From assembly GCA_963783905.1 (NCBI GenBank), contig CAWAPG010000005.1, positions 120,576-184,575 on the forward strand: DNA of 64,000 bases, read 5' to 3'. A program made the translations under genes and the position numbers. Below, in pieces: positions 1 to 64,000 of this stretch (its first letter is position 1; the number at the start of each line of letters is the position of its first letter). The notes beneath the pieces are model-generated. The model was not told the DNA's origin and made no database searches. It saw nothing but the letters and a program-made list of their open reading frames with translations. Source of the DNA: an uncultured delta proteobacterium. Its GTDB lineage: Bacteria > Desulfobacterota > Desulfobulbia > Desulfobulbales > BM004.

Positions 1-93
1 TCGGGTTTTGTCAGGTTGAATTTCGGCTGCCGGCGGTCCCTCCTGCAGGAAGCCCTGCAGAGAATGAAACGGGCAATACGCAGTACTGGGTAA
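1..93 (+). CDS. C-terminus of a PatB/MalY-family PLP-dependent C-S lyase/aminotransferase (partial)
   Basis: Frame 1 reads SGFVRLNFGCRRSLLQEALQRMKRAIRSTG*, the typical MalY/PatB C-terminal motif. Confidence 0.7.
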   Translation, partial: SGFVRLNFGCRRSLLQEALQRMKRAIRSTG

Positions 94-228
94 TAGCTAA
101 TACCTGTCAAAAGGCCAAAATGCATAATACATACAGGCATATATTCATAATATTTTGTCCAAAGGATGGTCAATCACCTTCAGCCTGAGAATTTTATAAA
201 ACTACTCCAATACCGGGAAACATTCTTT

Positions 229-636
229 ATGCGTGAGAATCTTTATATTGCAACTTCCAGACGTGAAGAGCTGGTGGATATTACTGTCCCGGTGCAGGAG
301 GCGGTAAAACGCACCGGAATCGAGAATGGAGTGGCCGTACTCTATATCCAGGGAGCCACTGCCGCCCTGATGATCCAGGAAAACTGGGATGAAAGCGTGC
401 AGACCGATATGGTGAGCCTGTTGCGCGGGCTTATTCCCAGGGGGGTCTGGCTCCATGACCAACAGGACTCCAATGGCGATTCCCATCTGAAGGCCGGACT
501 GATCGGGCCCTCCGAAACAATTCCCATCATTGATTCCAGGCTTGGCCTGTCCCGCTGGCAGAATATCTTTCTCTGCGAATTTGATGGCCCCCGCCCGGAG
601 CGGATAGTGGTGTTTACGGTTATCAGGGATGAATAA
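229..636 (+). CDS. yjbQ: YjbQ/UPF0047 family protein (secondary thiamine-phosphate synthase)
   Basis: Motifs DIT...TAAL.IQEN, NGDSHLKA and LGLSRWQNIFLCEFDGPR; ATG at 229 preferred over 166. Confidence 0.9.
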   Translation: MRENLYIATSRREELVDITVPVQEAVKRTGIENGVAVLYIQGATAALMIQENWDESVQTDMVSLLRGLIPRGVWLHDQQDSNGDSHLKAGLIGPSETIPIIDSRLGLSRWQNIFLCEFDGPRPERIVVFTVIRDE

Positions 637-780
637 GGATTTGTCTGAAAAAACGACGAAGCACAACCTTTTCATTTTTCGGTTCAGGGGCCGCTACCCT
701 GCAGCAGGAGCGAACACCACCGTACAGTTCCTTTTGAAGTATTGCTGAAGGCTGACAGCTGCTCGAAGACAGCTGCCCAT

Positions 781-823
781 AAAAAAATGCGGACCGAAGA
801 TCCGAAGACCAACGGTCCGCATT
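781..823 (-). terminator. Intrinsic terminator downstream of the rhodanese selenoprotein gene
   Basis: 11-bp stem AATGCGGACCG/CGGTCCGCATT followed by a T-run on the minus strand. Confidence 0.6.
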
Positions 824-856
824 CGAGGGCAAGATGGACATTACCGGTTCCGGTAA

Positions 857-2212
857 TTATTTCTCCGATATATCAAAAGATCCGTCCCGGCCGACCTGGA
901 CGACGGCATCAAGATACCTTGCCTGGTAGCCGTTGTCCTGCAGGGTTTTTAGGGCCATGCCCGCCATGATTCCCGTATTGCAGTGAACGATATATTCCTT
1001 GTCCTTGGAAAAATTTCCCAGGTTGTCGGCAAGCTGGCCCAGGGGGATGTTGATCGCCCCCGGGATAGTGCCTTCGGCGCCGGAGTCACGGACGTCAAGG
1101 ATGATTTTGTCGGAAGGTCTGGCTGTTGCTATCTGCCTGAACTCTTCTACCGTGATTTGTCCCGGCTTGATTTTTTTGACATAGACAATCTCGGTGGCAG
1201 GTGCGCCGGGAAAGAACTTGCCGTTCCAGCTCTTGGCGCCGCCATGCAGAACCGAAGCATTCTTGTATCCCCAGCTGCGGACAAGATCAAATGCCTCCCG
1301 TGAGGCCTGGTCGGTATCATACAGGATAACGGGGGCTGATTTGTCCTTGGGAAATCCATTTTTGGCAGCTGCCAGCTCAGTTGCGGGAATAGAAACCGCA
1401 CCTTTGATATGGCCTGCGGCTGCCTCTTTTATCGAACGCAGATCGATTAGAACATATGAGTCATCCGCGTGAATCATTTTTTTAAGTCCGTTGGCCGGCA
1501 AGACAACGAGGTTGCCCGCCTTTTTCCAGCCGGGGAGTCCTGAAGAGAGAACCTTTACATTGGTGTAGCCGAGTTTTTCCGCCGCACGGGCAGAAAAAGG
1601 ACTCATGGTTCAGGTAGGGCCGCCGCAATAAAAAACAAGCAGCCTGTCTTTATCCTGCGGCAGGATGGTGGTGCAGTTTTCATCAAAACTGTCAAAGGGA
1701 AGGGAGATGGCGGTTGGAATGTGACCGCCGAGGTAAGCGCCGGTCGGCCTGGCATCGATCAGGGTATAGCCGCCTTTCTCCGGTCCCATGGAGATCAGTT
1801 TCAGTACGTCATCATTAGTGAACTTCTGTTCGGCCGACACCTTATATGGTTGTTTAACGGCTATTTCAGTGGCCAGCGGTTTTGATTCATCGCCGGCAAA
1901 GCTCACGAGAATCTCTTTGCCTTTGGGAATCTTGTTAATGCCATCTGCGGTGGAAATTTCTTCACCGTCAATCACACTGGTTTTACCGTCATATTTAACC
2001 ACCCAGACGAGACCGCCCACTTTGACTTGCAGGGTGCTGAATTCGGATGAAACCTTGCCGAGATTACCGCGAACGGCATCAGGCCGGGGAGCATGGCATT
2101 TCTGACATGGACCGCCCACGGTCGGTTTGCCCGCCTCTGAAACTCCGGCAGTGCAGAACAAGGCTGCAACAAGCCCTGCCAGAAGCAGCGATGTTTTATT
2201 CCTGATTAACAT
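857..2212 (-). CDS. Periplasmic c-type heme / triple-rhodanese selenoprotein (Sec at codon 201, UGA 1610-1612)
   Basis: ORFs 1610..2362 and 857..1606 are in frame across a single TGA (VFYCGGPT-U-TMSPFSA); RBS GAGGAGG before ATG 2212; signal peptide, CQKCH, three rhodanese domains; SECIS-like hairpin follows the UGA. Confidence 0.85.
1571..1604 (-). promoter_or_regulatory. Bacterial SECIS-like hairpin
   Basis: GAG-UCC-UUUUUCUGCC-[CGUGC]-GGCGGAAAAA-CUC: 10-bp upper stem with a G-containing loop 21 nt after the UGA. Confidence 0.75.
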
Positions 2213-2277
2213 TTTTTCCTCCTCACATCTGAAATTAACGATACAAAAGACTTGGTATAATTGGCTGCGGTCAGTAT

Positions 2278-2293
2278 AGCAAAAGTTGTGCCA
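2278..2293 (-). promoter_or_regulatory. Sigma-54 -24/-12 promoter
   Basis: TGGCACAACTTTTGCT matches TGGCAC-N5-TTGCW, about 65 bp upstream of the ATG. Confidence 0.8.
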
Positions 2294-2517
2294 GTTCATT
2301 ATGACAAACCGTTTTACAGTCTGGACAAAACCGGCACTATAAGGCAGGACGGAAGAATCCAAAGGAGAATTGGTGAGACTCCATTGTGGGTGGGGAAAAA
2401 ATATAGCGATCAGGAAAAATTATCTGATAACGGGTATTCTCCCGGGATAGCGTTTAGGGGAAAAAACACCGGTTGAATCGGGTTCGGAAGAAAAATTGGC
2501 GTTAATGTCTTAACAGA

Positions 2518-2538
2518 TTAACGTTAAGCTAACGTTAA
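2518..2538. promoter_or_regulatory. Palindrome, candidate activator-binding site
   Basis: TTAACGTTA-AGC-TAACGTTAA, flanked by further GTTAA/TTAAC half-sites, about 230 bp upstream of the sigma-54 promoter. Confidence 0.35.
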
Positions 2539-3042
2539 TTAACGGATCATATGTTGAGAGAGGACTGTTTTTTGCAGTGGAATGACGCCCTGTTTGGTAA
2601 AAGAAAAACGCTGGGCAAAAAGCCTGCTGCTTCCTACCAGAATTGATCCATGCATGGAAAAAACAACATCCGACTTATCGGGCAGTTTGTTAAAGAGCTG
2701 GATTAAGTCCCAATAAGCACTGGAGAGGCGCAATGTTACATGGCCGTATTCCTGGGCCGGAATTGTCCGGCTTATCCTGTTTTTCCCGGAAAAGACCCTG
2801 ATGCCTTCAAGGTCCAGGGTATAGTCCACACCCTGGATGGTAAGGGCTTTTTCATTCGGATTGAATATCCTGAGATCGGCCAGCAGATTGACATGGCTCA
2901 GGGTCACATCCTGGACGTCTACCCGCATGAGATTAACCTCAGGCGGCACAACCTGGACCGTACTGCACGAAGAGAGCACGACTGCAAAAAGAATTGCTGT
3001 CAATGCAAGGGAACAACTGGTCCTGAAAGACGGGCTGATCAT
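2539..3042 (-). CDS. LEA type 2 / WHy domain lipoprotein
   Basis: Lipobox LSSC; LRIFNPN..L.I.G.DY.L motif. Confidence 0.8.
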   Translation of the reverse strand: MISPSFRTSCSLALTAILFAVVLSSCSTVQVVPPEVNLMRVDVQDVTLSHVNLLADLRIFNPNEKALTIQGVDYTLDLEGIRVFSGKNRISRTIPAQEYGHVTLRLSSAYWDLIQLFNKLPDKSDVVFSMHGSILVGSSRLFAQRFSFTKQGVIPLQKTVLSQHMIR

Positions 3043-3458
3043 GGCTTAACTCCTGCAGCGGAAGTGATGGGAAGTGTTTTGCGTCGGGTCAGCTTTTTGA
3101 TAGATCTGTAGGGATAATGTAACAAAACTGCTAAAATGTAAAAAGATTAATGTGAAAACGGGAAAAATTTAAAAAATTTTCTGAGAAATAAAAGCTTGCA
3201 GTTCCCCCGTGCCGCTGGAATGGTATAAAAAATTGCGATGGAACCCGGAACGGCTGTACATTTCGATAAATGTTCAGGATGTGAAACGATCCTGCCGGGA
3301 TATTTTTTATCGAGACAAATTGATGCGAATAAAAAGAATGTTTATTAATGTTCTAGCTGCTATTCGAACCAAGGAATAAATTAACGCCTGTAAGCAACGA
3401 GTTTTTCCGAAAATATCAGAAGTCAGTGATTTCCCGAGGAGGAAATTTGGAAAGAAAA

Positions 3459-3815
3459 ATGTCTGAAAGTAAACAGAGGACGAAAGAAAGGGCGCCTGTT
3501 AATTTCCAGGTTGATTATATCCATGATGGTGATTATGCCCTTTCCTTCAGTAAGAACATATCATTCGGCGGCATGTTTCTGTGTACGCAGAAACCGCCGG
3601 AGCCGGGATGCAAAGTAAAACTTATATTTCCTTTGGAAGGATATTATCAGGCGGAGGTCATGGCACTCGTCGTCTGGATCAACCGGTCGACGAAGGGCGG
3701 GGAATCAGGCATGGGTGTCCAGTTTTTAAGCCCGCTTTCATCCCATCTGAAGGAGAACATTATGAAAGATATTAAGCGGGTTGAAATTCTTAAAGAGCAT
3801 GAAGGTTTTGCCTGA
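3459..3815 (+). CDS. Single-domain PilZ protein
   Basis: RxxxR (QRTKER), NISFGGMF, VVW...GMGVQF. Confidence 0.85.
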   Translation: MSESKQRTKERAPVNFQVDYIHDGDYALSFSKNISFGGMFLCTQKPPEPGCKVKLIFPLEGYYQAEVMALVVWINRSTKGGESGMGVQFLSPLSSHLKENIMKDIKRVEILKEHEGFA

Positions 3816-3894
3816 ATATCCCGGAGGGGCGCGAGAGAAAAACATTTTTCCGTTTCCGGCCCATCCAGCTTCTGAAAATATTCTTTCCTGATAC

Positions 3895-4806
3895 ATGCAA
3901 AATTCAGTTACCACGAGTATAGATGCCGAGTCCTGTATCGGCTGCGGACTCTGCGTTGCAGTCTGCCCTGCCGGGACGATTTCCATGCAGGATGGCAAGG
4001 CGGTGGTTACCGGCACCCATTCCCTGGCCTGCGGTCACTGTGAAGCGGTCTGTCCGGCATCGGCCATACGGGTTGAGGTCTTGGAACGTCCTTTTACCCT
4101 GGCCACTGTTGCGGTGGATGACCGCTGGCTGGGGCACGGTGAGTTTGATCCCGCCCTGCTTGTACGATTGATGCGGTCAAGACGTTCCTGCCGTAATTAT
4201 ACAGACAGGGAGATTGACCGCACGGTCCTGGAAGATCTGGTCAAAATAGGTGCCACTGCACCATCCGGCACCAACTCACAACTATGGACCTTTACCATTC
4301 TGGCCAGCCGCAGGGAAGTTGTGCGTCTCGGGGAACAGGTGGCCCGGTTTTTTCATAAATTAAACAGGATGGCCGCCAAACCATGGCTGCGGCTTTTATC
4401 AAAACTGTTTGCCGGTGGTACCCTGGACCATTATTACCGACGCTATTTTGCAACTGTGCGAGAAGGGCTCCTGCTCTGGGAAGGGGAAGGGGCGGATACG
4501 CTTTTTCATGGTGCTGCTGCAGCTATCCTGATCGGTGGTAAAAAATCCGCCGGTTCACCGTTGGAGGATGCACTTCTGGCAAGTCAGAATATTCTTTTGG
4601 CGGCGCACAGCCTCGGTCTGGGATCCTGCATGATAGGATTTGCGGTTGAAGCTATAAAAAGGGACAAACAGATAAAAAAGATATTGCAGATGCAGGAGGA
4701 TGAATCTGTTTATGCCGTCATCGCCCTGGGGTATCCGGCTGAGAAATACCGGCAAACAGCCCGCAGAAAAAAGATTATCCCCCGTTATCCGTTGCACATG
4801 AAATGA
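3895..4806 (+). CDS. Nitroreductase family protein with N-terminal 2x[4Fe-4S] ferredoxin domain
   Basis: CIGCGLCVAVCP and ACGHCEAVCP; RRSCRNY, APSGTNSQ, GLGSCMIG. Confidence 0.9.
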   Translation: MQNSVTTSIDAESCIGCGLCVAVCPAGTISMQDGKAVVTGTHSLACGHCEAVCPASAIRVEVLERPFTLATVAVDDRWLGHGEFDPALLVRLMRSRRSCRNYTDREIDRTVLEDLVKIGATAPSGTNSQLWTFTILASRREVVRLGEQVARFFHKLNRMAAKPWLRLLSKLFAGGTLDHYYRRYFATVREGLLLWEGEGADTLFHGAAAAILIGGKKSAGSPLEDALLASQNILLAAHSLGLGSCMIGFAVEAIKRDKQIKKILQMQEDESVYAVIALGYPAEKYRQTARRKKIIPRYPLHMK

Positions 4807-6593
4807 AAATGCGACCAGCCAATACACCAGAATCGGGCCCGGTGCTGGAAAATTCCTGGAAGTCAGTCCGGCTGATCCTGCCTTTTTTCCGGCAGTATCG
4901 CATGCGGCTCTTTATCGGTTTTTTGTCTCTGCTGGTGGTCAACGGGCTGCAACTGGTGATTCCCAGGATCATCAAACATGCGGTGGATGGTCTGCAGAAT
5001 GAAGGGATATCATCAGCGACCCTTCTGCACTACGGCATCCTGATAGTAATCCTTGCCCTCACTATCGCCCTGTTTCGTTTCGGCTGGCGCTACATGATAC
5101 TGGGTTTTTCCCGCCACCTGGAAAAGGACCTGCGGAACTGGCTTTTTTCCCACCTCCTGACCCTGGACCGCATGTATTTTCAGCGCAGCACCACCGGGGA
5201 AATTATGGCCCTGGCAACCAATGATCTGGCGGCTGTTCAACTCGCCGGCGGCATGGGCCTGGTGGCCTTTGCCGATGCCCTTGTCCTCTCGCTTGCCGCT
5301 TTTTCCTTCATGGCATATATCCATCCGGGCCTGACACTCATCGTCATCGTGCCCATGCCCCTGCTCGCTCTGCTCACCCGGTTCCTTTCCGGCCGGCTGC
5401 ATCGGCATTTTAAAAAGGTACAGGAACAGTTTTCCAGGCTGACGGAGTTTTCCAGAATGTCGATTAATTCCATCCGCATAATCAAGGCATATACCCTGGA
5501 AAAAAAGGAGACGGAAAGGTTTGAAATAATGGGGCGTGAATATGTCCAGGACAACCTGCGTCTTGCCAAGGTGCAGGGAACCCTGTTCCCGGTTTCCGGA
5601 CTGATAGCGAATACCAGCATGCTTCTGGTTCTTTTGTTCGGCGGCCGTTTGACGATTCAGGGCAGTATCACCATCGGTGATTTTGTCGCCTTCACCTCGT
5701 ACCTGTTCATGCTGACCTGGCCGATGATGGCATTGGGATGGGTGACAAATCTATTCCAGCGGGGGGTTACATCCCTGCAGCGGATTCAGAATGTCCTGGA
5801 TGAACGCCCGGTTATAGTTTCACCCGTACGACCCCATCCTGTCCCCGAAAAGGTGGATACCATTACCGTAAAAAACCTTACATTTTCCTATCCCAACCAG
5901 AGTGAGCCGGTTCTGCGGAACGTATCCCTTGAGATTCAGCGGGGAATTCTTGGAATTGTCGGCAGGACCGGATCCGGCAAAACAACGCTTACCCATCTTC
6001 TGGCCAGGCTCTATCCGATTGACAAGGGCACCATCTACTGGGATGGCATTGATGTCAACCGGTTCGACCTTGGCGAAGTGCGCCGAAAAATTGCGCTGGT
6101 GCCGCAGGATATCACGGTATTCTCAGATACTGTCAGGGCTAATATTACCATGGGCAAACCAGGGGCTGCCCGGGAGGAGGTCGAGGCGGTTGCGGAAGCC
6201 GCTGCTATTCATGCGGAGATTCTCGAATTGCCGCAAGGGTATGATACCAGGATCGGCGAGAAAGGCATAAAACTTTCAGGCGGTCAGCGGCAGCGAATAG
6301 CCCTTGCCAGGGCCCTGCTGTCTGACAGGCCGGTTCTTATTATAGACGATGGTCTGTCCGCGGTGGATATCGAAACAGAGCATGAAATTATTGGCGCCAT
6401 GCGTCCTTTTATCAGGGACAGGATCTGTATTGTGGTTTCACACCGCCTTGCACCGTTGGTTCAGGCAGACAGGCTTGTGGTCATGGACAGGGGGAAAATC
6501 ATAGCCCAGGGGAATCACGAATATCTGCTGCAGTCAAATAAATTTTACGCCACTATTTACGAATACCAGACGAGCAGGACGGGAAAAAAATGA
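4803..6593 (+). CDS. ABC exporter fused permease/ATPase (heterodimer subunit 1, MdlA/YheI-like)
   Basis: TMD plus GRTGSGKT and LSGGQRQR; degenerate Walker B IIDD. Confidence 0.9.
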   Translation: MKMRPANTPESGPVLENSWKSVRLILPFFRQYRMRLFIGFLSLLVVNGLQLVIPRIIKHAVDGLQNEGISSATLLHYGILIVILALTIALFRFGWRYMILGFSRHLEKDLRNWLFSHLLTLDRMYFQRSTTGEIMALATNDLAAVQLAGGMGLVAFADALVLSLAAFSFMAYIHPGLTLIVIVPMPLLALLTRFLSGRLHRHFKKVQEQFSRLTEFSRMSINSIRIIKAYTLEKKETERFEIMGREYVQDNLRLAKVQGTLFPVSGLIANTSMLLVLLFGGRLTIQGSITIGDFVAFTSYLFMLTWPMMALGWVTNLFQRGVTSLQRIQNVLDERPVIVSPVRPHPVPEKVDTITVKNLTFSYPNQSEPVLRNVSLEIQRGILGIVGRTGSGKTTLTHLLARLYPIDKGTIYWDGIDVNRFDLGEVRRKIALVPQDITVFSDTVRANITMGKPGAAREEVEAVAEAAAIHAEILELPQGYDTRIGEKGIKLSGGQRQRIALARALLSDRPVLIIDDGLSAVDIETEHEIIGAMRPFIRDRICIVVSHRLAPLVQADRLVVMDRGKIIAQGNHEYLLQSNKFYATIYEYQTSRTGKK

Positions 6594-6696
6594 AATATCA
6601 GGCAGCAGCCATCTATCAGCCTGCAGCAGGCCACGATCAGTCCGTTGTTTTTCACATCAACCCTCAACCTACAACCTACAACCTGTAAGAGAAAAC

Positions 6697-8517
6697 ATGC
6701 GATACGGATACGGCTATTTTGAGGAAGATAAACTGGGAGATGTCGCTGACTTCAATCTCTGGCAGCGGATCCTGGGATATGCCGCACATTACTGGCAGGG
6801 TTTGCTCCTGGCCGTTTTTCTTTCCCTTGCAGTAATCGGTTCCAGCCTGCTGTTGCCGTATCTTATCAGGCTGGGGGTGGACAACTATATCATCAATACC
6901 AAAATATCCGTAGCCGAGCGTTTTTCCGGACTGACAGTGTTGGCACTAATTTTTGGCGGTGCAGTCGTTGCAGGGTTCATCGCCAATTATTTTCAGGTCA
7001 CTGTCCTGGAATGGACCGGGCAGAATATTATGCACAGGCTGCGCCAGCGTATTTACAAACATATGCTGCGGCTTGACCTGGCATTTTTTAATGAGAATCC
7101 CAGCGGCAAGCTGGTAACCAGGCTGACCAACGATGTGCAGAACATGTACGAAATGTTCACCTCTGTCATTATTACTCTTTTCAATGACGCCTTACGGATT
7201 TTAGGCATCCTGGCCCTGCTTTTCTGGCTGAACTGGCGACTGGCACTGCTGATAAGCGTTCTGCTGCCCATGATCATTGCCGCCACTCTCTGGTTCAGTA
7301 AAATGGCCCGCAATATCTTCCGGGAGATAAGGACAAATCTGGCCAAGATTAATGCCTACCTGCAGGAGGCGGTTTCAGGAATCAGTCTAATTCAGCTGTT
7401 TCAGAGAGAAAAGGACACGGAAGATAATTTTATCAACCTGAATCTGGCATATTTTTCATCCACCCTGCAGCAGATAAAGATATTCGGCATCTTCATGCCC
7501 CTGCTTGATATCCTGTCGTCAACGGCAACAGGCATCATTATCTGGTACGGGGGCATCCTCATTCTCAAGGGCGAAATGACCATCGGCATTCTTGTCGCCT
7601 TTCTCTCCTATATACGACTTTTCTTCCAGCCGCTCCGGGAGCTGTCCCAGAAATATTCCATCGTCCAGTCGGCCATGGCTTCGGCCGAGAGAATTTTCCA
7701 GCTCCTGGACACAAGAAGCGGGCTGCCGCTGCTGCCGCAACCCCTTGGCATACAAACAGTAAGCGGCAGTATTGAATTCAGCAATGTGACCTTTGGATAC
7801 GATCCAAATAAACCGGTCATCCATAACCTGTCCATGAAGGTGGAGCCCGGCGAAACCGTAGCAATCGTCGGGGCCACCGGTTCGGGAAAATCGACGCTGG
7901 TCAACCTTTTGGAACGCATGTATGATCCCGACCAGGGTAAAATCATGCTTGACGGTCATGATCTGCGTGATCTTGATCTGGAATGGCTGCGCAATACAGT
8001 GGGGCTCGTCATGCAGGAGATATATTTGATTCCAGGTACCATAAAGGAAAATATTCTCCTGAATACCGAAATGAAAGAAAAGGACCTGGCGAATATACTG
8101 AACCTGGCCCAACTGGATGATCTCATCAGCCGTCTGCCCCAGGGTATTGATACCAAAATCGGGGAAGGCAATCTCGATCTTTCAGCGGGACAGCGGCAGC
8201 TTCTGGCCATGGCGAGGGTTATGGTGCGCGACCCGGAGGTCCTGGTACTGGATGAGGCCACGGCCAATGTGGATTCGGAAACGGAAATACTGGTTGAACG
8301 GGCCATTGATGCAACCCTGTCCCAAAGGACAAGCATCGTTATTGCCCACCGGCTGTCAACCATCCGCCGGGCGGACAGGATCATTGTCATGGGTGCGGGA
8401 CAGATTGTCGAAGAGGGCACCCATGACAAGCTTATGGCAGATAAGGGTTTTTATCACCGGCTGCAGAATCTGCAATACATTGACTGGAACCGGAGCAACA
8501 AAACCCGGCTCGAATAA
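6697..8517 (+). CDS. ABC exporter fused permease/ATPase (heterodimer subunit 2, MdlB/YheH-like)
   Basis: TMD plus GATGSGKS, LSAGQRQ, LDEAT. Confidence 0.9.
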   Translation: MRYGYGYFEEDKLGDVADFNLWQRILGYAAHYWQGLLLAVFLSLAVIGSSLLLPYLIRLGVDNYIINTKISVAERFSGLTVLALIFGGAVVAGFIANYFQVTVLEWTGQNIMHRLRQRIYKHMLRLDLAFFNENPSGKLVTRLTNDVQNMYEMFTSVIITLFNDALRILGILALLFWLNWRLALLISVLLPMIIAATLWFSKMARNIFREIRTNLAKINAYLQEAVSGISLIQLFQREKDTEDNFINLNLAYFSSTLQQIKIFGIFMPLLDILSSTATGIIIWYGGILILKGEMTIGILVAFLSYIRLFFQPLRELSQKYSIVQSAMASAERIFQLLDTRSGLPLLPQPLGIQTVSGSIEFSNVTFGYDPNKPVIHNLSMKVEPGETVAIVGATGSGKSTLVNLLERMYDPDQGKIMLDGHDLRDLDLEWLRNTVGLVMQEIYLIPGTIKENILLNTEMKEKDLANILNLAQLDDLISRLPQGIDTKIGEGNLDLSAGQRQLLAMARVMVRDPEVLVLDEATANVDSETEILVERAIDATLSQRTSIVIAHRLSTIRRADRIIVMGAGQIVEEGTHDKLMADKGFYHRLQNLQYIDWNRSNKTRLE

Positions 8518-8588
8518 TTCCGGCGCAATTCCTGGGGAATAACCTGTTTGACTGATTTTCAATTGATAAGGTTGGGTGAATTTCCGAT

Positions 8589-9359
8589 TTAGATGTCCGG
8601 ATAATCGACCTGAACAACGGCTTTAAGAACCTGCCGGATAAATGCGGCTATTTTCTCCTGGTGGGAGCCGGGCCAGTAAATTCTTTTGCAGCGCCCGCAG
8701 ATATGAAAAGAATGGTAATATTTTATGGTCAACGGTTCCAGACGGTCCAGAATGATTGACTTGTCGATCGGCACCAGCAGGCCGTTGCATGGAATACACC
8801 TGCTTAACGGTTTTATCCGGCTGCCGAGATCGTAGAGACGCACTATTTCAACGAGCTGTTGAAATGGATCCACCTCTCTGGGCAGATAGCCGTGCATGAC
8901 GATTTTTCTTTTTAACAGGGACCTATCCCGGGTCAGAAGGATACGTTTCTGCAGGCGAGAGATTTCAGCCAGCTCAAAATCCTTGCAATTACTGCCATAT
9001 ACGGTGTCAAACCCGAGGGTCCTGAGATGTAATGCCAGTTTCCCGACATTGACATCAACGACAAAAGCGATCCGGTCCAGGGCTTCCGGCCGCAGAATGG
9101 TTGAAACAAAGGGGTTGACCGGAGGAGTCGGGGGAATTGCCTCCACCCTGTCCTGATCCTGCAGAATATAATCAAAGCCGACTTCTCTGCCGTTCACCCA
9201 TAATTTGTCGATAAGCGGGTGCGGGATGCCAAGGGATTCAATGACATCTTTCAGGGAAGCCCTGCGGTCAAAATGGTGCCAAAAGGATGGCGCAGCACCC
9301 TGCTCTTTTTTTAGCATCTCACTGAGATAATTGCGGAAAATGAATTTGGCGGTGGTCAT
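8589..9359 (-). CDS. Mut7-C RNase domain protein with N-terminal ubiquitin-like domain
   Basis: KDVIESLGIPH, DVNVGKLA..LR.LGFDT, LLTRD, RCIPCNG...CGRCKRIYWPGSH. Confidence 0.9.
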   Translation of the reverse strand: MTTAKFIFRNYLSEMLKKEQGAAPSFWHHFDRRASLKDVIESLGIPHPLIDKLWVNGREVGFDYILQDQDRVEAIPPTPPVNPFVSTILRPEALDRIAFVVDVNVGKLALHLRTLGFDTVYGSNCKDFELAEISRLQKRILLTRDRSLLKRKIVMHGYLPREVDPFQQLVEIVRLYDLGSRIKPLSRCIPCNGLLVPIDKSIILDRLEPLTIKYYHSFHICGRCKRIYWPGSHQEKIAAFIRQVLKAVVQVDYPDI

Positions 9360-9533
9360 TTGCAAAAACAAGAAATATTCCTGATAAACTGCTTGCTATT
9401 ATCTGAAAAACTTAATAGTTACTTACCAATTCCAAAAACTTTTGGATGTTTTCCCCAAAATAAAAAAGCAAATTACCAACAGTACCAAGTGCGTTTTCAA
9501 GTTCCAAAAGACCTTGACATTTGGTGAAAGAAA

Positions 9534-9890
9534 ATGGCAACCAGCGACAGACGAATCATCCAGCGTTTCCCTGTTGACTTCAGAGTGGACTATATCCAAG
9601 CCGGAGACTACATGATTTCCTGCAGCAAGGATATTTGCATGGATGGCATGTTCATTAATACCAAATCTCCCGCCCCGGTGGGTACTCACGTTAATCTGAT
9701 ATTTCCGGCCGAGGGCAACCATGAAGTGGAGGTTACAGCACTCGTTGTCTGGAACAGGGAAAAAAGCAGCTACCAGAAACCGGGAATGGGCGTCCAGTTT
9801 CTCACTCCTCTGCCACAGACCGTTAAAAAGAATTTTCTTAAATACATTGACCGGATAGTGATTCTGAGTGGGAAGGGGATTTCCGCTTAA
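9534..9890 (+). CDS. Single-domain PilZ protein (paralog of 3459..3815)
   Basis: RRIIQR, DICMDGMF, VVW...GMGVQF. Confidence 0.85.
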   Translation: MATSDRRIIQRFPVDFRVDYIQAGDYMISCSKDICMDGMFINTKSPAPVGTHVNLIFPAEGNHEVEVTALVVWNREKSSYQKPGMGVQFLTPLPQTVKKNFLKYIDRIVILSGKGISA

Positions 9891-9940
9891 AAAACAGATG
9901 CAATAATCCTTGTGTCTCTTTTGGGCAAGCCGGAAGGTTC

Positions 9941-10672
9941 CTACCCTAGACGTTTGACCAGTTCCTCCATCACCATTGAAAAATTTCCTTTTAAGGTTAC
10001 TGTTGCTATGTGCTTCAGCACCGGTTCCCTGTTGATCTCAATAATAGCAGCTCCTTTGTCGTAGGCAATAAACGGTATTCGTGCTGCGGGCTGAATCTGG
10101 CATGAAGTGCCGGCAACGAGCAGCAGGTCGGCAGCGCCCAGCAATTGCTCGGTTTGGATCAGGGCGGGTTCCGGGATGCGTTCATCGAAAAAAACAATGT
10201 CCGGTTTGAGTATGGTGTTGCAGGACGGGCAAACGGGCGGCAGAGATGATTTTCTAACAAAGTCAAGGTCATAGCCGGTGCCACATGTCAGGCAGGAGAA
10301 GGTGGCAAGCGACCCATGGAATTCAATCACATTTTTACTGCCGCCCTTGTGATGCAGACTGTCAATATTCTGGCTGATTATCCCTGCCAGCAGTCCCCGC
10401 TGCTCAAGTGCGGCAAGTGCTTTATGACCCGGGTTCGGTTCGGCGTCGATAACATCGAGAAGAACGCCAAGCATACGCCAGACCTTTTCGGGATCTGCCT
10501 GAAAGGCGCTCAGGGTGCCGTACTGGATCGGGTCAAAGCGTGACCAGAGACCGTTTTTCCCCCGGAAATCGGGAATGGCGCTTTCCGTACTCACCCCTGC
10601 ACCGGTGAGAGCCACCGCATGGTGTGATTTCCGCAGGAGATCAACCGCTTTGTCAAAGATATTTTCATTCAT
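9941..10672 (-). CDS. cobB: Sir2-family NAD-dependent protein deacylase
   Basis: GAGVSTESAIPDFRG, QNIDSLH, HG, zinc CxxC pairs, KPDIVFF. Confidence 0.92.
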   Translation of the reverse strand: MNENIFDKAVDLLRKSHHAVALTGAGVSTESAIPDFRGKNGLWSRFDPIQYGTLSAFQADPEKVWRMLGVLLDVIDAEPNPGHKALAALEQRGLLAGIISQNIDSLHHKGGSKNVIEFHGSLATFSCLTCGTGYDLDFVRKSSLPPVCPSCNTILKPDIVFFDERIPEPALIQTEQLLGAADLLLVAGTSCQIQPAARIPFIAYDKGAAIIEINREPVLKHIATVTLKGNFSMVMEELVKRLG

Positions 10673-10680
10673 GCCGCGGT

Positions 10681-11511
10681 TTAATGGGTTTTTCTTCTTC
10701 GCTGAAATTTGATGCCGCTGATCTTGTTGCAGAACTGCTTGATTACCGTGAAATACAGTTCGCCGGCGCTGGCAATTACGGTGTTATGTGAAGCACGGGG
10801 CACAACCTGGAATTCCTTTGACCGGGCCGGCGACTGAGCCTGGAGAATGGCGGCGGAGTTTACTGGGATAATTTCGTCATATTGGCCGTGGATGATAAGG
10901 GTCGGCTTATTAAAGGACGAAATCTTGCGGACATTGTGAAAGCCATCCACTTCGGTGATCCCCAGGCCTGCAACATCAACCCCGAGATTGAGCAGCAGGG
11001 GCAGGGTGGTGGCAAAGCCGCTTTCAATTATCAGCCCCCCGATATCTTCGGCATGACTGGAAGCCAGTTCAAGGGCGGGGACGGACCCGAGGGACCGACC
11101 CATAATTACAAGGGGCCCGGTATGCTCCGTCGCAGAAATCCAATCCCGGACCGCCCCGAATATGGTATGGGCGTCCTGCAGCAATGCGGTTACCGTGGGA
11201 CTGCCGGAGCTTTTGCCGTAGCCCCGGTAATCCACGGCCAGAAAATTCATGCCGTATTTCGTATAAAGAGGACCGATTTCGTCATAATCACTGACAATCT
11301 CGCCATTGCCGTGAAAGAAAAGGATATTCGGCTCTTCTCTGCCTGCAAGATGAAAGCGGGCATGGACCCGGACCCCTTCAGCAACGGTTATGCCGCTGTC
11401 AAACACATTGGCGGGGGGAGGCGCATCCGCCGGTTCGCGACGCGGATGAAATAGTATGTCCAGGACTTCCGGCTGGTCAAGTTTGCTGTAATTGTAAGTT
11501 TTTTCGGTCAT
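10681..11511 (-). CDS. Alpha/beta hydrolase
   Basis: FHGNGE, DYRGYG, GRSLG nucleophile, HG..D, H catalytic residues. Confidence 0.9.
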   Translation of the reverse strand: MTEKTYNYSKLDQPEVLDILFHPRREPADAPPPANVFDSGITVAEGVRVHARFHLAGREEPNILFFHGNGEIVSDYDEIGPLYTKYGMNFLAVDYRGYGKSSGSPTVTALLQDAHTIFGAVRDWISATEHTGPLVIMGRSLGSVPALELASSHAEDIGGLIIESGFATTLPLLLNLGVDVAGLGITEVDGFHNVRKISSFNKPTLIIHGQYDEIIPVNSAAILQAQSPARSKEFQVVPRASHNTVIASAGELYFTVIKQFCNKISGIKFQRRRKTH

Positions 11512-11946
11512 GTTCCGCTCCAGTCTAGGATGAAGATCTTAATAAAAAATACCCTATTATATTTTTTGTCAGCGTCTATAAACCATTTTCGGTTTACTAT
11601 CTGTTTGTCGCAGCTTAGTGGGTTTATCGGGCATGCAAATCACCAACAGCTGAGAATTTTCAAGAATCAATTTTTCTTTTTAATAATCTGCAACCGACAG
11701 AAAAGCTTATTCCCCAAATTTAAAGGGTATGAACAACTCTTTCATGATTATTTTATGCCGGCACCAATGGTTCGGTAAATCTTCGCACAGGGGAGTTCCC
11801 TTGCTGATTCAGCTTCGTCATAGCAGAATGGTGAAGCATGGAGTAAAGTTAATACCTCAACACCCGATACGCCAAATAATCTTCAATCTTCAATTTTTCA
11901 AATCTTCAATATATACTGATTTTTGCCTCTTCGCTGTGAAAGAACT

Positions 11947-12960
11947 ATGACCGGTTATCTCTGGACAGGACAGACAGAATGTTACGGTATCGACGGCACC
12001 GTTGTTTCCTGCAAAAATTCGGGCCAGGATGGAGAGTTTCGCCCCGGTATCCCATGGCCCGCTAAACGGTTTGGAGTTACCGGACAACTGGTGGTCGATC
12101 AGCTTACCGGACTGATCTGGCTTAAAAATGCCAATCCGGCGGAATTTCCCGTAACCTGGCAGGAGGCCCTGGATTATATCGCCCGGATGAACCGGGAAAA
12201 AAAAGCAGGCCGCATTGACTGGCGCCTGCCGAACCGCAGAGAGATCAGAAGCCTCCTGGCCTTTGATATGCGGAAGCCGGTCCTGCCTGCGGAGCATCCC
12301 TTTGAAAATGTTTTTCTTGGCTGGTACTGGACCTCGAGTACGGCGGCAATTCAGCCGGCATATGCCTGGTATGTGCATTTGGAAGGGGCGCGAATGTTTT
12401 ATGGCCGCAAGGACCAGTATTATCTGTTCTGGCCGGTATGCGGCGACGGCAGGGGAATTTTACCTGTAACCGGGCAAACCAGATGCTATGACACCGAAGG
12501 CCGTGAGATACCGTGCCGGGGAACTGGGCAGGACGGCGAACTGCAGATGGGTTCGCCTTGGCCGCAACCCCGCTTTATCAAAAGCGGGGACGCGGTGCTG
12601 GACAAGCTCACCGGTCTGTATTGGCTGCAGGATGCGGATGTCGGCCCTGGAACAATGAACTGGGATGAAACGCTGCAGTATGTCAAATATCTAGAGCTGG
12701 AGCTGCCGGATTCGTCCATGCAGTGGCGTCTGCCCACCATCAATGAACTCGAATCACTGGTTGACAGTTCCCGCCATACCCCGGCTCTGCCGGCCGGACA
12801 CCCCTTTATAAACGTCAGGGATGTCTACTGGTCGTCAACAACCAGTTTTTTTGAACCGGACTGGGCCTGGGCCTTATATTGCAACAAAGGAGCCACCGGC
12901 GTCGGATTCAAGCGGGAAGAAGGCTTTCATCTCTGGCCGGTGGCTTCAAAGATAAAGTAA
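11947..12960 (+). CDS. Tandem DUF1566 (Lcl C-terminal) domain protein
   Basis: Two repeats of TGQ..CY...GQDGE / D.LTGL.W / WRLP...E..SL / YWSS. Confidence 0.85.
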   Translation: MTGYLWTGQTECYGIDGTVVSCKNSGQDGEFRPGIPWPAKRFGVTGQLVVDQLTGLIWLKNANPAEFPVTWQEALDYIARMNREKKAGRIDWRLPNRREIRSLLAFDMRKPVLPAEHPFENVFLGWYWTSSTAAIQPAYAWYVHLEGARMFYGRKDQYYLFWPVCGDGRGILPVTGQTRCYDTEGREIPCRGTGQDGELQMGSPWPQPRFIKSGDAVLDKLTGLYWLQDADVGPGTMNWDETLQYVKYLELELPDSSMQWRLPTINELESLVDSSRHTPALPAGHPFINVRDVYWSSTTSFFEPDWAWALYCNKGATGVGFKREEGFHLWPVASKIK

Positions 12961-12979
12961 CTATCTAGCTTTACTCGCT

Positions 12980-13474
12980 TTACTCGGACTTGAAAAAGGC
13001 ATTGGCATTGGCCCCGCATACCGGACATTTTTCCGGGGCCTCATTTTCGTGGGTAGAGCCGCACACCGAGCAGATGTAATAATCACACTCCTCCATGCTG
13101 TCCAGCGAATCTTTAGCCTTCTGGTACAGGGCGGCATGCTGCTTCTCAACTTCGTTGGCATAGGAAAATGACCTTGCTGCTGCCTTGTGGCCTTCCTCTT
13201 CCGCGGCTTTGATCATATCAGGGTACATGTTCTTGAATTCATGGGTTTCACCGGCCACGGCCTCTTCCAGATTTTCCATGGTGGAACGGATACCGCCCAT
13301 TGCCCGCAGGTGGGCATGGGCATGAACCGTTTCGGCCGCCGCCGCCGCCCGGAAAAGTTTTGCCGCCTGGGTATAACCGTCTCTTTCCGCCTTTTTGGCA
13401 AAGGCGAGATATTTTCTGTTTGCCTGTGATTCCCCGGCAAACGCCTCAGCCAGGTTTTGTTCCGTGGTGCTCAT
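12980..13474 (-). CDS. rbr: Rubrerythrin
   Basis: AFAGESQA, ETVH, EKQH diiron motifs; C-terminal CSVCG...CPVC rubredoxin domain. Confidence 0.95.
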   Translation of the reverse strand: MSTTEQNLAEAFAGESQANRKYLAFAKKAERDGYTQAAKLFRAAAAAETVHAHAHLRAMGGIRSTMENLEEAVAGETHEFKNMYPDMIKAAEEEGHKAAARSFSYANEVEKQHAALYQKAKDSLDSMEECDYYICSVCGSTHENEAPEKCPVCGANANAFFKSE

Positions 13475-13514
13475 GAGTTCCTCCTTGAATTTTGGGTTTG
13501 TAATTTCCTGCCTA

Positions 13515-13529
13515 TGATAATAATTCTCA
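13515..13529. promoter_or_regulatory. Fur/PerR-type 7-1-7 box upstream of rubrerythrin
   Basis: TGATAAT-A-ATTCTCA, one mismatch to TGATAAT-N-ATTATCA. Confidence 0.6.
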
Positions 13530-13559
13530 AAAAGTCTGGCAACTCCTATATTTTAAAGC

Positions 13560-14696
13560 CTAATTTTCTGACCTAAGCTCGATAAGGGTCACTTCCGGCG
13601 GAGAAAGAAGACGGATCGGCGGTCCCCAGGTTCCCGAGCCCCTGCTGACATAAAGAAAACATCCATCCACCGGGTTGAGACATCCCCAGTGAATAGGATA
13701 ATAGAGCATGGTAACGAGGTTGAACGGGAATATCTGACCCTTGTGGGTGTGCCCTGAAAGCTGCAGGTCGAAGAACCCCAGACTTTCCCGGTCCGGGATG
13801 GGCCTGTGTTTGAGCAGCAGGGTGAAATTCTCCTGATCAAGTGTTGTCAGCACCTCCTTTTCAGAAGGTTGGTCCTTCTTGCTGTAGTAGTTGATGGCCG
13901 GGTCATCAACGCCGGCAATATTGAGACCTTCCGCCACGCGAACCCCCGTATGCCGCAGGAATGTGAAGCCGGCCTTTCGGGTAAATGCCAGCGATTCGTC
14001 CAAACCGGCATAAAATTCATGGTTGCCGGTAATTGCGTATTTACCGTAACGGGGCTTGATTTCCTGCAGCATTTCCGCCAATCCCGCCAGTTTGTTTATC
14101 TGGCCGTCGACAAGATCTCCGGTGGAAACAAGAATGTCAGGCTCCGCTTTTTTTACGGCGGCGAGAATCTTTGCCAACCGTTTGTGTCTGACGATGAGAC
14201 CAAGGTGTACGTCAGAGATCTGGACTATATGAAGTCCATTCAGGGAAGGGGGGATTTTGTCACTGGCAAGGATCAATTTTTCCAGTCGTATATCCCAGAC
14301 CTCAAAGGCGCCCCAGATGGAAGCTGACAGCGCAAAAACCAGAGGCAGGTAAAATGCTGTTCTGGGACCCGGCAGGAACATTAATTTTTTATGCAGCAGA
14401 AGGTCCAAAACCCAGGCAAGAATCCGGAAGCAGTCCACGGCAAGTGCAGCCGCGGCAAAAAGAAAAACAACTCCCATCCAGGTATAGCCTATATAGGCAA
14501 GGAATATAGCCAGAGTATCGTGCCCGGACCTTTCTGATAAACGCACCAGGATCGGGGCTGCGGTCATGATAAGCAAAAAAACTGCAACAAGAAGCAAAAG
14601 CCAGCCTGGCAGGGTGATGGCAGCGCGGGCCTTGAGCAGAGAATAGAGGTTTAAGCCGCCGTATATAAGAAAAAAACTGATGATGAAAAGTGACAT
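13560..14696 (-). CDS. Membrane-anchored metallophosphoesterase (YkuE/YaeI-like)
   Basis: N-terminal TM helices; DVH, GD, GNHE, GHTH motifs. Confidence 0.9.
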   Translation of the reverse strand: MSLFIISFFLIYGGLNLYSLLKARAAITLPGWLLLLVAVFLLIMTAAPILVRLSERSGHDTLAIFLAYIGYTWMGVVFLFAAAALAVDCFRILAWVLDLLLHKKLMFLPGPRTAFYLPLVFALSASIWGAFEVWDIRLEKLILASDKIPPSLNGLHIVQISDVHLGLIVRHKRLAKILAAVKKAEPDILVSTGDLVDGQINKLAGLAEMLQEIKPRYGKYAITGNHEFYAGLDESLAFTRKAGFTFLRHTGVRVAEGLNIAGVDDPAINYYSKKDQPSEKEVLTTLDQENFTLLLKHRPIPDRESLGFFDLQLSGHTHKGQIFPFNLVTMLYYPIHWGCLNPVDGCFLYVSRGSGTWGPPIRLLSPPEVTLIELRSEN

Positions 14697-14793
14697 TTAT
14701 CTCGTGCCGATAAGAGAGTGAGCCAATCTGCCGGTCCAATTTTTTTCATAATTCTGGCAGTGAAAGGTTTGTGAATTGTATTATAATAATACC

Positions 14794-15573
14794 ATGGAAA
14801 ATAAAACGATGGTGAAGAAAATTTTGCCGCGTCTCCGGAGACGAAGCGCTCTTTCATTATTTCAGGCCGGATTACTGCTGGCCGTCTTTGCCGGCAGTGC
14901 CTGGAGCCTCGATCAATTCCAGGAGGCGCGCCGTAAGATGGTACAGGCCATCGAGGCTGATGTCCGTGCAACCAGCCTTTATATCGACAGGAAGAACCTT
15001 GATCCACGGGTGATGTCCGTCATGGCCTCGGTTGAACGCCACCGGTTTGTCCCCCCTTCCGAAGTTTCCTTGGCCTATGCCAATCGGCCTCTGCCCATCG
15101 GCCATGGGCAGACCATTTCGCAGCCCTACATAGTCGCCCTGATGACCGACCTGATAGATGCCGATCCCGGCGACAGGGTACTCGAAATAGGCACCGGCTC
15201 AGGCTACCAGGCGGCGGTACTGGCTGAAATGGGGGCAGAGGTTTTCACGGTCGAAATCATTGAGCCCCTGGCGGAAAAGGCCGCAAAAAGACTGAAGGAA
15301 TTACGATATGACCGGGTGCATACCCGGCAGGGCGACGGTTATTATGGCTGGCAGGAGGAAGCCCCCTTTGATGCCATTGTGGTGACAGCCGCAGCCGATC
15401 ACATTCCGCCGCCCCTTATCCGGCAGCTGAAACCCGGCGGCATCATGGTAATACCGATGGGCAGCAGATTCCTGGTGCAGCAGCTGGTGCTGGTTGAAAA
15501 GGACAGCGGGGGTTCCATAAAAACCCGGCAGATACTGCCGGTCCGATTTGTCCCCCTGACCGGGGCGCGCTGA
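14794..15573 (+). CDS. pcm: Protein-L-isoaspartate O-methyltransferase with N-terminal signal-like extension
   Basis: GQTISQP, VLEIGTGSGYQAA, APFDAIVVTAA; start codon uncertain. Confidence 0.9.
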   Translation: MENKTMVKKILPRLRRRSALSLFQAGLLLAVFAGSAWSLDQFQEARRKMVQAIEADVRATSLYIDRKNLDPRVMSVMASVERHRFVPPSEVSLAYANRPLPIGHGQTISQPYIVALMTDLIDADPGDRVLEIGTGSGYQAAVLAEMGAEVFTVEIIEPLAEKAAKRLKELRYDRVHTRQGDGYYGWQEEAPFDAIVVTAAADHIPPPLIRQLKPGGIMVIPMGSRFLVQQLVLVEKDSGGSIKTRQILPVRFVPLTGAR

Positions 15574-15682
15574 AGGGAAGCAGCAAAATTATACCTGGTT
15601 TGAAAATTCTGTTTTTTACACCATCCGTAAATTGGCGTGAAGCATCGCGGCAGCAAGGACAGACCTGAAAACGTACCTGATT

Positions 15683-18136
15683 ATGGACAAAGAGGTTTCC
15701 AGCTGGGAACATGATTCTGCACCACCCCGGCTCACAATACTGCTGGTCTCGGCAATGGCGCTCGCCTACGAGATCCTTCTAATGCGGCTTTTTCCCATCG
15801 TCCAGTACCATCATTTCGCCTACATGGTTATCAGCCTCGCCCTCCTTGGTTATGGTGCCAGCGGCACCTTTCTGGTATTTTTCCGGCAACGGTTCCTGCA
15901 GCGTTTTCCCGCAACGTTTATCGGTAACATTCTTCTTTTCGGCATAACGGTTGTCGCCTGTTTTCAGGGTGCTCAGCACCTGCTCTTCAACCCGGATGAG
16001 ATGTTCTGGTCCAACCGGCAGTGGCTTAAACTTTTTGCCCTCTATCTGATGCTGGCACTACCCTTTTTTTTCGCGGCAAACTGTATAGCCCTCGCCTTTT
16101 CCCGGTATCGGCGGAAAATTTCGGTAATCTATGGCGCAGATCTTATCGGGGCCGGAGTCGGCAGCATCCTGATCATAGTTCTGCTTTTTCTGTTTCTGCC
16201 CCATAGAGTGCTGCTTCTCCTGGGGAGCCTGATTTTTGTTGTTGGCGGCGTGGCCTGGCTGGAACTTCGGCTGCTGCCGCGATCGGGTGTCATTCTGTTT
16301 ATCGGCAGCGCGGTAATTTTCTTTCTGCTGCCTGCTTCCTGGACCGGCCTGGCAATTTCCCCCTATAAAGGTTTAAGCCAGCAGATGCGGATTACAGGCA
16401 GCAGAATAGTTGAGGAACAATCAAGTCCTCTGGCGCTGCTGACCGCAGTGAAGAACGACCTGGTGCCCTTCAGGTATGCCCCGGGTCTGAGTATTACCGC
16501 TGTGGCTGAACCACCGGAGCAACTGGGTATATTTATTGACGGTGATGCCATGAACGTCATTACCCGTTTTCCGGAGGATATTTCCCGTCTGGCATATCTG
16601 GATGAGTTCACCACCGCCCTGGGGTATCACCTGCAGCGGCCGGAGGGTATCCTGATTCTGGGTGCCGGCGCCGGGGCCGATATCCTGCAGGCCCTCTATT
16701 TTGCTGGCCAGAGCATCACTGCAGTGGAGCTTAACCCTCAGATTGTGCAAATGGTGCAGAAGAGGCCGGACTTTTCCGGACATCTCTTTGAACGGGAAAA
16801 TGTTCATGTGCAAATCGATGAAGCACGCAGTTTCGTTGCGGGCAGTTCAAAAAAATTTGATCTCATAGCGCTGCCGCTGCTTTACTCTTTCAGCAGTTCG
16901 GCGGCAGGGCCCTATGCCCTGAATGAAAATTATCTGTACACGGTGGAGGCATTACAGGAGTATATTCAGCATCTTTTACCAGGGGGATATCTCAGCATGA
17001 GCCGCTGGGTGACACTGCCGCCGCGGGATACCCTTAAACTGTTTGCAACAGCGGTAGCCGCCCTGAAGGGCTTGGATAGAGATGATTTTGCAAAGTGTCT
17101 GGTCATGATACGTTCCTGGCAGTCGGCCACCCTGCTGGTAAAAAAATCGCCTTTCACGGGTGAAGAGATCAGCCGGGTGAAAAAATTTTGCCAACAGCGG
17201 CTCTTTGATCTTGTTTATTATCCCGGCATGGAGCGGCAGGAAGCTAACCGGTTTAATATCCTGCGGCGCCCTTATTTTTACGATGGTGCCGTCAGCCTGG
17301 TCGGGGGCGAGTCGGAAAATTTCATCAGCAGATATAAATTCAATATAGGGCCAAGTACGGACGACAGGCCTTTTTTCGCCAGTTTCTTCAAGTGGCGGAC
17401 CCTGCCTGAGATCCTGAAATTAAAAGGACAGGGCGGCATGGTGCTGCTGGAGTCCGGTTACCTGATTCTGGTAATAACCCTGTTGCAGGCGCTTGCTGCC
17501 AGCCTTGTTCTTATCCTTTTACCTGTAATTGTCCGATCCGGAATGGTGGCATCGGAAACAGGCTGGAGCAGGGCACGGGTGGCAGCATATTTTTTTGTTA
17601 TTGGCCTCGGTTTTCTGTTTCTCGAAATTGCCTTTATGCAGAAATTTATTCTGTACCTCGGGAATCCGCTCTATGCGGCAGCGGTGATTCTGGCGATATT
17701 TCTGATTTTTGCAGGGATGGGAAGCAGGCATGTCCAGGCAAAACGTATCCACGCTAAACGACCGGCGGCCATGATTATCGGGCTCGGTGCCGTTGATCTC
17801 TTCACCGTAAATTATTTATTCGATGCTCTGAACCCGCTGCCCTGGATCATGAAAATAGTCCTGGCGATCCTGCTGCTTGGACCTCTGGCTTTCAACATGG
17901 GGATGCTGTTCCCCCTGGCGATGGCTGGTATTGGTGCCCAAGAACCGAACCTGATTCCCTGGGCCTGGTCCGTTAACGGCTGCGCCTCGGTTATTGCCGC
18001 GGTACTTGCCACTCTACTGGCCGTCCATTTAGGGTTTTCGATAGTGGTACTGGCGGCTCTTGCCCTTTATGGAACAGCGGCGGTGATATTTCCAGCCGGG
18101 CTCGAATTGAATGGTGGAAGAAATACGGTAGAATAG
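15683..18136 (+). CDS. Polytopic membrane protein with central spermidine-synthase-like SAM-binding domain
   Basis: Multiple TM segments, ILGAGAG, VELNP, STDDRPFF, WAWSVNG. Confidence 0.8.
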   Translation: MDKEVSSWEHDSAPPRLTILLVSAMALAYEILLMRLFPIVQYHHFAYMVISLALLGYGASGTFLVFFRQRFLQRFPATFIGNILLFGITVVACFQGAQHLLFNPDEMFWSNRQWLKLFALYLMLALPFFFAANCIALAFSRYRRKISVIYGADLIGAGVGSILIIVLLFLFLPHRVLLLLGSLIFVVGGVAWLELRLLPRSGVILFIGSAVIFFLLPASWTGLAISPYKGLSQQMRITGSRIVEEQSSPLALLTAVKNDLVPFRYAPGLSITAVAEPPEQLGIFIDGDAMNVITRFPEDISRLAYLDEFTTALGYHLQRPEGILILGAGAGADILQALYFAGQSITAVELNPQIVQMVQKRPDFSGHLFERENVHVQIDEARSFVAGSSKKFDLIALPLLYSFSSSAAGPYALNENYLYTVEALQEYIQHLLPGGYLSMSRWVTLPPRDTLKLFATAVAALKGLDRDDFAKCLVMIRSWQSATLLVKKSPFTGEEISRVKKFCQQRLFDLVYYPGMERQEANRFNILRRPYFYDGAVSLVGGESENFISRYKFNIGPSTDDRPFFASFFKWRTLPEILKLKGQGGMVLLESGYLILVITLLQALAASLVLILLPVIVRSGMVASETGWSRARVAAYFFVIGLGFLFLEIAFMQKFILYLGNPLYAAAVILAIFLIFAGMGSRHVQAKRIHAKRPAAMIIGLGAVDLFTVNYLFDALNPLPWIMKIVLAILLLGPLAFNMGMLFPLAMAGIGAQEPNLIPWAWSVNGCASVIAAVLATLLAVHLGFSIVVLAALALYGTAAVIFPAGLELNGGRNTVE

Positions 18137-18285
18137 AGTATATTCGCACGACCGGCCTTTTTGCCGGCATGATGCATGGAGAAACAGTCTTGCGGCAGCG
18201 CCGAACCGTGTAATCTTCCTATATTACGGGCGCAATATTCCCGGTATGTTTTTGACCATGCCGACAGATATTATCAACAGGGCAA

Positions 18286-19092
18286 ATGGCTCAAGATTCA
18301 ACAAATACAGGCGAACCGGGTGCCATAACCGAAGTGAGCCGACTCACCAAGCGGTTCGGCAGCTTGATTGCCCTCGATTCGTTGAGCTTCAAGGTTTGCA
18401 GAGGCGACATCCTCGGACTTCTGGGGCCGAACGGGGCCGGCAAAACAACCGCCATTCACTGCATGTTGGGACTGGTTACCCCAACCGGCGGTACGATCCG
18501 GATAATGGGACTTGACGTTGCCCGTCATCGCCGTACCATTCTTTCGCGGGTCAATTTTTCCTCAGCCTATACCGCCCTGCCTTCAAACCTGACCGTCAGG
18601 GAAAACCTGGTTGTCTTTGCCAGGCTCTACGGTCTGCAAGCGGCCCGGAAAAAAATCGATGCCCTGCTGGAACTTTTTGAAATAGAAGAAACGCGTGAAA
18701 GGCTCACAGGCAGTCTTTCTTCAGGACAGCTGACCCGTTTGAACCTGTGCAAAGCATTTTTGAATGACCCTGAAATTCTCTTTCTCGACGAACCTACCGC
18801 AAGCCTGGATCCGGATATTGCCGCCAAGGTGCGGGAACGCCTGCATGAGCTGCAGCGGCAGCGAGGGCTGAGCATGATTTATACCTCGCACAATATGCAG
18901 GAGGTGGAGCAGATGTGTGACCGGGTTATTTTTCTGGCCAGGGGACGTATTGTTATGCAGGGATCACCTGCTGAAATCATCAGGCAGTCAAAAAGCCGGT
19001 CCCTGGAAGACCTCTTCATTGCTATAGCCAGGAAGGGCCACCTGTGCCAGGGAGTCGACCAGCGGGAGGATGAACCATGTGGCTCAGGGTAA
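18286..19092 (+). CDS. ABC-2 type transporter ATP-binding protein
   Basis: GPNGAGKT, LSSGQ, LDEPT. Confidence 0.9.
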   Translation: MAQDSTNTGEPGAITEVSRLTKRFGSLIALDSLSFKVCRGDILGLLGPNGAGKTTAIHCMLGLVTPTGGTIRIMGLDVARHRRTILSRVNFSSAYTALPSNLTVRENLVVFARLYGLQAARKKIDALLELFEIEETRERLTGSLSSGQLTRLNLCKAFLNDPEILFLDEPTASLDPDIAAKVRERLHELQRQRGLSMIYTSHNMQEVEQMCDRVIFLARGRIVMQGSPAEIIRQSKSRSLEDLFIAIARKGHLCQGVDQREDEPCGSG

Positions 19093-19862
19093 GTGCTATT
19101 GTCATGCGTTACTTTTTTCTGCATCGGCGCAGCGTGGCCCGGGTCATGGAAATTTTTTTCTGGCCGGTAATGAATTTGCTGGTCTGGGGATTTGTCACCA
19201 ATTACCTGAAGGATCTGGCCCTGCCCAAAACCGTGCTTTTTCTGCTCGGCTCCGTCATTCTGTGGGATGTGCTCTACCGTTCACAGCAGGGAATAACCCT
19301 GGCGATTACGGAAGAATTCTGGGTGAAGAACATCATCAATATCTTTATCAGTCCCATCAGTATAATCGAGCTCTTAACCGCCATCGGCATCGTCGGCATC
19401 ATCAAGTCGGTTGTGACCACCGTGGTCCTCGGTTTTCTGGCTTTTTTCTTTTACCGGTTCAATATTTTAAGCACCGGCCCGGGCCTGGTCTTTTTTCTGG
19501 GCAACCTGCTCCTGTTTGGCTGGGCTGTGGGCCTTTTTACCATGGCGCTCATATTCCGCTATGGCCGTGCTGCAGAGGCGCTTATCTGGGGCGTGCCGTT
19601 TCTCATCCAGCCGGTTTCGGCTGTTTTTTATCCTGTTTCCGTTCTGCCCGTCTGGCTGCAGAAGATTGCCTACCTTCTACCCTCCACCTATGTTTTTGAG
19701 GGTATGCGCCAGGTGCTGGCAACCGGCGTAACGGATCTATCTAAGCTGGGTATTTCCTTTGGCCTGAACCTGGTTTATCTTTTACTGGGTTCGATTTACT
19801 TCAGCTGGATGCTGCACAAGGTCAGGGAAATGGGATATTTGAGCAGATTTAATCTGGAATGA
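19077..19862 (+). CDS. ABC-2 type transporter permease
   Basis: About six TM helices, FYPV..LP motif; overlaps the ATPase gene. Confidence 0.85.
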   Translation: MWLRVSAIVMRYFFLHRRSVARVMEIFFWPVMNLLVWGFVTNYLKDLALPKTVLFLLGSVILWDVLYRSQQGITLAITEEFWVKNIINIFISPISIIELLTAIGIVGIIKSVVTTVVLGFLAFFFYRFNILSTGPGLVFFLGNLLLFGWAVGLFTMALIFRYGRAAEALIWGVPFLIQPVSAVFYPVSVLPVWLQKIAYLLPSTYVFEGMRQVLATGVTDLSKLGISFGLNLVYLLLGSIYFSWMLHKVREMGYLSRFNLE

Positions 19863-20049
19863 GGTTTTAAAGGGATCTGCGGGGGCCAGGGTCAGATGGG
19901 AGAAGATACAATTAATGCCGGAATGAGGACGTGATGTTTTATTAATATATCAATACTCCTGTATTACAGTATTCCAAGGCAACGGGTAACAGTAACAAGC
20001 CGACCGCCGGTTATGACTGAATAATTAAAATATTGGGAAATGAAATACA

Positions 20050-20544
20050 ATGCCGATATATGAATTCTTCTGCCGCGACTGCAATACCATTTTTAATTTT
20101 TTCTCACGCCGCATCAATACGGATAAAGTCCCGGACTGTCCGAAATGCGGCAGAAAACTGAAGAAACAGCTGTCATCCTTTGCCACGGTCGGTAAAGCGA
20201 AAGAGCCGGGTGGTGATGATCCGCCGCCGGGTTTTGACGAGTCACGCATGGAAAGGGCGCTGGGGGAAATGGCCCGGGAAGCGGAAAAGATGAACGAAGA
20301 AGATCCCAGGGCCATGGCGCGGCTGCTGCGCAGCTTTTCGAAAAAAACCGGCCTGGATCTTAACGAAAACATGGAGAATGCCTTATCACGTCTGGAAGCC
20401 GGAGAAGATCCGGATGCGATTGAAAGGGAAATGGGAGATGTCTTTGCCGGAGAGGATGAGCTGCCCTTTGCCTTCAAACAGAACAGCAGAGGCCAGAAGC
20501 CGAAAACGCCGGTCCATGATGAAACGCTCTATGAAATGGAGTAA
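20050..20544 (+). CDS. FmdB-family zinc ribbon protein
   Basis: MPIYEFFCRDC...CPKCG. Confidence 0.85.
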   Translation: MPIYEFFCRDCNTIFNFFSRRINTDKVPDCPKCGRKLKKQLSSFATVGKAKEPGGDDPPPGFDESRMERALGEMAREAEKMNEEDPRAMARLLRSFSKKTGLDLNENMENALSRLEAGEDPDAIEREMGDVFAGEDELPFAFKQNSRGQKPKTPVHDETLYEME

Positions 20545-20569
20545 CAGCCCGGCATAGAAAGGAGTATGG

Positions 20570-22273
20570 ATGAAAAAAGTTGATAAGACAAAGGCCGAGA
20601 TCCTCCAGGAACTGGTAGAAACAAAAAAAAGGGTACAGGAACTGGATAACTGCCGGGCTGAATATGAAAAAGCCCGGGATAAATATGAAAACCTTCTTGA
20701 TTCCACTCCGGATGCCATGCTTTTTGTCAGTCCGGAGAACAGGATTATCCTGGTAAATGCCCAGTTTGAGAAGGTCTTCGGTTACGGCCAGGATGAAATC
20801 GTCGGCCGGAAACTTGATGTTCTTATCCCGCCCCGATTCAGAAGAGATCACCACCGCAGGGTCGAGGGCTTTTTCAAGAATCCCAGGGTGCGCTCCATGG
20901 GATCGAACCTCGAGATATACGGCCTGAGGAAAAACGGGGAAGAGTTTCCTGCCGATATAAGCCTGAGTCCCCTGCAGACGGACGAAGAGCTTCTTGTAAC
21001 AGCAGCGATTAGGGATATTTCCCAGCGCAAGGAGGTCGAGGCGCAGATTGAAATGAACTATTATATTCAAAAGGTGATAAATTCCATGCTGAAGATTTCT
21101 CTGGAACCGCTGTCACTCGAAGAACAGTTTGACCGCGTCCTTGACCTGATCCTCAAGGTCCCGAATCTTTCCCTGCAGTCAAAAGGCGCCATTTTTTTAA
21201 AGAAACCCGATTCCGATGTTCTCAAATTAAAGGCACAGCATGGGTTTACCGACCAGGATTCGGTGCCGTGCAACGAGGTGACATTTGGGAAGTGCCTGTG
21301 CGGCAAGGCGGCATCAATGGCAAAACTTATTCATGCCGAAGACATGGATGGTATTCATGAGATCCATGATGCTGCAATATTTCCGCACGGCCATTACTGT
21401 GTGCCCATCGTTTCGGGTGACAAAATCTACGGTCTCCTTAATGTCTACATCAGGGAAGGGCATGAGCGCAGCAACCGGGAGGAAGATTTTCTGACCTCCG
21501 TGACCAGCACCCTGGCTACAATAATAGAGCGGGACCGGGCCGAACAGGAGAAAAAGGATCTGCAGCGCCAGCTGGCGCAGGCCGAAAAGCTGGCTGCACT
21601 CGGGCGGTTTACGGCAAACATAGCCCATGAAATCCGCAACCCCCTGACCTCGGTCGGTGGTTTTGCCCGACGACTGGACAAAACGATTCCAGCGGATACA
21701 AAAGAGAAGAATTATACGAAAATAATCGTTACCGAGGTGACCAGGCTTGAAAAAATTCTCAAGAATATCCTGAGTTTTTCCAAGGCGGAGACCCCCAATT
21801 TTACAAAAAACAACCTTACAAAGGTGATTGAACAGGTGTTGCTGATGAACGAGGACCTGTTTACGGAAAAATCAATTGGTGTACAAAAATCTCTGGCAAA
21901 TGTGCCAAGCTTTTCTTTTGACCGGGATATGCTCATTGAGGTCCTGGAGAACATCATTTTAAACGCGGTAGATTCCATGTCCGATGGCGGGACCCTTTCC
22001 GTAAGCACCGGAAAGGAGGATGGCCCCGAAGGGGCCAATGCTGTTATTAAAGTCCGGGACACAGGTGAAGGCATGTCCAAAGAGCAGCTGAAAATGATCT
22101 TCGAACCATTTTATACCACAAAGGTGGCGGAACAGGGGATCGGTCTCGGTCTGTCGATCACCAAGAAAATTATGGAATCCATGGACGGCAGGGTGGAAAT
22201 CGAGAGCCGGGTGGGCAAGGGGTCAACCGTTATAATGACCCTGCCGTTAACTGAAAACCAGGACCACAGATAG
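20570..22273 (+). CDS. Cytoplasmic PAS-GAF sensor histidine kinase
   Basis: PAS, GAF (GKCLCG), AHEIRNPL H-box, DTGEG and GIGLGL boxes. Confidence 0.9.
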   Translation: MKKVDKTKAEILQELVETKKRVQELDNCRAEYEKARDKYENLLDSTPDAMLFVSPENRIILVNAQFEKVFGYGQDEIVGRKLDVLIPPRFRRDHHRRVEGFFKNPRVRSMGSNLEIYGLRKNGEEFPADISLSPLQTDEELLVTAAIRDISQRKEVEAQIEMNYYIQKVINSMLKISLEPLSLEEQFDRVLDLILKVPNLSLQSKGAIFLKKPDSDVLKLKAQHGFTDQDSVPCNEVTFGKCLCGKAASMAKLIHAEDMDGIHEIHDAAIFPHGHYCVPIVSGDKIYGLLNVYIREGHERSNREEDFLTSVTSTLATIIERDRAEQEKKDLQRQLAQAEKLAALGRFTANIAHEIRNPLTSVGGFARRLDKTIPADTKEKNYTKIIVTEVTRLEKILKNILSFSKAETPNFTKNNLTKVIEQVLLMNEDLFTEKSIGVQKSLANVPSFSFDRDMLIEVLENIILNAVDSMSDGGTLSVSTGKEDGPEGANAVIKVRDTGEGMSKEQLKMIFEPFYTTKVAEQGIGLGLSITKKIMESMDGRVEIESRVGKGSTVIMTLPLTENQDHR

Positions 22274-22446
22274 GCTTGCCGGGTGGCGGAAAAAGCCACA
22301 ATTTAGTAAATAATACATTAAGGGATAGAACAGGCACTGCCCCTGTCCGGGGAATGACATTTGTTTTGAACTGTAAACATGCCGGAGCGGTTCGGCTGCC
22401 GTGTGACTCCTATCCTTAAATAAAAAATCAGTGCCAGGTGTAATAA

Positions 22447-23097
22447 ATGTTTGGCTTATTCCGTAAGAAAAAAGAGATGTCGGTCGAACCTGAAGACAAG
22501 GTGGTGTCTCCAGAGGAAAGGCGCATCTACGTCCTTGATTTTGACCGCACCATCACCATCCTGCATACCGGCGCCATTGCCTACGGGAAAGAGCGCACCC
22601 CCGAATTTATCGAAAGGAATGTCAAAAAGGGATTTGCCGAGTTTGTCCGGCGGGTGGTCAATAAAGGGCACGGCGTCTATATCGCCTCCTACAGCGATGA
22701 TGCCAATGTCGACCTGGTGGAAGAAGATGCGGTCTCCGGCCATGACCTTATCAAATTATACATGGACCAGATATTCGGGCCGGAGCAGACCATATTCATC
22801 GTGCCCCGCAAAAACGAGGCCGGGGAAATTGTTGCCGTCGGCAATATCATTGCCAGCAACAGCCAGGATTACAAGCAGTACCATCTTGACTGCATCCTGC
22901 AGCAGGAAGGCATGGATCCGGGAAATCCCGATGATATGAAACGAATTTATATCCTGGAGGACGATGAAGATGTTGTCCGTTCCTTCATGGAAAAGGGATG
23001 CACGGTCATTGTCCCCTTTTCCGCCTCCAGATCCGCCGACACTGCGGCTACTAAAACACTGTTCACTTCGTATATGCCGGAATCGTTCATGGCATGA
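22447..23097 (+). CDS. Hypothetical protein, HAD-like fold
   Basis: VLDFDRT (DxD) motif I and ILEDD motif IV. Confidence 0.55.
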   Translation: MFGLFRKKKEMSVEPEDKVVSPEERRIYVLDFDRTITILHTGAIAYGKERTPEFIERNVKKGFAEFVRRVVNKGHGVYIASYSDDANVDLVEEDAVSGHDLIKLYMDQIFGPEQTIFIVPRKNEAGEIVAVGNIIASNSQDYKQYHLDCILQQEGMDPGNPDDMKRIYILEDDEDVVRSFMEKGCTVIVPFSASRSADTAATKTLFTSYMPESFMA

Positions 23098-23123
23098 TCC
23101 GCGCCTGAACCGTTTTCATTCTA

Positions 23124-23963
23124 TTGCCCATGGCTGTGATGCAAGATCCCCGGAAGGATGCTACCCTGTCTACTCTTTTGCAGGAAATTGATGTTGTTGC
23201 ATTGCAGCCAGGCTGTGGCAGCGATTTTGAAGCAATGAAATCAGCCGCCGTGGAAAGCATCAGCGAGGTGCTGCGGGATTTCTTGGCAGTGCAGGAAGTT
23301 TCCCAGGATCAGATCACCGTAATTGACGGTTTTGCCTTTCTCTTCAACGATCCGGAATTTTCTCGCTGGCACAGGTTAAACTGGTGGGAACAGCGCAAAC
23401 ATATCCTGTCGATCAAGGATCATCCCTCCTATATCGAGCGGGCGCAGGCCCTGCTTGCCAAATCCTGCCTGGCGCCCTATATCGGCTATTCCGATGATAT
23501 GGTGGCCAAGAGTACCGATCGGGAAGTCAAATGCGCCTGGATGCGCAAACGGCTTGTGTTGCAGGAGTGCTTCTGGAATGTCCTGGACAGTATTTCCCAT
23601 GCGGCATACTTTCAGAAAAAGTACCGGGATATGTTTCCGGCTCTCTGCGTTCTGCTCTGTAATGTTCCTGACAGGGACGGCCGGGTATGGGAACTGGTTC
23701 TCGGTATCGACAACGGCGCCGGTTTCATTTACAAGAAAAGGAGCAGGGAGTCCGGCCTGTTTCGTTTTATCTACAAAATCTATAAGTTCTTTTTTAAAAA
23801 AGGGGTGTTTCACATCGGCGGCTTGAAGCTGGGACTGCTGGAAACGGAGAGTGAACTTTCCTGCCACGGTTCCGGAGCTGTTGTCTACCAGGGCTGTGAC
23901 TGGGATTCGCCCGGGAATTGCCCCGATCCCGTCTCCGGTTCCGCCTCGCCCCTGGCGGGATAA
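23124..23963 (+). CDS. Hypothetical protein
   Basis: 279-codon ORF co-oriented with neighbours; no recognised motif; start uncertain. Confidence 0.5.
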   Translation: MPMAVMQDPRKDATLSTLLQEIDVVALQPGCGSDFEAMKSAAVESISEVLRDFLAVQEVSQDQITVIDGFAFLFNDPEFSRWHRLNWWEQRKHILSIKDHPSYIERAQALLAKSCLAPYIGYSDDMVAKSTDREVKCAWMRKRLVLQECFWNVLDSISHAAYFQKKYRDMFPALCVLLCNVPDRDGRVWELVLGIDNGAGFIYKKRSRESGLFRFIYKIYKFFFKKGVFHIGGLKLGLLETESELSCHGSGAVVYQGCDWDSPGNCPDPVSGSASPLAG

Positions 23964-24124
23964 ATTTGCCAGATGCAAAATTAAGCCGGCACTGTTTTAT
24001 ACCGGCGGAATTGCATCAGCCCAGTGCTGCTGAAGAAGCCGAATCCACAATTCTGCGACTAGATTTTCTCCTACCTCCCGGTTCCTTCCGGTTTATCCAT
24101 AAATCCAAATCTGCACCTGGGCAC

Positions 24125-24173
24125 GTTACCGAGCGGTAACATCAAGCCTGACACTATGTTACCGCTCGGTAAC
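24125..24173. promoter_or_regulatory. Paired GTTACC-N4-GGTAAC palindromes (candidate enhancer sites)
   Basis: GTTACCGAGCGGTAAC (24125-24140) and GTTACCGCTCGGTAAC (24158-24173), 33 bp apart, exact reverse complements. Confidence 0.75.
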
Positions 24174-24224
24174 AAAATATCAAATAAACTTTATAATTAT
24201 ATAATTTCATTAGGAATATTTTTC

Positions 24225-24240
24225 TGGAACAGATTTTGCT
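24225..24240 (+). promoter_or_regulatory. Sigma-54 -24/-12 promoter
   Basis: TGGAACAGATTTTGCT with correct GG/GC spacing, preceded by an AT-rich tract. Confidence 0.75.
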
Positions 24241-24296
24241 AAATAAAAGGCAGAGTACAGTTGGATAACGCATCATTTTACATAATGGAGGGCAAC

Positions 24297-24854
24297 GTGC
24301 AGCAGCAAGGATATAAATCAAAATACAACACCCATGTCATCAGGATTGTTGTCATATTGGTGGTAGCCGCGATTGTCGGCATCGTGGTGCGGTCCCTGAT
24401 GGTGCCTGCTTCTTTCGGTAAATACGGGCACTACCGGGCGGATGCGATTCAGGATGAAATGAACCGGGAGATCCGCAACGGCACCAATGCTTCCTGCCTG
24501 GCCTGTCATCCCTACATCAGGGAGATGCATGTTGCAGGGGTCCACAAAACGGTATCCTGCGAATTCTGCCATGGCCCGGTAGCCGATCATATCCGGGACA
24601 ATAGGGTAATCGCCAAACTTCCCAAGAAGCAGGGCGGCGAGATCAGGGCGCTCTGCCTGCGCTGCCACAACCAGATTATCAGGGCCAGGCCTAAGGAAGC
24701 GATCAGGATGGTTTCCCTCCCGGAGCATCTGCAGAAGAAACATGTGCAGCTGGATCATAACTGCAACCAGTGCCACAACGTTCATGCCCCGCTCATGTGG
24801 GTCAAGCAGGCCAAGGCAATGGTGGGAATTGTTGAGGAGGAGGATAAGCAATGA
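24297..24854 (+). CDS. Membrane-anchored tetraheme cytochrome c (CbcS-like)
   Basis: N-terminal TM; CLACH, CEFCH, CLRCH, CNQCH; GTG after GGAGG. Confidence 0.85.
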   Translation: MQQQGYKSKYNTHVIRIVVILVVAAIVGIVVRSLMVPASFGKYGHYRADAIQDEMNREIRNGTNASCLACHPYIREMHVAGVHKTVSCEFCHGPVADHIRDNRVIAKLPKKQGGEIRALCLRCHNQIIRARPKEAIRMVSLPEHLQKKHVQLDHNCNQCHNVHAPLMWVKQAKAMVGIVEEEDKQ

Positions 24855-25651
24855 AAAAGATTCAGGCTGAAATCAATCGGGACAGGCGGACATTTATAAA
24901 GAAGGTCCTGGGCGGATCCATCGCCGGCTCCCTGCTGCTGGTAATTCCGGCGGGTGCCATGGAGATTCCGGAACAGATCGCCGGTATGCGCGATGAGACC
25001 GGTCCGTTTATCACCGGCAAGAAGTTTGCCTTTATCGTGGATATTACCCGCTGCATCGGCTGCGGATCCTGCTGCGTTGCGGACAAGAATGAATACCAGG
25101 TCCCGGACGGTAATTACCGGACCTGGGTCGAGCGCTATGTCATAGATATTGACGATAACGTTTACGTGGATTCTCCGGACGGTGGGCTGCAGGGGTACGT
25201 CATGCCGCGCCAGGATGTGGATGAAGACAGGGTGCGCGATACCTTTTTTGTGCCCAAGCTCTGCAATATGTGCGAGAAACCGTCCTGCGTCCAGGTCTGT
25301 CCGGTTGGGGCCACATACCAGACCGAAGACGGATTTGTTCTCATCGACCAGAAACGGTGCGTCGGCTGTTCCTACTGTGTGCAGGCCTGCCCCTATTCGG
25401 TCCGCTTCATCAATCCCGTTACCCATACCGCTGACAAGTGCACCTGGTGCTACCACCGGGTCCGCAAGGGACTGCTGCCGGCCTGCGTAAACGTATGCCC
25501 CACCCGGGCCAGGAAGTTCGGGGATCTGCATGACAGGGAATCGGAGGTATATAAAATATTACATCAGCCGCATGTGATTTCCGTCCTCAAACCGGGCATG
25601 GGAAATAAACCATCGCTTCATTATGTCGGCTTGCGAAGGGAGGTGGTCTAA
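24851..25651 (+). CDS. Tat-exported 4Fe-4S protein (NrfC/CbcT-like)
   Basis: RRTFIK Tat motif; CIGCGSC, CNMCEKPSCVQVCP, CVGCSYCVQACP, KCTWC...CVNVCP. Confidence 0.9.
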   Translation: MKKIQAEINRDRRTFIKKVLGGSIAGSLLLVIPAGAMEIPEQIAGMRDETGPFITGKKFAFIVDITRCIGCGSCCVADKNEYQVPDGNYRTWVERYVIDIDDNVYVDSPDGGLQGYVMPRQDVDEDRVRDTFFVPKLCNMCEKPSCVQVCPVGATYQTEDGFVLIDQKRCVGCSYCVQACPYSVRFINPVTHTADKCTWCYHRVRKGLLPACVNVCPTRARKFGDLHDRESEVYKILHQPHVISVLKPGMGNKPSLHYVGLRREVV

Positions 25652-26850
25652 TGCACGGACTGGCAGAAACGGCAACCGCAGCCGCAGGATACGCTTTCCC
25701 CAATGATCTCCATATCCATTGGAGCCTGATGATCGTCCTGTATCCTTATATTACCGGAATCGTTGCCGGGGCATTTATCGTGTCCTCGTTCTATCATGTT
25801 TTTCACATCAAGGCATTAAAACCGGTGGCCAGGTTTTCCCTGATTTTCGCCTTTGCGTTCGTGGCCTGCGCCACCCTGCCGCTGCTGAATCACCTCGGTC
25901 ATCCGGAGCGGGCTTTCAACATGATGTTCACTCCGAATCCTTCTTCCGCCATGGCCGGATTCGGCTATATCTACATGGCCTATACAGTACTTCTGACCCT
26001 GGAGATCCTGTTCATCTACCGGCCGACGCTGGTGGCCCTGAAAAACAGGTCAAGCGGTTTCAGGCAAAAGCTCTATAATGTCCTGACCATCGGCAGCGAC
26101 AACCTGTCCGAAAGGGCATTAGCCCTTGATGGCAGGATAATCGCCTTCTTAGCCGGTGTAGGGATTCCCATGGCCTGCATCCTGCACGGTTATGTCGGGT
26201 TTATCTTCGGCGGCGTCAAGGCCAATCCCCTCTGGGCCACACCCCTGATGCCGGTCATTTTTCTCCTGTCAGCCTGTGTTTCAGGCATTGCCGGCATCAT
26301 AGTCGCCTACATGGCAATCATGAAGATGAAAGGGCGGCCCATTGACATGAACTGCGTCCGCACCTGCATCATGTATCTGTGGGGTTTTTTCATCCTTGAC
26401 TTCGTGTTTGAGATGCTGGAACTCTTCTCCCATGCCTACATGGCGACCCATCACTGGGAAACGCTGCATGAACTCCTGTGGGGACCGCTGTACGGGAGTT
26501 TCTGGATCCTGCAGGTGGGCATTTTTTCCGTGATCCCGTTTCTTCTCTTATCCTGGATGAATCTTTTTCGGCTCAACAATGGTCTCGTTCGGGTCCTGGC
26601 GCCCGTGGTGTCGGTCATGATCCTTTTCCAGGTGCTGTTAATGCGCTGGAACGTGGTCATCGGCGGTCAGCTCATGTCCAAGAGCGAACGCGGCGCCGTG
26701 TTCTTTCACCCGCAATGGCTGGAAAAAGAGGGAATTCTTCCGGCTCTCATTATAATGGTATTGCCCCTGGTAATTCTCTACCTGCTGAGCAAGATCTTTC
26801 CATTCTGGCAGGAGGATGACCCGGCAGTCCTTATACAGACGATGGATTAA
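25651..26850 (+). CDS. NrfD/PsrC-family membrane subunit (CbcU-like)
   Basis: W...IVLYPY, HLGHPER, PNPSSAM, RWNVVIGGQ; many TM helices. Confidence 0.9.
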   Translation: MHGLAETATAAAGYAFPNDLHIHWSLMIVLYPYITGIVAGAFIVSSFYHVFHIKALKPVARFSLIFAFAFVACATLPLLNHLGHPERAFNMMFTPNPSSAMAGFGYIYMAYTVLLTLEILFIYRPTLVALKNRSSGFRQKLYNVLTIGSDNLSERALALDGRIIAFLAGVGIPMACILHGYVGFIFGGVKANPLWATPLMPVIFLLSACVSGIAGIIVAYMAIMKMKGRPIDMNCVRTCIMYLWGFFILDFVFEMLELFSHAYMATHHWETLHELLWGPLYGSFWILQVGIFSVIPFLLLSWMNLFRLNNGLVRVLAPVVSVMILFQVLLMRWNVVIGGQLMSKSERGAVFFHPQWLEKEGILPALIIMVLPLVILYLLSKIFPFWQEDDPAVLIQTMD

Positions 26851-27043
26851 GCACAAAGAAAGTGCTGGATTGTAAACAGAATAATTCAACGAAAGGAGGA
26901 GTCAAAAAAACGAGGGAGGTGAAGCTGCGAGAACACTGGAAACCTGCATCTGGAGCAAATACCTGGTCACAAGCGGAAGCAGGATGTAGCGAAAAAATGG
27001 CTTCCGCAGAGAGGCCGATGACCTTAATTGAGGAGGGAAGTAT

Positions 27044-28630
27044 ATGAGACATTTGAAGAAAATTTTACTGATGGCGGTCCTTGGCGTCTTTGCTGCCGGC
27101 ACGGTCTACGGAACGACGGAAAAGTCAAAGAACACCCAGGACCCTGAGATCAAAAGCCTTAACGTGAAGTGCATCAACTGCCACCTCAAGGAGAACAACT
27201 CCATGGTCCAGCAGTGGCAGTACTCGCCGCATGCGGCGGCCAAGGAAGGCCAGGTGGCCTGCATGAACTGCCATGCCGCCAACAAGGGCGACGAACTTGG
27301 CTACGAGCACGAAGGCGCCTTTATTAAAACGATCCAGACACCGAACGACTGCGCCTACTGTCATGAACGGGAGGTAAAGGAAATGGTCAACTCCCATCAT
27401 GCCACCGCCGGCCAGATCATGGCTTCGCTGGACAACGTCGTGGGTGAGGTGATCTGTTCCATGGAGGACAAGGCCGATGCGGTCAACGGCTGCTGGCAGT
27501 GTCACGGTTCGGTGGTCAAGATCATGAAGGACAAGGACGGCAAACCCATGATGAACGAGGCCAAGGCCGTCATGCTGGATCCCATGACCTGGCCCAATAC
27601 CGGCATCGGTCGCATCAACCCCGACGGCTCCACCGGATCATGCATGGCCTGCCATTCCAAGCATTCCTTCCGGGCCAGCGTTGCCCGCCAGCCCGACAAC
27701 TGCGGCAAGTGCCACCTGGGTCCGGATCATCCCCAGAAAGAGGTTTATGACGAATCAAAGCACGGCATCGCCTACTACGCCGTGGTGCGCGAAGGTGGCA
27801 TGAACGGCATGAACATTTTAAAGAACGGTACCTGGGTCCTGGGCAAAGATTACTATAATGCCCCGACCTGTTCCACCTGCCACATGGGAGCGTATGTGAA
27901 GCTCGACGGTTCTGTCTCGCCGAATTCGCATAATGTCGGTGACCGGATTTCCTGGACCCTGCGCCCTAAAGTTTCAGTCAAGCTGAACCGGGTCATCTTT
28001 GCCGACGGCACCGTCACCGATATGCCGGGTGACACCCCGCCGCAGCCGGGACAGAAGGCACCGTACCAGACCTATTCCATTGAAGACGGGAAGTGGAAAA
28101 AAATCAAGACCGAGAAGCAGGTTCAAAAGGTTTTGACCTGGAAGGACCGCCGCTCCAAGATGCAGGAGGTGTGCAAGTCCTGCCACGGCAAACAGCAGGT
28201 GGAGAATTTCTACACCCAGTTTGACTCCCTGGTCGTCACCTACAACGAAAAGTTCGCCAAGCCGGCCGCCAAACTGTATGGTATGGCCATGCAGGACGGT
28301 TTGATCCACGGCTCAACCTTCCACACCGAGCTTGGCTGGATCTGGTGGGAGATATGGCATCATGAGGGCCGCAGGGCCCGCCACGGAGCAGCCATGAGCG
28401 GGCCGGACTACACCCACTGGCACGGCATGTACGAAGTGGCGAAACACTTCTACTTCGAGTTCATTCCGGAACTTATGCGTCTTGCTGAAGAAAAGGGTAT
28501 GACCGACAAGTACAAGGAAGAGGTAGGAGTTATTCTCGCCAGGCCTGAACACCAGTGGTACCAGCAGGGCTTTGATGCCGATGTTATGAAGGCCATCAAG
28601 GCGGAGCAGAAAGAGCGTTACAAGCAATAA
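27044..28630 (+). CDS. Octaheme HAO-family cytochrome c (reductive, epsilon-Hao-like)
   Basis: Signal peptide; eight CxxCH; HLGPDHPQ, WHHEGRR, GPDYTHWHG motifs. Confidence 0.88.
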   Translation: MRHLKKILLMAVLGVFAAGTVYGTTEKSKNTQDPEIKSLNVKCINCHLKENNSMVQQWQYSPHAAAKEGQVACMNCHAANKGDELGYEHEGAFIKTIQTPNDCAYCHEREVKEMVNSHHATAGQIMASLDNVVGEVICSMEDKADAVNGCWQCHGSVVKIMKDKDGKPMMNEAKAVMLDPMTWPNTGIGRINPDGSTGSCMACHSKHSFRASVARQPDNCGKCHLGPDHPQKEVYDESKHGIAYYAVVREGGMNGMNILKNGTWVLGKDYYNAPTCSTCHMGAYVKLDGSVSPNSHNVGDRISWTLRPKVSVKLNRVIFADGTVTDMPGDTPPQPGQKAPYQTYSIEDGKWKKIKTEKQVQKVLTWKDRRSKMQEVCKSCHGKQQVENFYTQFDSLVVTYNEKFAKPAAKLYGMAMQDGLIHGSTFHTELGWIWWEIWHHEGRRARHGAAMSGPDYTHWHGMYEVAKHFYFEFIPELMRLAEEKGMTDKYKEEVGVILARPEHQWYQQGFDADVMKAIKAEQKERYKQ

Positions 28631-28653
28631 CCTGCAAATAATTAATTGAGGAG

Positions 28654-28695
28654 AAGCGCCCCGGCCGCCAGAACCAAATCACCGCCGGGGCGCTT
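28654..28695 (+). terminator. Stem-loop after the octaheme gene
   Basis: 12-bp stem AAGCGCCCCGGC/GCCGGGGCGCTT with an 18-nt loop. Confidence 0.5.
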
Positions 28696-28715
28696 TACCC
28701 AGCACATACGGTAAA

Positions 28716-29336
28716 ATGCATATGATACTGAGACAGCGGACAAATATTTTTCAGGACAATGTTACTGCAATACTGCTGCTGCTGGTTGTCCTGCTGCAGG
28801 CAGGAACCACGGTAGCGGCAGCGTCCGATCTTGCAGCACGGGTGGCCGCCCTTGATCTTGGTATGAACGGCTATATTATCGGCGCCGGACTTTCCGGGGC
28901 TCAGAAGGAGGCCGCTGCGACCAATATAAGCCGGGATTCGTATGAAGGAACCTATAAGTTCCGGGATGGAGACCTGTTCATCATAGCCGCGGTCAATGAT
29001 GATACGATTCTTGCCATATACCAACGTAATGATGAGGCGGAGATGGAGCAGGCCAGATTCATGGTTTCCGGCCTCATGGGGCTTTACGGTGAACCCACGA
29101 CCATGGCCCACGAAAAGCTGATCTACTGGGCCTATACCGATACCGGCAAGATCGCTGAAGAGACCTATAGAAAACTTATGGAAAGCGATACACCCCTCAA
29201 TATTCTGGCGACGGTCAAATTCAACAGTTCTTTTGAAATAACGGCTGAAAACCCTGACGGGGATATAACCGGATCCATCTATTTTATTATTACCTCAGAC
29301 CCCCTGGTCCGGGAATTTATCAGCCGGGACAAATAA
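28716..29336 (+). CDS. Hypothetical exported protein
   Basis: Hydrophobic signal ending in AAA; lies inside the hao cluster. Confidence 0.65.
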   Translation: MHMILRQRTNIFQDNVTAILLLLVVLLQAGTTVAAASDLAARVAALDLGMNGYIIGAGLSGAQKEAAATNISRDSYEGTYKFRDGDLFIIAAVNDDTILAIYQRNDEAEMEQARFMVSGLMGLYGEPTTMAHEKLIYWAYTDTGKIAEETYRKLMESDTPLNILATVKFNSSFEITAENPDGDITGSIYFIITSDPLVREFISRDK

Positions 29337-29350
29337 GGATAACAATCGCC

Positions 29351-29366
29351 GTTACCTAATGGTAAC
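29351..29366. promoter_or_regulatory. Third GTTACC-N4-GGTAAC site upstream of the two-component genes
   Basis: GTTACCTAATGGTAAC. Confidence 0.7.
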
Positions 29367-29447
29367 ATAAGTGTTGATCGGCGGAAAAGTAGAGGATATA
29401 ATGTTTTAATAATCCGCTTACGCTAACCCGTTCCAGGTAGATTTAAC

Positions 29448-31058
29448 GTGAATCTCACCGTCAAGTTTATAATCGCCATCAGTGCAATTATCCTCCTGTC
29501 TTATGGATTTCTCCTGTATCAGACTTCACATCTGCAGAACCAGCTGGTCATGGAACAGGCCCGCCAGCAGGCCCGTGTTCTCTATAAACAGATTCTTCTG
29601 ACCCGGGCGTGGGTTTCGGACCACCAGGGACTTTTCTTCGTCAAAACAGAAGGAGTAGATGAAAATCCCTACCTGCACGAGGCGGCGATCAGGGCGGATG
29701 ACGGTACGATGTTTGTCAAGCGCAATCCGGCCATGGTAACCCGGGAGCTTTCAGAATATGCAGCCAGATCAGGATTCTGCTGGTTCAGGATCACCAGTCT
29801 CAACCCGGTTAATCCGGAAAACAAACCGGATGAGTTTGAACGGCAGGCAATGGAGAAAATCCAGGGCGGGCTTGACGAGTATGAGGCCATAACCACGACC
29901 TCCGAGGGCAGGGTGCACAGGTATATCGCCCCGGTCATGGTCCAGGAGTCGTGTCTTGTCTGTCATGCCGAGCACGGTTATTCAATCGGCGATATCCGCG
30001 GCGCCCTGAGCATCAGTGTTCCCCTGGCCTGGGCAGACAAGGTTATCCAGAAGAACAACTTCACCATCATAAAGTATTCCGTGTTTTCCATTTTTGCCGT
30101 GGCCCTGGCCCTCATCTACCTGTTCAACAAGCTGGTTGCCCGGCGCATTGAGCGATTGTCGCACGCCATGGGAAATTATCCCGATCAGGCATATGCGGTT
30201 GCCGATGACAAACACCTGCTGGATGATGAGATCGGCGGGCTTATAAACGGTTTCAACGATCTCTGTGAACGGCTCGGCAAGGCGCAGCGGGATTTGGATA
30301 AGACCATGCAGCAGGCCTTTTACAGCGAAAAAATGGCCTCCCTCGGCCAGTTGACCGCCGGTATTGCCCATGAAATAAACAATCCGCTGGGAGGGCTGCT
30401 CAACTGCGTGAAAACCATGCAGGAGGAACCGGAGAACCTCGAGCTGCACAACCGGTATATACCCCTGCTGGAAAAGGGGCTCAAGCGGATAGAGCACATC
30501 ATGCGCCAGCTCCTTAATTTCGGGCGCAAGGCGCCGTTGACTTACAGTAATGTGGTCATCGACGAGGTCATTCGTGAATGTTTTGAACTGCTTGAGTACC
30601 GTCTGAAAAACATAGATCTGACCCTGGATCTGAATCTTTCCGAAAAGTACTGCATTGATGTCGAGGCGCTGCGGCAGATCGTAATCAATACCGTCCTGAA
30701 TGCCATCCAGGCAATGCCGGAGGGAGGCCGCCTGACCGTCAGCACCAAACGGACCTACAGCCGCATCGCCATAACTGTTGAAGATACCGGCACCGGTATC
30801 GCGCCCGAGATTAGGAAAAAGATCTTTGATCCTTTCTTCACCACCAAGGAAGTCGGCGAGGGAACCGGCCTCGGGCTGGCCGTCACCTATTCCCTGGTAC
30901 AGCAGATGGATGGTGTCATTGAGGTGGATAGTGAACTCGGTAAAGGCACGGTGTTTACCATAACGCTGCCGGCCTGTCGGGAATATGCAAAAAGTAAGAA
31001 TGAGCGGATTTCCATGCCGCATCAGGAGCACGAGGATGGCTCGAATACTGCTGGCTGA
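29448..31058 (+). CDS. Sensor histidine kinase with periplasmic heme-c (DUF3365-like) domain
   Basis: TM, NPVNPEN.PD.FE, CLVCH, second [20 protein letters not shown]. Confidence 0.9.
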
Positions 31059-32397
31059 AGATGATGAAATTATGCGGATCACGGTCCAGGACCGGCTGGA
31101 GAAAAACAACTGGCATGTTGATGCCGTTCCGAACGGCAGCGATGCCGAGAAACGGTTGCAAGAGGAAAATTACCACCTGGTGATTTCCGATATCCGTATG
31201 CCTGGAGTAGACGGCTGGCAGCTGCTCAAATACGTCCGCCAGTCCTTGCCGTTAACCGACATTATCATGATGACCGCCTTTGGCAGCGTCGATGATGCCA
31301 TTGAGTCTTTAAAAAACGGGGCTGCCGACTACATCCTGAAGCCATTTAATATGGATGATCTGATTATCCGCGTCAGCCGTATTCTGGAGATGCAGACGAT
31401 CAGGGCCCGGTGTACGTCCCTTGAGGAAAACTGCCGGGAGATCCATCCGGACCTGATCGGCAGCAGCAAGGCTATGGAACGTATCTATGGCCTGATCAGG
31501 CAGGTGGCCCCGAGCGACTCAACCGTGCTGATCCTCGGTGAATCAGGCACCGGCAAAGAACTGGTGGCCAGCAGCATCCACAAGCACGGCAGCAGAGCCG
31601 ATAAACCCTTTGTGCGGATCAACTGTGCCGCCATACCGGAAGGATTAATGGAGTCGGAGCTCTTCGGCCATGAAAAGGGAGCGTTTACCGGGGCCCATGC
31701 CAGAAAACCCGGGAAGTTTGAAATGGCTGACGGCGGCACCCTGCTGCTTGATGAAATCGGTGAACTGCCGCAGCCGCTCCAGGCCAAACTCCTAAGGGTT
31801 CTGCAGGAAAACACCTATGAGAGGGTCGGGGGCACAGCAACCATCAGCATCGATGTGCGCATTATCGGTGCAACGGCGAAGGACCTTGAAAAAGCGGCAG
31901 AGAACGGCGGTTTCCGGCAGGACCTTTTTTACCGGCTCAACGTTATACCGATCAAACTGCCACCGCTGCGGGAGCGTAAAGAGGATATTCCGCTTTTGAC
32001 CAACCATTTTCTGCACGAATTCAGCATCAAGCGGGGACTGACCTTGGAAATAAGCTCATCAGCAATGCAGAGCCTGATCGATTACGATTATCCGGGCAAC
32101 GTGCGGGAATTGAAAAATATCATTGAAAGGGCCTCGGTGCTGGCCCCGGAAAAGGTCATCAAACCGGATGACCTGCCGGCGGACCTCCTGGAAGTAAATG
32201 GCTGTAAGGATGGAGGTGAATCATTTCTCATCTGTGATGCCGTGGCAAAAACAGAAAAGCAGGTACTGCTCAAGGCCCTGACCCGGACAAAAGGAAAAAA
32301 GGGCGAAGCAGCTGAACTGCTTGGCATCAGCCGAAAGAATTTGTGGGAGAAAATGAAGCTCTATGACATTTCACTCAAAAATTATCCATCCGGATAA
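31036..32397 (+). CDS. Sigma-54-dependent NtrC-family response regulator
   Basis: Receiver domain, GESGTGKE, GAFTGA, C-terminal Fis HTH. Confidence 0.93.
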   Translation: MARILLAEDDEIMRITVQDRLEKNNWHVDAVPNGSDAEKRLQEENYHLVISDIRMPGVDGWQLLKYVRQSLPLTDIIMMTAFGSVDDAIESLKNGAADYILKPFNMDDLIIRVSRILEMQTIRARCTSLEENCREIHPDLIGSSKAMERIYGLIRQVAPSDSTVLILGESGTGKELVASSIHKHGSRADKPFVRINCAAIPEGLMESELFGHEKGAFTGAHARKPGKFEMADGGTLLLDEIGELPQPLQAKLLRVLQENTYERVGGTATISIDVRIIGATAKDLEKAAENGGFRQDLFYRLNVIPIKLPPLRERKEDIPLLTNHFLHEFSIKRGLTLEISSSAMQSLIDYDYPGNVRELKNIIERASVLAPEKVIKPDDLPADLLEVNGCKDGGESFLICDAVAKTEKQVLLKALTRTKGKKGEAAELLGISRKNLWEKMKLYDISLKNYPSG

Positions 32398-32572
32398 ACG
32401 GGGCGAAAACTGCAAGGCATCCCTGCTGCCGATGCATTTTTTCCTGGGAGCAGATGGCAATTCAGACTTCAGGCCGGAAAAATACAAAGCACCGCTTGAA
32501 AATACTTATAAAGCTGCATACAATAGTATCAAGTTTTTTTGCAGAGTTGTTCTTACAAAAATTGATAAATGT

Positions 32573-32667
32573 CTCCGAGCCTAAGGACCTGCCTCCTTGT
32601 TGGGAAATGGTTCGCGGCCGATAGGGTGTGATTGGAAACGGTCATGCCTCCCGTGTTTGGAAAGGAG
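32573..32667 (+). ncRNA. Molybdenum/tungsten cofactor (Moco/Tuco) riboswitch
   Basis: CTCCGAGC...GGCC..AGGGT, GAAA-tetraloop stem, GCCTCCCGT...TGGAAAGGAG; directly upstream of moaA and includes its RBS. Confidence 0.85.
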
Positions 32668-32672
32668 TGTTT

Positions 32673-33692
32673 GTGATAAATCGACATACAGATTCTACTG
32701 TTCCACGCTCAGCCGCCCTTTTGTCCGATAACCATGACAGGACCATCACCTACCTGCGCCTATCCATCACCGACCGCTGTAACCTCCGCTGCCGGTATTG
32801 CCGTCCTGAAAAGGGTGTTCCTTTTATTCCGCACAAAGAAATTCTCTCCTTTGAGGAACTGGAACGTCTAACCACCATTTTCTGCAGCTTGGGCGTTGAC
32901 AAGGTGCGGGTCACCGGCGGCGAGCCTTTTGCCCGCAAGGGTTGTCAACATTTCCTGCAGAGACTTAAGGCGATTGATGGCCTTCATTCTCTGCATATCA
33001 CAACCAACGGGGTTGAAACGGCCAGATATCTGGATATTCTTGAAGAACTTGGCATCGGCGGCATTAATCTCAGCCTTGACACCCTTGATCAACGCCGATT
33101 TCAGCACATTACCCGGCGCGATTACTTCAGCGAGGTCATGCAGTCCCTCGACGGCATTATCGGACGGGGGATACCTCTCAAGATAAACAGCGTAGTCCTC
33201 GCAGATACAAGCGATGAGGAAATTATCCGGTTGGCCGGTCTGGCCCGGGAGTATCCAATCACGCTGAGGTTTATTGAAAAGATGCCGTTCTCAGGTACCG
33301 CCCGTCCGGTTAAACTGGTAAACGGCCACCTGCTGCAGCGGCTCACCAATATTTTCCCGACAATGGAGGAGCAGAAGCTCCAGGCACCATCCACGGCGCG
33401 TATTTTTTTCCTGCCCGGATACCGGGGCATGCTCGGCATCATCCAGGGCTATTCAAGACTTTTCTGCTCAACGTGCAACAAGGTGCGTATCACCCCCACC
33501 GGCATGTTAAAAACCTGTCTCTATGACAACGGCGTCCTTGATCTTAAGAAAATGATGCGGGAAGGAGCCGGTGACGGGGAAATTGAATCCGCTGTTCTCA
33601 CCTGCATCCGTAAGCGCTGTATCAACGGCCATGAAGCGGAGCATCTTGCCAAGCGGGACAAGGAGCCGTCCATGGCCAGTATCGGCGGATAG
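32673..33692 (+). CDS. moaA: GTP 3',8-cyclase
   Basis: YLRLSITDRCNLRCRYC, TGGEP, FCSTCNKVR...CL, C-terminal IGG; GTG start after AAGGAG. Confidence 0.95.
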   Translation: MINRHTDSTVPRSAALLSDNHDRTITYLRLSITDRCNLRCRYCRPEKGVPFIPHKEILSFEELERLTTIFCSLGVDKVRVTGGEPFARKGCQHFLQRLKAIDGLHSLHITTNGVETARYLDILEELGIGGINLSLDTLDQRRFQHITRRDYFSEVMQSLDGIIGRGIPLKINSVVLADTSDEEIIRLAGLAREYPITLRFIEKMPFSGTARPVKLVNGHLLQRLTNIFPTMEEQKLQAPSTARIFFLPGYRGMLGIIQGYSRLFCSTCNKVRITPTGMLKTCLYDNGVLDLKKMMREGAGDGEIESAVLTCIRKRCINGHEAEHLAKRDKEPSMASIGG

Positions 33693-33789
33693 CCGGTCTT
33701 GCACGATCCTGCAGGTTCATCGGCAACATCATGGAATAGCATGGAGGACGTTAATCCACAAAAATGGGGTTAAAGGGAGAATATAGTAG

Positions 33790-34719
33790 ATGATTGATGT
33801 CAGTCCCAAGTTTAACTCGTTGCGTTACGCCCTGGCGGAGGGTTTTTTGTTCGGCAGGGAGGAAACTCTGCAGCGGGTGTTTGCCAAAACCGTACCCAAG
33901 GGAGACGTAACCGAGGTCGCCAGGGCCGCAGGGATAAATGCGGCAAAGCGATGTGCCGACTGGATCACCTTCTGTCATCCCATTCCCCTTGACTGGGTCG
34001 AAGTCCGTTTCGAGGAGAACAAGGATAAGATAAAGGTGACGGCAGAGGTTCGTTCGGTATGGAAGACCGGGGTGGAAATGGAGGCGATCACCGCCGTGTC
34101 GGCAGCCCTGCTGAATGCTTACGACATGCTCAAGCCGCTGGACGATTCACTCTCCTTCGGGGATATCCGGGTGGTAAGAAAAAAAGGTGGTAAAAGCGAT
34201 TTTTCCGATTCTGCTGCCGGGAGCATCAAGACCGCGGTTCTGGTTATATCGGATTCCACCCATGCAGGGAAGAGAGAGGATAAATCCGGCAGAGTGATCC
34301 AGGAATTCCTTGCGGACAAACCGATACAGGTGGAACGTTATGAAGTGCTTCCTGATGAGAAGGAGATGATCGCTGACCGGCTGCGCCGTTTGGCGGATGT
34401 TGACGGAGTCAGATTGATATTCACCACCGGCGGCACCGGCCTCGGGCCCCGGGATGTGACGCCGGAGGCAACGCTGGCGGTCATTGACCGGTCAGTGCCG
34501 GGTATTGTTGCAACGATCAGAAGCTACGGCCGGGACCGGACTCCCTTCGCCATGCTTTCACGGGGCGAGGCCGGGGTAAGAAAGGACAGCGTTATAATCA
34601 ACCTGCCCGGCAGTTCCAAGGGTGCCCTGGAAAGTCTGCAGGCACTTTTCCCGGGATTACTGCATATTTTCCCCATGCTTGAGGGTAAAAGTCACGGAGA
34701 GTCCAACCACACAGATTGA
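33790..34719 (+). CDS. moaC: Bifunctional MoaC-MoaB/MogA fusion
   Basis: PKGDV, CHPI, TGVEMEA, YDMLK then ISD...DKSG, TGGTG..PRDVTPEA, NLPGS. Confidence 0.92.
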   Translation: MIDVSPKFNSLRYALAEGFLFGREETLQRVFAKTVPKGDVTEVARAAGINAAKRCADWITFCHPIPLDWVEVRFEENKDKIKVTAEVRSVWKTGVEMEAITAVSAALLNAYDMLKPLDDSLSFGDIRVVRKKGGKSDFSDSAAGSIKTAVLVISDSTHAGKREDKSGRVIQEFLADKPIQVERYEVLPDEKEMIADRLRRLADVDGVRLIFTTGGTGLGPRDVTPEATLAVIDRSVPGIVATIRSYGRDRTPFAMLSRGEAGVRKDSVIINLPGSSKGALESLQALFPGLLHIFPMLEGKSHGESNHTD

Positions 34720-34735
34720 TGGAGGTTTAAAAATA

Positions 34736-35170
34736 ATGGCATTTATAGAAGCCGTCTGTATAAGCCGAAAGAAGGGCATGGTAAAAAAAGAACAGGATAA
34801 GGTCGATGTCCGGGAAAACTGGGGTATCGAGGGTGACGCCCATGCCGGTGACTGGCATCGGCAGGTTTCCCTGCTTGCCGGTGAATCCATTGATACCGTA
34901 AAAGAGATTCTGCCGACCCTTAAAAACGGGGCGTTTGCTGAAAATATCATTACCCGGGGAATTGATTTAAACCGCCTGCAGATCGGCAACCGGCTGCAGA
35001 TAGGCGATGATGTCATTCTGGAGATAACCCAGATCGGCAAGGAGTGTCACAACGCCGGTTGCGCCATTAAGAAGGCAACCGGTGACTGCATCATGCCGCG
35101 GGAAGGAATATTCGCCCGGGTGATCCAGGGCGGCCTTCTTTGGAAAGATTTGGAGATCAGGATTGTTTAG
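34736..35170 (+). CDS. MOSC domain protein
   Basis: GIEGDAHAG..HRQVSLL, FAENI, QIGKECH...C.MPREG. Confidence 0.9.
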   Translation: MAFIEAVCISRKKGMVKKEQDKVDVRENWGIEGDAHAGDWHRQVSLLAGESIDTVKEILPTLKNGAFAENIITRGIDLNRLQIGNRLQIGDDVILEITQIGKECHNAGCAIKKATGDCIMPREGIFARVIQGGLLWKDLEIRIV

Positions 35171-35186
35171 TCAGGCCGGCTGTGAA

Positions 35187-35600
35187 TTAAAGCCCCAAGG
35201 CTGCTGACGCCTTATCAAAATCATTCGACCTGATATAGACTATATACCCGAAGCTCCCCTGTCCATCAGTGACACCGCTGGCTGAGTACACATTGACATC
35301 AGCTTCATAGATCTTTCGGTGGATTTCCGCCAGTGCCCCAAGTTCATCATCTCCCTGGACCAGGAAGGCCTTGTGAGGCCCGTCCAGGTGCATATTCATT
35401 TTACTCGCTTCATGCCGGAACTGGGCCGGGTCGGCAGGGAAAATGGTCAGTTGGGTAACGCTCGGCCCGACAGGAACGGCGGTAAAGGCGAGCAGATTGA
35501 TGCCAAGTCCGGCCAATTGAGAAAGTAACTTATAGGCCTCGCCGGGCTGGTCCGCCACCGTGGTGTGAAAGTATTCCACCCGTGAAATTTTAAATTCCAT
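35187..35600 (-). CDS. Tandem ACT-domain protein
   Basis: DQPGE...L...GINL and DELGALA...VNV; GGAGG RBS before ATG 35600. Confidence 0.75.
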   Translation of the reverse strand: MEFKISRVEYFHTTVADQPGEAYKLLSQLAGLGINLLAFTAVPVGPSVTQLTIFPADPAQFRHEASKMNMHLDGPHKAFLVQGDDELGALAEIHRKIYEADVNVYSASGVTDGQGSFGYIVYIRSNDFDKASAALGL

Positions 35601-35802
35601 AAATACCTCCTCCTGCAAGAAATTGGTGCGGGTTAAATTGCCATTTCTGCAGCAATTTTTTTCAAACCGACAGTAATACCGGTTTCTGTAAATATAATAA
35701 GCACCATTGAGGAAATCTTCTATCCAGGTTGACGGCAAAAATCTCAGGCCTAACCAGTTATGCCGTTACAAGCGTCCGGGGTGCTGATTGAGATTGCAGG
35801 AT

Positions 35803-36210
35803 TTAAAAGAAACCGAATTTTCTGTTCAGGTTAAGGACGGTTGAAATAAAAAGGATGATAAAAAAGGTGTAGGTGGTGATGGCATCAACGGTCTTGGGAT
35901 CCGTGTCGAGTCCGGTCAGCTTATCCACCATATATTTTATATAATATTCCGTATGGGGCTTCTCGCCCAAACGTTTTTTGATTTTCCACTGGATATCCGT
36001 TATCAGGCAGTAACCGAAGCCGTAAATTATTCCCAGACCGCACCAGGACAGCAGGATGAGAATGGAAAGAATAAAATGGGCCGGGAGGGTTTTGTCCCAA
36101 ATCCAGCCGATAAGAAAAAAAGTGATAACACCAATATGGATGACATGGAAAAGTATATTGCCCAGCCATAAAAGAAAATTGGGCTGATATGTATGCAATT
36201 TACTGCGCAT
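35803..36210 (-). CDS. DUF2784-like small membrane protein
   Basis: H...F...GW, GYCLITD.QW motif; start overlaps the upstream stop. Confidence 0.65.
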   Translation of the reverse strand: MRSKLHTYQPNFLLWLGNILFHVIHIGVITFFLIGWIWDKTLPAHFILSILILLSWCGLGIIYGFGYCLITDIQWKIKKRLGEKPHTEYYIKYMVDKLTGLDTDPKTVDAITTYTFFIILFISTVLNLNRKFGFF

Positions 36211-37464
36211 GATATTTCTCGGCAATTTCACGGGCATGCCCCAGCACCTTTTCAAAGGCATGGACATACTGATCCAGAATACCGTTGTCCTGCCCCGGGA
36301 ATGACGGTAGTTTGAGCAGGGAGTTGTTGGCTGCTTCGGTAAAGGGCAGGGAACAGTCCCGGTAGGAAGGCGGCTGTATGTCCGGCGGCAGCCGCAGAAA
36401 CCGGCGAAAAACCCCCTCGGTAAAAAAGGGCTGCTGGTGCAGCAGGGGATATCTAGGCAGGGAAGCTTGACAGCCTTCCCGGGATAGAGCCTGCAGCAGA
36501 ATGTCTTTTGACAGTCCTGATTGTTCTTCATCATATTGGATCAGATATTCGAAGTAGACCCGTTCAATATGATCGGGCGGCAGGAAGGTGTGAAAACCCA
36601 GGGTTTCGAGTTTTTTTGACAGATAGAGTAAGTTTTTGTTTCTGGTGGAATTGTGCTCAGGGAGCTGTCTGAGCTGACTGAGACCGATGGCTGCTGAAAT
36701 AGGGGCAATCCTCGTCTTAATCCCCAAACTTGTGGCGGCAAATCTTCTTGCCGGTGTCTGCAGTTCGATAATTCTGGTTATATCCCCAAGACAGACAGCT
36801 TTTTCGTAATATTCATACTCATTACAGAGAAAGATGCCGCCTTCACCGGCCGGAGCCAATTTATCTCCCTGCATACTGAAAACCGAGATGTCACCGAGTG
36901 AACCGCAGGGTTTGCCGCGCCATTTTGCGCCATGGGCATGGGAAGCATCCTCTATGATTCGCAGGTTGTACTTTTTCGCCATGGCAAATATTTCGCTCAT
37001 TTTACTGGGAAGTCCCCACAGGTGCACCACAACGATGGCTCTGGTCCTGTCGGTGATCTTTTTTTCCATGTCAACGGGATCGATACCCATCCGTTCCTTT
37101 TCACTTTCGCAGAAGACCGGAACCGCGCCAAGCCACGTCATGGGAAGGACAGAGGCCCAGAAAGTGGCGGTCGGGACCAGGACCTCATCACCGGGCATAA
37201 GCCCTATACTGTAGAAGGCGGCCAACAGAGCCGCAGTGCCGTTGTTGTGGGCCAGGGCGTAGGACCGTTTGGAAAAATCGGCATATTCCTTTTCCAGTTC
37301 CCGGATAACCGGATGAGTGGATATATTTCCATCTCTCATGATCCGCAGAACAGCTTCTTCATCCAGGTGAGAAAGGTCGGGCCATTTATTGGACGGTGTA
37401 TGATCCAAGGTTACTGCCGGGGCCCCCCCCAAATCGCCGGAATTTGTGTTGGTTCAATTTTCAT
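36200..37464 (-). CDS. DegT/DnrJ/EryC1/StrS PLP-dependent aminotransferase (5' frameshift at G8 tract)
   Basis: NNGTAAL, VHLWG, IEDASHAHG, FSMQGDK..AGEGG; RBS-led ATG 37464 is out of frame with the main ORF (36200..37432). Confidence 0.85.
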
Positions 37465-37481
37465 GGGATCTTGCTCCAGAT

Positions 37482-38987
37482 TCAGATTTTTGCCATCAAC
37501 CGGTCAAAGCGGTTGGTTACTCCGGTAATATATTCATCAACATGTTTTTCTGCCGACATGCCGGCAAAGGCGGGCAGCCGTCGGGCCAGGGTTTCAAGAT
37601 GCGCTCTGTTTTCGTTTTCAAAGCCGAGCCCTTCCCGGGGAAGCCACTGCGATATGTTGGTGCGTCTTCGCAGATAATCTTCCAGGGTGCAGCAGAATTC
37701 GTTTGCAACACACCAGTCAATGGCAGGGAAGTCTGCCTGCAGCCCCGGAAAGGTGTCCTGGTTCTTTTGATATTCCCGGACTGTTTGAAAAGGTCTGCCC
37801 TGAAGACTTGGTGCAATCTGTCCGGCGATCTTTTGCACAATTTTTTCTGCCATAGATACGCAGCTGCTTATTTTGCCGCCATAGACTGAAATCCAGGGCC
37901 GGTCCAAGTCCTGGGCAGTTTTATGATAGCGGGAAATGTCAAGTGGGTAACAGTCGGCCTTAAAGGTTCTGCTGACCGCCAGGGGACGGATGCCGCAGCG
38001 CAGGGAGATGATTTTTGACCCGGCCAGGGATGGCTCCAGGTTTTTCGCAGCATGGCGCTGTAAAAAATGGATGTCCTCCGGATTGATTGAGAAGCCGTTT
38101 TCAATGGATTCTTCCATGGTTTCAGTTGGACCCCAGAGGGATACCGGGCCCCAGGGAATGAATGTCAGAGTATCGCCGTGTTCTCCCATTTCAAATATAA
38201 TGGGGGTTTGGTGTGCTTCGGGTCTCTGGTAGCCGATGAAAACACCTTTGCTCATAACATGGCGGTACGGTGACTGTATATTAAACTGCCGGTTGACGGA
38301 ATCGGTCCATACACCGGCGCAATTCAGGATGATTCTTGCCTTGCCGGAACACTGTCTGGATTCGATCGCATCTGATATATGGATCGTCCATTGCCGGTCT
38401 TTCGGGGAGTAGTCCGCTGCATCCAATGTGCAGTAATTCAAGGCAAAGGATTCCTCGGTCTGTCGGGATAAAATCCAGTTCAGGACAAACCGGCTATCTG
38501 AATCTTTCAGAAAACCTTCCTGATAGAGAAAGGACCCTTCCCCATTCCGCCGGCAGAGTAGTTTTAATTCCTGAAATGTTTTCTGAAATACCGGCTTTTG
38601 GCGCCGAAAGTTTCCCAGAATCCAGTAAAGGTAGAGTGCCAGAAAAACCAGATATTTATTGCGCCCCCATTCATGGTTCGGAATGTACCTGAAAGACATG
38701 GGGACAATTTCTCCGGCATGGGTTTTAATGAGTTCATCCCGGTCCCGGGAAAAATGATAAACAGAGAAAAAATCCAGATTCTTCAGGTAGAGCAAACCGC
38801 CCCAAATCATCATGGCCGAAGCCTGGCTGGTACCGCAGCTGAAATCCCCTTTATCCACCAGAAGTACTTTGTAGCCGAGAGAACACAGCCGGTTATAAAT
38901 GGCTGCTCCATTAATGCCGCCGCCGATTATAAGGACATCGAATTCCCTGTTTTCGGCAAGCTGCCAGTTTTTTTGGCGTATATTCAT
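37482..38987 (-). CDS. FAD-dependent oxidoreductase, glycerol-3-phosphate dehydrogenase/oxidase family
   Basis: IIGGGINGA, DFSCGTSQAS, GGLLYL, NCAGVW, GIRPL, YGGK, D.LRRRT. Confidence 0.85.
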   Translation of the reverse strand: MNIRQKNWQLAENREFDVLIIGGGINGAAIYNRLCSLGYKVLLVDKGDFSCGTSQASAMMIWGGLLYLKNLDFFSVYHFSRDRDELIKTHAGEIVPMSFRYIPNHEWGRNKYLVFLALYLYWILGNFRRQKPVFQKTFQELKLLCRRNGEGSFLYQEGFLKDSDSRFVLNWILSRQTEESFALNYCTLDAADYSPKDRQWTIHISDAIESRQCSGKARIILNCAGVWTDSVNRQFNIQSPYRHVMSKGVFIGYQRPEAHQTPIIFEMGEHGDTLTFIPWGPVSLWGPTETMEESIENGFSINPEDIHFLQRHAAKNLEPSLAGSKIISLRCGIRPLAVSRTFKADCYPLDISRYHKTAQDLDRPWISVYGGKISSCVSMAEKIVQKIAGQIAPSLQGRPFQTVREYQKNQDTFPGLQADFPAIDWCVANEFCCTLEDYLRRRTNISQWLPREGLGFENENRAHLETLARRLPAFAGMSAEKHVDEYITGVTNRFDRLMAKI

Positions 38988-39086
38988 GAGCGGAGTTGGA
39001 AATTGCGCAGCTGTATCATTAGAGTAAAACCTATAATTTTATAATGTTTACCTTAATTGCCGCAATGAATAGTAATTTTTTCTGAA

Positions 39087-39497
39087 TTACACTGGTTGCT
39101 TAGCTTTTACCACCGCTTCTCCCTCGATTACGGTTTTGCCCTCGGAGTTGCGGCATAGGGTTCGCATGGTCACAATCGGCTTGTCTGCCCTGATTTTTAT
39201 GATTTCAACCGAGGCGGTAACCTGTTCACCAATGGCAACAGGTGCTTTAAAGGTAAGAGTCTGGCCCAGGTAGATGCTGCCCTTGCCGGGAAGTTTCATG
39301 CCGATAAGTCCCGAGAAAAGGCTGGCGACCAGCATGCCGTGGACAACCCGGTGCCCGAATACAGAGGTTTTGCCATACTCCTTATCCAGGTGCAGCGGAT
39401 TCATATCGGCAGATAACTCGGCAAACCGGAGAACCTCCTGTTCTGAGAATGCCTTGCTGATTGCCGCCTTGGTGCCGATCTTTAAACTCCTGCCCAT
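39087..39497 (-). CDS. MaoC-family (R)-hydratase/dehydratase
   Basis: SADMNPLH.D, VHGML, F.APV. Confidence 0.9.
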   Translation of the reverse strand: MGRSLKIGTKAAISKAFSEQEVLRFAELSADMNPLHLDKEYGKTSVFGHRVVHGMLVASLFSGLIGMKLPGKGSIYLGQTLTFKAPVAIGEQVTASVEIIKIRADKPIVTMRTLCRNSEGKTVIEGEAVVKAKQPV

Positions 39498-39788
39498 ACG
39501 TTGACCCCCAATAAAATCATGTTAGGAACATAATCTGTTCCCGGTGACCGTAAAAATTGAAAAAAACCTGCTGCAGGCATTGCCGGAAGCGGCAAGTCGG
39601 CCTCTAGTAGGAAGCAGGTAACACCCCGGATGAAAGCTCATATTTTACTATAAACGGGTCCAATGTATTTAATTATACTCAATTCCGCACATATTTTGCT
39701 TATTTTTATTGCCGGATGAAGGGGTGATTCCCACGCAGATGGGAGCATGAAAATGGAGGTAAACCGGTACCGGCGTTCTTGATTCACG

Positions 39789-40502
39789 TCATCCTCCCAG
39801 GTATGCCTTCTTTACTTCGGGATTATGGAGCAGCTCGTCGGCAGGACCTTCCAGAACGAGGCGGCCGTTTTCCAGGACATAGGCCCGCTGGGCAAATTTA
39901 AGCGCCAGCCGGGCATTTTGCTCGACCAGCAGGATCGAGGTGGATTCCCGGTTGATCTCCCTGAGGGCCTCGAACATCGAGAGCATGAGCAGAGGAGCAA
40001 GTCCCATGGAAGGTTCGTCCAGGAGCATGAGCTTACGGCCGCTCATGTAAGCCCGTCCCACGGCGAGCATCTGCTGTTCACCGCCGCTTAAGGTTCCGGC
40101 CATCTGGGATATGCGTTCCTTAAGGCGCGGGAAGATCGTAAAGACCTGCTCCGTATCCCTGGCGATCTTTTCCCTGTCCTTGCGGGCAAAGGTTGCCAGC
40201 CGCAGGTTTTCCATCACGGTAAGATTGCCGAACAGACGCCTCCCTTCCGGGACGTGCGAGATGCCCAACTCACTGACAACCTTGTCAGGCTGGTAATGAA
40301 GCAGGTTTTTGCCTTCAAAGGTCATGACCGATCCCCGGTCGGCCGGAATCAACCGTGAAATAGCGCGCAGAGTCGTACTTTTTCCGGCACCGTTGGCGCC
40401 GATGATGCAGACGATTTCGCCCCGGTCGATGGAGAAATCGAGGGAATGGAGGGCCCTGATCCTGCCGTATGAGACCTGTAGATTTTTTACTTCCATCTGC
40501 AT
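39789..40502 (-). CDS. livF: Branched-chain amino acid ABC ATPase
   Basis: GANGAGKS, PEGRRLF, LSGGEQQM, LDEPSMGLAP. Confidence 0.92.
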   Translation of the reverse strand: MQMEVKNLQVSYGRIRALHSLDFSIDRGEIVCIIGANGAGKSTTLRAISRLIPADRGSVMTFEGKNLLHYQPDKVVSELGISHVPEGRRLFGNLTVMENLRLATFARKDREKIARDTEQVFTIFPRLKERISQMAGTLSGGEQQMLAVGRAYMSGRKLMLLDEPSMGLAPLLMLSMFEALREINRESTSILLVEQNARLALKFAQRAYVLENGRLVLEGPADELLHNPEVKKAYLGG

Positions 40503-41272
40503 CAGTGGATTTCCTCCCTGCCGAGATAGGCCTCTATCACCTGCGGATTGTTTTTGATCTCATCCGGGGGACCTTCGGCAATAACTTCGCCGAAAACAAG
40601 GGTCTGGATCCTTTCGCACAACTCCATGACAAATTTCAAACGATGTTCGATGAGAAAAATGGCCACATCAAATTCTTCATGAATTTTTCTGATAATACCA
40701 ATCATACGGTTAAGCTCATCCGGGGTCATGCCGGCCGTCGGTTCATCAAGGAAAAGAACCTTGGGATTGGTCGCCATGGCCCGGGCCATTTCCACCCGGC
40801 GCTGGGCGCCGTAGGGCAGGCTGACGGCAAGCTGCGAGTTGAAATGGACAACGTCGAATGTTTCCAGCAGGTGCATGGCCTTGGCAGTGAGTCTTTTCTC
40901 TTCGCGGCGGCAGTGGCGGGAATTGAAAAAAGCGCCCCAGATGCCATACCCCAGCTGGGAATAGCAGGCCATTTTTACATGTTCTAGAACGGTCATGTGC
41001 CGCCAGAGCAGGAGATTCTGGAAGGTGCGGCCCAATCCCATGGCGGCGATCTCATGGGGATGATGGCCGATGAGATTTTGGCCGTCCAGTTCAATATTGC
41101 CTTCGGTGGGGGTGTGGATGCCGGAGATCAGGTTGAAGATCGTGGTCTTGCCGGCACCGTTCGGGCCGATGAGTCCAACGATATGTCCCGGTTCCAGAAC
41201 GAGGTTGTAGCCGTGTACGGCCCGCAGACCCCCGAAGTAATGGGTCATGTTGTCAACCCGCAGCAGCGCCAT
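40502..41272 (-). CDS. livG: Branched-chain amino acid ABC ATPase
   Basis: GPNGAGKT, RTFQN, LPYG, VIEAYLG. Confidence 0.92.
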   Translation of the reverse strand: MALLRVDNMTHYFGGLRAVHGYNLVLEPGHIVGLIGPNGAGKTTIFNLISGIHTPTEGNIELDGQNLIGHHPHEIAAMGLGRTFQNLLLWRHMTVLEHVKMACYSQLGYGIWGAFFNSRHCRREEKRLTAKAMHLLETFDVVHFNSQLAVSLPYGAQRRVEMARAMATNPKVLFLDEPTAGMTPDELNRMIGIIRKIHEEFDVAIFLIEHRLKFVMELCERIQTLVFGEVIAEGPPDEIKNNPQVIEAYLGREEIH

Positions 41273-41273
41273 A

Positions 41274-42620
41274 TTACTCTTCCTTCAGTTTATTCCGTTT
41301 AGGTTTCATAAGCTCTTTTGGTTTAAACTCGGTAAAGGCGATAAGGCCGGTGGGGCGGAAGAGCATGACCAGGATAAGCAGCAGCGGAATTATTATCCAT
41401 TTGTAAAGCTCAAGCGGCCGCAGGGCCTCGCCCAGAATATTGATGCTGACCGCCCCGACAATGGAACCGGTGACTGAATTGAGACCGCCGAAATAGACCA
41501 TGGCCAGAATCTCCGCCAGCCGCTGAATGCCGAAGGAGCTGGGGTTTACATAACGCAGGACATGGGCGAAAAGTCCGCCGGCAACACCGGCCCAGAAGGC
41601 CCCGAACATGAAGGTGATGATCTTTGTTTTGCGGGTATTGACCGTCATCGCCTCGGCCGCCAGTTCGTTGTCACGCACCGCGTTGAGGGCCTTGCCCATG
41701 GTTGAACGGACGAAATTATTGATGATCCAGATACAGAAGACCATGACCGTGAAAACCATGGGAAGGCTGGAATAATGAGGCTGGCTGGACATGCCGCGGG
41801 GCCCGCCGACCAGTTCGAGATTTTCGATCAAACTTTTGACGATAAAGAGAAAGGCAAGGGATATAATGGCAAGATAATCACCGCGGGTGCGGAAGGATGG
41901 TATGGCAATCACCAAGGCACCGATGGCTGCAGCAATGCCGCCGGCAATCAGGGCCAGCGGAAACAAATAAGGACCTAAAGCCTCCGGCAGCAGAGGGGTG
42001 CCGAACAACTTGTCGTCAACAAACAGCAGCAGGGTGATGGTTGAGGCGGTATAGGCGCCCAGTGCCATAAAACCGGGATGCGAGCAGGAAAATTCACCCA
42101 TATAGCCATTGATGACGTTGATGGAGAGCGTCAGCATGATGGCGATCATGGTGAGCTTTATGACCAGCAACCGGTAATCGCTCATATCGGCCCACAGGTG
42201 CAGGGCGCCGTAAAAAAGGCCGAGATGGACGAGAGACGCAACCGTTACCGGTTTTTGGTGAAGAAATTCCGCCAGCCTGTTTGCCGGCTTCTGCAGGAAT
42301 TTCACAATCAGGAAAATGGGAAGCAGGTAAACCAGGACCAGGTAGCCGATCGTACCTGGTATAAGCAACGGTTTTTTAAGCACCGTGAGAAAGCCGAAAA
42401 GCACTGGAATTTTAGGCAGGCCAAGATAGTAGGAAAGGAGATCGCCGAGGAAATATTCCAGCAGCACGGCTCCGAATATACCAAAAAGCCAGCCGATCAG
42501 CGGCACGGAGCCAACCAGATTCAGCAGCCGGGCTTTTATCCCCTTTCCGTTCTGCGGTGATGTGCGTTCCTGTATAGCCATCCTGTTATTTACGGTCACG
42601 ATTCCATGTATACCCTTCAA
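41274..42620 (-). CDS. livM: Branched-chain amino acid ABC permease
   Basis: RGDYLAI, AVRDNELAA, GG..S..G, RPTGL; start may be 42581. Confidence 0.88.
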   Translation of the reverse strand: MKGIHGIVTVNNRMAIQERTSPQNGKGIKARLLNLVGSVPLIGWLFGIFGAVLLEYFLGDLLSYYLGLPKIPVLFGFLTVLKKPLLIPGTIGYLVLVYLLPIFLIVKFLQKPANRLAEFLHQKPVTVASLVHLGLFYGALHLWADMSDYRLLVIKLTMIAIMLTLSINVINGYMGEFSCSHPGFMALGAYTASTITLLLFVDDKLFGTPLLPEALGPYLFPLALIAGGIAAAIGALVIAIPSFRTRGDYLAIISLAFLFIVKSLIENLELVGGPRGMSSQPHYSSLPMVFTVMVFCIWIINNFVRSTMGKALNAVRDNELAAEAMTVNTRKTKIITFMFGAFWAGVAGGLFAHVLRYVNPSSFGIQRLAEILAMVYFGGLNSVTGSIVGAVSINILGEALRPLELYKWIIIPLLLILVMLFRPTGLIAFTEFKPKELMKPKRNKLKEE

Positions 42621-42633
42621 GGCGTGCGATGCT

Positions 42634-43558
42634 TTACAACCTTAGTTGGGTGGAGTGCGCCTGGCCGAAGAAACCGTGCGGCCGGAATGTCAGAATGAGC
42701 AGAATTATGGAATAGGCAATGACATCCCGCAGGGTCGATGGGAAGATCCAGGCGACAAAAATTTCGATAAAGCCCAGGAGAAATCCGGCCAGGGCGGCAC
42801 CGAGAATGGAGCCCCGCCCGCCCAGGATGGCGGCAACAAAGGCTTTCCAGCCCAGGAGGATTCCCATGTACGGGTCAAGCACCGGGTAGGCGAGACCGTA
42901 TAAAATGCCGGCCGCAGATGCCAGGGCCGACCCGATGGCAAAGGTCAGCGGTGCAATCCTGTTGATGGAGATACCCATCAGTGGTACCGCCTCAAAATCA
43001 AAGGACATGGCCCGCATGGCCATGCCCCATTTACTTTTCTGGATGAAGCGGTGCAGGAGATACATGAGCCCCAGGGAAACCCCGACAATGAGTATCTTCT
43101 TGTTGGTTACATATACCCCGCCGAAGCGGTAGGTGACCGATTCGATAAGCTGGGGAAAACTGAGCCGGCGGGCCCCGAGAATGGCCAGGTTGCCGGTCTC
43201 CAGGATGATGCCGATCATGAGTCCGGTAATGGCGGCGGAAGCCCTGGGTGCATTCCGTAGGGGCCGATATCCCACCCGTTCAATGAACATGCCCACGAAG
43301 GAAGTGAAAAACATGGAAAAGAGGATGGTCAGGACAAGGATCAGCCAGCCGGGCAGCGGGATGCCGGTCATGGCGACAAACGCCGAGCAGGGCCGTCGCT
43401 ACACCGAAGCCGATATATGCGCCGACCATGAAGACATCGCCGTGGGCGAAATTGAACAGCATGAGGATGCTGTACACCATGGAATATCCCAGGGCGATCA
43501 GGGCGTAAAAGCTGCCCCATTGCAAGGCGTTTACAATGTTCTGGAGAAAAAGATCCAT
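42634..43558 (-). pseudogene. livH: Branched-chain amino acid ABC permease, frameshifted near 43380
   Basis: N-part (GSFYALIALGY...NFAHG) and C-part (G.AMRA, KAFVAAILGG, RPHG) are in different frames; one extra base, possibly an assembly error. Confidence 0.8.
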
Positions 43559-43564
43559 CCCGGC

Positions 43565-44746
43565 TCAGTTCGGACAGACGGATTTATAGAATTCGTATTC
43601 CCCCGTGTCGCTGATCCGGACAATAACAGCGCATTTGATCGGGTCTCCTTCTTTGGTAAACGTCATCTCACCGGTGATGCCTTTGAAGTTCTTAATTTGG
43701 GCCAGGGAGTCGCGCACCGCCCGGCGGTCGGTTTTGATATCGCCGGTGAGTTTGCCGGTATTTTCAATGGCGGTCTGGACGAGGCGGAGCGAATCCCAGG
43801 TCAGGGCCGCAACATCATCCGGGGTGTAGCCGTATTTTTTCTCGTAGCGTTCGATAAATTCCCTGGTGGCGCCCTGGGCCCCGGCAGCGGCATAATGGGT
43901 CGAGAAAAACAGGCCGTAGCAGTCCTTGCCGCAGAGGGTTACAGTTTCGGCCGAACCCCAGGAGTCGCTGCCGACAATGGGGCCGGTCCAGCCGAGTTCA
44001 TGGGCCTGCTGCACTATGAGGGCCACCTCGTTGTAATACTGGGGGGTGAAAAGCACCTGCGCCCCGGAGTTGTTGATCTTGCTGAGCTGGGAGCTGAAAT
44101 CGGTATCCTTGGTGGTGAAGCTTTCAAAGGCGACCACCGAACCGGGACCATGGATCTTTTCCCAGGCCTGTTTGAAAAATTCAGCCAGCCCCTTGGGATA
44201 GTCACTGGCCACATCATAGAGGACCGCCGCCTTGGTGAAGCCGAATTCGCCGGTGATGAAATTGGCCAGGACCGGGCCCTGGAAGGGGTCGAGGAAACAG
44301 CCCCGGAACACAAAGGGTCGGTCCTTGGTGGTGTCTGGATTTGTGGACCACGGGGTGATCATGGGGGTCTGGTAATTGTTGGCCACATCGCCGGCGGGTA
44401 CCGCCTGCTTGGAAGACTGCGGTCCAACAATGACCAGGACCTCGTCTTCGGTGATCATCTTGGTGTTGGCCTTGACCGCGGATTCGGCCTTGGATTCATT
44501 GTCCTCAATCACCAGTTCCACCGGGTATTTCTTGGAGCCGACCTCGATGCCGCCGGCTTTTTTTATGTCATCAAGCCACATCCGGGCGGCATATTTCGTG
44601 CCCTCGCCGACCTTGGGGATGTCACCGGTTATGGGAGCGTTGATGCCGACCTTGACCACTGTTTTGCGTCCGAAACACCAAGCGGTGCCGGATAGCAGCA
44701 ATACTCCGATCAGACCCCAGACAATACCCTCCAATACGCTTTTCAT
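43565..44746 (-). CDS. livK: Branched-chain amino acid ABC substrate-binding protein
   Basis: Signal peptide, APITG, FR.CF.D.FQG, DFSSQL; GAGGAGG RBS. Confidence 0.88.
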   Translation of the reverse strand: MKSVLEGIVWGLIGVLLLSGTAWCFGRKTVVKVGINAPITGDIPKVGEGTKYAARMWLDDIKKAGGIEVGSKKYPVELVIEDNESKAESAVKANTKMITEDEVLVIVGPQSSKQAVPAGDVANNYQTPMITPWSTNPDTTKDRPFVFRGCFLDPFQGPVLANFITGEFGFTKAAVLYDVASDYPKGLAEFFKQAWEKIHGPGSVVAFESFTTKDTDFSSQLSKINNSGAQVLFTPQYYNEVALIVQQAHELGWTGPIVGSDSWGSAETVTLCGKDCYGLFFSTHYAAAGAQGATREFIERYEKKYGYTPDDVAALTWDSLRLVQTAIENTGKLTGDIKTDRRAVRDSLAQIKNFKGITGEMTFTKEGDPIKCAVIVRISDTGEYEFYKSVCPN

Positions 44747-44958
44747 TTTACCTCCTCTCATTGCCTTAGAAGTTTGCAGGGAAAATTGAATTCACGTTGT
44801 AGATCTGCAATCGTAAAGTCATTTTTCTACCTTTAATCCCATGCAATTTACAACAGAAAAATTATGCCATTGCCGACGGGTATTTATACTTACAGGATAA
44901 AGCGTAAAAATACAATTTGCATGGTGAGAATTGTTGGGGAAAGCAGAGAGCTGTTTTT

Positions 44959-45996
44959 TTAATGAATTTTCCGGAACAGGATGAGGCCGAACCAGTTTTT
45001 GGCATCGGTATAGATTTTTACCGGCGCAAAACCGTAAGTTTCGAGATGTCTTTTGAGTTCCGGCAGATGGAACTTGCGGCTGATTTCCAGCTGCAGCCTC
45101 TCGCCTTCTGCCACAGAAAAAACCTTCTGCAGGGGTTCCACTTTTATTGTCTGGGCTGCGGTGAACCGGAGGTAAATCTCCATTCGGCTCTTTTCAGGAT
45201 TAAAGTAGGCGACGTGTTGAATCCGGTTGAGATCAACGGATGAACCAAGTTCACGGTTCATCCTGGCAACGTAATTTTTGGTAAAGGCCGCCGTTATCCC
45301 GGCGCTGTCGTTGTATGCCGCCTCCAGTATATGAACGTCCTTGGCCAGGTCTACCCCGAGGAGGAAATAATCACCGGCCTGCATATGCTGCGAGATATCC
45401 TGCCAGAATTGCCGCTCCTCCGGTTCGTTGAAATTACCCAGGGTGCTGCCGAGAAATATGACCAGTGCCGGCGAAGAGCAGCCTAGCAGTTGGAAAGAGT
45501 CATTGTAGGTACCGTGGATGCCGACTACCTGCACCGCAGGCCGTTTATTGATAATGGCCTTGCCGGCCGACCATAAGGCGGTGGCGCTGATATCAATGGG
45601 GGTATAGCAGATATTTCCATAATGGGCCTGGTAGGCGGAAAGAAGGTAATCGGTTTTTACCGAACTGCCGGAACCCAGTTCTACGAGGTGGCAGGAACCG
45701 GTCTCACCGCTGATCTCAAAGGCGTATTTCTGCAGGATCTCCGCTTCGGTTCGGGTCAGATAATACTCCGGTTGCGCGCATATTTTTTCATAGAGTTCGC
45801 TGCCCCGGGCATCGTATAGAAAACGGCATTCAAGCTGCCTGGGGTGTTTTTCCAGCCCTTCACAGACAGATGCGGCAAAGTCTTTGACCGGGTCCTGCAG
45901 ACTGCCTGCCTGCAGGACTACGTTCTGTTGATCATGGACCGCGGAATCGAACGTTTCAATCAGATTTTCATTATCGGTAAATGTTTCGTATTGCAC
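44959..45996 (-). CDS. egtD: L-histidine N-alpha-methyltransferase
   Basis: YDARGSELY..I...PEYYLTRTE, ELGSG, FLGSTLGN, AYND..G.TAAF..N, EISRKF. Confidence 0.93.
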   Translation of the reverse strand: MQYETFTDNENLIETFDSAVHDQQNVVLQAGSLQDPVKDFAASVCEGLEKHPRQLECRFLYDARGSELYEKICAQPEYYLTRTEAEILQKYAFEISGETGSCHLVELGSGSSVKTDYLLSAYQAHYGNICYTPIDISATALWSAGKAIINKRPAVQVVGIHGTYNDSFQLLGCSSPALVIFLGSTLGNFNEPEERQFWQDISQHMQAGDYFLLGVDLAKDVHILEAAYNDSAGITAAFTKNYVARMNRELGSSVDLNRIQHVAYFNPEKSRMEIYLRFTAAQTIKVEPLQKVFSVAEGERLQLEISRKFHLPELKRHLETYGFAPVKIYTDAKNWFGLILFRKIH

Positions 45997-46136
45997 AAGA
46001 GGCTCCTTTGAGTAATGCTTTGACAGTCTACATCCAGCCTGAAAAATAAATTATTATCTGGTATTGTTTATTAAACTAACTATGAAAGATGCGACGTCAA
46101 GCGCAACTGTCAAAAAGAGTAAAAAGGGAATAACGG

Positions 46137-49100
46137 ATGAAATCCGCTGCGGCAAAACATGAAAAGCGGGGTATCTGCGGTATCTGTTCCGCCGGCTGCT
46201 GGGTCAGGGTCACCTACGATGGAGCCGGCCGGATCGCCGCGGTTAAACCGGATGAGACCTCCCCATACGGTATGCTGTGCCGCACCGGACAGGCGGCCCC
46301 CGACGTGGTCTATTCTTCCGACAGGCTCCAGTATCCCATGCGCCGGAAAGGTCCGAAGGGCACCTTTGAGTTCGAGCGGATTTCCTGGGATGATGCCTTC
46401 AGCATAATTGTCGAAAACCTGCAGCGCATCAAGGAAGAATCCGGTCCTGAAGCCACTGCCGTCTACACCGGCAGCGGCAGTTTCGAACTGGCATTCTGTG
46501 ACATTTTTCAACCAAAAGGAGTGGCCGTATCTTCGGCGGCCAGCGTCCTGTTTCCTTTTGGGTCGCCCAATACCCTGGGAGTCGGTGCGCTCTGCTATGT
46601 TTCCTTTGCCATGATCGCACCCCATGTGACCATGGGTCGCCTCTATATCAACACCTTTACGGATGTTGAAAACGCGGAAATGGTTCTGATCTGGGGAAAA
46701 AACCCGGCCGCCCATGCACCGCCCACCGATTTTATCCGCATTCAGCAGGCTCACAGCCGCGGGGCAAAAATCGTGGTCATAGATCCCCGCCGCACCCTGC
46801 TGGCCAAATATCCGGACGCCGAATGGCTGCCGATCCGGCCAGGAACGGACGGCGCCCTGGCCCTGGGTTTATGCAATATCCTGATCGAGGAGGAGCTGTA
46901 CGACGAGTCTTTTGTCCGGAACTGGACCGTCGGTTTTGAGGAGTTCTCGCGCTATGTCCAGCATTTCCGGCCGGAGGTGGTCGAACAGATCACCGGTGTT
47001 CCGGCGGAAAAGGTCGTGGGACTTGCACGCCGGATTGCGGCTGCCAACGGTGTGGCACCGGTTATGTACAGCGGGCTGGAATACAGTGACGGTGCCGTGC
47101 AGGCAATCCGGGCCGTTTTTGTGCTCTGGGCCCTTGCCGGCCAGCTTGACGTGCCGGGGGGGTTCTGCTTCACCATGCCGGAAAATCATTTTCCAATCAA
47201 CCGCGCCGGCCATGTTGAAAATCCGGCCCCCCGCAAGGCTGCCGGCCATAACGATTTTCCAGTCTATACCAAATACCGGGGGGAATTTCATGCCGGCATC
47301 CTGCCCCGGGCGGTCCTGGAAAAAAAGCCGTATCCAATCCGGCTTCTGATAAGTCTGGGCGCGTCCATAATCAGTTCCTGGCCCCAGTCGGATGTCTGGC
47401 GCAGAACCCTCGCTGGTCTTGATTTCCTCACCTGCATTGACCGGCAGCTTACTGCGGATGCCGCCTACGCCGATATTCTGCTGCCGGCCGCCACCTATTA
47501 CGAGATTGAATCCTACATGGTTTATGGTTCTGCTTTCCGCATCCGCGAACGCATGATTGATCCAGTTGGCGAGGCGCGCAATGATTTTTTCATCATGGCT
47601 GAGCTGGCGCAGCGGTTGGGGTATGGCCATCTCTATCCGCAGAATGAAGAAGAACTCCTGCACCATGTGCTTAAAGGTTCCGGCTTCAGCCTGGAAGAGG
47701 TGCGAAAGGCGGGAGGCATGGTGCAGAAACCCGGAGCCATGATGCAGTACAGGAAGTGGGAGAAGGGATTGCTGCGACCGGACGGCATGCCGGGTTTTGA
47801 CACTCCGACCGGCAAGTTTGAGATCGCATCCACCATCCTGGAAGAATACGGATACGATTCCCTGCCGGTTTATGTGGAACCCGGAGAGAGCCCTCACTCA
47901 CAGCCTGACCTGGCCCGGGAGTTTCCCCTGGTGTTCAATTCCGGGGCCCGGGTCAATGTCGACCTGCATACACTGCACCTTACGGTTGCGAAACTGCAGA
48001 AGGACAAACCGGTGCCCACCGTTATGATCAATACCCGGGATGCGGCGGCGCGGTCCATTGTCAACGGCGACCGGGTCCTCCTGAAAACAAAACGCGGCCG
48101 GGTGGAAATGCATGCCTATGTCACCGACGACATAGTGGAGGGTGCCATTGAGGCAAGCGCTATGGGTGGCGGCCCCCTTGGTTCGGAGGAATGGCGGCAG
48201 GCCAATGTGAATACCCTTACGGATTTGGAAAGGTATGATCCGATTTCAGGGTTTCCGGTATACAAGGCCCTGCTGTGTGAGGTGAGCAAGGCAGGAGCCG
48301 GGGATGCGGACAATATAACCGGTTCGGGAGAATACAGCCGGAGCATTACCGCGGCAGCGGCGCCGGCGGTGCGCCGCATCTATCTGGACCATAACGCCAC
48401 CACCCCGGTGGCACCGGAGGTCAGGGAGGCCATGGTTGAAGCTGCCGGATTGTTCGGCAATCCTTCGAGCCTGTATGCCGAAGGCAGGGCATCGCAGATA
48501 TACATGGAGGATGCCAGGCGCCGTCTTGCACTTCTGCTGAACTGTACCGCCAGGCGCATCATCTTCACCGGCTCCGGTTCTGAGGCCAATAACCTAGCCA
48601 TCAAGGGAATTGCTTTTTCCGGTCATGGCAGGCAGCACATGATTACCTCGGCAATTGAGCATCCGTCAGTGTTGAATACCTGCCGGTGGCTCCAGAAACA
48701 GGGCTTTTCCATAACCTACCTCGAACCGGACCGGGACGGCATTGTGCAGCCCCAAACCCTGGAAAACGCGATGCGTAGCGATACATTCCTGGTTTCCATT
48801 ATGACGGCGAATAATGAAACGGGCGTCATTCAGCCGGTTAAAGAACTGGCGGCAATTGCCCATGCCGGGGAATGCGTATTCCACACTGATGCGGTCCAGG
48901 CAGTCGGCAAGATTCCCCTGGATATCACTGAACTCGATGCTGACCTGCTTTCCCTGTCCGGGCACAAGTTTCACGCGCCAAAGGGCATAGGAGCCCTGTA
49001 CATCAAAAAGGGTATAGTTATTGATTCCCTGGTGCATGGCGGCAAGCAGGAACACGGCCGGCGGGCCGGCACGGAAAATGTTGTCGGTATTGCCGGGATC

Positions 49101-49523
49101 GGCAAAGCCGCAGAAATCGCCCTGCAGAAGGTTGCGGAGATGGACCGCATTGCCCGGCTGCGCGACCGGCTTGAACAGAAGCTGTGCGAGTTTGTTCCGT
49201 CTGCGCACCGAAATGGCCACCGGTCAAAACGTCTGCCCAATACCCTTAACATTACCCTTCCCGGCATCCGCGGCGAGTCGCTCGTCCTGGCCCTTGATCA
49301 GCAGGGCATAGCCTGTTCTTCCGGGTCGGCCTGCCGTTCGGGTACACCTGATCCATCCCATGCCCTGACCGCCATGGGGCTTAGTGCAGAACAGGCGCAC
49401 TGCTCCCTGCGCTTTTCCCTGGGATACGGTAATTCCGAGGAGGATATTGACCGGGTAATCGAACGGATCGGAGAAATAATCAACAATCAGAAGTCGACAA
49501 TCCGTTTTGTATCCTGCCGGTGA
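46137..49523 (+). CDS. Molybdopterin/tungstopterin oxidoreductase fused to IscS-type cysteine desulfurase (metallopterin-dependent ergothioneine synthase-like)
   Basis: CGICSAGC...LC [4Fe-4S], RL.YP, PGTD.AL, ADILLP; C-terminal YLDHNATT, SGHKF, SSGSAC; divergent from egtD. Confidence 0.85.
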   Translation: MKSAAAKHEKRGICGICSAGCWVRVTYDGAGRIAAVKPDETSPYGMLCRTGQAAPDVVYSSDRLQYPMRRKGPKGTFEFERISWDDAFSIIVENLQRIKEESGPEATAVYTGSGSFELAFCDIFQPKGVAVSSAASVLFPFGSPNTLGVGALCYVSFAMIAPHVTMGRLYINTFTDVENAEMVLIWGKNPAAHAPPTDFIRIQQAHSRGAKIVVIDPRRTLLAKYPDAEWLPIRPGTDGALALGLCNILIEEELYDESFVRNWTVGFEEFSRYVQHFRPEVVEQITGVPAEKVVGLARRIAAANGVAPVMYSGLEYSDGAVQAIRAVFVLWALAGQLDVPGGFCFTMPENHFPINRAGHVENPAPRKAAGHNDFPVYTKYRGEFHAGILPRAVLEKKPYPIRLLISLGASIISSWPQSDVWRRTLAGLDFLTCIDRQLTADAAYADILLPAATYYEIESYMVYGSAFRIRERMIDPVGEARNDFFIMAELAQRLGYGHLYPQNEEELLHHVLKGSGFSLEEVRKAGGMVQKPGAMMQYRKWEKGLLRPDGMPGFDTPTGKFEIASTILEEYGYDSLPVYVEPGESPHSQPDLAREFPLVFNSGARVNVDLHTLHLTVAKLQKDKPVPTVMINTRDAAARSIVNGDRVLLKTKRGRVEMHAYVTDDIVEGAIEASAMGGGPLGSEEWRQANVNTLTDLERYDPISGFPVYKALLCEVSKAGAGDADNITGSGEYSRSITAAAAPAVRRIYLDHNATTPVAPEVREAMVEAAGLFGNPSSLYAEGRASQIYMEDARRRLALLLNCTARRIIFTGSGSEANNLAIKGIAFSGHGRQHMITSAIEHPSVLNTCRWLQKQGFSITYLEPDRDGIVQPQTLENAMRSDTFLVSIMTANNETGVIQPVKELAAIAHAGECVFHTDAVQAVGKIPLDITELDADLLSLSGHKFHAPKGIGALYIKKGIVIDSLVHGGKQEHGRRAGTENVVGIAGIGKAAEIALQKVAEMDRIARLRDRLEQKLCEFVPSAHRNGHRSKRLPNTLNITLPGIRGESLVLALDQQGIACSSGSACRSGTPDPSHALTAMGLSAEQAHCSLRFSLGYGNSEEDIDRVIERIGEIINNQKSTIRFVSCR

Positions 49524-49696
49524 GATTTTTCCATCGTGCTTCGGCAGAAATTTATGCCTGCACCGCTACCTATATCCGGTTATGGAAGAGAAAGACTTGT
49601 AATGTTCAGCTATTAATTGTTTTATGTACCCCATGATTTCTTTGGGATTTTCAACCGTTACGTTTTTCTCCGGTATGCCTCTAAAAAAGTGCGAGG

Positions 49697-50590
49697 GTGA
49701 AGTTGAATTTAAATAATTTTATCAGCAACTTAACAGACTTAATTTCAAGGCCTCTTCTCAAGATCGCCGGTACTGAGGTTACCCTCCTATCAATTTTTAT
49801 CTTTTTTGTTGTCGTTTCGGTCTCCACCGTCCTCTCGTTTGTCCTGCAACGGGCCTTGAAAAGATCACTGGCCCACAGGTTTGAAAAGCAGGAAGGAACA
49901 CTCGCGGCAATTTTACGGCTGGCTCATTATACCATTATCATCGTTGGCTTCGGCATCGGCCTGCAGATTATCGGCATCAATCTCAGCGCGCTGTTTGCCG
50001 CCGGTGCCGTCTTTGCCATTGCCATAGGCTTTGCCATGCAGAATATCGTTCAGAATTTCGTCTCGGGTATAATCCTGCTGGTCGAGCGCAGCATAAAGCC
50101 CGGGGATATTCTGGAGATTGAAGGCACGGTTGTGAGGGTTATCGACATGCGGATCCGGACCACGGTCGTGCGAACATGGCGGGAGGAGGAACTCATCATG
50201 CCCAACAATGTATTTGCCCAATCGACCGTTAAAAACTACACCCTGCGGGATAATGAATTCCGACTGGGGGTGACGGTAGGAGTATCCTATGCTTCAGATA
50301 TGAAAAAGGTGATCGAGGTCCTTGAAACAACAGCCCGGGATCTGCCCTGGCGTATGGCGCAGCCTGAACCCAGGGTTCTTCTGCAGGATTTTGGGGATTC
50401 GGCCGTGATCTTCGGGGTGTATGTCAATGTGGATGATCCATGGCGGCAGCGGGTCTTTATGTCGGATCTGCGCCGGGCCATCTGGTTTGCATTTATGGAG
50501 GCAAATATCGTCATTGCTTTCAACCAGGTTGACATTCATTTTGACCAACCGGTAACCGAGGCCTTTACCGGGCTGACCACCATTAAATAA
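49697..50590 (+). CDS. mscS: Small-conductance mechanosensitive channel
   Basis: GFAMQ...NFVSG, GD, PN motifs. Confidence 0.88.
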   Translation: MKLNLNNFISNLTDLISRPLLKIAGTEVTLLSIFIFFVVVSVSTVLSFVLQRALKRSLAHRFEKQEGTLAAILRLAHYTIIIVGFGIGLQIIGINLSALFAAGAVFAIAIGFAMQNIVQNFVSGIILLVERSIKPGDILEIEGTVVRVIDMRIRTTVVRTWREEELIMPNNVFAQSTVKNYTLRDNEFRLGVTVGVSYASDMKKVIEVLETTARDLPWRMAQPEPRVLLQDFGDSAVIFGVYVNVDDPWRQRVFMSDLRRAIWFAFMEANIVIAFNQVDIHFDQPVTEAFTGLTTIK

Positions 50591-50603
50591 CAGGCGGAAA
50601 GGA

Positions 50604-51581
50604 ATGACGGGAAGTGGTGACGGACTGATAACGGCGTATATCCTGGATGGCAGCGGCAGCGGCCACCAGGTCGGCTGGGAAGAAATCGGCTCTTGGCAGC
50701 CGGAACAGGGTATTCTCTGGATCCATCTGGATTACAGCATTCCGGCTGTGCAGCAGTGGCTTTATGAAATAAGCGAACTGGATGAGGTGATATGCGATGC
50801 GCTGACCGAAGAAGACTCCCGGCCGCGGTGCACCCCTTTTCACGAAGGACTGCTGCTGGGGTTGCGCGGGGTTAATTTCAACCCGGGATCGGATCCCGAG
50901 GATATGGTGGGAATCAGGATCTGGTTTGAAAAGGGCCGGATCATAAGCACCCGCAGGCGTAAACTCCTTTCCATCACAGATATTCAAACGGCGATAGAAC
51001 AGGGCAGCGGCCCGGAATCATTAAGTGATTTTCTGGTGCAGATAACCGGTAGGCTGATGGGGCGGATGGGGCAGGTCATTGACGACCTGGAGGATGCGGT
51101 GGCCGAGGTAGAAGACCAGGTTCTGACCTCGGAAAACCGGCAGCTGCGTCAGGAGCTGGCCTCCCTGCGGCGGCAGGCAATCAGTCTGCGCCGCTATCTG
51201 GCGCCACAGCGGGAGGCCCTGTCACGGTTGTTGACGGAAAAAATTTTCTGGCTGGATGAAAGGGACCGGATCAGGCTGCGGGAGGTTTACGACCAACTGT
51301 TCCGTTATATCGAGGATCTCGATGAAACGCGGGATCGGGCGGCAGTAACCCAGGAGCAGCTGATCAATACCCTTTCCGAACAAATAAACAACAAGATGTA
51401 TATCCTCTCGATCGTGGCCGCCGTATTTCTGCCGCTGGGCTTTCTGACCGGCCTGTTGGGCATAAATGTCGGCGGTATTCCGGGAGCTGAAAGCAGGCTG
51501 GGATTTCCGATATTTGTTCTGCTGCTGCTGGGAGTTGTCGTTTTTCAGATCTGGTTCTTCAAGAAAAAGAAATGGCTGTGA
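50604..51581 (+). CDS. zntB: ZntB/CorA-family zinc transporter
   Basis: WIHLD, RPR, LRRYLAPQR, FLPLGFLTGLLGINVGGIP. Confidence 0.9.
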   Translation: MTGSGDGLITAYILDGSGSGHQVGWEEIGSWQPEQGILWIHLDYSIPAVQQWLYEISELDEVICDALTEEDSRPRCTPFHEGLLLGLRGVNFNPGSDPEDMVGIRIWFEKGRIISTRRRKLLSITDIQTAIEQGSGPESLSDFLVQITGRLMGRMGQVIDDLEDAVAEVEDQVLTSENRQLRQELASLRRQAISLRRYLAPQREALSRLLTEKIFWLDERDRIRLREVYDQLFRYIEDLDETRDRAAVTQEQLINTLSEQINNKMYILSIVAAVFLPLGFLTGLLGINVGGIPGAESRLGFPIFVLLLLGVVVFQIWFFKKKKWL

Positions 51582-51627
51582 TTTCCGGTAAGGAGAAATT
51601 ACTGCAATATAGGGATTATCCATCTAA

Positions 51628-51703
51628 GAATTCTGGGGACACCATACTTAATTACACAAAAACAGGGGTTAAAGATGAATTAAGTATGGTGTCCCCAGAA
51701 TTC
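51628..51703. repeat. Perfect 26-bp inverted repeat element (REP/MITE-like)
   Basis: GAATTCTGGGGACACCATACTTAATT-N24-AATTAAGTATGGTGTCCCCAGAATTC between convergent genes. Confidence 0.85.
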
Positions 51704-51759
51704 CTCCAGCACCAGCCCTTAACCACCCTCTGTTTTTCCCAGTCACCAGGGAGGCTATT

Positions 51760-52782
51760 TCAGGGATGGGGCAGCTCTGCAATAACAGCATAAAATTTCT
51801 TCATGACCTCCGGCGGGATCGCTGAATGCCAGTGTCCGGTCATAATCGCAATACCGTAGAATAGAAAAAAAATACCGAGTACCGCTGCCGGCAGAAGCAG
51901 GATTGAATTTTTACTGCGGCCGGGGGCTGAAAGGGTTAAACAGTCTTCAACAGGACAGACGGAGACGCATTCGGTGCAGCCGATGCATTCCGCGGTGCGG
52001 ACGGTATTTTTGGTCGTGATCCGGATGGACCCCGGGCAGGTCTTTTCACATTTCTTGCAGTCGATGCAGCTTTTTTCGTCACGTTTCACCTGTAAGGGGC
52101 CGGCCAGGGCGAGGAGACCGAGCAAAGCGCCGTAGGGGCAGAGATAGCGGCACCAGAAGTTGCGGTAAATAAACGAGACCCCCACCAGGAGGATCATGAT
52201 GGAGGCTGCAAGTGTCGAGGGGCCCAGAAAGAAAAGCAGCATCTTTGCGTCAACGGCCAGATTGTAGGGTGAAGTATGAAACGACTCGATCTGCGGCAGG
52301 GTCATTTTCCAGACGATGAGATACAGAAAGAAAAAAAGCAGCAGGTATTTTATCGATAAGAGCGGCAGGTCGAGCCAGGCCGGCGGCCGCCGGAGGATTT
52401 TCAGCTTTCTGCCTGTTTTTTCGGCCAGGTTGGAGGTAAATCCCACCGGGCAGATCCAGCCGCAGAACCCCTTGCGCAGCAGCAGCCCGAGACACAAGGC
52501 GGCCAGAAAAATGGTGAGCCCGGCAGGATGGATCATGTCATACCGGCCGGTCAGAATAAGCCTTTTCAAACCGACAAGGGCACTTATGGGCAGAAAACCT
52601 TCCACCGATGGCGGACGCGGCACGTACGCCGAGCTCCGGCCGCTGGCCCATAGATAAAAGAGATAAAAGCGATATCCTCCATACAGACAGAAAAGGGCGA
52701 AACCGGCCTGTACCGAGGTTCTGAGTATTTTGATCCAGCGAGGCCGGATGAGATTCATATGTGAGATTCGCTTCTCATTCAT
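51760..52782 (-). CDS. Membrane 4Fe-4S binding protein (YccM/NapH-like)
   Basis: FCGWICPVG, WCRYLCPYG, CIDCKKC...CP, CIGCTEC...CP. Confidence 0.88.
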   Translation of the reverse strand: MNEKRISHMNLIRPRWIKILRTSVQAGFALFCLYGGYRFYLFYLWASGRSSAYVPRPPSVEGFLPISALVGLKRLILTGRYDMIHPAGLTIFLAALCLGLLLRKGFCGWICPVGFTSNLAEKTGRKLKILRRPPAWLDLPLLSIKYLLLFFFLYLIVWKMTLPQIESFHTSPYNLAVDAKMLLFFLGPSTLAASIMILLVGVSFIYRNFWCRYLCPYGALLGLLALAGPLQVKRDEKSCIDCKKCEKTCPGSIRITTKNTVRTAECIGCTECVSVCPVEDCLTLSAPGRSKNSILLLPAAVLGIFFLFYGIAIMTGHWHSAIPPEVMKKFYAVIAELPHP

Positions 52783-52816
52783 GCAGCCATCATATCATGT
52801 CCGGGAAATCCAGCCT

Positions 52817-52830
52817 TTGACCTAAATCAA
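52817..52830. promoter_or_regulatory. FNR/HcpR-type box
   Basis: TTGACCTAAATCAA, close to TTGAT-N4-ATCAA, 35 bp upstream of the yccM-like gene. Confidence 0.6.
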
Positions 52831-53157
52831 GCCGCGTTATTTCTGGTTCGATATTTGCCGCTCCTGTAAAGCGGCACATTGAAATGTGCTCTTCAATGTG
52901 ATTTCAAAGGGTTGTGATACCGACTCAAATAATGAAACAGATGCAAAAATCCACAAACTTCAATTATTGAATTTATATATTAGAGAGTCAATATATCCGT
53001 CGGACACCTTTGCTGGATTGCAGTAATTGAAAGCCGTAAAGCTGTTAAGACAGGGAAAACCACACAAAAATAACGACAAAACCGCTTATCAATCCTTTAA
53101 AGGACGATAGAAAGACCAAAGAGGCTGTTTCTTGAGGGGGACTGCAAGAGATCCCGA

Positions 53158-53706
53158 TCAATCCTTGTGGTCCATCTCCTGCATGTCTGATCCCATTTCG
53201 TTGCCGGTGAGGCTCTTCAAATAGGCAACCAGGTCGACCCATTGCTGCAGGGTGAGGGCATCCCGGTAACTGGGCATGATCGAGAGGCCGTCCGGTCCGG
53301 TGAAGCCGGGGCCGATGATGATGATGGCGTTCGGTTCGAGAATGGACTCGGCGAAATACTCCGCCGGATGATGACTGCCCATGCCGGTGAGGTTGGGCCC
53401 GGGCCCGGTATCTTTTTGATTGTCGGAAAATGGCTCCCCCTGCACCACATGGCAGGAAAAACACTGCATCCTGATAAACACCTGTCGCCCCACCTGGGCG
53501 TCGCCGGCGGGCATGGTGAATTTCCATCTTGGCGGAAGACCGCCGAGCCGATGCAGTTCCTTCATGGTTATGTGAAGCGGCTCACTATTTGCTGAACCGG
53601 TGAGAGCGACATTGTCGGGGGCGCCCGTCTCATGGGCCGCCGCCGGGTTTAACAGGAATAAGCAGAAGATCGGGATGAAAAACAGAATCCAATTGATGAC
53701 TTTCAT
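53158..53706 (-). CDS. Monoheme c-type cytochrome
   Basis: Signal peptide, GDA..G...F, CFSCH, GPNL, ESILEP, MP. Confidence 0.85.
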   Translation of the reverse strand: MKVINWILFFIPIFCLFLLNPAAAHETGAPDNVALTGSANSEPLHITMKELHRLGGLPPRWKFTMPAGDAQVGRQVFIRMQCFSCHVVQGEPFSDNQKDTGPGPNLTGMGSHHPAEYFAESILEPNAIIIIGPGFTGPDGLSIMPSYRDALTLQQWVDLVAYLKSLTGNEMGSDMQEMDHKD

Positions 53707-53987
53707 GTTGATTTTCCTTTTCGGTTTTCTCTATCCGTAACGGCTTTTTATTGTTTCATCAGATCCGGCAGAAATTCTATCGGTCCAGTCAAAATCTCCC
53801 GGCCTGGGTGGGTGATAAGTAATCGCTATTTCGCCCGCGCCAAAATTCGGGACGGTTCTCTGAATCAGCCCCCGGCTCGTCGCAGTTATTGAACCATTAA
53901 TGGATAACCGGACGCCCTGTCAACAAGAACTACATATTTCTTGCCACAAGTGTGCCACGAACGCACCAAAGGGTTTTATACTCCAAA

Positions 53988-54217
53988 GTGCGGTGCTGTA
54001 CAAGAGATGAGGGTGGGTTCCTCGAAGCCGTTATGCAGGTGGAGGCTTCAAACTACCTTAAGCTGCGCTGGTAAAGAGCCAGGGTGGTGAGCGTTAAGGA
54101 AAAGGCCTCGCAGGACGAGGTCAGGTAGGATTCAAGAAGGCGAGCGCAAGCGAACCACTGATGAGGTGTCGAAAAGCTAAAGATGACGTCAAAACCGGAG
54201 GCTTGTGGTACTCCGGG
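53988..54217 (+). mobile_element. Truncated group II intron (5' end, part of domain I)
   Basis: Begins GTGCGG; contains GGCGAGCGCAAGCGAACC and GATGACGTCAAAACCGG blocks recalled from bacterial group II introns; no RT ORF or domain V follows. Confidence 0.65.
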
Positions 54218-54544
54218 CTACTCGACTAGATGGTTTTTATACCTGCTGGTTACCTCCCTGATGTATGATGGCTATCTCAGCTTTTCATTAAATCGGCGGT
54301 AGTTCCGATTGCACTGCTTCCCGGCGCCCCTCATCCGACTTATTCTAATTCGATATCGGCGGGTTTTTCATGTCTGTAAGCCTGGCAAGGGTCAATATGG
54401 ATTCATTATAACTTGGGCTTCAGGATCGTCCAGAAGAGGTATTATCACGGGAATAGATTGGACGGAACCGGAAAAGCCGAGACCCCGGACGGCTGACATA
54501 AATTGACACGGGCTATTGCAGGTGAGACTTTTTAGAGATGTATA

Positions 54545-54685
54545 TTATCCCGGCTGCACCGGTATGTCCACGGTAAGCCCTCCAACCCCATGGCGGCTCT
54601 TTTCACCGCCGTAGAAGATGGTGATAAGCACGGCCACAAGCAGCCCCAGTCCAATCAGCAAGATAATCAGGTCATCCTTTTTCAT
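54545..54685 (-). CDS. Small single-pass membrane protein (46 aa)
   Basis: MKKDDLIILLIGLGLLVAVLITIFYGGEKSRHG...; below the ORF-track cutoff. Confidence 0.45.
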   Translation of the reverse strand: MKKDDLIILLIGLGLLVAVLITIFYGGEKSRHGVGGLTVDIPVQPG

Positions 54686-54769
54686 TCTGTTTTATAGTAT
54701 AAGTATTGGTTATGCCAATCGGAAAGAAAACCGGTAGATATATAATTTGCTTGTAAAGGACATACAATA

Positions 54770-55771
54770 ATGTACCTGGCGGAACATACCATAAACGGGA
54801 GGAAAAGGTATATAATCAGGGACTCGCAGTATGATCCTGATAACGATTGCTGGCAGAGCAGAGACCTGTTCGACCTGGGGCGGTCACCATGGGAGTATAT
54901 CAAGTATCCGGGCGGCAATGCCTTCCATATAGCGGAACCGGTCACCGAGCAGCTGGAAGCCCTGGGGTTGGAACCTGACCTCTGTGAGCTGGAGGAGCTG
55001 TTCTGGCGATTTATCAGAAAGGAGATCAGGCAGAAGATTGAACCTTTTTATTGCCGCAGCCGCAGAAGTCCGAGAAAAAAGATAAAAAGTCTTGCCGAAC
55101 AGCAGGTGCGGTTTTTTGACAAACGACGCATGTATTATCTGCGCTGCGGTGCGGTGGATCAAAGGATGCTCGCCCGGATGCCGCTCAGATATTTTAAACC
55201 GCTGCTGAACAAGTCCAGGGACGAGATAGAACAGTATCTGATGCAGCTGGAAAAAAGTCTGAATCCCCGGGAGTACAAACAGTACGTCTACGTTATTTTT
55301 GATCTGCAGCGTTATTTCCGTTCCACCCCGGCCCGGTCAATTCCTCAGGCCCTGGACCAGGATGAGCTGGATACATATTTTCTCAAAGACCTGTGCCGGC
55401 TGAACAGGGATGAATTCTTCTGGGCCGGATTTGCCAGAGGGGACAAGATGCATGAATATCTGGTCCGTTATGCAGTCATGTTTTTTGATTATGACTTTGA
55501 CGGCGGCTCTGCCTGGCATGAGTATCTGCAGAATTTTATCAACTCAAAACGGTTCTATCGGGCACCACCGGCGCAGACAAGGGTTGCCATAACCGAAATC
55601 GTGGAAATATTCGGAGTGACGGAAAGAAAACTCAGGGCAATGGGAAAAAGTGAGCTGACCAGGCTGTTCCGGCGGAAGGCGCATGAACTTCATCCGGACA
55701 AGGGCGGAGAGCATGACGCCTTTGTCAGGTTAACCGAGGCGTATCATGAGCTGCTGCACAAGATATGTTAA
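54770..55771 (+). CDS. Protein with C-terminal J domain
   Basis: FRRKAHELHPDKGG...F..L.EAY. Confidence 0.8.
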   Translation: MYLAEHTINGRKRYIIRDSQYDPDNDCWQSRDLFDLGRSPWEYIKYPGGNAFHIAEPVTEQLEALGLEPDLCELEELFWRFIRKEIRQKIEPFYCRSRRSPRKKIKSLAEQQVRFFDKRRMYYLRCGAVDQRMLARMPLRYFKPLLNKSRDEIEQYLMQLEKSLNPREYKQYVYVIFDLQRYFRSTPARSIPQALDQDELDTYFLKDLCRLNRDEFFWAGFARGDKMHEYLVRYAVMFFDYDFDGGSAWHEYLQNFINSKRFYRAPPAQTRVAITEIVEIFGVTERKLRAMGKSELTRLFRRKAHELHPDKGGEHDAFVRLTEAYHELLHKIC

Positions 55772-55935
55772 ATGGTCAAATAGTTATCATTGAAGATTTA
55801 TCGTCATACGATACGAGACGATGATTGACAGAGAAATTGAACAGTGAAAACTTGAGGCGGAAAATTTTTCTATTTATAATCTTCAATCTTCAATTTCTTA
55901 AATTTTTAATCAGATAAATCCCTGAACCCATCTCT

Positions 55936-56472
55936 TTATGCCCGTTCCTGCAGGAATCGTTTGAGTACATAAATCCCGTCCGGGGTAAACGGCTCTTTTT
56001 CACTTAAAGCCAGAACCGTACCTGGGGCAGCAAAAAACCCGCTTTCCACTTCCTCTGCCTGCAGATGTATCTGCCCATCGTGGATGCAGGAATAGACCCT
56101 GCCCCAAACCCTGTTTTTGCCCTCTTCATAAAAAAAAGCGAAATGGGAAACGAGGTTTGTATTCCGTATGCCCAATTCTTCCTGAAGTTCACGCCTGGCA
56201 GATTCATCGTAACCTTCACCGGCGAGCACCACGCCGCCGGTGGCCGCATCGTAATAGCCGGGATAGACGTCTTTGGTCATGGTTCGTTTCTGGACATACA
56301 GTTCGCCCCTGCTGTTGAAGACCAGAACGTAGGCGGCGCGATGCACCAAACCCCTGCTCCGCATCACATGCCTGGGAGCAGTGCCCGTTTCTCTGTTGTT
56401 GCTGTCAACGATCTGGACAATTTCATTGCGGGGATTCTGGCCTGGTTTTTGAAAATCATGCCGTTTATGCAT
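55936..56472 (-). CDS. NUDIX hydrolase (YfcD-like)
   Basis: HRA.YV.VFN, QKR...KD.YPG..D, GG....GE.....ARREL.EELG. Confidence 0.88.
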   Translation of the reverse strand: MHKRHDFQKPGQNPRNEIVQIVDSNNRETGTAPRHVMRSRGLVHRAAYVLVFNSRGELYVQKRTMTKDVYPGYYDAATGGVVLAGEGYDESARRELQEELGIRNTNLVSHFAFFYEEGKNRVWGRVYSCIHDGQIHLQAEEVESGFFAAPGTVLALSEKEPFTPDGIYVLKRFLQERA

Positions 56473-56657
56473 TATGACCGCCCGTTTGCTGCCGTACCAT
56501 TAATATATTTCCGGCCTGAAAAGAATGATTGTTAATAAAAGTTTACCAAATCGGCAAGGGATTAACCATACTGCAGCGAAAGCTGAAAAAGTATGCAGGT
56601 GCGAATGAAAATAACGGGAACTGGGTAAAAAAAATAATTATAGGGTAGAATGTTGGA

Positions 56658-56870
56658 ATGGCAGGGAAAGAACAGCGGAAAACATGCGATATATGCGGCG
56701 GCAGCGGGCAGCTCAGTTTTTTCAAGGGGGTAAGCCGTTTTCTTCTGTCAACCGAGGAATGCAGCGTCTGCGCCGGCACCGGCCTGCAGTTGGACGCTGC
56801 CGTCGGGAAAGCAGAAGATGACAAGGCGGGAAAGACCCCAAAAAAAGGAACACCGAAAAAGAAGAAGTAA
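56658..56870 (+). CDS. Small CxxCxGxG zinc-finger protein
   Basis: CDICGGSG and CSVCAGTG with a Lys-rich tail. Confidence 0.7.
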   Translation: MAGKEQRKTCDICGGSGQLSFFKGVSRFLLSTEECSVCAGTGLQLDAAVGKAEDDKAGKTPKKGTPKKKK

Positions 56871-56886
56871 TCGGCGGCAATCTTTT

Positions 56887-57896
56887 CTATTGCCCGCTCA
56901 TCTCCTGTTTAAGGAGACAGCAGGAGATTTTTTTCAGGGGTTTTCCTGCTGCATCGTAACTGAGATTTTCCGGCTGCAGGAGTTTATTCATGACGCAGCC
57001 TTCCGGGATATCAAGACTGAAGAGATTTGTTTCGGTGAGGCCGGAGTTTGCAACGAGCTGGTTTGCCGCAATTCTGAAACCGTTTACCGGGTAATCTTCG
57101 CACAGGGGGCACTGATATACCCGGCCGTTGGGAAAGACGAAATAATTCTCTGCCACCCGTCCAGCACATTCAAATTTTTCCCCGGATCCAGAAACACCTT
57201 CGGAAAAATTGCCGTTATTCCATTTTCTGCCGCATCAGCCGCCACCCGTGGAATCTTTTCCAGCCATTCCTCCGGAGTGAGCTGCCATTGGTCCGCGCCG
57301 TTCAGCGCTGTTTTTCCCCTGATGCCGATAACCTGGATGAAGAAACGTTTTACCTCCCAGCCGGACAGCAGGGGTATCATCTTGTGCAGATGATCTATGT
57401 TGTGCCGGCTTACCGTGTAGATTAGACTGACGTTGAAACCTGCAGCGACTGCAGCCTGAATATTTTTCGTGCAGGTGGCAAAAACTCCTGCGCCGCGGAG
57501 CGGATCGTTTACTGCGGGGGTGGGTCCGTCAAGGCTGAAGCTTAAAAAGTCAAGCTCTGAAGGTTTGACTTCATCCAGGAAATCGTGGAAGAGAAAACCG
57601 TTGGTATCAACGGTAACCGAAGAGTATCCCGATCTTTTGGCAAATCTGATCAGATGGGGGAGGTCGGGATGCATAGTGGGCTCCCCGCCGAGAAAAATTA
57701 CATTGGTCTCTTTGCCGTCAGTCCGGAACAGGGTAAGCCATTTTTCCAGGTCCTCTCTTGACAGCATGCCGGTGCCGTGCTCTTTGGGATTGATGTAACA
57801 GTGGCGGCATGCAAGGTTGCAGGCGGTAAGAATATGGAAAAAAAGATTTCTTTCGCCGCGTTTGAACCGCACGGTCTTTGCCAGCGGCGAACTCAT
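56887..57896 (-). pseudogene. Radical SAM protein, frameshifted near 57180
   Basis: CNLACRHC, GGEP, TNG, SLDG; Cys-rich C-terminus (ECAG...VYQCPLC...CC) continues in another frame after a G4 run. Confidence 0.8.
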
Positions 57897-58417
57897 TAAC
57901 GATTCTCCCCTGCAGTTTGTTCCAGGGTATAGCGGGCCAGAGGACTGTCCTGCCAGTAACTGTTGCGTCGGTCAGCAAAAAATGTCTTGAAGAGTTCCAG
58001 GCTTTCCCGGCGCAGGATATGCGGAATTATTACAACCGACATGTCCCGGTACAGAGGTGTCAGAGTTTTGAGATCAAGGTCGGTGCCGCCCCCCATAATA
58101 TCTTCGTAGGCGTAAACAATGGTGCGGATGCCGTTTAGGAGCAGGGTGACGTAACACATGAGGCAGGGCTCCATACTGGCATAGACCACAACTTTGGAAC
58201 GATCAATCTCCGGATGCAGCATAAAAAGTTTTCGCAGTGCCAGTATTTCAGCATGGTCCAGTTCATTTGCATCGGGAAACCTGGAATTTATTCTTTTTTC
58301 CCTGCTGATAATTTTATCGCCATAAACCATGACGCAGCCCACCGGGAATTCCCGGGCAGCGAGAGCTTTCTGTGCTTCCAGCAATGCCTGCCGCATATAT
58401 GTTTCATGACTGTTCAT
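57896..58417 (-). CDS. Zinc-dependent nucleoside deaminase (TadA/CDA-like)
   Basis: EFPVG, HAE, EPCLMC. Confidence 0.88.
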   Translation of the reverse strand: MNSHETYMRQALLEAQKALAAREFPVGCVMVYGDKIISREKRINSRFPDANELDHAEILALRKLFMLHPEIDRSKVVVYASMEPCLMCYVTLLLNGIRTIVYAYEDIMGGGTDLDLKTLTPLYRDMSVVIIPHILRRESLELFKTFFADRRNSYWQDSPLARYTLEQTAGENR

Positions 58418-58561
58418 CCAGGGATACCTGATCTGTAATATTTCAAGTGCAGCGGAAACATAGGTTGCAATCCTATACTTTACCAATGTAAAAAAAAGAC
58501 TGACAAGTCATATAAACTATAATCATGGAAAAGCAAAGGCACAGATAGGGGAGAATTGATA

Positions 58562-58684
58562 ATGGACAGGTATACAAAAGGATTTGTGCTCGCATCTTTA
58601 ATCTATTTTCTCCTGCCTTCGGGGTTGGGGATCTGGATGGATATGGACGTCACAGCGGAAGAGGCTGCCGGTCGCATAAAATGA
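58562..58684 (+). CDS. Short hydrophobic ORF (40 aa), possible gene remnant
   Basis: GGGGAG RBS; MDRYTKGFVLASLIYFLL...; stop overlaps next ATG (ATGA). Confidence 0.35.
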   Translation: MDRYTKGFVLASLIYFLLPSGLGIWMDMDVTAEEAAGRIK

Positions 58685-59802
58685 AAAATATTTTCCAGGC
58701 TGCTGAACATTTCATCAGCCGTGATGCAACTGTTGCCGGAATTGAGCAATATGGCCACGGGATAATCCATGATACCTACCTGGTAAAGCTGGACAACGGC
58801 GCCGACCGGTTTATCCTGCAGCGCATCAACAAAGAGGTTTTTATCGACCCGGTCCAGATTATGCGCAATCTGCGGCTGGTAAACCACCATATCCGGCAAC
58901 AGCGGCAATCTGCCGGCAGCGGAATTGATGCCGACTGGCAGATGGTGCACGGCTTGCCGGCCAGGGACGGCAGGGATTATTTTATTGATGCCGACGGGGC
59001 TTTCTGGCGTGCTTTAAGCTATGTCAGGGGGGCTGTTCCCCTGGAACGGATTTCATCCCTGGCTGATGCCGGGGAGGCGGGACGGGCGCTGGGCACTTTT
59101 CACCGGCTGGTCAGCACTCTTAAACCGGAGCTGCTTTATGAAACCCTGCCTGGTTTTCATGATGTCGGCCGATACCTTGCCCGGTATGATGCGGTCCGGA
59201 CCGGAAACCGGGGAACTTTCGAACCGGAGAGATACTGCCGGCAGATCATAGAGGACAGAAGAAGTTGGGCTCCGGTGCTGGAGAATGCCAGGAGAGAAAA
59301 TCTGCTGCCGGTGCGCGTCATCCACGGGGACCCCAAGACCAACAACATTATGATAGACCGGAGCACGGGCAGGGCGGTCAGCATCATAGACCTGGATACC
59401 GTTATGCCTGGTCTGGTGCAGTATGATATCGGTGACTGTCTGCGTTCCAGCTGCAATACATTGAGAGAGGATGCCCACGATTTTTTCGGGGTCCGGTTCG
59501 ATCTTCAGCGTTGTGCAGCAATTTTGTCCGGGTATACGGAGGCCGCCGCCGGGTTTTTAACCGGGACGGATTTTGATTATTTCTTTGATGCCGTGCGGTG
59601 TATTTCCTTTGAACTGGGACTCCGGTTTTATACTGATTTTCTGCAGGGCAACCTTTATTTCAAGGTCAGCAGCCGGAAACAGAACCTGAACCGGGCGGTG
59701 GTGCAGTTCAAGCTGCTTGAAAGCATCGAAGCGCAGGAAGCCGGGATAAGAAAAGTTATTGCCGGGTGCCGGATGTTTTTTCCCGGCAGCAGTTTTTCAT
59801 AA
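58681..59802 (+). CDS. Aminoglycoside phosphotransferase/N-acetylhexosamine kinase-like protein
   Basis: G.IHDTY, LQRIN, HGDPKTNN, IDLDT, RFYTDFL.G..YF. Confidence 0.85.
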   Translation: MKNIFQAAEHFISRDATVAGIEQYGHGIIHDTYLVKLDNGADRFILQRINKEVFIDPVQIMRNLRLVNHHIRQQRQSAGSGIDADWQMVHGLPARDGRDYFIDADGAFWRALSYVRGAVPLERISSLADAGEAGRALGTFHRLVSTLKPELLYETLPGFHDVGRYLARYDAVRTGNRGTFEPERYCRQIIEDRRSWAPVLENARRENLLPVRVIHGDPKTNNIMIDRSTGRAVSIIDLDTVMPGLVQYDIGDCLRSSCNTLREDAHDFFGVRFDLQRCAAILSGYTEAAAGFLTGTDFDYFFDAVRCISFELGLRFYTDFLQGNLYFKVSSRKQNLNRAVVQFKLLESIEAQEAGIRKVIAGCRMFFPGSSFS

Positions 59803-59896
59803 TCCATATCTTCACATTTAATGAATGCAGGTTTTTTAGAAATTTCATATACCAACCCCTGCTGAAGGCAGGAAAATAATTTACAGTTGATAAGGA

Positions 59897-60646
59897 ATGA
59901 ACATGGATGATCTGAAAAATGCCCTCGGCTTCCGTTATCTGCAGGAAACAAAATTCAATGAGCAAACCCTCCGACGCACGGCCGGTTTGCGTATTGCTCC
60001 GGCGCCGACCTATAAGCAGTATGCTGAGGCGAAAAAAATAACGCTGCCGACAGACTGGAAAATATCGAAAGGCCTGGGAAAGTCCCTGCAGTACAGGCGT
60101 TCATGCCGGAGATACACAAGCACCCCGCTCAGGGTGGAGGAGCTTGCCATGATGCTCTGGGCCAGCCAGGGAATAAGCGGCAGAGCCGGAAGTTTTTTAT
60201 TCCGAACGGCACCTTCCGCCGGGGCGCTGTATCCGGTGGAAACCTATCTATCCGTTCAGCAGGTGGAATCATTGCGTCCGGGACTGTATCATTTTCAACC
60301 GACGGAATTTGCTCTGGAGATGATTCGTGAGGGGTTTGCAGGAAAAAAAGTGGCGGAGGCTGCCCTGGGACAGAGCTTCATGGCAGAGGCCGGAGTGGTT
60401 TTTATTTGGTCCGCTATCCTGCGCAGAAATTTTTCCAAATACGGTCACCGGGGTTTGCGCTACATCATGTTGGATGCAGGCCATATCTGTCAGAACCTGC
60501 TGCTGGCTGCAGAAGCCCTCGATCTAGGGGCATGTCCGGTGGCCGCCTTTTATGATGATCAGTTAAACAGGCTGCTTGACCTGGACGGTGAAGAGGAATC
60601 AGCAATCTATCTGGCGGCGGTCGGGGCAAGAGAAGAACCAAAGTAA
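59897..60646 (+). CDS. SagB/ThcOx-family nitroreductase-like dehydrogenase
   Basis: RRSCR, RTAPSAGALYP.E, KY..RG.RY..LDAGH..QN. Confidence 0.88.
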   Translation: MNMDDLKNALGFRYLQETKFNEQTLRRTAGLRIAPAPTYKQYAEAKKITLPTDWKISKGLGKSLQYRRSCRRYTSTPLRVEELAMMLWASQGISGRAGSFLFRTAPSAGALYPVETYLSVQQVESLRPGLYHFQPTEFALEMIREGFAGKKVAEAALGQSFMAEAGVVFIWSAILRRNFSKYGHRGLRYIMLDAGHICQNLLLAAEALDLGACPVAAFYDDQLNRLLDLDGEEESAIYLAAVGAREEPK

Positions 60647-60667
60647 CATTGAAAGGAGTCATGGTAA

Positions 60668-61486
60668 ATGTGGAGTTCTAAGGATGTTTATTATATTTCG
60701 GACAGCACCGGGATAATGGTCACTAATCTGGGGCAGGCTCTGATCTGTCAGTTTCCAGAGGTGAATTTTTATGAGGAAAAATTCCCTTTTATCAGGACCG
60801 TGGCTGAGGCCAGAAAGACAATGGAACATATAATGAAACGGTCCGGAGGGCGCAGGCCGATAATTTTCAGTACTGTTCTTGACCCCGAGGTACGGGCCGT
60901 ATTTGATTCACCGGAAGTTGAATATTTTGAAGCATATGGATGGTTTCTGGAGCGGCTGGAAACCTGCCTGGAAACCCGGGCGGTTCGGGAACCCGGGTTT
61001 GCCCGCAATCCCAGTGATGTGACCATGAATAAAAGGGTAGAGGCAATTCATTACTGCCTCGCCCATGACGATGGGACCAAGGTCAGCGAATATGATGAGG
61101 CTGATGTTATACTGCTGGGGGTTTCCCGCACCGGCAAGACCCCGGTCTCTGTTTTTCTGGCAACCCAGATGGGTCTTAAAGCCGCTAATTTCCCGCTTAC
61201 CGCCGAATATCTGAACAGCTACAGGGTGCCCGAGATGATCAGGCAGAATTTAAGCAGGGTGGTTGCATTGACAACCTCACCGGAGCATCTCCACAGTGCC
61301 AGGGAAAAGCGCTACCATGGAAGCAGGTATGCCAGGCTGTCCACCTGCCTTGAGGAACTGAAGCAGGCGGAGCAGATCTATATGAAATCCCATATTCCGG
61401 TAGTCTCCTCGGCCGGCAAATCAATAGAGGAGATAGCCGCCCAGGTCATGCAGGAGTTGGGGATCTCCAAAAAATATCTTCTATAA
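60668..61486 (+). CDS. ppsR: PEP synthase/PPDK regulatory kinase-pyrophosphorylase
   Basis: ISDSTG, HDDG, GVSRTGKTP, SIEEIA. Confidence 0.92.
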   Translation: MWSSKDVYYISDSTGIMVTNLGQALICQFPEVNFYEEKFPFIRTVAEARKTMEHIMKRSGGRRPIIFSTVLDPEVRAVFDSPEVEYFEAYGWFLERLETCLETRAVREPGFARNPSDVTMNKRVEAIHYCLAHDDGTKVSEYDEADVILLGVSRTGKTPVSVFLATQMGLKAANFPLTAEYLNSYRVPEMIRQNLSRVVALTTSPEHLHSAREKRYHGSRYARLSTCLEELKQAEQIYMKSHIPVVSSAGKSIEEIAAQVMQELGISKKYLL

Positions 61487-61525
61487 GGGGGTTTGGCGCA
61501 AAAGAACAGGGAACGCCGGGGAAAA

Positions 61526-62284
61526 TCAATCATCCCCATCATCCCCATCCGTGGCGGCAGGTTGTGTATCATTTACTGCAGGTTTGGCGGCGAAAAGTCT
61601 GATGATGAGAATACCCGATTCGTACAGGGCGAAAAGCGGCAGGCAAAGAAGCACCGCTGCCGTGAAATCACCGGCGGCAAGAAGAACTGAAAGCACCAGA
61701 ATGGCAGGGTAAAAATATTTGCGGTTTTTGGCAAAATATTTGCGGTTGACCCAGCCGATTTTGGCAACGATCACCATCAGGAAGGGGATTTCAAAAGCCA
61801 GACCGAAGGCAAGGGAGGTGCGGGCCACAAATGTAAGATAGCCGGAAAGTTTCGGCAGCGGCGTGAGCTGCGGGTTGGCAAAGCCCATGAAAAAATGCAG
61901 GACCCGGGGCAGGACGATAAAAAAGGCAAAGCAGGCGCCGGCGGAAAAGAGCAGGGTTGCCCAGAAAACAACGGCGAGGGCGATTTTTTTCTCATTGGCA
62001 TGCAGCCCCGGGGCGAGAAACATCCACAGTTCATAAAGCAGGACCGGGACACTGAAAATTACCCCCAGAAGCAGCGAGAGTTTCAGGTAGGTGATAAAGG
62101 CCTCGGTCAGGTTGGTATAGATAAGTTTTATCAGGTCAGGTGAGGCAAGAAAAAGGGGGGTCATGAAGAAACGGGCAATCTGTTCGGCGAAAACATAGGA
62201 GAGTCCGGCAAAGAGAAATATTGCGCCAAACGAGACAATCAGCCTCCGGCGCAGTTCTACAAGATGGGCCGAGGTCGAGATCAT
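61526..62284 (-). CDS. tatC: Twin-arginine translocase subunit TatC
   Basis: [21 protein letters not shown]. Confidence 0.93.
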
Positions 62285-62667
62285 GTACTGCTCTTGTTTT
62301 CCTCGGGTTCGGATTCTTTTGCTACCGAGGTGGCGCGACTGATCTCTTCAGTTGAGGCGCTTGTTCCTGGATCGGGTTCGGCTTCTTCGGAAATTTCCGT
62401 TGCTGGTTTTTCCGGTTTGGAATCTTCAGGAAGCTTTTTGTAAGCCTCAAGAAGTTTGTTGGGATGTTGCTTTAAATCTTCCGGGTCCCAGGATGGGGTC
62501 TCATTTTCATCTTCCTCAAAACTTTCCTTCAGGCTGGAGGCGGCTTTTTTCAGCTCAACGATACCCTTGCCCAGAGCCTTGGCCAGCTCGGGCAGTTTTT
62601 CAGGACCGACAACAATCAGGGCTATAGCCATGATAAGGATCAGTTCCGGAAGTCCAATGCCAAACAT
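62281..62667 (-). CDS. tatB: Twin-arginine translocase TatB/TatA subunit
   Basis: MFGIGLPEL...GPEKLP. Confidence 0.85.
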
Positions 62668-63028
62668 AGATTGAGATTACCTTTCAGTGGGTTCAAAGGG
62701 TTCAAAAATTTCAGAATGCAGAAACATGCCGGTTGCCCTCAATGATTCCGAATCGTCCACGTCGAATTCCGACGCCGGCAAACATTAATCTGTGCCCATC
62801 AGGAAGCGCAATGGTCAGCATTTCAGTTAAAAATATAATACCGGTATATGCAGCCCGCAATCTACGGTATTTCAAGGGAGGTGTCAAGAATCTGTAAACA
62901 TCGCCGACAGGTCTGATTGACTTTTGAGGATCCTTTGACTATGGTTGCTGGCGCTTGAAATATTTGGCGGTGTTTTTACAGAGAATAGAGAATCTTTTTT
63001 ACCGGATTTAGCTTTGAGGAGAAGGTAA

Positions 63029-64000
<972 letters not shown>

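Follow-up and report, generated by a model that had tools for sequence, protein, structure and literature searches.

Known rhodanese selenoproteins and related sulfur enzymes

Rhodanese selenoproteins are an already known class. In the published accounts available in part, selenocysteine (Sec) lies in or beside the rhodanese active-site loop of these proteins, as it does in the protein reported here. Five forms of rhodanese-like selenoprotein have been tabulated, and form 1 is given in the accessible part of that table as PF00581 with a UxxS motif and WP_010941598.1 as the exemplar (PMC13188914). The UxxS motif of form 1 is shared by our protein (here U-T-M-S), a likeness of motif. TsoB (NF045694, motif UxxxxU) has a Sec-Sec spacing equal to that of C196 and U201 here. 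However, TsoB is a rhodanese/DsbD fusion with two Sec residues, whereas the protein described here has no DsbD part, a single Sec and a Cys at the first position. TsoB is its third-best NCBIfam match, covering residues 147-234 only (58.8 bits versus a cut-off of 805). The model rhodanese_LYCAU (NF041203), which has the motif CxU rather than C-x4-U, is also among the best NCBIfam matches (65.3 bits versus a cut-off of 115), with domain 2 as the best stretch. In the sections of the source at hand, none of forms 1 to 5, TsoB or LYCAU is described with a CxxCH/OB domain or with three rhodanese domains (PMC13188914).

Tandem rhodaneses with a catalytic Cys in some domains only are found in Escherichia coli YnjE and other multi-rhodanese sulfurtransferases (2wlx/3ipo, 1yt8, 6mxv). 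We observed fold matches to these enzymes at E values of 8.8e-15 to 1e-9, and sequence matches as well, but YnjE and the others have neither Sec nor a CxxCH/OB domain, and the matches leave residues 1-130 uncovered. YnjE is itself periplasmic and has three domains. In NADH- and CoA-persulfide/disulfide reductases (3nta/4ocg, 8a56, 3icr), a redox module is fused to a persulfide-presenting rhodanese. The rhodanese domains of these persulfide and CoA-disulfide reductases are the best sequence matches of our domain 3, with E values from 2.3e-21 to 1.5e-14. In contrast to the exported protein described here, with its putative heme c and Cys/Sec pair, these reductases are cytoplasmic NAD(P)H flavoproteins.

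MccSep, or ExtKL, of Geobacter sulfurreducens is presented in the excerpted description as a periplasmic pentaheme selenoprotein polysulfide reductase, in which a Cys and a Sec jointly reduce polysulfide (PMC13510729). It may work in a similar way, through a c-type heme combined with Cys and Sec, and in the taxa listed there the two families overlap in Desulfobacterota and Nitrospirota. The two proteins are nevertheless unrelated: MccSep has five hemes, compared to a single CxxCH here, and lacks a rhodanese domain. The MccSep family (NF040886) was not among the NCBIfam matches of our protein (P0001) at E <= 0.1 and is absent from the genome, so MccSep was ruled out as a partner. The earlier note on this DNA had cited Geobacter ExtH as an example of a rhodanese selenoprotein. 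This example is not supported as given: the available part of its description has ExtH as a 49-kDa rhodanese-like lipoprotein and ExtKL/MccSep as the selenoprotein of that cluster.

According to several papers, in the portions accessible, no enzyme has been identified for the initial steps of elemental-sulfur disproportionation, or for those of sulfide oxidation in Desulfobulbales. These papers also cite unnamed rhodanese-like proteins repeatedly.

Two adjacent gene calls form one selenoprotein gene

In the 64,000-nucleotide stretch of DNA analyzed here (the window), gene callers cut one coding sequence of the minus strand into two, 1610..2212 and 857..1606. The earlier note had proposed that two rhodanese ORFs are joined in frame by a single TGA, and this was borne out. 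Reading from the ATG at 2212-2210 to the stop codon at 859-857 (2212..857), with TGA as U, gives a product of 451 amino acids with exactly one nonstandard step, U201. The sequence around the TGA (1612..1610) is FYCGGPT-U-TMSPFSA. The signal peptide (judged by eye), CQKCH, the three rhodanese domains and the YDTDQ and HCNTG motifs that had been listed were all recovered in the translation. Sequence analysis thus confirmed that the two adjacent gene calls are one gene for a predicted exported selenoprotein, in which all features noted at first are present. Its layout is a signal peptide, a CxxCH on a small OB-like barrel, rhodanese 1 with an extended C-x4-U loop, an inactive rhodanese 2 and a canonical rhodanese 3. 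The features are as follows.

857..2212, minus strand: single coding sequence, 451 codons plus stop, UGA as Sec at codon 201
2278..2293, minus strand: sigma-54-type promoter motif TGGCACAACTTTTGCT (-24 GG / -12 GC), 66-81 nt upstream of the ATG
2132..2212, minus strand: signal peptide, residues 1-27, assigned by eye (RNK, a hydrophobic run, then SEA followed by GK), predicted cleavage after SEA
1829..2131, minus strand: N-terminal small beta-barrel, OB-like, related to DUF5666/CusF, residues 28-128 (model pLDDT 89.2, pTM 0.80)
2093..2107, minus strand: CQKCH, putative covalent heme c attachment site, residues 36-40 (CxxCH in 78/78 loci covering the region)
1505..1819, minus strand: rhodanese domain 1 with the C196-x4-U201 loop, residues 132-236 (Pfam match 145-232)
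1625..1627, minus strand: Cys196 codon TGC, at the canonical rhodanese catalytic position (TGC/TGT in 80/80 loci)
1610..1612, minus strand: UGA read as selenocysteine 201 (TGA in 76/80 loci, TGC in 3, TGT in 1)
1574..1598, minus strand: SECIS hairpin, 10 bp here, with a conserved core helix (1593..1579) and a 5-nt loop, CGUGC
1199..1504, minus strand: rhodanese domain 2, inactive, residues 237-338 (LYDTDQ; Asp, D299, at the catalytic position)
893..1165, minus strand: rhodanese domain 3, residues 350-440 (HCNTG; catalytic Cys411, codon 982..980, six-residue loop)
780..804, minus strand: intrinsic terminator, stem CGGATC..GGTCCG followed by a T-run, 53 nt past the stop codon

The signal-peptide region appears in the structure model as a low-confidence helix (residues 6-20), and each of the 78 homologs whose 5' end is intact has a similar N terminus.

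UGA codon 201 and its SECIS element

The codon aligned with UGA 201 is TGA in 76 of 80 related loci, and the other four have Cys codons. The 80 loci come from Desulfobulbales, Desulfomonilaceae, Nitrospirota, Rokubacteria and one Chloroflexota metagenome-assembled genome. A Sec form (locus L073) was also found on the complete chromosome of a cultured Desulfopila isolate. Moreover, three full-length homologs (P0009, P0020 and P0064) have a Cys aligned with U201. Homologs with Cys at this position, as the earlier note had expected, are thus present. The codon itself was spanned by contigs from two public DNA runs. One of these, from a divergent strain, differs at 38 positions in 784 nt; the full list of these positions includes none within 1610-1612, and the TGA is kept. 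The sel genes that the earlier note had asked for were located as well: the genome has a tRNA-Sec with anticodon UCA (TCA in the DNA), selA, selB and two selD genes with one TGA in each, all above curated cut-offs. On this comparative sequence evidence, the UGA at codon 201 is shown to be recoded as selenocysteine.

Bacterial SECIS elements are stem-loops located just 3' of the UGA that keep a G in the apical loop and follow the usual rules for distance and loop. The hairpin following UGA 201, UUUUUCUGCC-CGUGC-GGCGGAAAAA, has 10 bp, one of them G-U, and its G-containing loop begins 21 nt after the UGA, exactly as had been claimed. Its fold energy alone is unremarkable (z = -1.55), and 11 of 200 shuffled sequences fold as well. 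We rated it above chance because the TGA codon is conserved (76/80) and the helix covaries. In a gap-free alignment of 77 sequences, 74 of them distinct, the core helix was paired throughout. Pair 24-36, which links the synonymous wobble bases of a Ser codon and an Ala codon, was formed in 74/74 distinct sequences by five types of pair (UA 30, CG 25, UG 17, GC 1 and GU 1). The covariation score was 0.215, compared to 0.131 for shuffles, none of which (0 of 500) reached it. Of the cells, 78.9% were paired, versus 36-52% when the partner was slid. The G at the second loop position was kept in 75 of the 77 sequences. In the Cys forms (n = 4, by eye), two had an all-A loop and one had the otherwise invariant pair broken. 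Being near the UGA, covarying and with its loop G kept, the stem-loop, which lies inside the coding sequence, has what is expected of a SECIS element recognized by SelB, and the comparison shows it to be the element that recodes the UGA.

Three rhodanese domains

The product matched the Pfam rhodanese family PF00581 at 153.2 bits, compared to a cut-off of 22.2, in three stretches, and the best of these (residues 145-232) crosses the TGA. In the alignment, C196 of domain 1 occupies the place of the catalytic Cys of domain 3, in a loop that is two residues longer. Most family members have C-G-G-x-T-U-R in this loop. The Arg after Sec is not conserved: this clade has Thr there and others have Val, Met or Gln, and the loop chemistry may therefore differ between clades. 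S204, the Ser of the UxxS motif, was invariant in an alignment of 30 of the 77 sequences (A3), and a Ser codon was seen by eye at +3 in all 77. The catalytic position of domain 2 is a Cys in only 5 of the 80 loci, and Cys411 of domain 3 was kept in 80/80.

CxxCH motif and N-terminal barrel

The CxxCH motif lies about 8 residues past the predicted signal-peptide cleavage site. C36, C39 and H40 were invariant in A3, and more distant relatives have C-x4-CH, indicating that CH is retained even where the distance between the two Cys residues changes. ResB and CcsA, genes of System II cytochrome c maturation, were found in the genome. Thus, the CxxCH, the predicted export and the maturation system expected for a c-type cytochrome are all present at the sequence level; a match to a known cytochrome fold or family and a distal ligand were not obtained. 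Indeed, the Pfam search of the N-domain returned no match and no cytochrome family, the fold search gave no cytochrome fold and no match at E <= 0.001, and no conserved second His or Met that might serve as a distal heme ligand was seen in the alignment of homologs. In a PDB profile search, all 15 matches of the N-domain were c-type cytochromes, all of them weak (best E, 0.012).

The best fold matches of the N-domain were CusF, the LysRS N-domain and RuvA domain I, at a TM of about 0.5. The likeness to CusF and DUF5666 extends over residues ~46-119 (TM about 0.5), but those families have no CxxCH and no significant sequence match to our N-domain. Tandem-repeat relatives of the barrel do match DUF5666 (PF18914) and CusF_Ec (PF11604). 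Among the best 150 N-domain relatives, 99 have CxxCH and the others include CxxC[N/V/K] or no motif, suggesting that heme is not required by every relative. For the protein described here, we infer that the CxxCH holds a covalently bound heme c, which would be attached by System II in the periplasm.

Promoter and gene context

The promoter motif TGGCACAACTTTTGCT was the single match to TGGCAC-N5-TTGCW in the window, where 0.10 were expected. The motif was found again at -81 to -86 in 6/6 close orthologs (L022-L027) and in 0/72 more distant loci. No sigma-70-like site was detected in positions 600-2600, and rpoN is present in the genome. A second copy of the gene (paralog 2) occurs in this genome, and sigma-54 motifs precede both copies. 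Paralog 2 is immediately preceded by genes for a sigma-54 response regulator and a sensor kinase; this regulator is 38-42% identical to the Nitrospirota regulators, an ordinary level for the NtrC family.

No conserved operon was observed across 81 loci, the commonest neighbor family being present in 14 of them, so that the partner or substrate cannot be read from the context. The recurrent neighbors in these 81 loci were sigma-54 response regulators (14), BipA-type GTPases (8), histidine kinases (7), inositol-monophosphatase family proteins (6) and APS kinases (5). The gene's own neighbors in the window (UPF0047, an LEA_2 lipoprotein, PilZ, a nitroreductase-ferredoxin and an ABC exporter) are unrelated.

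Proposed function and alternative explanations

We favor, with a probability of about 0.7, the reading that this is one monocistronic sigma-54-dependent gene encoding an exported 451-residue selenoprotein that acts as a heme-linked sulfane-sulfur oxidoreductase. In this inferred function, a Cys/Sec redox site linked to the heme would act on sulfane sulfur. A two-component system would sense the signal that triggers expression. Cys411 and/or Cys196 would bind sulfane sulfur, supplied by polysulfide, thiosulfate or a persulfide, in the form of a persulfide. Sec201 would then attack the persulfide, releasing sulfide and forming a Cys196-Sec201 selenenylsulfide, which would be re-reduced by electrons passed by the heme from the periplasmic cytochrome pool. 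Alternatively, the cycle may run in the reverse direction, in sulfide oxidation. With the heme, the Cys/Sec loop and the persulfide steps taken together, a rhodanese would have been turned into a heme-linked sulfane-sulfur oxidoreductase.

If the TGA were a true stop, the locus would be a broken gene or two genes, one for a CxxCH protein of 200 aa and one for a double rhodanese of 249 aa. Two genes are what gene callers and every public source annotate: the public N-terminal halves are called "hypothetical protein," and 117 of the best 120 matches are C-terminal halves of 248-250 aa. An ATG is even found two codons past the TGA in this genome. However, 39 of the 77 sequences have no in-frame start codon in the 19 codons past the TGA, and a stop would cut the rhodanese fold inside its active-site loop. 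Together with a TGA that is held at the same codon across phyla and exchanged for Cys codons only, a covarying SECIS and a complete Sec machinery, this makes a true stop highly improbable. Alternatively, the protein might be a selenoprotein in which CxxCH is a redox dithiol or a metal site on a CusF-like OB domain, with heme-free electron transfer. The barrel does resemble the periplasmic copper chaperone CusF, its relatives match CusF_Ec and DUF5666, the distal ligand is not conserved, and distant relatives keep CxxC without the His (CxxCN, CxxCV or CxxCK) or lose the motif. Against this stand the His, which is invariant in 78/78 loci, and the C-x4-CH variants, in which the Cys spacing changes while CH is held, the pattern of a heme c site. 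Moreover, the motif closely follows the predicted cleavage site in a genome with System II maturation genes, and c-type cytochromes, although all weak, were the sole PDB profile matches. We therefore regard a heme-free protein as unlikely.

A nonredox periplasmic sulfur carrier resembling Sud or YnjE, which binds polysulfide sulfur and passes it to a membrane reductase such as Psr/Phs, would use Sec as a better nucleophile and the heme as a structural element or sensor. It would fit the closest folds, which are multi-rhodanese sulfurtransferases including YnjE, and reports (as far as these are accessible) of highly expressed periplasmic rhodaneses beside Psr/Phs in Desulfobulbales. But a simple carrier would not readily account for the strict Cys-x4-Sec in one loop together with the conserved CxxCH. 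The spacing recurs in TsoB, which is fused to a DsbD-like electron-transfer module, and no psr/phs linkage was seen in the loci examined. A carrier is thus an improbable alternative, to about the same degree as a heme-free protein. Somewhat less probable still is an oxyanion with a central atom larger than sulfur (selenite, tellurite or arsenate) as the substrate of domain 1, with a Cdc25/Acr2-like loop in a periplasmic selenite or arsenate reductase. Seven-residue CX5R loops mark the phosphatase and arsenate-reductase members of the superfamily, and the domain 1 loop, which exceeds the six-residue one of domain 3 by two residues, reads C-G-G-x-T-U-R in most family members. Yet the Arg varies (Thr in this clade; Val, Met or Gln elsewhere), domain 3 is of the classical sulfurtransferase type, the family occurs in organisms with dissimilatory sulfur metabolism, and the recurrent neighbors include no ars or selenium-respiration genes.

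Within the favored reading of a heme-linked oxidoreductase, a stronger proposal can be offered tentatively, and we consider it rather doubtful. The protein could be the first of a novel class of periplasmic oxidoreductases for sulfane sulfur, with a single OB-fold heme c that directly exchanges electrons with a Cys-x4-Sec selenenylsulfide in the rhodanese loop, and could be the missing zero-valent-sulfur enzyme of Desulfobulbales and Nitrospirota. Cys196 or Sec201 may then be the missing distal heme ligand, which by analogy would converge with the His/Cys-heme plus Sec site of MccSep. If true, this would provide the enzyme making or consuming zero-valent sulfur in sulfur-disproportionating and sulfide-oxidizing Desulfobulbales, including cable bacteria, and in Nitrospirota. 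Part of the high "periplasmic rhodanese" expression that has been reported would then stem from a mis-split gene.

Family distribution and annotation

The earlier note knew of no characterized protein with this architecture, and in the literature searched we found no description of a CxxCH/OB domain combined with three rhodanese domains. The family itself is large and widespread, with 226 relatives in one-genome-per-species contigs and a second copy in this genome. No NCBIfam model reaches its cut-off for the protein, and the family is thus an unmodelled addition to selenoprotein annotation, combining predicted export and sigma-54 control with three putative reactive centers (heme motif, Cys/Sec pair and catalytic Cys).

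In public sources, the Sec forms are split into a "hypothetical protein" and a "rhodanese-like protein." Since annotation cuts at the UGA, the first half is recorded as a "hypothetical protein" of 200 aa that has a signal peptide, and the second as a "rhodanese" of 250 aa that lacks one. Such a split can misplace the second half in the cytoplasm and conceal both the selenium dependence and the heme in transcriptome, proteome and comparative-genomic studies. The joined halves represent a concrete candidate for purification and assay.

As judged from genome sequences, the family is common in sulfur-cycling anaerobes. Of the 151 genomes sampled from the order, 102 (about two thirds) carry it, many of them with paralogs, and it also occurs in Nitrospirota. 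By hand count, 78 of the matches in the order's genomes have one TGA and 60 have none. The genome studied here carries dsrA.

One reading frame interrupted by a single UGA codon

The window gene forms a single long frame on the minus strand, running from the ATG at 2212-2210 to the stop at 859-857. Under translation table 11, this frame falls apart into two ORFs, 1610..2362, for which the sensible start is 2212, and 857..1606; the public names of these halves are "hypothetical protein" and "rhodanese-like domain-containing protein". Reading TGA as U yields 451 residues with one non-standard step only, and Pfam recognized three rhodanese stretches in this product (153 bits), the best of which (residues 145-232) spans the TGA. 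The frame joined by a single TGA, together with all the features that the earlier note had listed for it, is present in the sequence:

N-terminus: basic and hydrophobic, ending SEA|GK
Residues 36-40: CQKCH
1612..1610 (-): TGA, read as U201, in the context FYCGGPT-U-TMSPFSA
Rhodanese domain 2: motif LYDTDQ
Rhodanese domain 3: motif HCNTG

The UGA codon is conserved and supported by the selenium machinery

In a protein search, 117 of the 120 best matches were C-terminal halves of 248-250 aa; the other three were full-length (437-451 aa) and carried a Cys aligned with U201. When one genome per species was scanned, 226 relatives were found, and we compared codons in the best 80 of these 226 loci, which came from Desulfobulbales, Desulfocapsaceae, Desulfomonilaceae, Nitrospirota/Thermodesulfovibrionales, Rokubacteria and one Chloroflexota MAG. 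The codon aligned to position 201 was TGA in 76 loci, TGC in 3 and TGT in 1, and no second in-frame TGA recurred within the gene in the 80 loci. Contigs from two public DNA runs cover the TGA codon. A contig of a co-occurring strain from run X2 differs from window positions 1120-1903 at 38 of 784 nt (all listed), none of them at 1610-1612, and keeps the TGA. The Cys homologs that the earlier note expected were thus found, both as proteins and as 4 of 80 loci, and the TGC or TGT that it considered a possible result of read inspection did not appear in the run contigs.

The genome, whose completeness by marker genes is 100%, contains the sel genes on which the selenoprotein proposal depended: tRNA-Sec (73 bits; ARAGORN anticodon tca), selA (622 bits), selB (367 bits) and two copies of selD (G000:C10:84919-85848 and G000:C2:51486-52415). 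Each selD has one in-frame TGA, and both are probably selenoprotein forms of selenophosphate synthetase.

On this evidence, the TGA is neither a sequencing error nor a sign of pseudogene decay. A separate gene downstream of the TGA cannot be the general rule either, since 39 of 77 sequences have no ATG, GTG or TTG in frame within 19 codons 3' of it.

A SECIS-like hairpin is maintained within the coding region

The hairpin, UUUUUCUGCC-CGUGC-GGCGGAAAAA, is present as first described, with 10 bp and a loop that begins 21 nt after the UGA. The folding energy of the single sequence was not unusual (z = -1.55, matched by 11 of 200 shuffled sequences). We then aligned, ungapped, 63 nt around the TGA from 76 loci and the window (77 sequences). 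Three hairpin pairs were invariant, and the second loop base was G in 75/77. Pair 24-36 links the third base of a Ser codon with that of an Ala codon, sites free of protein constraint; it was standard in 74/74 distinct sequences (UA 30, CG 25, UG 17, GC 1, GU 1). The covariation score was 0.215 compared to 0.131 +/- 0.011 for shuffles, none of 500 reaching it, and 78.9% of cells were paired versus 36-52% after the partner column was shifted by 1 to 3. RNAalifold returned the same five-pair core. In four Cys forms, which have a Cys codon at position 201, inspection by eye found two with an all-A loop and one breaking a pair that is invariant among the Sec forms; relaxed constraint after a switch from Sec to Cys would give such decay, four sequences being a small sample. 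That the UGA encodes selenocysteine 201, by means of a SECIS inside the coding region, is very well supported by these sequence comparisons. One of the changes in the X2 strain, at 1595, sits in the non-conserved lower stem.

Domain anatomy and the N-terminal CxxCH

Comparison with the relatives establishes, at the level of predicted protein, one exported polypeptide. Among 30 full-length members, C36, C39, H40, G49, C196, position 201, S204, P205, C411, T413 and G414 were invariant, as were the D-x-R motifs opening each rhodanese domain. CxxCH was found in 78/78 loci reaching the N-terminus, and C196 and C411 in 80/80, with Cys at the catalytic position of domain 2 in only 5/80. Inter-domain alignment placed C196 at the canonical catalytic position, equivalent to C411. 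Compared with the classical six-residue loop of domain 3, that of domain 1 has two extra residues; Sec201, five positions past the catalytic Cys, therefore falls within an extended loop. With a mean pLDDT of 86.1 and a pTM of 0.69, the AlphaFold model is a confident one; it predicts a short helix bearing CxxCH, together with one beta-rich and three alpha/beta domains. Its fold matches were the multi-rhodanese sulfurtransferases 1yt8, 6mxv, EanB and YnjE, none of which extended to residues 1-130.

Modelled alone, the N-domain is predicted to be a small OB-like barrel (pLDDT 89.2, pTM 0.80); its best fold matches were CusF, the LysRS anticodon-binding domain and RuvA domain I (TM about 0.5), none at E <= 0.001. 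A profile of this domain gave 15 weak matches in the PDB, all c-type cytochromes (best E 0.012), and retrieved only 202 of 1.84 billion representative proteins at E <= 0.001. Among the best 150 of these 202, 99 contain CxxCH, 33 stop exactly four residues past the loop YC, which is the Sec codon, and 12 read through with Cys (strict pattern). Other architectures combine the domain with two or three rhodanese domains or consist of tandem barrel repeats alone, the latter assigned by Pfam to DUF5666 and CusF_Ec. Distant relatives (P0139, P0162, P0130, P0172; P0176, P0192, P0209, P0245) have C-x4-CH, or CxxCN/CxxCV/CxxCK; still others have no Cys motif and keep the rhodanese loop ending at the Sec codon.

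The most likely reading is that CxxCH carries covalent heme c, since the Cys spacing varies with a fixed CH, the His is invariant in the core family, the motif is placed just after the signal peptide, and ResB and CcsA genes are present in the genome. We keep alive the reading that CxxCH binds no heme, for which the N-domain without cytochrome fold and the lack of a conserved distal ligand leave room. With fair confidence, we infer that the window protein bears one heme c on its N-domain; this heme may be five-coordinate or Cys/Sec-ligated.

A candidate sulfur redox enzyme

The window protein has the same loop spacing as TsoB, in which a rhodanese is joined to an electron-transfer part resembling DsbD, and its domain 3 is closely similar to the rhodanese domains of persulfide reductases. 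Together with the strict Cys-x4-Sec pair in one loop, these likenesses favor a redox function over that of a carrier. A persulfide would form on Cys411 and/or Cys196; Sec201 would resolve it, releasing sulfide and leaving a selenenylsulfide, which the heme would re-reduce with electrons from periplasmic cytochromes. Alternatively, the reverse sequence might operate during sulfide oxidation. In the available text on MccSep, this enzyme is described as reducing polysulfide by means of a heme with a Cys ligand and a catalytic Sec; it is unrelated to the window protein and offers a functional analogy only. MccSep was looked for in the genome and is absent; dsrA is present. Of the earlier proposal to couple heme electron transfer to sulfur/selenium transfer, the selenoprotein part is very well supported, heme is likely, and the function as a sulfur redox enzyme is what we infer.

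The available parts of two reviews (PMC13188914, PMC9312934) tabulate several rhodanese selenoprotein forms, including "form 1" with UxxS, giving neither architecture nor function; the window site, U-T-M-S, shares the UxxS motif of form 1. ExtH, which the earlier note cited as a rhodanese selenoprotein, appears in the available portion of its source as a 49-kDa rhodanese-like lipoprotein, with no mention there of a selenoprotein. A 2026 cable bacteria paper describes a clade of periplasmic rhodaneses that is universal and highly expressed; its main text does not contain "selenocysteine" and uses "haem" only for a tetrahaem gene, and its supplements may list these loci. A full-text literature search found no description of a CxxCH-rhodanese selenoprotein, in agreement with the initial statement that no characterised protein of this architecture was known, and none of the NCBIfam models reached its cut-off with the window protein. 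The family is a new, widespread, mis-annotated variant within the known rhodanese selenoprotein class. It is of interest chiefly because it offers a concrete candidate, open to testing, for sulfur redox chemistry in the periplasm of Desulfobulbales and Nitrospirota.

Distribution, a second copy and genomic context

At E <= 1e-60, the family was present in 102 of 151 genomes sampled from the same order (85/120 high-quality genomes; 44/59 genera), many of them with 2-4 copies. By hand count of the 138 order-wide matches listed, 78 had one TGA and 60 none. The window's own genome holds a second copy, of 463 aa, on another contig; it contains the motifs CAECH and YCRGYS-U-GMSP as well as a Cys in domain 3. 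The TGA of this copy, at codon 194, is followed at the same distance by a SECIS-like hairpin, TTTGCC-AGGTT-GGCAAA. Immediately 5' of the second copy, in the same orientation, are genes for a sigma-54-dependent response regulator and a membrane sensor kinase:

G000:C7:93574-94884, or L106 (piece of contig C7) 5024..6415 (-): second copy
L106 6610..7953: its regulator, with the kinase upstream of the regulator

A sigma-54-type TGGCAT-N5-TTGCA was found about 62-77 nt 5' of the ATG of this copy. The window gene has the sole match to TGGCAC-N5-TTGCW in the 64 kb, 66-81 nt 5' of its ATG (expected, 0.10 per window); the motif occurs at -81 to -86 in 6/6 close orthologs and 0/72 distant ones. A search for a sigma-70-like promoter of the window gene found none. 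The genome encodes rpoN, and a terminator lies 53 nt 3' of the window gene stop. No conserved operon partner was found among 81 loci, the commonest neighbor family being a sigma-54 regulator (14/81).

At a few Nitrospirota loci (L029, L035 and others), sulfate activation genes come next after the gene: APS kinase at 5 loci and, at 6, a member of the inositol-monophosphatase family that may be CysQ-like. In the window, positions 3895-4806 (+) encode a 303-aa protein in which an N-terminal 2x[4Fe-4S] ferredoxin domain is fused to a nitroreductase-family domain, adjoining a PilZ protein (3426-3815) and an ABC exporter (4803-6593).

Follow-up and report, generated by a model that had tools for sequence, protein, structure and literature searches.

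The genes of the epsilon-Hao enzymes are paired with genes of NapC/NrfH-type cytochromes. In Geobacter the Cbc4 complex (CbcSTU) consists of a tetrahaem cytochrome, an iron-sulfur protein and an NrfD-like membrane protein, and serves metal and electrode respiration; it is not known to be linked with a gene of the HAO family. PMC11492766 lists CbcS among the cytochromes of putative inner-membrane quinol oxidoreductases. In the E. coli-type Nrf system electrons pass from the NrfD quinol oxidase with NrfC to a small multihaem cytochrome and on to the periplasmic catalytic multihaem cytochrome (PMC12285233). Epsilon-Hao of the Campylobacterota (Haase et al. 2017, as related in PMC8042395), an HAO-family protein lacking the cross-linking Tyr, reduces nitrite and hydroxylamine in vitro, and the equally Tyr-less HAOr of Kuenenia stuttgartiensis, Kustc0458 (6H5L), is described as a proven reductase that works with a dihaem cytochrome partner, forms a dodecamer and belongs to the anammox context (PMC8042395). 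Yet another octahaem cytochrome, IhOCC (Igni_0955) of Ignicoccus hospitalis, is termed an octahaem nitrite reductase without P460 (PMC9250108), while its physiological role is called speculative in PMC4429474. The four-gene core discussed below has been in print since 2017 as a hypothesis: the module of the T. dismutans type was proposed to reduce nitrite in NrfA-less ammonifiers, and sulfur compounds (tetrathionate, polysulfide) were named there as an equal alternative substrate (PMC5276818).

The window analysed here is a stretch of 64,000 nt from an uncultured delta proteobacterium (assembly GCA_963783905.1, contig CAWAPG010000005.1, positions 120,576-184,575) with a genome of 3.23 Mb. By the ORF list of the window, an island of seven genes spans positions 24261-32397, all on the + strand, just as an earlier note on this DNA had described: a tetrahaem cytochrome, a Tat-exported NrfC, an NrfD, an octahaem cytochrome, an unnamed exported protein, a haem-c sensor kinase and a sigma-54 activator.

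The Octahaem Cytochrome

The octahaem cytochrome c (27044..28630, +), a protein of the IhOCC/HAO family with a signal peptide or anchor, contains eight CxxCH motifs and no CxxCK, and matches PF13447 of Pfam at 65 bits. The earlier note had placed a Trp at the position of the cross-linking Tyr of oxidative HAO, in the motif GPDYTHWHG (residues 453-461). A profile built from 38 sequences, aligned to N. europaea HAO (4fas_A, mature numbering) without gaps across chain residues 433-496, sets P454 opposite P462 and Trp459 opposite the cross-linking Tyr467, and thus supports the Trp-for-Tyr reading. Each of 120 close homologues, at 57-93% identity, likewise has Trp in this motif, and D228-H229 align to D267-H268 of the Nitrosomonas enzyme, the active-site Asp-His pair of HAO being retained. 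Since Trp459 leaves no Tyr cross-link possible at the catalytic fourth haem, the octahaem should act as a reductase; its classification as a Tyr-less, reductive-type HAO-family protein is supported by this alignment, and together with the gene content it agrees with the earlier picture of a reductive octahaem fed by a tetrahaem/NrfC/NrfD module. The literature search found no assay of any member of its bacterial family.

Among solved structures the closest relative is IhOCC of Ignicoccus. The octahaem profile matches 4qo5 over nearly its full length with an E-value of 8e-121, followed by 6h5l (6e-49) and 4fas (3e-45), and phmmer gives 1e-43 for 4QO5. With the AlphaFold model (pLDDT 89.5), the best Foldseek matches are 4qo5 (E 9e-22, TM 0.65), 6h5l and 1fgj, all of the top 11 being HAO-clade structures; identity is about 25% to IhOCC and about 17% to Kustc0458. 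In this comparison with solved structures the nearest characterised relative is IhOCC (4QO5) and not an epsilon-Hao, the type to which the earlier note had pointed. The epsilon-Hao-type octahaem attributed to Desulfurivibrio alkaliphilus does not hold either, as PMC5516251 and PMC12142623 describe there an nrfA homologue, or CXXCK octahaem, related to TaNiR.

Electron-Input Genes and the Fifth Protein

The membrane-anchored tetrahaem cytochrome c (24261..24854, +) has four CxxCH motifs behind an N-terminal hydrophobic anchor and likely starts at GTG 24297, preceded by GGAGGG. It matches PF14537 at 29 bits and no NrfH/NapC family of NCBIfam; its orthologues in related loci are 37-75% identical. 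Overlapping it by 4 bp is the gene of a four-cluster NrfC-type iron-sulfur protein (24851..25651, +), with 4Fe-4S dicluster domains (PF13247, 99 bits) and the twin-arginine motif RRTFIK of a Tat-exported protein, whose best NCBIfam scores, TtrB 218, DsrO 159 and NrfC 153 bits, are each under the cut-off. The next gene, overlapping nrfC by 1 bp, encodes an integral membrane subunit of the quinol-interacting NrfD/PsrC type (25651..26850, +; PF03916, 137.6 bits), which reaches 67 bits on TIGR03148 against a cut-off of 348 and also matches DsrP and Psr-type models of NCBIfam. Downstream of the octahaem gene lies that of an exported protein of 206 aa (28716..29336, +), the fifth conserved gene of the module, which belongs to no named family: nothing was found in Pfam, NCBIfam, a PDB profile search or the named Atlas clusters. 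P127, T128, A131, H132, W138, G144, K168 and S194 are invariant in 27 sequences.

Conservation of the Module and Its Linkage to nap

In 65 of the 68 related loci whose flanks are long enough, the octahaem gene is preceded by those of the tetrahaem, NrfC and NrfD, and in 66 of the 69 that can be evaluated the unnamed gene comes after it. The five structural genes keep together, and their arrangement is not due to chance. Loci with the module occur in Desulfobulbales, Desulfobacterales, Thermosulfurimonas, Sulfurovum and one Krumholzibacteriota MAG. A napA homologue adjoins the module in 20 of 79 loci; at the T. dismutans locus NapA scores 660 bits on TIGR01706 and is accompanied by NapG and NapH. 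One type of palindrome is common to the regions upstream of the hao operon, of nap and of the kinase gene in related loci.

Sensor, Regulator and Candidate Control Sites

The haem-c sensor histidine kinase (29448..31058, +; PF11845, PF00512, PF02518) is built in the order transmembrane helix, periplasmic haem-c Cache domain, transmembrane helix, HisKA and HATPase; PF11845 (Tll0287-like/DUF3365) is matched at 86 bits and contains CLVCH. The NtrC-type sigma-54-dependent response regulator (30985..32397, +; REC, AAA+ and HTH_8), with ATG 31036 as its likely start, matches PF00158 (Sigma54_activat) at 241 bits, PF00072 at 97 bits and PF02954 (HTH_8) at 44 bits, and no NCBIfam equivalog at cut-off. 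Both proteins of the haem-sensing system proposed earlier are thus present. Within the fetched flank, kinase orthologues (47-77% identical) lie in only 16 of 79 related loci and regulator orthologues in only 15 of 79; in all five further genomes checked, orthologues of the two were found elsewhere or just beyond the flank.

Upstream of the tetrahaem gene are two palindromes of the form GTTACC-N4-GGTAAC, a distal candidate activator site UAS1 (GTTACCGAGCGGTAAC, 24125..24140) and a proximal one, UAS2 (GTTACCGCTCGGTAAC, 24158..24173), 33 bp from UAS1. A third exact copy (GTTACCTAATGGTAAC, 29351..29366) is located 5' of the kinase gene, which suggests autoregulation. These three are the only exact copies in the genome, and all lie within the island; with one mismatch allowed, the genome-wide count is 8, the same as for the reversed control, so that the case for an operator is made by the exact copies and by where they lie. 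In 37 related loci homologous paired palindromes are situated upstream of the tetrahaem gene, and in 10 a palindrome precedes the orthologous kinase gene; a spacing of about 33 bp between paired sites recurs in relatives. Across 1.02 Mb of related loci 98 operator-like sites were counted, against 5 for a control palindrome: 64 fall in the 700 bp before the tetrahaem gene, 17 are upstream of nap, 14 precede the orthologous kinase gene and 3 are elsewhere.

A sigma-54-type promoter-like element (-24/-12), TGGAACAGATTTTGCT (24225..24240, +), differs at one position from TGGCAC-N5-TTGCW. It lies about 57 bp before GTG 24297; the palindromes are 52-100 bp upstream of it, beyond an AT-rich spacer. 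Elements of this type with up to two mismatches are no more frequent in the window than expected (36 found, 37.6 expected), so the argument is one of position. Of 64 relatives scanned, 22 have a similar YTGG-N9-TGC element no further than 200 bp from the gene start, and rpoN was found in the host genome. Before the kinase gene there is a sigma-70-like promoter, TTGATC-17-TATAAT (29374..29402, +), a consensus match only, sigma-70-type matches in the region numbering 10 against 8.9 expected.

The five structural genes would most likely be transcribed from the sigma-54 promoter at 24225-24240. The gap of 193 bp between nrfD and the octahaem gene counts against a single operon, and RNA-library contigs over the island genes, from a relative of 90-95% identity, do not span it. 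The regulator of the island, we infer, activates from the two upstream palindromes, and the adjacent kinase would phosphorylate it once NO or a related nitrogen oxide is bound by the haem-c Cache domain; one member of the sensor family that is fused to a signalling output is reported to bind NO with slow off-rates (preprint 10.64898/2026.02.01.703092).

Genome Content and Co-occurrence

NrfA is absent from the host genome, as the earlier note had expected, and the genome search found neither NapA nor NarG; of its molybdoenzymes, the two top-scoring ones are FDH-like and PhsA-like. The host carries DsrAB (dsrA was found) and is of the sulfate-reducer type. With NapA and NarG absent, only nitrite or later intermediates are possible as substrates, and the nap association of the relatives does not apply to the host directly. 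Within a sample of 151 genomes of the order, 14 with a full-length octahaem orthologue and 137 without, groups that were defined afterwards by identity and whose related genomes are not independent, NapA occurs in 12 of 14 against 50 of 137 and NrfA (PF02335) in 2 of 14 against 84 of 137. Among the 12 other genomes of the host's own genus, nine have NrfA and none has a full-length octahaem orthologue. Comparative evidence (nap adjacency, common operator, co-occurrence with NapA and not with NrfA) points to nitrogen oxides, but "complete", as the chain was called earlier, is too strong.

Proposed Function and Alternative Explanations

With moderate confidence the island is read as a quinol-fed reductive octahaem system with its own sensor, most likely converting nitrite, NO or hydroxylamine to ammonium. 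NrfD would oxidise quinol in the membrane, the Tat-exported four-cluster NrfC would sit at its periplasmic face, and the anchored tetrahaem would relay electrons to the periplasmic octahaem, which the conserved exported protein of about 200 aa would accompany. The substrates would most likely be nitrite and the intermediates NO and hydroxylamine, and the product ammonium. On comparative evidence a nitrogen-oxide role is probable. The host system would act on nitrite supplied by other organisms, in detoxification and/or nitrite respiration; rather than a complete nitrate pathway, its likely role is the reduction or detoxification of nitrite from outside.

The same complex might instead detoxify or form NO, reducing NO and hydroxylamine, or nitrite to NO only, without ammonification or energy conservation. 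Kustc0458, the second closest solved relative, turns nitrite into NO and not ammonium (PMC8042395), which counts against the ammonium product; the sensor family has an NO-binding member, the host is without nitrate reductase, and a second HAO-like octahaem is present elsewhere in its genome. We consider this unlikely, since the dedicated NrfCD-type quinol module, the close linkage to nap and shared control with it in relatives and the anti-correlation with NrfA all fit a respiratory replacement of NrfA better, and a sulfate reducer would gain little by producing NO. It is rather unlikely, too, that the octahaem reduces sulfite, tetrathionate, polysulfide or thiosulfate, or is a general periplasmic electron relay, with a secondary nitrogen link. 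The sulfur alternative was raised by the first describers (PMC5276818), TtrB and DsrO are the best-scoring models for the NrfC, the NrfD has matches to DsrP and Psr-type models, the module is hosted by DsrAB-bearing bacteria of the sulfur cycle, IhOCC, from an archaeon that reduces sulfur, is discussed as an electron relay in PMC4429474, and multihaem enzymes are said in PMC13510729 to be promiscuous for nitrogen and sulfur substrates; against this stand the operator shared by nap and the octahaem operon, the adjoining napA genes, the rarity of the octahaem gene where NrfA is present and the retained Asp-His pair.

Two further possibilities carry far less weight. That the island belongs to a conduit for extracellular or metal electron transfer is very improbable: the tetrahaem, iron-sulfur and NrfD set does resemble the Geobacter Cbc-type quinol oxidoreductases, and there are weak matches to MtrC/MtrF domains of Pfam (24 and 39 bits), but no genes for an outer-membrane porin or large multihaem conduit were seen among the ORFs at 20000-37000 or among the scanned neighbours, the octahaem is of the catalytic type with an open-site haem motif and Asp-His, and the locus is linked to nap. 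An oxidative HAO, passing electrons from hydroxylamine or hydrazine into the quinone pool, is hardly credible at all; sequence and fold do place the octahaem in the HAO clade, yet it has Trp459 in place of the cross-linking Tyr, all the close homologues have Trp in the same motif, the Tyr-less HAOs tested to date oxidise hydroxylamine at no useful rate (PMC8042395), and the host genome, with DsrAB, is of the anaerobe type.

Comparison with Known Systems

The preferred reading, a quinol-fed reductive octahaem acting on nitrogen oxides, can be set beside each of the described systems. IhOCC likewise has eight haems and no P460 cross-link, and Phe opposite Tyr467, an aromatic non-Tyr residue like the Trp of the window octahaem; IhOCC is archaeal, whereas the window octahaem is encoded in a constant bacterial set of five genes that comes with a regulator, and the literature found makes no mention of an NrfCD context for IhOCC. 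Kustc0458, also without the Tyr cross-link, is the second-best solved match. The window octahaem shares the Tyr-less HAO-family character with epsilon-Hao, and its Sulfurovum orthologue is 60% identical in the same gene context. Unlike the epsilon-Hao genes with their NapC/NrfH-type cytochrome, the island has a tetrahaem without an NrfH-family match and an NrfCD pair. The likeness of the tetrahaem/FeS/NrfD set to Cbc4 is an analogy of architecture.

The locus of T. dismutans S95 carries the same module, its tetrahaem, iron-sulfur, NrfD and octahaem proteins being 49-63% identical to those of the window. It adjoins napA-napG-napH, whereas the window genome lacks nap; at the T. dismutans locus the palindromic operator was not found, nor were an orthologous kinase and regulator (36% and 33% identity only). 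The account in PMC5276818 counts four genes, so the fifth conserved gene is not included in it. The sensor kinase has the sCache_haem "cluster 2" architecture, a periplasmic Cache domain (PF11845, CxxCH) that binds haem c covalently, flanked by two transmembrane helices and joined to a signalling output. The NO receptor of the pseudomonad P. azotoformans has a HAMP output and a Ser/Thr kinase partner (preprint 10.64898/2026.02.01.703092), unlike the classical HisKA/HATPase output and sigma-54 activator of the window sensor, for which NO binding is predicted by family. The layout of the island parallels E. coli NrfABCD, with the octahaem for NrfA and the tetrahaem for NrfB, but NrfA is a pentahaem with CxxCK and NrfB a soluble pentahaem, whereas the catalytic subunit of the window is an HAO-clade octahaem with CxxCH throughout and its relay a membrane-anchored tetrahaem; its NrfC and NrfD are far under the cut-offs of the Nrf equivalogs (NrfC 153 bits, cut-off 378; NrfD 67 bits, cut-off 348).

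Organisation and Surroundings of the Island

Seven open reading frames, all on the + strand, fill window positions 24261–32397, and the co-oriented respiratory island described in an earlier note on this DNA is thereby borne out. The first frame, beginning at 24261 with a likely GTG start at 24297 behind GGAGGG, encodes a tetrahaem cytochrome of 197 aa with four CxxCH motifs and an N-terminal hydrophobic anchor. It is followed by the genes of an NrfC-type protein of 266 aa with 4Fe-4S dicluster domains and the twin-arginine motif RRTFIK, an NrfD-family membrane protein of 399 aa, an octahaem protein of 528 aa with eight CxxCH and no CxxCK, and an unnamed protein of 206 aa with a signal-like N-terminus and no family; these five structural genes are referred to below as the module. 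The last two genes encode a histidine kinase of 536 aa, whose periplasmic Tll0287-like (DUF3365) domain contains CLVCH, and a regulator of 470 aa with REC, sigma-54-AAA+ and HTH_8 domains, ending at 32397. Overlaps of 4 and 1 bp link the first three genes, and gaps of 193 bp between nrfD and the octahaem gene, 85 bp between the octahaem gene and the unnamed gene, and 111 bp before the kinase gene are found further on. Short contigs from the RNA-library run X11, 90–95% alike, cover parts of the tetrahaem, nrfC, nrfD and octahaem genes and of the regulator gene. Their source is a relative; they stop short of bridging the nrfD–octahaem gap, may represent DNA carry-over, and were not counted for expression or co-transcription, and uncovered parts carry no weight either. 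Near-identical pieces are present in the DNA runs X1 and X3, possibly the source samples.

Directly upstream of the island a PAS-GAF histidine kinase is encoded (20570–22273, +), and the stretch 20570–23963 (+) also contains two open reading frames, of 216 and 279 aa, that match no Pfam family and lack homologues throughout the 79 related loci. In the locus of the closest relative (L012) the position directly upstream of the module is occupied by a divergent napA-napG-napH. Directly after the regulator gene lie moaA, a moaC-MoCF_biosynth fusion and a MOSC-domain gene (32628–35170, +). A homologue of the moaC fusion (42–45% identical) is located 5.4–5.9 kb downstream of the octahaem gene in seven loci (L016, L017, L023, L026, L030, L033, and L064), so that Mo-cofactor genes remain near the module even in this window, from which nap is missing. 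Further downstream a single open reading frame of 1128 aa (46137–49523, +) joins a molybdopterin oxidoreductase (PF00384 and PF01568, residues 63–711) to a class-V aminotransferase/cysteine-desulfurase-type domain (PF00266, residues 748–1107), an unusual fusion.

The Octahaem Cytochrome

The octahaem protein matches PF13447 with 65 bits (cut-off 21.9), and its CxxCH motifs, at residues 43, 73, 103, 150, 200, 220, 276, and 377, follow the order of the HAO clade and are all invariant in a 38-sequence alignment. In a phmmer search of the PDB its best match by far was the octahaem cytochrome of Ignicoccus hospitalis, IhOCC (4qo5, 1e-43), followed by Kustc0458 of Kuenenia (6h5l, 3e-12) and the HAO of N. 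europaea (1e-10). A profile built from 38 diverse homologues gave the same order (4qo5, 8e-121; 6h5l, 6e-49; 4fas, the N. europaea enzyme, 3e-45), its positions 25–427 aligning on IhOCC chain 8–511, nearly the full length. The AlphaFold model based on the 38-homologue alignment (pLDDT 89.5, pTM 0.86) found only HAO-clade structures among Foldseek matches 1–11 (4qo5, 6h5l, 1fgj, 4n4n, 6hif, 4n4j, 4fas, 4n4m, and 6t5e), all at probability 1.00 and TM 0.49–0.65, with 4qo5 first at TM 0.65. By both the profile and the top structural match the protein is closer to 4QO5 than to HAO/HDH proper, as befits the IhOCC subfamily.

The earlier note had placed a Trp at the position of the cross-linking Tyr of oxidative HAO, and the profile alignment agrees: Trp459 of the motif GPDYTHWHG stands opposite Y467 of the 4fas_A chain, within a stretch ungapped over chain 433–496 in which G456, A458, and P462 are matched. 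At the same position IhOCC has Phe. The Trp of this motif is present in 120/120 close homologues; across the wider set of 38 aligned sequences the position is W in 23, Y in 1, a gap in 7, and some other residue in 7. In lacking the cross-link Tyr the protein resembles epsilon-Hao. D228-H229, within GPDHPQ, lie opposite chain D267-H268 of 4fas_A, which we take to be the distal Asp-His pair at the catalytic fourth haem, and Arg307 lies opposite chain Y334. IhOCC has been grouped with HAO/HDH in one clade and termed an octahaem nitrite reductase without P460 (PMC9250108). Because of sequence, profile, fold, Trp459, the active-site alignment, and the literature on Tyr-less relatives, the octahaem protein is assigned to the reductive-type HAO-clade enzymes of the IhOCC kind, with a putative nitrite/hydroxylamine reductase activity.

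Conservation of the Module and Earlier Descriptions

Octahaem orthologues with 58–87% identity are carried by 79 related loci, the hosts of which are Desulfobulbales, Desulfobacterales, Thermosulfurimonas, Sulfurovum, and one Krumholzibacteriota MAG; the orthologue from Sulfurovum (L076) has the same gene context. The tetrahaem, NrfC, and NrfD genes are found directly upstream and on the same strand in 65 of the 68 loci with enough flank, and in 66 of 69 the octahaem gene is immediately followed by the unnamed gene. Cultivated carriers of the module are Desulfopila sp., Desulforhopalus singaporensis, and T. dismutans.

The family of the unnamed fifth protein has eight invariant residues (P127, T128, A131, H132, W138, G144, K168, and S194). 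The protein had no match in Pfam, NCBIfam, the PDB, or the named Atlas clusters, and a PDB profile search with its family returned 0 matches at E up to 1. In the Atlas it fell among unnamed clusters only, the nearest named ones, at 0.82–0.85, being probably chance. Its single-sequence AlphaFold model (pLDDT 38) is unusable, and a complex prediction, run without controls, of the octahaem protein (residues 30–528) with the unnamed protein (38–206) gave a score of 0.00 that speaks neither for nor against a contact.

In T. dismutans S95 (L032) two unnamed genes separate the module from a downstream napA (660 bits, TIGR01706), napG, and napH. The two intervening open reading frames (L032 10283–12205), of 494 and 137 aa, belong to no NCBIfam family; homologues of the 137-aa one precede napA in 13 further loci, and we would guess that it is probably a NapD-like chaperone. 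This cluster was described by Slobodkina et al. (PMC5276818) and again for strain F29 (PMC9676032). The island is a real and well-conserved system, of a kind already noted in print. Nitrate ammonification free of NrfA is known from several sulfur-cycling bacteria, its enzyme having been guessed at since 2017 (PMC5276818, PMC9676032). The freely available articles searched contained no experimental test of the function or regulation of the module and described neither the operator nor the kinase/regulator pair; nor were the fifth conserved gene, an operator common to hao, nap, and kinase promoters, or the displacement pattern relative to NrfA found in print. The MccSep selenoprotein (PMC13510729) was set aside as a different enzyme, with five haem motifs.

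Predicted Promoter and Operator, and the Two-Component System

A sigma-54-type element, TGGAACAGATTTTGCT, with one mismatch, is located at 24225–24240, just ahead of the island; matches to the sigma-54 pattern occur at chance level in the whole window, so only the position of this element counts. Beyond an AT-rich spacer on its upstream side is a pair of 16-bp palindromes with a spacing of 33 bp, GTTACCGAGCGGTAAC (24125) and GTTACCGCTCGGTAAC (24158). Exact GTTACC-N4-GGTAAC occurs only three times in the 3.23-Mb genome, at these two positions and at 29351–29366 just before the kinase gene, while by our own arithmetic about 0.2 copies are expected by chance; with one mismatch allowed there is no excess over the reversed control (8 vs 8).

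Scanned with at most one mismatch, the 79 related loci (1.02 Mb) yielded 98 operator-like sites, against 5 for a control palindrome. The majority, 64 sites in 37 loci, precede the tetrahaem gene by no more than 700 bp and are mostly paired, with a spacing of about 33 bp; nap operons have 17 upstream (12 loci), the orthologous kinase gene has 14 (10 loci), and 3 lie elsewhere. All are restricted to L012–L068, loci titled as Desulfobulbales-type (Desulfobulbaceae, Desulfocapsaceae, and similar) together with unclassified MAGs; in the same scan the Desulfobacterales, Thermosulfurimonas, and Sulfurovum loci had no site upstream of the module genes. Orthologues at a threshold of at least 45% identity were present inside the fetched flank in 16/79 loci for the kinase and 15/79 for the regulator. 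Five further genomes with operator sites and no kinase in the flank all encode a full-length kinase orthologue. It shows 51–58% identity along most of the sequence, one of the frames being truncated, and in three of the genomes its gene is an immediate neighbour of the nap-hao locus.

The kinase matches PF11845 with 86 bits (cut-off 24.1) over residues 32–192, with CLVCH inside the domain and hydrophobic segments on both sides of it, followed by HisKA and HATPase, the arrangement of a signalling sCache_haem protein. In a 2026 preprint (10.64898/2026.02.01.703092), the DUF3365/Tll0287 family is described as a Cache domain with covalent haem c, a signalling-fused member of which binds NO like known NO sensors. 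The regulator, with its REC, sigma-54 AAA+, and HTH_8 domains, the candidate -24/-12 element, and rpoN in the genome (435 bits, above cut-off), is a predicted activator of the NtrC class.

The Host Genome and Distribution in the Order

The host genome (20 contigs, rated 100% complete) was checked for nrfA and napA, as the earlier note had advised. No match to PF02335 or TIGR03152 above cut-off is present anywhere, and NapA is likewise missing, the best TIGR01706 match (138 bits) falling in a TGA-containing FDH-like frame and the best match to a Desulforhopalus NapA having 33% identity. NarG was not found in this genome either. Two molybdoenzymes on contigs C7 and C15, tried as cryptic nitrate reductases, score FDH-like (435 bits) and PhsA-like (554 bits). 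The genome's only PF02335 match, sub-threshold at 23 bits, is a 394-aa cytochrome with seven CxxCH and a C-terminal anchor (region G000:C1:287701, L001 1264–3110); a cytochrome b-like membrane protein of 216 aa is encoded next to it, and the match was rejected as NrfA. A second HAO-family octahaem protein, of 417 aa with 8 CxxCH, is encoded on another contig (region G000:C15:296192, L011 1027–2280, +); it matches PF13447 with 97 bits and the hydrazine-dehydrogenase model with 98 bits, far under the cut-off of the latter. By eye, Trp occupies the cross-link position in its motif NPDYVTWYG as well, and the genome thus encodes two Tyr-less HAO-type proteins.

Among 151 genomes of the order, full-length octahaem orthologues (at least 62% identical) are found in 14. 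NapA (E up to 1e-120) is present in 12 of these 14 vs 50 of the 137 others, and NrfA in 2/14 vs 84/137; the groups were defined after the data had been seen, relatedness makes the genomes non-independent, and the sample includes many incomplete MAGs. The 12 other genomes of the host's own genus include nine with NrfA, four with NapA, and none with a full-length octahaem orthologue. The best orthologue (87%) resides in another family, which suggests lateral acquisition of the island. Many Desulfobulbales also carry a class of shorter paralogues in frames of about 440–530 aa (e.g., G150:C1:1282344 and G123:C28:20346), 51–58% identical over residues 42–311 of the window octahaem protein, which may correspond to the cable-bacterial pMHC/epsilon-Hao-like group of the preprint 10.1101/2020.02.22.960823. 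One genome has two full-length octahaem copies in tandem (G020:C4:90756–94653), 76% and 62% identical to that of the window.

Proposed Function and Comparison with Known Systems

The most economical reading of the island is a putative NrfABCD-like quinol:N-oxide reductase, in which the IhOCC-type octahaem protein would replace NrfA and the anchored tetrahaem cytochrome NrfB. Its sigma-54 promoter would be switched on by the island's own NO/N-oxide-sensing two-component system, and in relatives the module and nap would form one regulon. In the present host, the genome of which contains dsrA, the complex would act on exogenous nitrite, detoxifying DsrAB-dependent metabolism and/or serving nitrite respiration. 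NrfHA in Desulfovibrio lacking nitrate reductase is an analogous case. Substrate, sensed ligand, regulator binding, and co-transcription of the island are all matters of inference, as is whether the product is ammonium or NO. The earlier note had read the island as a complete NrfA-independent chain of nitrite ammonification or detoxification, and that reading is partly supported, in that the octahaem protein is Tyr-less and NrfA absent; its appeal to an epsilon-Hao-type enzyme in Desulfurivibrio alkaliphilus does not hold, the enzyme there being given as an nrfA homologue in PMC5516251 and as a CXXCK octahaem protein homologous to TaNiR in PMC12142623.

Other functions can be weighed against this one. 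An oxidative HAO is practically negligible as a candidate: the cross-linking Tyr that marks the P460 enzymes HAO and HDH is missing from the octahaem protein, and a Tyr-less HAO reduced nitrite and did not oxidise hydroxylamine, according to PMC8042395. Extracellular electron transfer is highly improbable. For the T. dismutans cluster, Slobodkina et al. hypothesised the reduction of nitrite or, as an alternative, of sulfur compounds in ammonifiers lacking NrfA (PMC5276818); sulfur compounds as substrate, or an electron relay, we regard as unlikely. Detoxification or NO formation by the complex has a minor but real chance.

The NrfABCD-like reading can be widened into a claim that we consider quite possible, if somewhat short of probable. 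The five-gene module would be a third, widespread respiratory ammonifying nitrite reductase beside NrfA and ONR and would have taken the place of NrfA in many members of the Desulfobulbales, Desulfobacterales, and Thermodesulfobacteria. Within the Desulfobulbales, the module and nap would make up a compact sigma-54 regulon, switched via GTTACC-N4-GGTAAC by a periplasmic haem-c Cache kinase sensing NO or nitrite, and the present host would have gained the island by lateral transfer and would employ it although it has no nitrate reductase. If this is true, ammonifiers, including those of sediments, are missed or undercounted by surveys based on nrfA and onr alone, the 1-million-genome screen of PMC10716430 among them, and confirmation of the function would add a second mechanism for the nitrite tolerance of sulfate reducers. 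The island presents the leading candidate for NrfA-free ammonification in a clean form that comes with its own regulator, and its host genome has neither NrfA nor a nitrate reductase to complicate interpretation. It offers as experimental handles a five-gene unit including the unnamed gene, a predicted operator and promoter, and a predicted NO-type sensor, and with cultivated carriers knock-outs and induction tests are ordinary work.

In common with NrfABCD, the island encodes both an NrfD-family subunit (PF03916, 138 bits) and a Tat NrfC-type four-cluster protein (PF13247, 99 bits). The equivalog cut-offs are not reached (NrfC, 153 vs 378; NrfD, 67 vs 348), and the two proteins are therefore family members and not orthologues. 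The terminal and relay cytochromes also differ: NrfABCD has a pentahaem NrfA with CxxCK and a pentahaem NrfB, whereas the octahaem protein of the island has no CxxCK and the relay there is a membrane-anchored cytochrome with four haems. The likeness to Cbc4 (CbcSTU) of Geobacter, in turn, is one of architecture only.

Follow-up and report, generated by a model that had tools for sequence, protein, structure and literature searches.

A divergent egtD–MES gene pair predicted to encode oxygen-independent ergothioneine synthesis in a Desulfobulbales bacterium

Structure of the egtD–MES locus

The stretch of DNA analysed here (64,000 nucleotides, referred to hereafter as the window) carries two genes that lie back to back, as determined from the open reading frame listing and the translations. 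As shown in Table 1, egtD occupies the minus strand and a metallopterin-dependent ergothioneine synthase (MES) homologue the plus strand, with 140 bp between the two starts. The first-pass annotation had described egtD and an 1128-aa fusion gene diverging across 140 bp, and the reading frames, translations and Pfam matches bear this out. Both frames are unbroken; egtD encodes 345 aa from a GTG start with AAGGAG upstream, the MES gene encodes 1128 aa, and a purine-rich, Shine-Dalgarno-like stretch stands ahead of each start. A consensus scan of the intergenic region gave a promoter-like site that would serve MES; as a pattern match only, it agrees with the consensus at 10 of 12 positions. An AT-rich stretch of this region is common to a related locus (L003). 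Rfam families gave no match across 44000-50500 at E values up to 0.1.

Table 1. Features of the egtD–MES locus and its surroundings (positions in the window; A1, alignment of 14 sequences; P0123, C. abyssi reference protein)
Feature	Position	Strand	Basis
egtD, L-histidine N-alpha-methyltransferase	44959..45996	-	TIGR03438, PF10017
Divergent intergenic region, 140 bp	45997..46136	.	sequence
Promoter-like site for MES gene (TTGACA, 16 nt, AAAAAT)	46020-46047		consensus scan
MES homologue, metallopterin-dependent ergothioneine synthase, 1128 aa	46137..49523	+	homology to C. abyssi P0123, clade membership
Predicted 4Fe-4S ligand codons, Cys14, Cys17, Cys21, Cys48	46176..46280	+	alignment A1, P0123
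bis-MGD-type metallopterin module (PF00384 residues 63-492, PF01568 605-711)	46323..48269	+	Pfam
Cys153 codon, predicted Mo/W ligand	46593-46595	+	invariant in A1
Variable inter-module linker, ~residues 718-746	48288..48374	+	alignment A1, pairwise alignment
PLP-dependent cysteine desulfurase module (PF00266 residues 748-1107)	48378..49523	+	Pfam, NCBIfam
Lys944 codon; Cys1066 codon; also Cys1089	48966-48968; 49332-49334	+	alignment to P0123
Penultimate Cys1127 codon, tail RFVSCR	49515-49517	+	alignment to P0123
MoaA, molybdopterin cofactor synthesis	32628-33692	+	PF04055+PF06463
MoaC-MoaB/MogA-type fusion, molybdopterin cofactor synthesis	33790-34719	+	PF01967+PF00994

The methyltransferase EgtD

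The 345-aa protein scored 328.7 bits against the NCBIfam model TIGR03438, above the equivalog cut-off of 290.9, and matched Methyltransf_33 (PF10017, Pfam) with an E value of 7.6e-99. Its best solved relative is EgtD itself (4uy7, E 3.6e-57), and egtD is present in one copy in the whole genome. In the mycobacterial enzyme, histidine is bound by Tyr39, Tyr56, Thr163, Asn166, Tyr206, Glu282 and Ser284, according to the part of PMC8593015 that was available. All seven are identical in the query when the mycobacterial numbering is transferred by hand from the alignment as printed, with residue number taken as chain index + 1. Two pocket changes were seen relative to the mycobacterial enzyme, F47 to Y and M252 to I, where Met252 is presumably a pocket position. 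The query shares just 28-44% identity with the MES-adjacent EgtDs of other phyla and forms a deep separate branch among MES-partner EgtDs, with no more than 42% identity to the rest. In view of the two substitutions and this low identity the substrate is a predicted one: EgtD would make trimethylhistidine (TMH, hercynine).

The fusion protein and its match to the Caldithrix enzyme

Pfam resolves the 1128-aa protein into PF04879, PF00384 and PF01568 within residues 10-711 and PF00266 at residues 748-1107; the PF04879 match is weak (21.4 bits, just short of the 22.7 cut-off). The gene is single copy. Among solved structures, acetylene hydratase (2e7z, E 1.8e-71), a member of the DMSO-reductase family, comes nearest to the N-terminal module; the metallopterin relatives encoded in the same genome reach at most 30% identity. 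For the C-terminal module the closest NCBIfam model is NifS (TIGR03402, 491 bits, under the 530.75 cut-off), with IscS next, and the module stays under both equivalog cut-offs. The label "IscS-type" given at first pass is therefore roughly right, IscS ranking second, although the NifS model is the closer one.

Beliaeva and Seebeck reported the MES of Caldithrix abyssi, CaMES, in 2022 (PMC9516567), and its residues C153, K952, C1074 and C1135 each proved essential when tested. Our reference, P0123 (1136 aa), was taken from L035, a MAG that bears the name C. abyssi, and may not be the exact protein assayed; its length and residue numbering agree with PMC9516567. The query is 64% identical to P0123 end to end (1137 aligned columns, 10 gap positions). 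The sole sizeable gap is the linker, over most of whose length the A1 consensus has no majority residue. Residues C14, C17, C21, C48 and C153 of the query align to the same-numbered CaMES residues, while K944, C1066, C1089 and C1127 align to K952, C1074, C1097 and C1135. Cys153 sits within the invariant motif GVGALCYVSFAMIAPHV. The match to the C. abyssi architecture that the first-pass annotation had noted thus holds along the full length of the protein, with all residues essential in CaMES present, and the alignment it had proposed as a check kept all nine key residues.

Conservation of these residues extends through the family. All nine are invariant in the 14 sequences of alignment A1. Of the related loci, 64 cover the nine positions, and 62 of these have every one unchanged; cysteine stands at the four predicted Fe-S ligand positions in 79-80 of 80 loci. 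The C-terminal tail, RF[VI][SP]CR, is kept across the inspected loci, with the variant QFALCR in an archaeal locus (L061).

Phylogeny, linkage to egtD and distribution

A tree of 47 metallopterin modules (quick search without bootstraps, SH-aLRT support) placed all 20 fused forms on one side of a branch with a support of 96. The Caldithrix protein and the query both lie inside this fused-enzyme clade; a position outside it had been named at first pass as evidence against an MES. The metallopterin module of the query groups with those of two Desulfobulbaceae MAGs (support 100), and branch lengths are 0.09-0.28 within the fused clade compared to about 0.7-2.3 outside. In a representative library at 50% identity the fused family amounts to one representative, 68% identical to the query; after it come 735-aa proteins that lack the fusion, at 51-52% identity.

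Of 80 related loci from many phyla, 61 have an EgtD gene beside the fusion gene, and in 16 of the 19 loci without an adjoining EgtD the sequence stops at most 1.2 kb from the fusion gene. Because the two genes adjoin in 61 of 80 loci, their pairing is beyond chance. Among the 61 linked loci, 58 have egtD and MES on the same strand; the divergent order and the deep-branching EgtD lineage seen here are minor local features, common only to close Desulfobulbaceae relatives.

The recurrence of this linkage bears on whether the fusion protein might instead be a general cysteine desulfurase or cofactor sulfurase (for Fe-S or Moco sulfuration) with egtD beside it incidentally. Relatives carry the public names "cysteine desulfurase NifS" or "IscS subfamily cysteine desulfurase", and the C-terminal module is 43-47% identical to two stand-alone desulfurases of the same genome. 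However, the names are automatic and the module scores under the NifS and IscS equivalog cut-offs, the genome already has its two stand-alone desulfurases, and the EgtD linkage recurs across many phyla. In addition, four homologues of different lineages gave ergothioneine in E. coli (PMC9516567, Table 1). We regard a general desulfurase as highly improbable, and an MES remains the preferred assignment.

The 2022 count of this family stood at 55 genomes; 512 stretches of a one-genome-per-species collection encode a relative, so the family reaches much further than that. In an order-level sample, 13 of 151 genomes carried a full-length MES and two more carried partial copies. One genus holds two MES lineages, at 79-83% and 58-59% identity, the former being the closest same-genus copies to the query. 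The patchy spread and the two lineages within one genus fit horizontal spread. Since the genes flanking egtD–MES vary even among close relatives, the pair may be an accessory, horizontally moving module.

Patchiness within the order and unconserved flanks would also fit genes that are intact yet silent or conditional, with no ergothioneine accumulated in the habitat. Both frames, however, are full length and stop-free with Shine-Dalgarno-like stretches, and MES is under strong constraint, as seen from the 79-83% identity to the closest same-genus copies; silence of the pair therefore seems very unlikely. We infer that egtD and MES are expressed and that ergothioneine accumulates in the cell; a listing of RNA runs gave none with the locus.

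Alternative enzymes and cofactor supply

Marker genes put the completeness of the genome at 100%, and searches of it gave no match to EgtB (TIGR03440) and none to the FGE-sulfatase domain (PF03781). The statement that neither egtB nor eanB lies nearby was confirmed by a Pfam scan of 58 open reading frames of the window, none of which encodes an FGE-sulfatase or DinB_2 protein; the only rhodanese frames in the window (857-2362) are 43 kb off and belong to a signal-peptide, CXXCH-bearing protein. Genome-wide there was no convincing EanB candidate, one multi-rhodanese frame having been compared with solved structures. This best tandem-rhodanese candidate (636 aa, on another contig) matched a generic sulfurtransferase best (1e0c, 2.8e-28) and matched more weakly (5.5e-17 to 1.1e-16) the 441-460-aa "Sulfurtransferase" chains 6kvw, 6ktv, 6h98 and 6ku1, which we take to be EanB.

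The genes for MoaA and the MoaC-MoaB/MogA-type fusion are part of the context in the window, outside the egtD–MES operon. A MobA-like frame of the genome scored 95.9 bits, under the family cut-off of 151.85. For Mo/W uptake the search found nothing but a TupABC-like transporter, whose TupA and TupB matches both fall under the equivalog cut-offs; neither ModA nor WtpA was found in the genome. Judged from MoaA, MoaC/MoaB, the MobA-like frame and the TupABC-like transporter, the predicted cofactor supply for MES is present.

Selenium and the possibility of selenoneine

Selenium use by this organism, apparent at first pass, is borne out by a tRNA-Sec, SelA (622 bits) and two SelD genes that each contain one in-frame TGA (Sec-containing). 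Several rhodanese frames also carry an in-frame TGA, and the genome has an ExtH/ExtI selenite/tellurite-reduction operon. Such heavy use of selenium raises the possibility that the same enzyme pair also makes selenoneine, or makes mainly selenoneine when selenium-replete, with selenium passing from selenocysteine to a perselenide, to the Mo/W centre and to TMH. The absence of TIGR03440 and PF03781 matches genome-wide means that a SenA-type enzyme is lacking, and any selenoneine would therefore need another route. NifS/IscS enzymes act on selenocysteine as well. A precedent exists in fission yeast, where the ergothioneine pathway yields selenoneine too (PMC4020840, from the part available).

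Against selenoneine, the desulfurase module carries no selenocysteine-lyase signature (95.5 bits against the SclA model, cut-off 525) and the key residues are all as in MES of other lineages. The module looks like an ordinary NifS/IscS enzyme without a feature that separates it from the MES of other organisms, and no sequence feature in egtD–MES points to selenoneine. Free selenocysteine is normally scarce, since Sec is made on its tRNA. Selenoneine as an additional or main product is thus unlikely. Among the matches listed, the titles and abstract openings of the selenoneine literature naming Caldithrix or cysteine desulfurase report no MES assay with selenium. Were MES to take selenium besides sulfur, it would be the first O2-independent route to selenoneine, probably on a tungsten cofactor; tungsten is the more probable metal because the Tup-type transporter is the only Mo/W uptake found. 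We consider such a route quite unlikely.

Predicted pathway and its significance

What the sequence itself shows is how the genes are built, which family they belong to, that each of the functionally tested residues is kept, and that a rival sulfur-inserting enzyme is absent. The anaerobic MES-type pathway proposed at first pass agrees with the position in the clade, the identity to the Caldithrix protein, the key residues and the absence of alternatives, and egtD and MES very probably encode an O2-independent, MES-type route to ergothioneine, an antioxidant.

By analogy with the Caldithrix enzyme, TMH from EgtD would be the acceptor in the following relay. The C-terminal PLP module would strip free cysteine of its sulfur, giving a persulfide on Cys1066, which would then hand the sulfur to Cys1127, the penultimate residue, located on the flexible tail. 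Cys1127 would load it onto the bis-MGD cofactor at the Mo or W centre, which Cys153 of the N-terminal module would hold within the same polypeptide, and the resulting metal-sulfido species would sulfurise C2 of the TMH imidazole ring.

The locus clearly adds a further case to a known system and does not define a new one, this kind of pathway having been first described in 2022, and it leaves the understanding of the enzyme class unchanged. It corrects a routine mis-annotation, the public "cysteine desulfurase NifS/IscS" names on 1128-aa proteins, and would place anaerobic ergothioneine synthesis in Desulfobulbaceae-type sulfur bacteria. The source organism is a sediment-type sulfur bacterium. 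A full-text search found no literature tying ergothioneine to Desulfobulbaceae, nor did the titles and abstract openings of the metallopterin papers among the matches listed. With MES, a full selenocysteine system and apparently tungstate-only uptake together, the organism is a sensible choice for testing which metal MES takes and how promiscuous it is towards chalcogens.

Comparison with known systems

The query shares with CaMES a collinear two-module architecture of similar length (1128 versus 1136 aa), identical Fe-S cysteines, metal-ligand Cys, PLP Lys, persulfide Cys and penultimate relay Cys, a co-encoded EgtD, a genome without EgtB or EanB, and membership of the same clade. It differs in phylum, its closest named relatives being Desulfobulbaceae, in a linker eight residues shorter, and in a divergent egtD whose product comes from a deep separate branch.

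EanB is the rhodanese-type enzyme with which green sulfur bacteria and archaea make ergothioneine anaerobically. It resembles MES in sulfurising TMH independently of O2 with EgtD as partner, but has an unrelated fold and takes its sulfur from polysulfide. The EgtB/Egt1 sulfoxide synthases and SenA act on TMH and give the same class of product. Unlike MES, they are FGE-sulfatase/DinB-fold enzymes that need O2 and iron, and their domain was not found in this genome. Acetylene hydratase (2e7z) has the bis-MGD fold, N-terminal 4Fe-4S site and Cys metal ligand of the N-terminal module of MES and is 27% identical to CaMES (PMC9516567), but lacks the desulfurase fusion and catalyses hydration, not C-S bond formation. 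Finally, Moco sulfurases such as Aba3/MOCOS likewise use a NifS-like desulfurase to feed sulfur to a molybdenum centre. Their sulfur serves a one-time maturation of the cofactor before its insertion, whereas MES is proposed to receive sulfur anew in each catalytic cycle and to transfer it to the substrate (PMC9516567).

The egtD-MES gene pair

On good sequence evidence, this locus is predicted to belong to the MES/EgtD anaerobic ergothioneine pathway, as the first-pass annotation had proposed. The arrangement described there, egtD divergent from a metallopterin-desulfurase fusion gene (MES, metallopterin-dependent ergothioneine synthase), was confirmed in the ORF list and translations, which place the two starts 140 bp apart (see the table). 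The 345-aa protein matched the SAM-dependent histidine methyltransferase family in Pfam (PF10017, E 7.6e-99) and exceeded the EgtD equivalog cut-off of NCBIfam (328.7 vs 290.9 bits). In the 1128-aa protein, Pfam recognized a weak Fe4S4 domain (PF04879, 21.4 bits vs a cut-off of 22.7), molybdopterin oxidoreductase and dinucleotide-binding domains (PF00384 and PF01568) and, at residues 748-1107, a class-V aminotransferase domain (PF00266). The top NCBIfam model for this C-terminal module was NifS (491 bits, under the 530.75 cut-off), followed by IscS. An Rfam scan of 44000-50500 at E up to 0.1 found no riboswitch or other known RNA.

Features of the window and of its genome (G000; C, contig; L, locus)
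Feature	Location	Strand	Remarks
egtD	window 44959-45996	-	345-aa intact ORF; GTG start, AAGGAG seven bases upstream
MES gene	window 46137-49523	+	1128-aa intact ORF; divergent from egtD
Liv-type ABC transporter	window 39789-44761		downstream of egtD
MscS	window 49697-50590		downstream of MES
CorA	window 50604-51581		downstream of MES
Candidate selenoprotein	window 857-2212	-	signal peptide, CXXCH haem motif, three rhodanese domains; one in-frame TGA
Large ORF	window 15683-18136	+	817 aa; without a Pfam hit up to E 1e-5
Redox gene cluster	window 24261-28630	+	cytochrome c3-like, 4Fe-4S dicluster, NrfD-type membrane subunit, multihaem cytochrome; resembles the membrane-bound redox complexes often seen in sulfur- and sulfate-respiring bacteria
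SelD gene	C10:84919-85848 (L082)		one in-frame TGA
SelD gene	C2:51486-52415 (L083)		one in-frame TGA
TupA-TupB-TupC-like tungstate transporter operon	C2:263526-265823 (L091, 1393-3690)		Tup families are the best hits, below equivalog cut-offs
ExtH/ExtI-type selenite/tellurite reduction operon	C13, 50000-56500 (L088)

Conservation of MES residues and placement in the fused clade

According to the accessible text of Beliaeva & Seebeck 2022 (PMC9516567), an MES is an acetylene hydratase-related metallopterin module fused to a functional cysteine desulfurase. For the Caldithrix abyssi enzyme (CaMES), the same text identifies C14, C17, C21 and C48 as Fe-S cysteines, C153 as metal ligand, K952 as PLP lysine and C1074, C1097 and C1135 as conserved C-terminal cysteines, and reports C153, K952, C1074 and C1135 to be essential in vivo. 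A MAG labelled Caldithrix abyssi (L035) encodes a protein, P0123, of 1136 aa, the length given in that text. The match to CaMES that had been proposed runs from end to end: by BLASTP the window MES is 64% identical to P0123 over the full length with 10 gap positions, and every named residue is matched (C14, C17, C21, C48, C153, K944, C1066, C1089 and C1127). These nine positions showed no variation when 14 sequences from several phyla were aligned. They were all identical in 62 of the 64 loci, among the 80 related loci compared, that cover them, the exceptions being L071 and L006.

When residues 1-720 were compared with a library of representatives at 50% identity, the matches listed contained a single fused representative (1139 aa, 68% identity), followed by unfused 735-aa proteins at 52% and 51%, others at 42-44% and a long tail at 31-38%. 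A tree of 47 metallopterin modules was built by a quick IQ-TREE search with SH-aLRT support only. It held the query, the C. abyssi protein, the fused representative, 17 of the 80 loci hand-picked for taxonomic spread and 27 library representatives; the latter were hand-picked from more than 100 near-full-length entries (at least 674 aa) among the 150 listed, fragments and partial matches being excluded. One branch (support 96) had all 20 fused forms on the same side, separated from each other by short internal branches, and the query clustered with two Desulfobulbaceae MAGs (support 100). Because it sits among the fused forms on one side of a supported branch, the window protein is placed inside the MES clade and not outside it. 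The unfused 735-aa proteins P0245 and P0246, which share 51-52% identity with the N-terminal module of MES, occupied sister branches; they may represent split forms of MES, or enzymes that sulfurise other substrates.

EgtD and its linkage to MES

The best solved relatives of the window EgtD were mycobacterial EgtD structures (4uy7, E 3.6e-57, aligned without gaps), from which residues were mapped by hand (native number equals chain index + 1). Phe47 is replaced by Tyr, and Met252, which we take to be a pocket position of the mycobacterial enzyme, by Ile. The residues that contact histidine according to the accessible text of PMC8593015 (Tyr39, Tyr56, Thr163, Asn166, Tyr206, Glu282 and Ser284) are identical at all seven positions.

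Of the 80 loci, 61 had an EgtD gene next to the fusion gene: it shared the strand of the fusion gene in 44 loci where it lay downstream and in 14 where it lay upstream, and was divergent in 3. Sixteen of the 19 loci that lack an adjoining EgtD end within 1.2 kb of the fusion gene; L020, L042 and L074 lack one despite room on both sides. Among the 80 loci, divergent order together with an EgtD 68-74% identical to that of the window was seen only in L001-L003, from Desulfobulbaceae/Desulfobulbales. In the other loci the linked EgtD was 28-44% identical, whereas MES was 62-83% identical. MES-linked EgtDs are generally divergent (median 38.8% among the non-Desulfobulbaceae set). The Desulfobulbaceae set shared a median of 35% and at most 42% identity with the others, which marks it as a deep branch in a comparison made within MES-linked EgtDs. 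In a large protein collection the closest EgtD relatives (100% down to 51%) came, where named, only from Desulfobulbaceae, Desulfobacterales and 'Deltaproteobacteria'.

Distribution and neighbouring genes

The MES family, described in 2022 (accessible text of PMC9516567), is now seen widely: when each prokaryote species was represented by one genome, 512 stretches were found to encode a relative, and 80 of these were retained as loci. Full-length MES was found in 13 of 151 sampled genomes of the order, with partial copies at contig ends in 2 more; the raw tally of 89 among the 151 includes stand-alone desulfurases. Eight of 13 genomes in the window's genus carry MES, in two forms at 79-83% identity (G098, G034 and G070) and 58-59% identity (G105 and G046). 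These two forms and the patchy occurrence within genus and order argue for horizontal movement of MES.

The Liv-type transporter was kept only in L002 and MscS and CorA in none of the 80 loci. Because they are not conserved across loci, a functional link to them was dropped and they are not counted as parts of the pathway. Clusters built from the 670 neighbouring ORFs of 81 loci were also searched for a third conserved pathway gene; nothing beyond MES and EgtD occurred in more than 16 loci, and the 16-locus cluster consisted of generic histidine kinases. Several families that recur near MES/EgtD in other lineages are missing from this locus. They comprise small DinB_2 proteins (in 9 loci), disulfide reductases of the pyridine-nucleotide type (6), DUF5996 (6), betaine-transporter-type OpuAC-permease fusions (5) and DUF427 (5). 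Examples are L028:10986-11474, L018:9727-11094, L060:7472-8407, L063:3207-4700, L080:5473-5757 and L002:4763-5044. The ORF between egtD and MES in L002 resembles DUF427 by eye. It is possible that such neighbours use, recycle or transport ergothioneine.

Other sulfur-inserting enzymes in the genome

The genome (3.23 Mb, 20 contigs, 100% complete, 0.44% contamination) encodes a single EgtD and a single MES. Two stand-alone desulfurases are 47% and 43% identical to the desulfurase module of MES, and the other metallopterin enzymes reach at most 30% identity. The absence of egtB and eanB had been noted for the neighbourhood of the pair. Across this complete genome we found no EgtB and no FGE-sulfatase domain; the lack of that domain rules out enzymes of the OvoA and SenA types as well. 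Twenty-two rhodanese-domain matches were present. One of about five multi-rhodanese ORFs, a 636-aa tandem-rhodanese candidate, was compared with solved structures and proved closer to generic sulfurtransferases than to the 441-460-aa 'Sulfurtransferase' chains, which we take to be EanB; the rest, scanned with NCBIfam only, were ExtH-like or generic. Since EgtB and the FGE-sulfatase domain are absent and the rhodanese candidate resembles EanB less than it does generic enzymes, MES is the sole recognisable enzyme of this genome for sulfurising trimethylhistidine (TMH, hercynine).

Proposed chemistry and metal supply

From the observed sequence features we infer, by analogy with CaMES, the following chemistry. 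EgtD would, by homology, make TMH. The C-terminal module of MES would, again by homology, desulfurise cysteine to form a persulfide on Cys1066. Sulfur would next travel on Cys1127, the penultimate residue in the conserved RFVSCR tail, to the Mo/W centre, for which Cys153 would be the ligand. There the imidazole ring of TMH would attack the metal-sulfido species, as proposed in the accessible text of PMC9516567.

The metallopterin cofactor could plausibly be supplied: genes for MoaA and for a fusion of MoaC with MoaB lie 12 kb upstream, and a MobA-like ORF, under its cut-off, is present in the genome. ModA and WtpA models had no match in the complete genome. The Tup-like operon was the only Mo/W uptake system seen, which leans towards tungsten, and the metallopterin enzymes of this organism may be tungsten enzymes. 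CaMES was active in E. coli whether or not Mo or W was supplemented (accessible text of PMC9516567).

Selenium use and selenoneine

Selenoneine formation had been suggested on the premise that the organism uses selenium, and the premise is borne out. The genome encodes tRNA-SeC, SelA and the two TGA-bearing SelD genes, and an in-frame TGA occurs at six rhodanese-match places, including the candidate selenoprotein of the window. There the TGA (1610-1612) falls in the active-site loop of the first rhodanese domain (FYCGGPTUTMS), and readthrough gives 451 codons. The ExtH/ExtI-type operon contains a 783-aa ExtH-like rhodanese (419.5 bits, cut-off 200), a porin ExtI (483 bits, cut-off 150) and a second ExtH-like ORF alongside.

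The desulfurase module of MES scored far below the NCBIfam selenocysteine-lyase model, and its key sites were indistinguishable from those of MES elsewhere in the 80-locus comparison. In the accessible portions of the literature searched there was no report of an MES assayed with selenium, and two papers, in their accessible text, mention MES solely as an ergothioneine enzyme. Selenoneine formation by MES is a candidate idea of low probability.

Relation to known systems

These results help towards correct annotation and would extend the anaerobic ergothioneine pathway to Desulfobulbaceae-type bacteria; the organism offers a selenium-using and probably tungsten-using host for follow-up of MES. 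The PDB copy searched by sequence contained no full-length MES structure. The nearest solved relative of the N-terminal module was acetylene hydratase (2e7z, E 1.8e-71), the same closest relative that the accessible text of PMC9516567 reports for the metallopterin module of CaMES.
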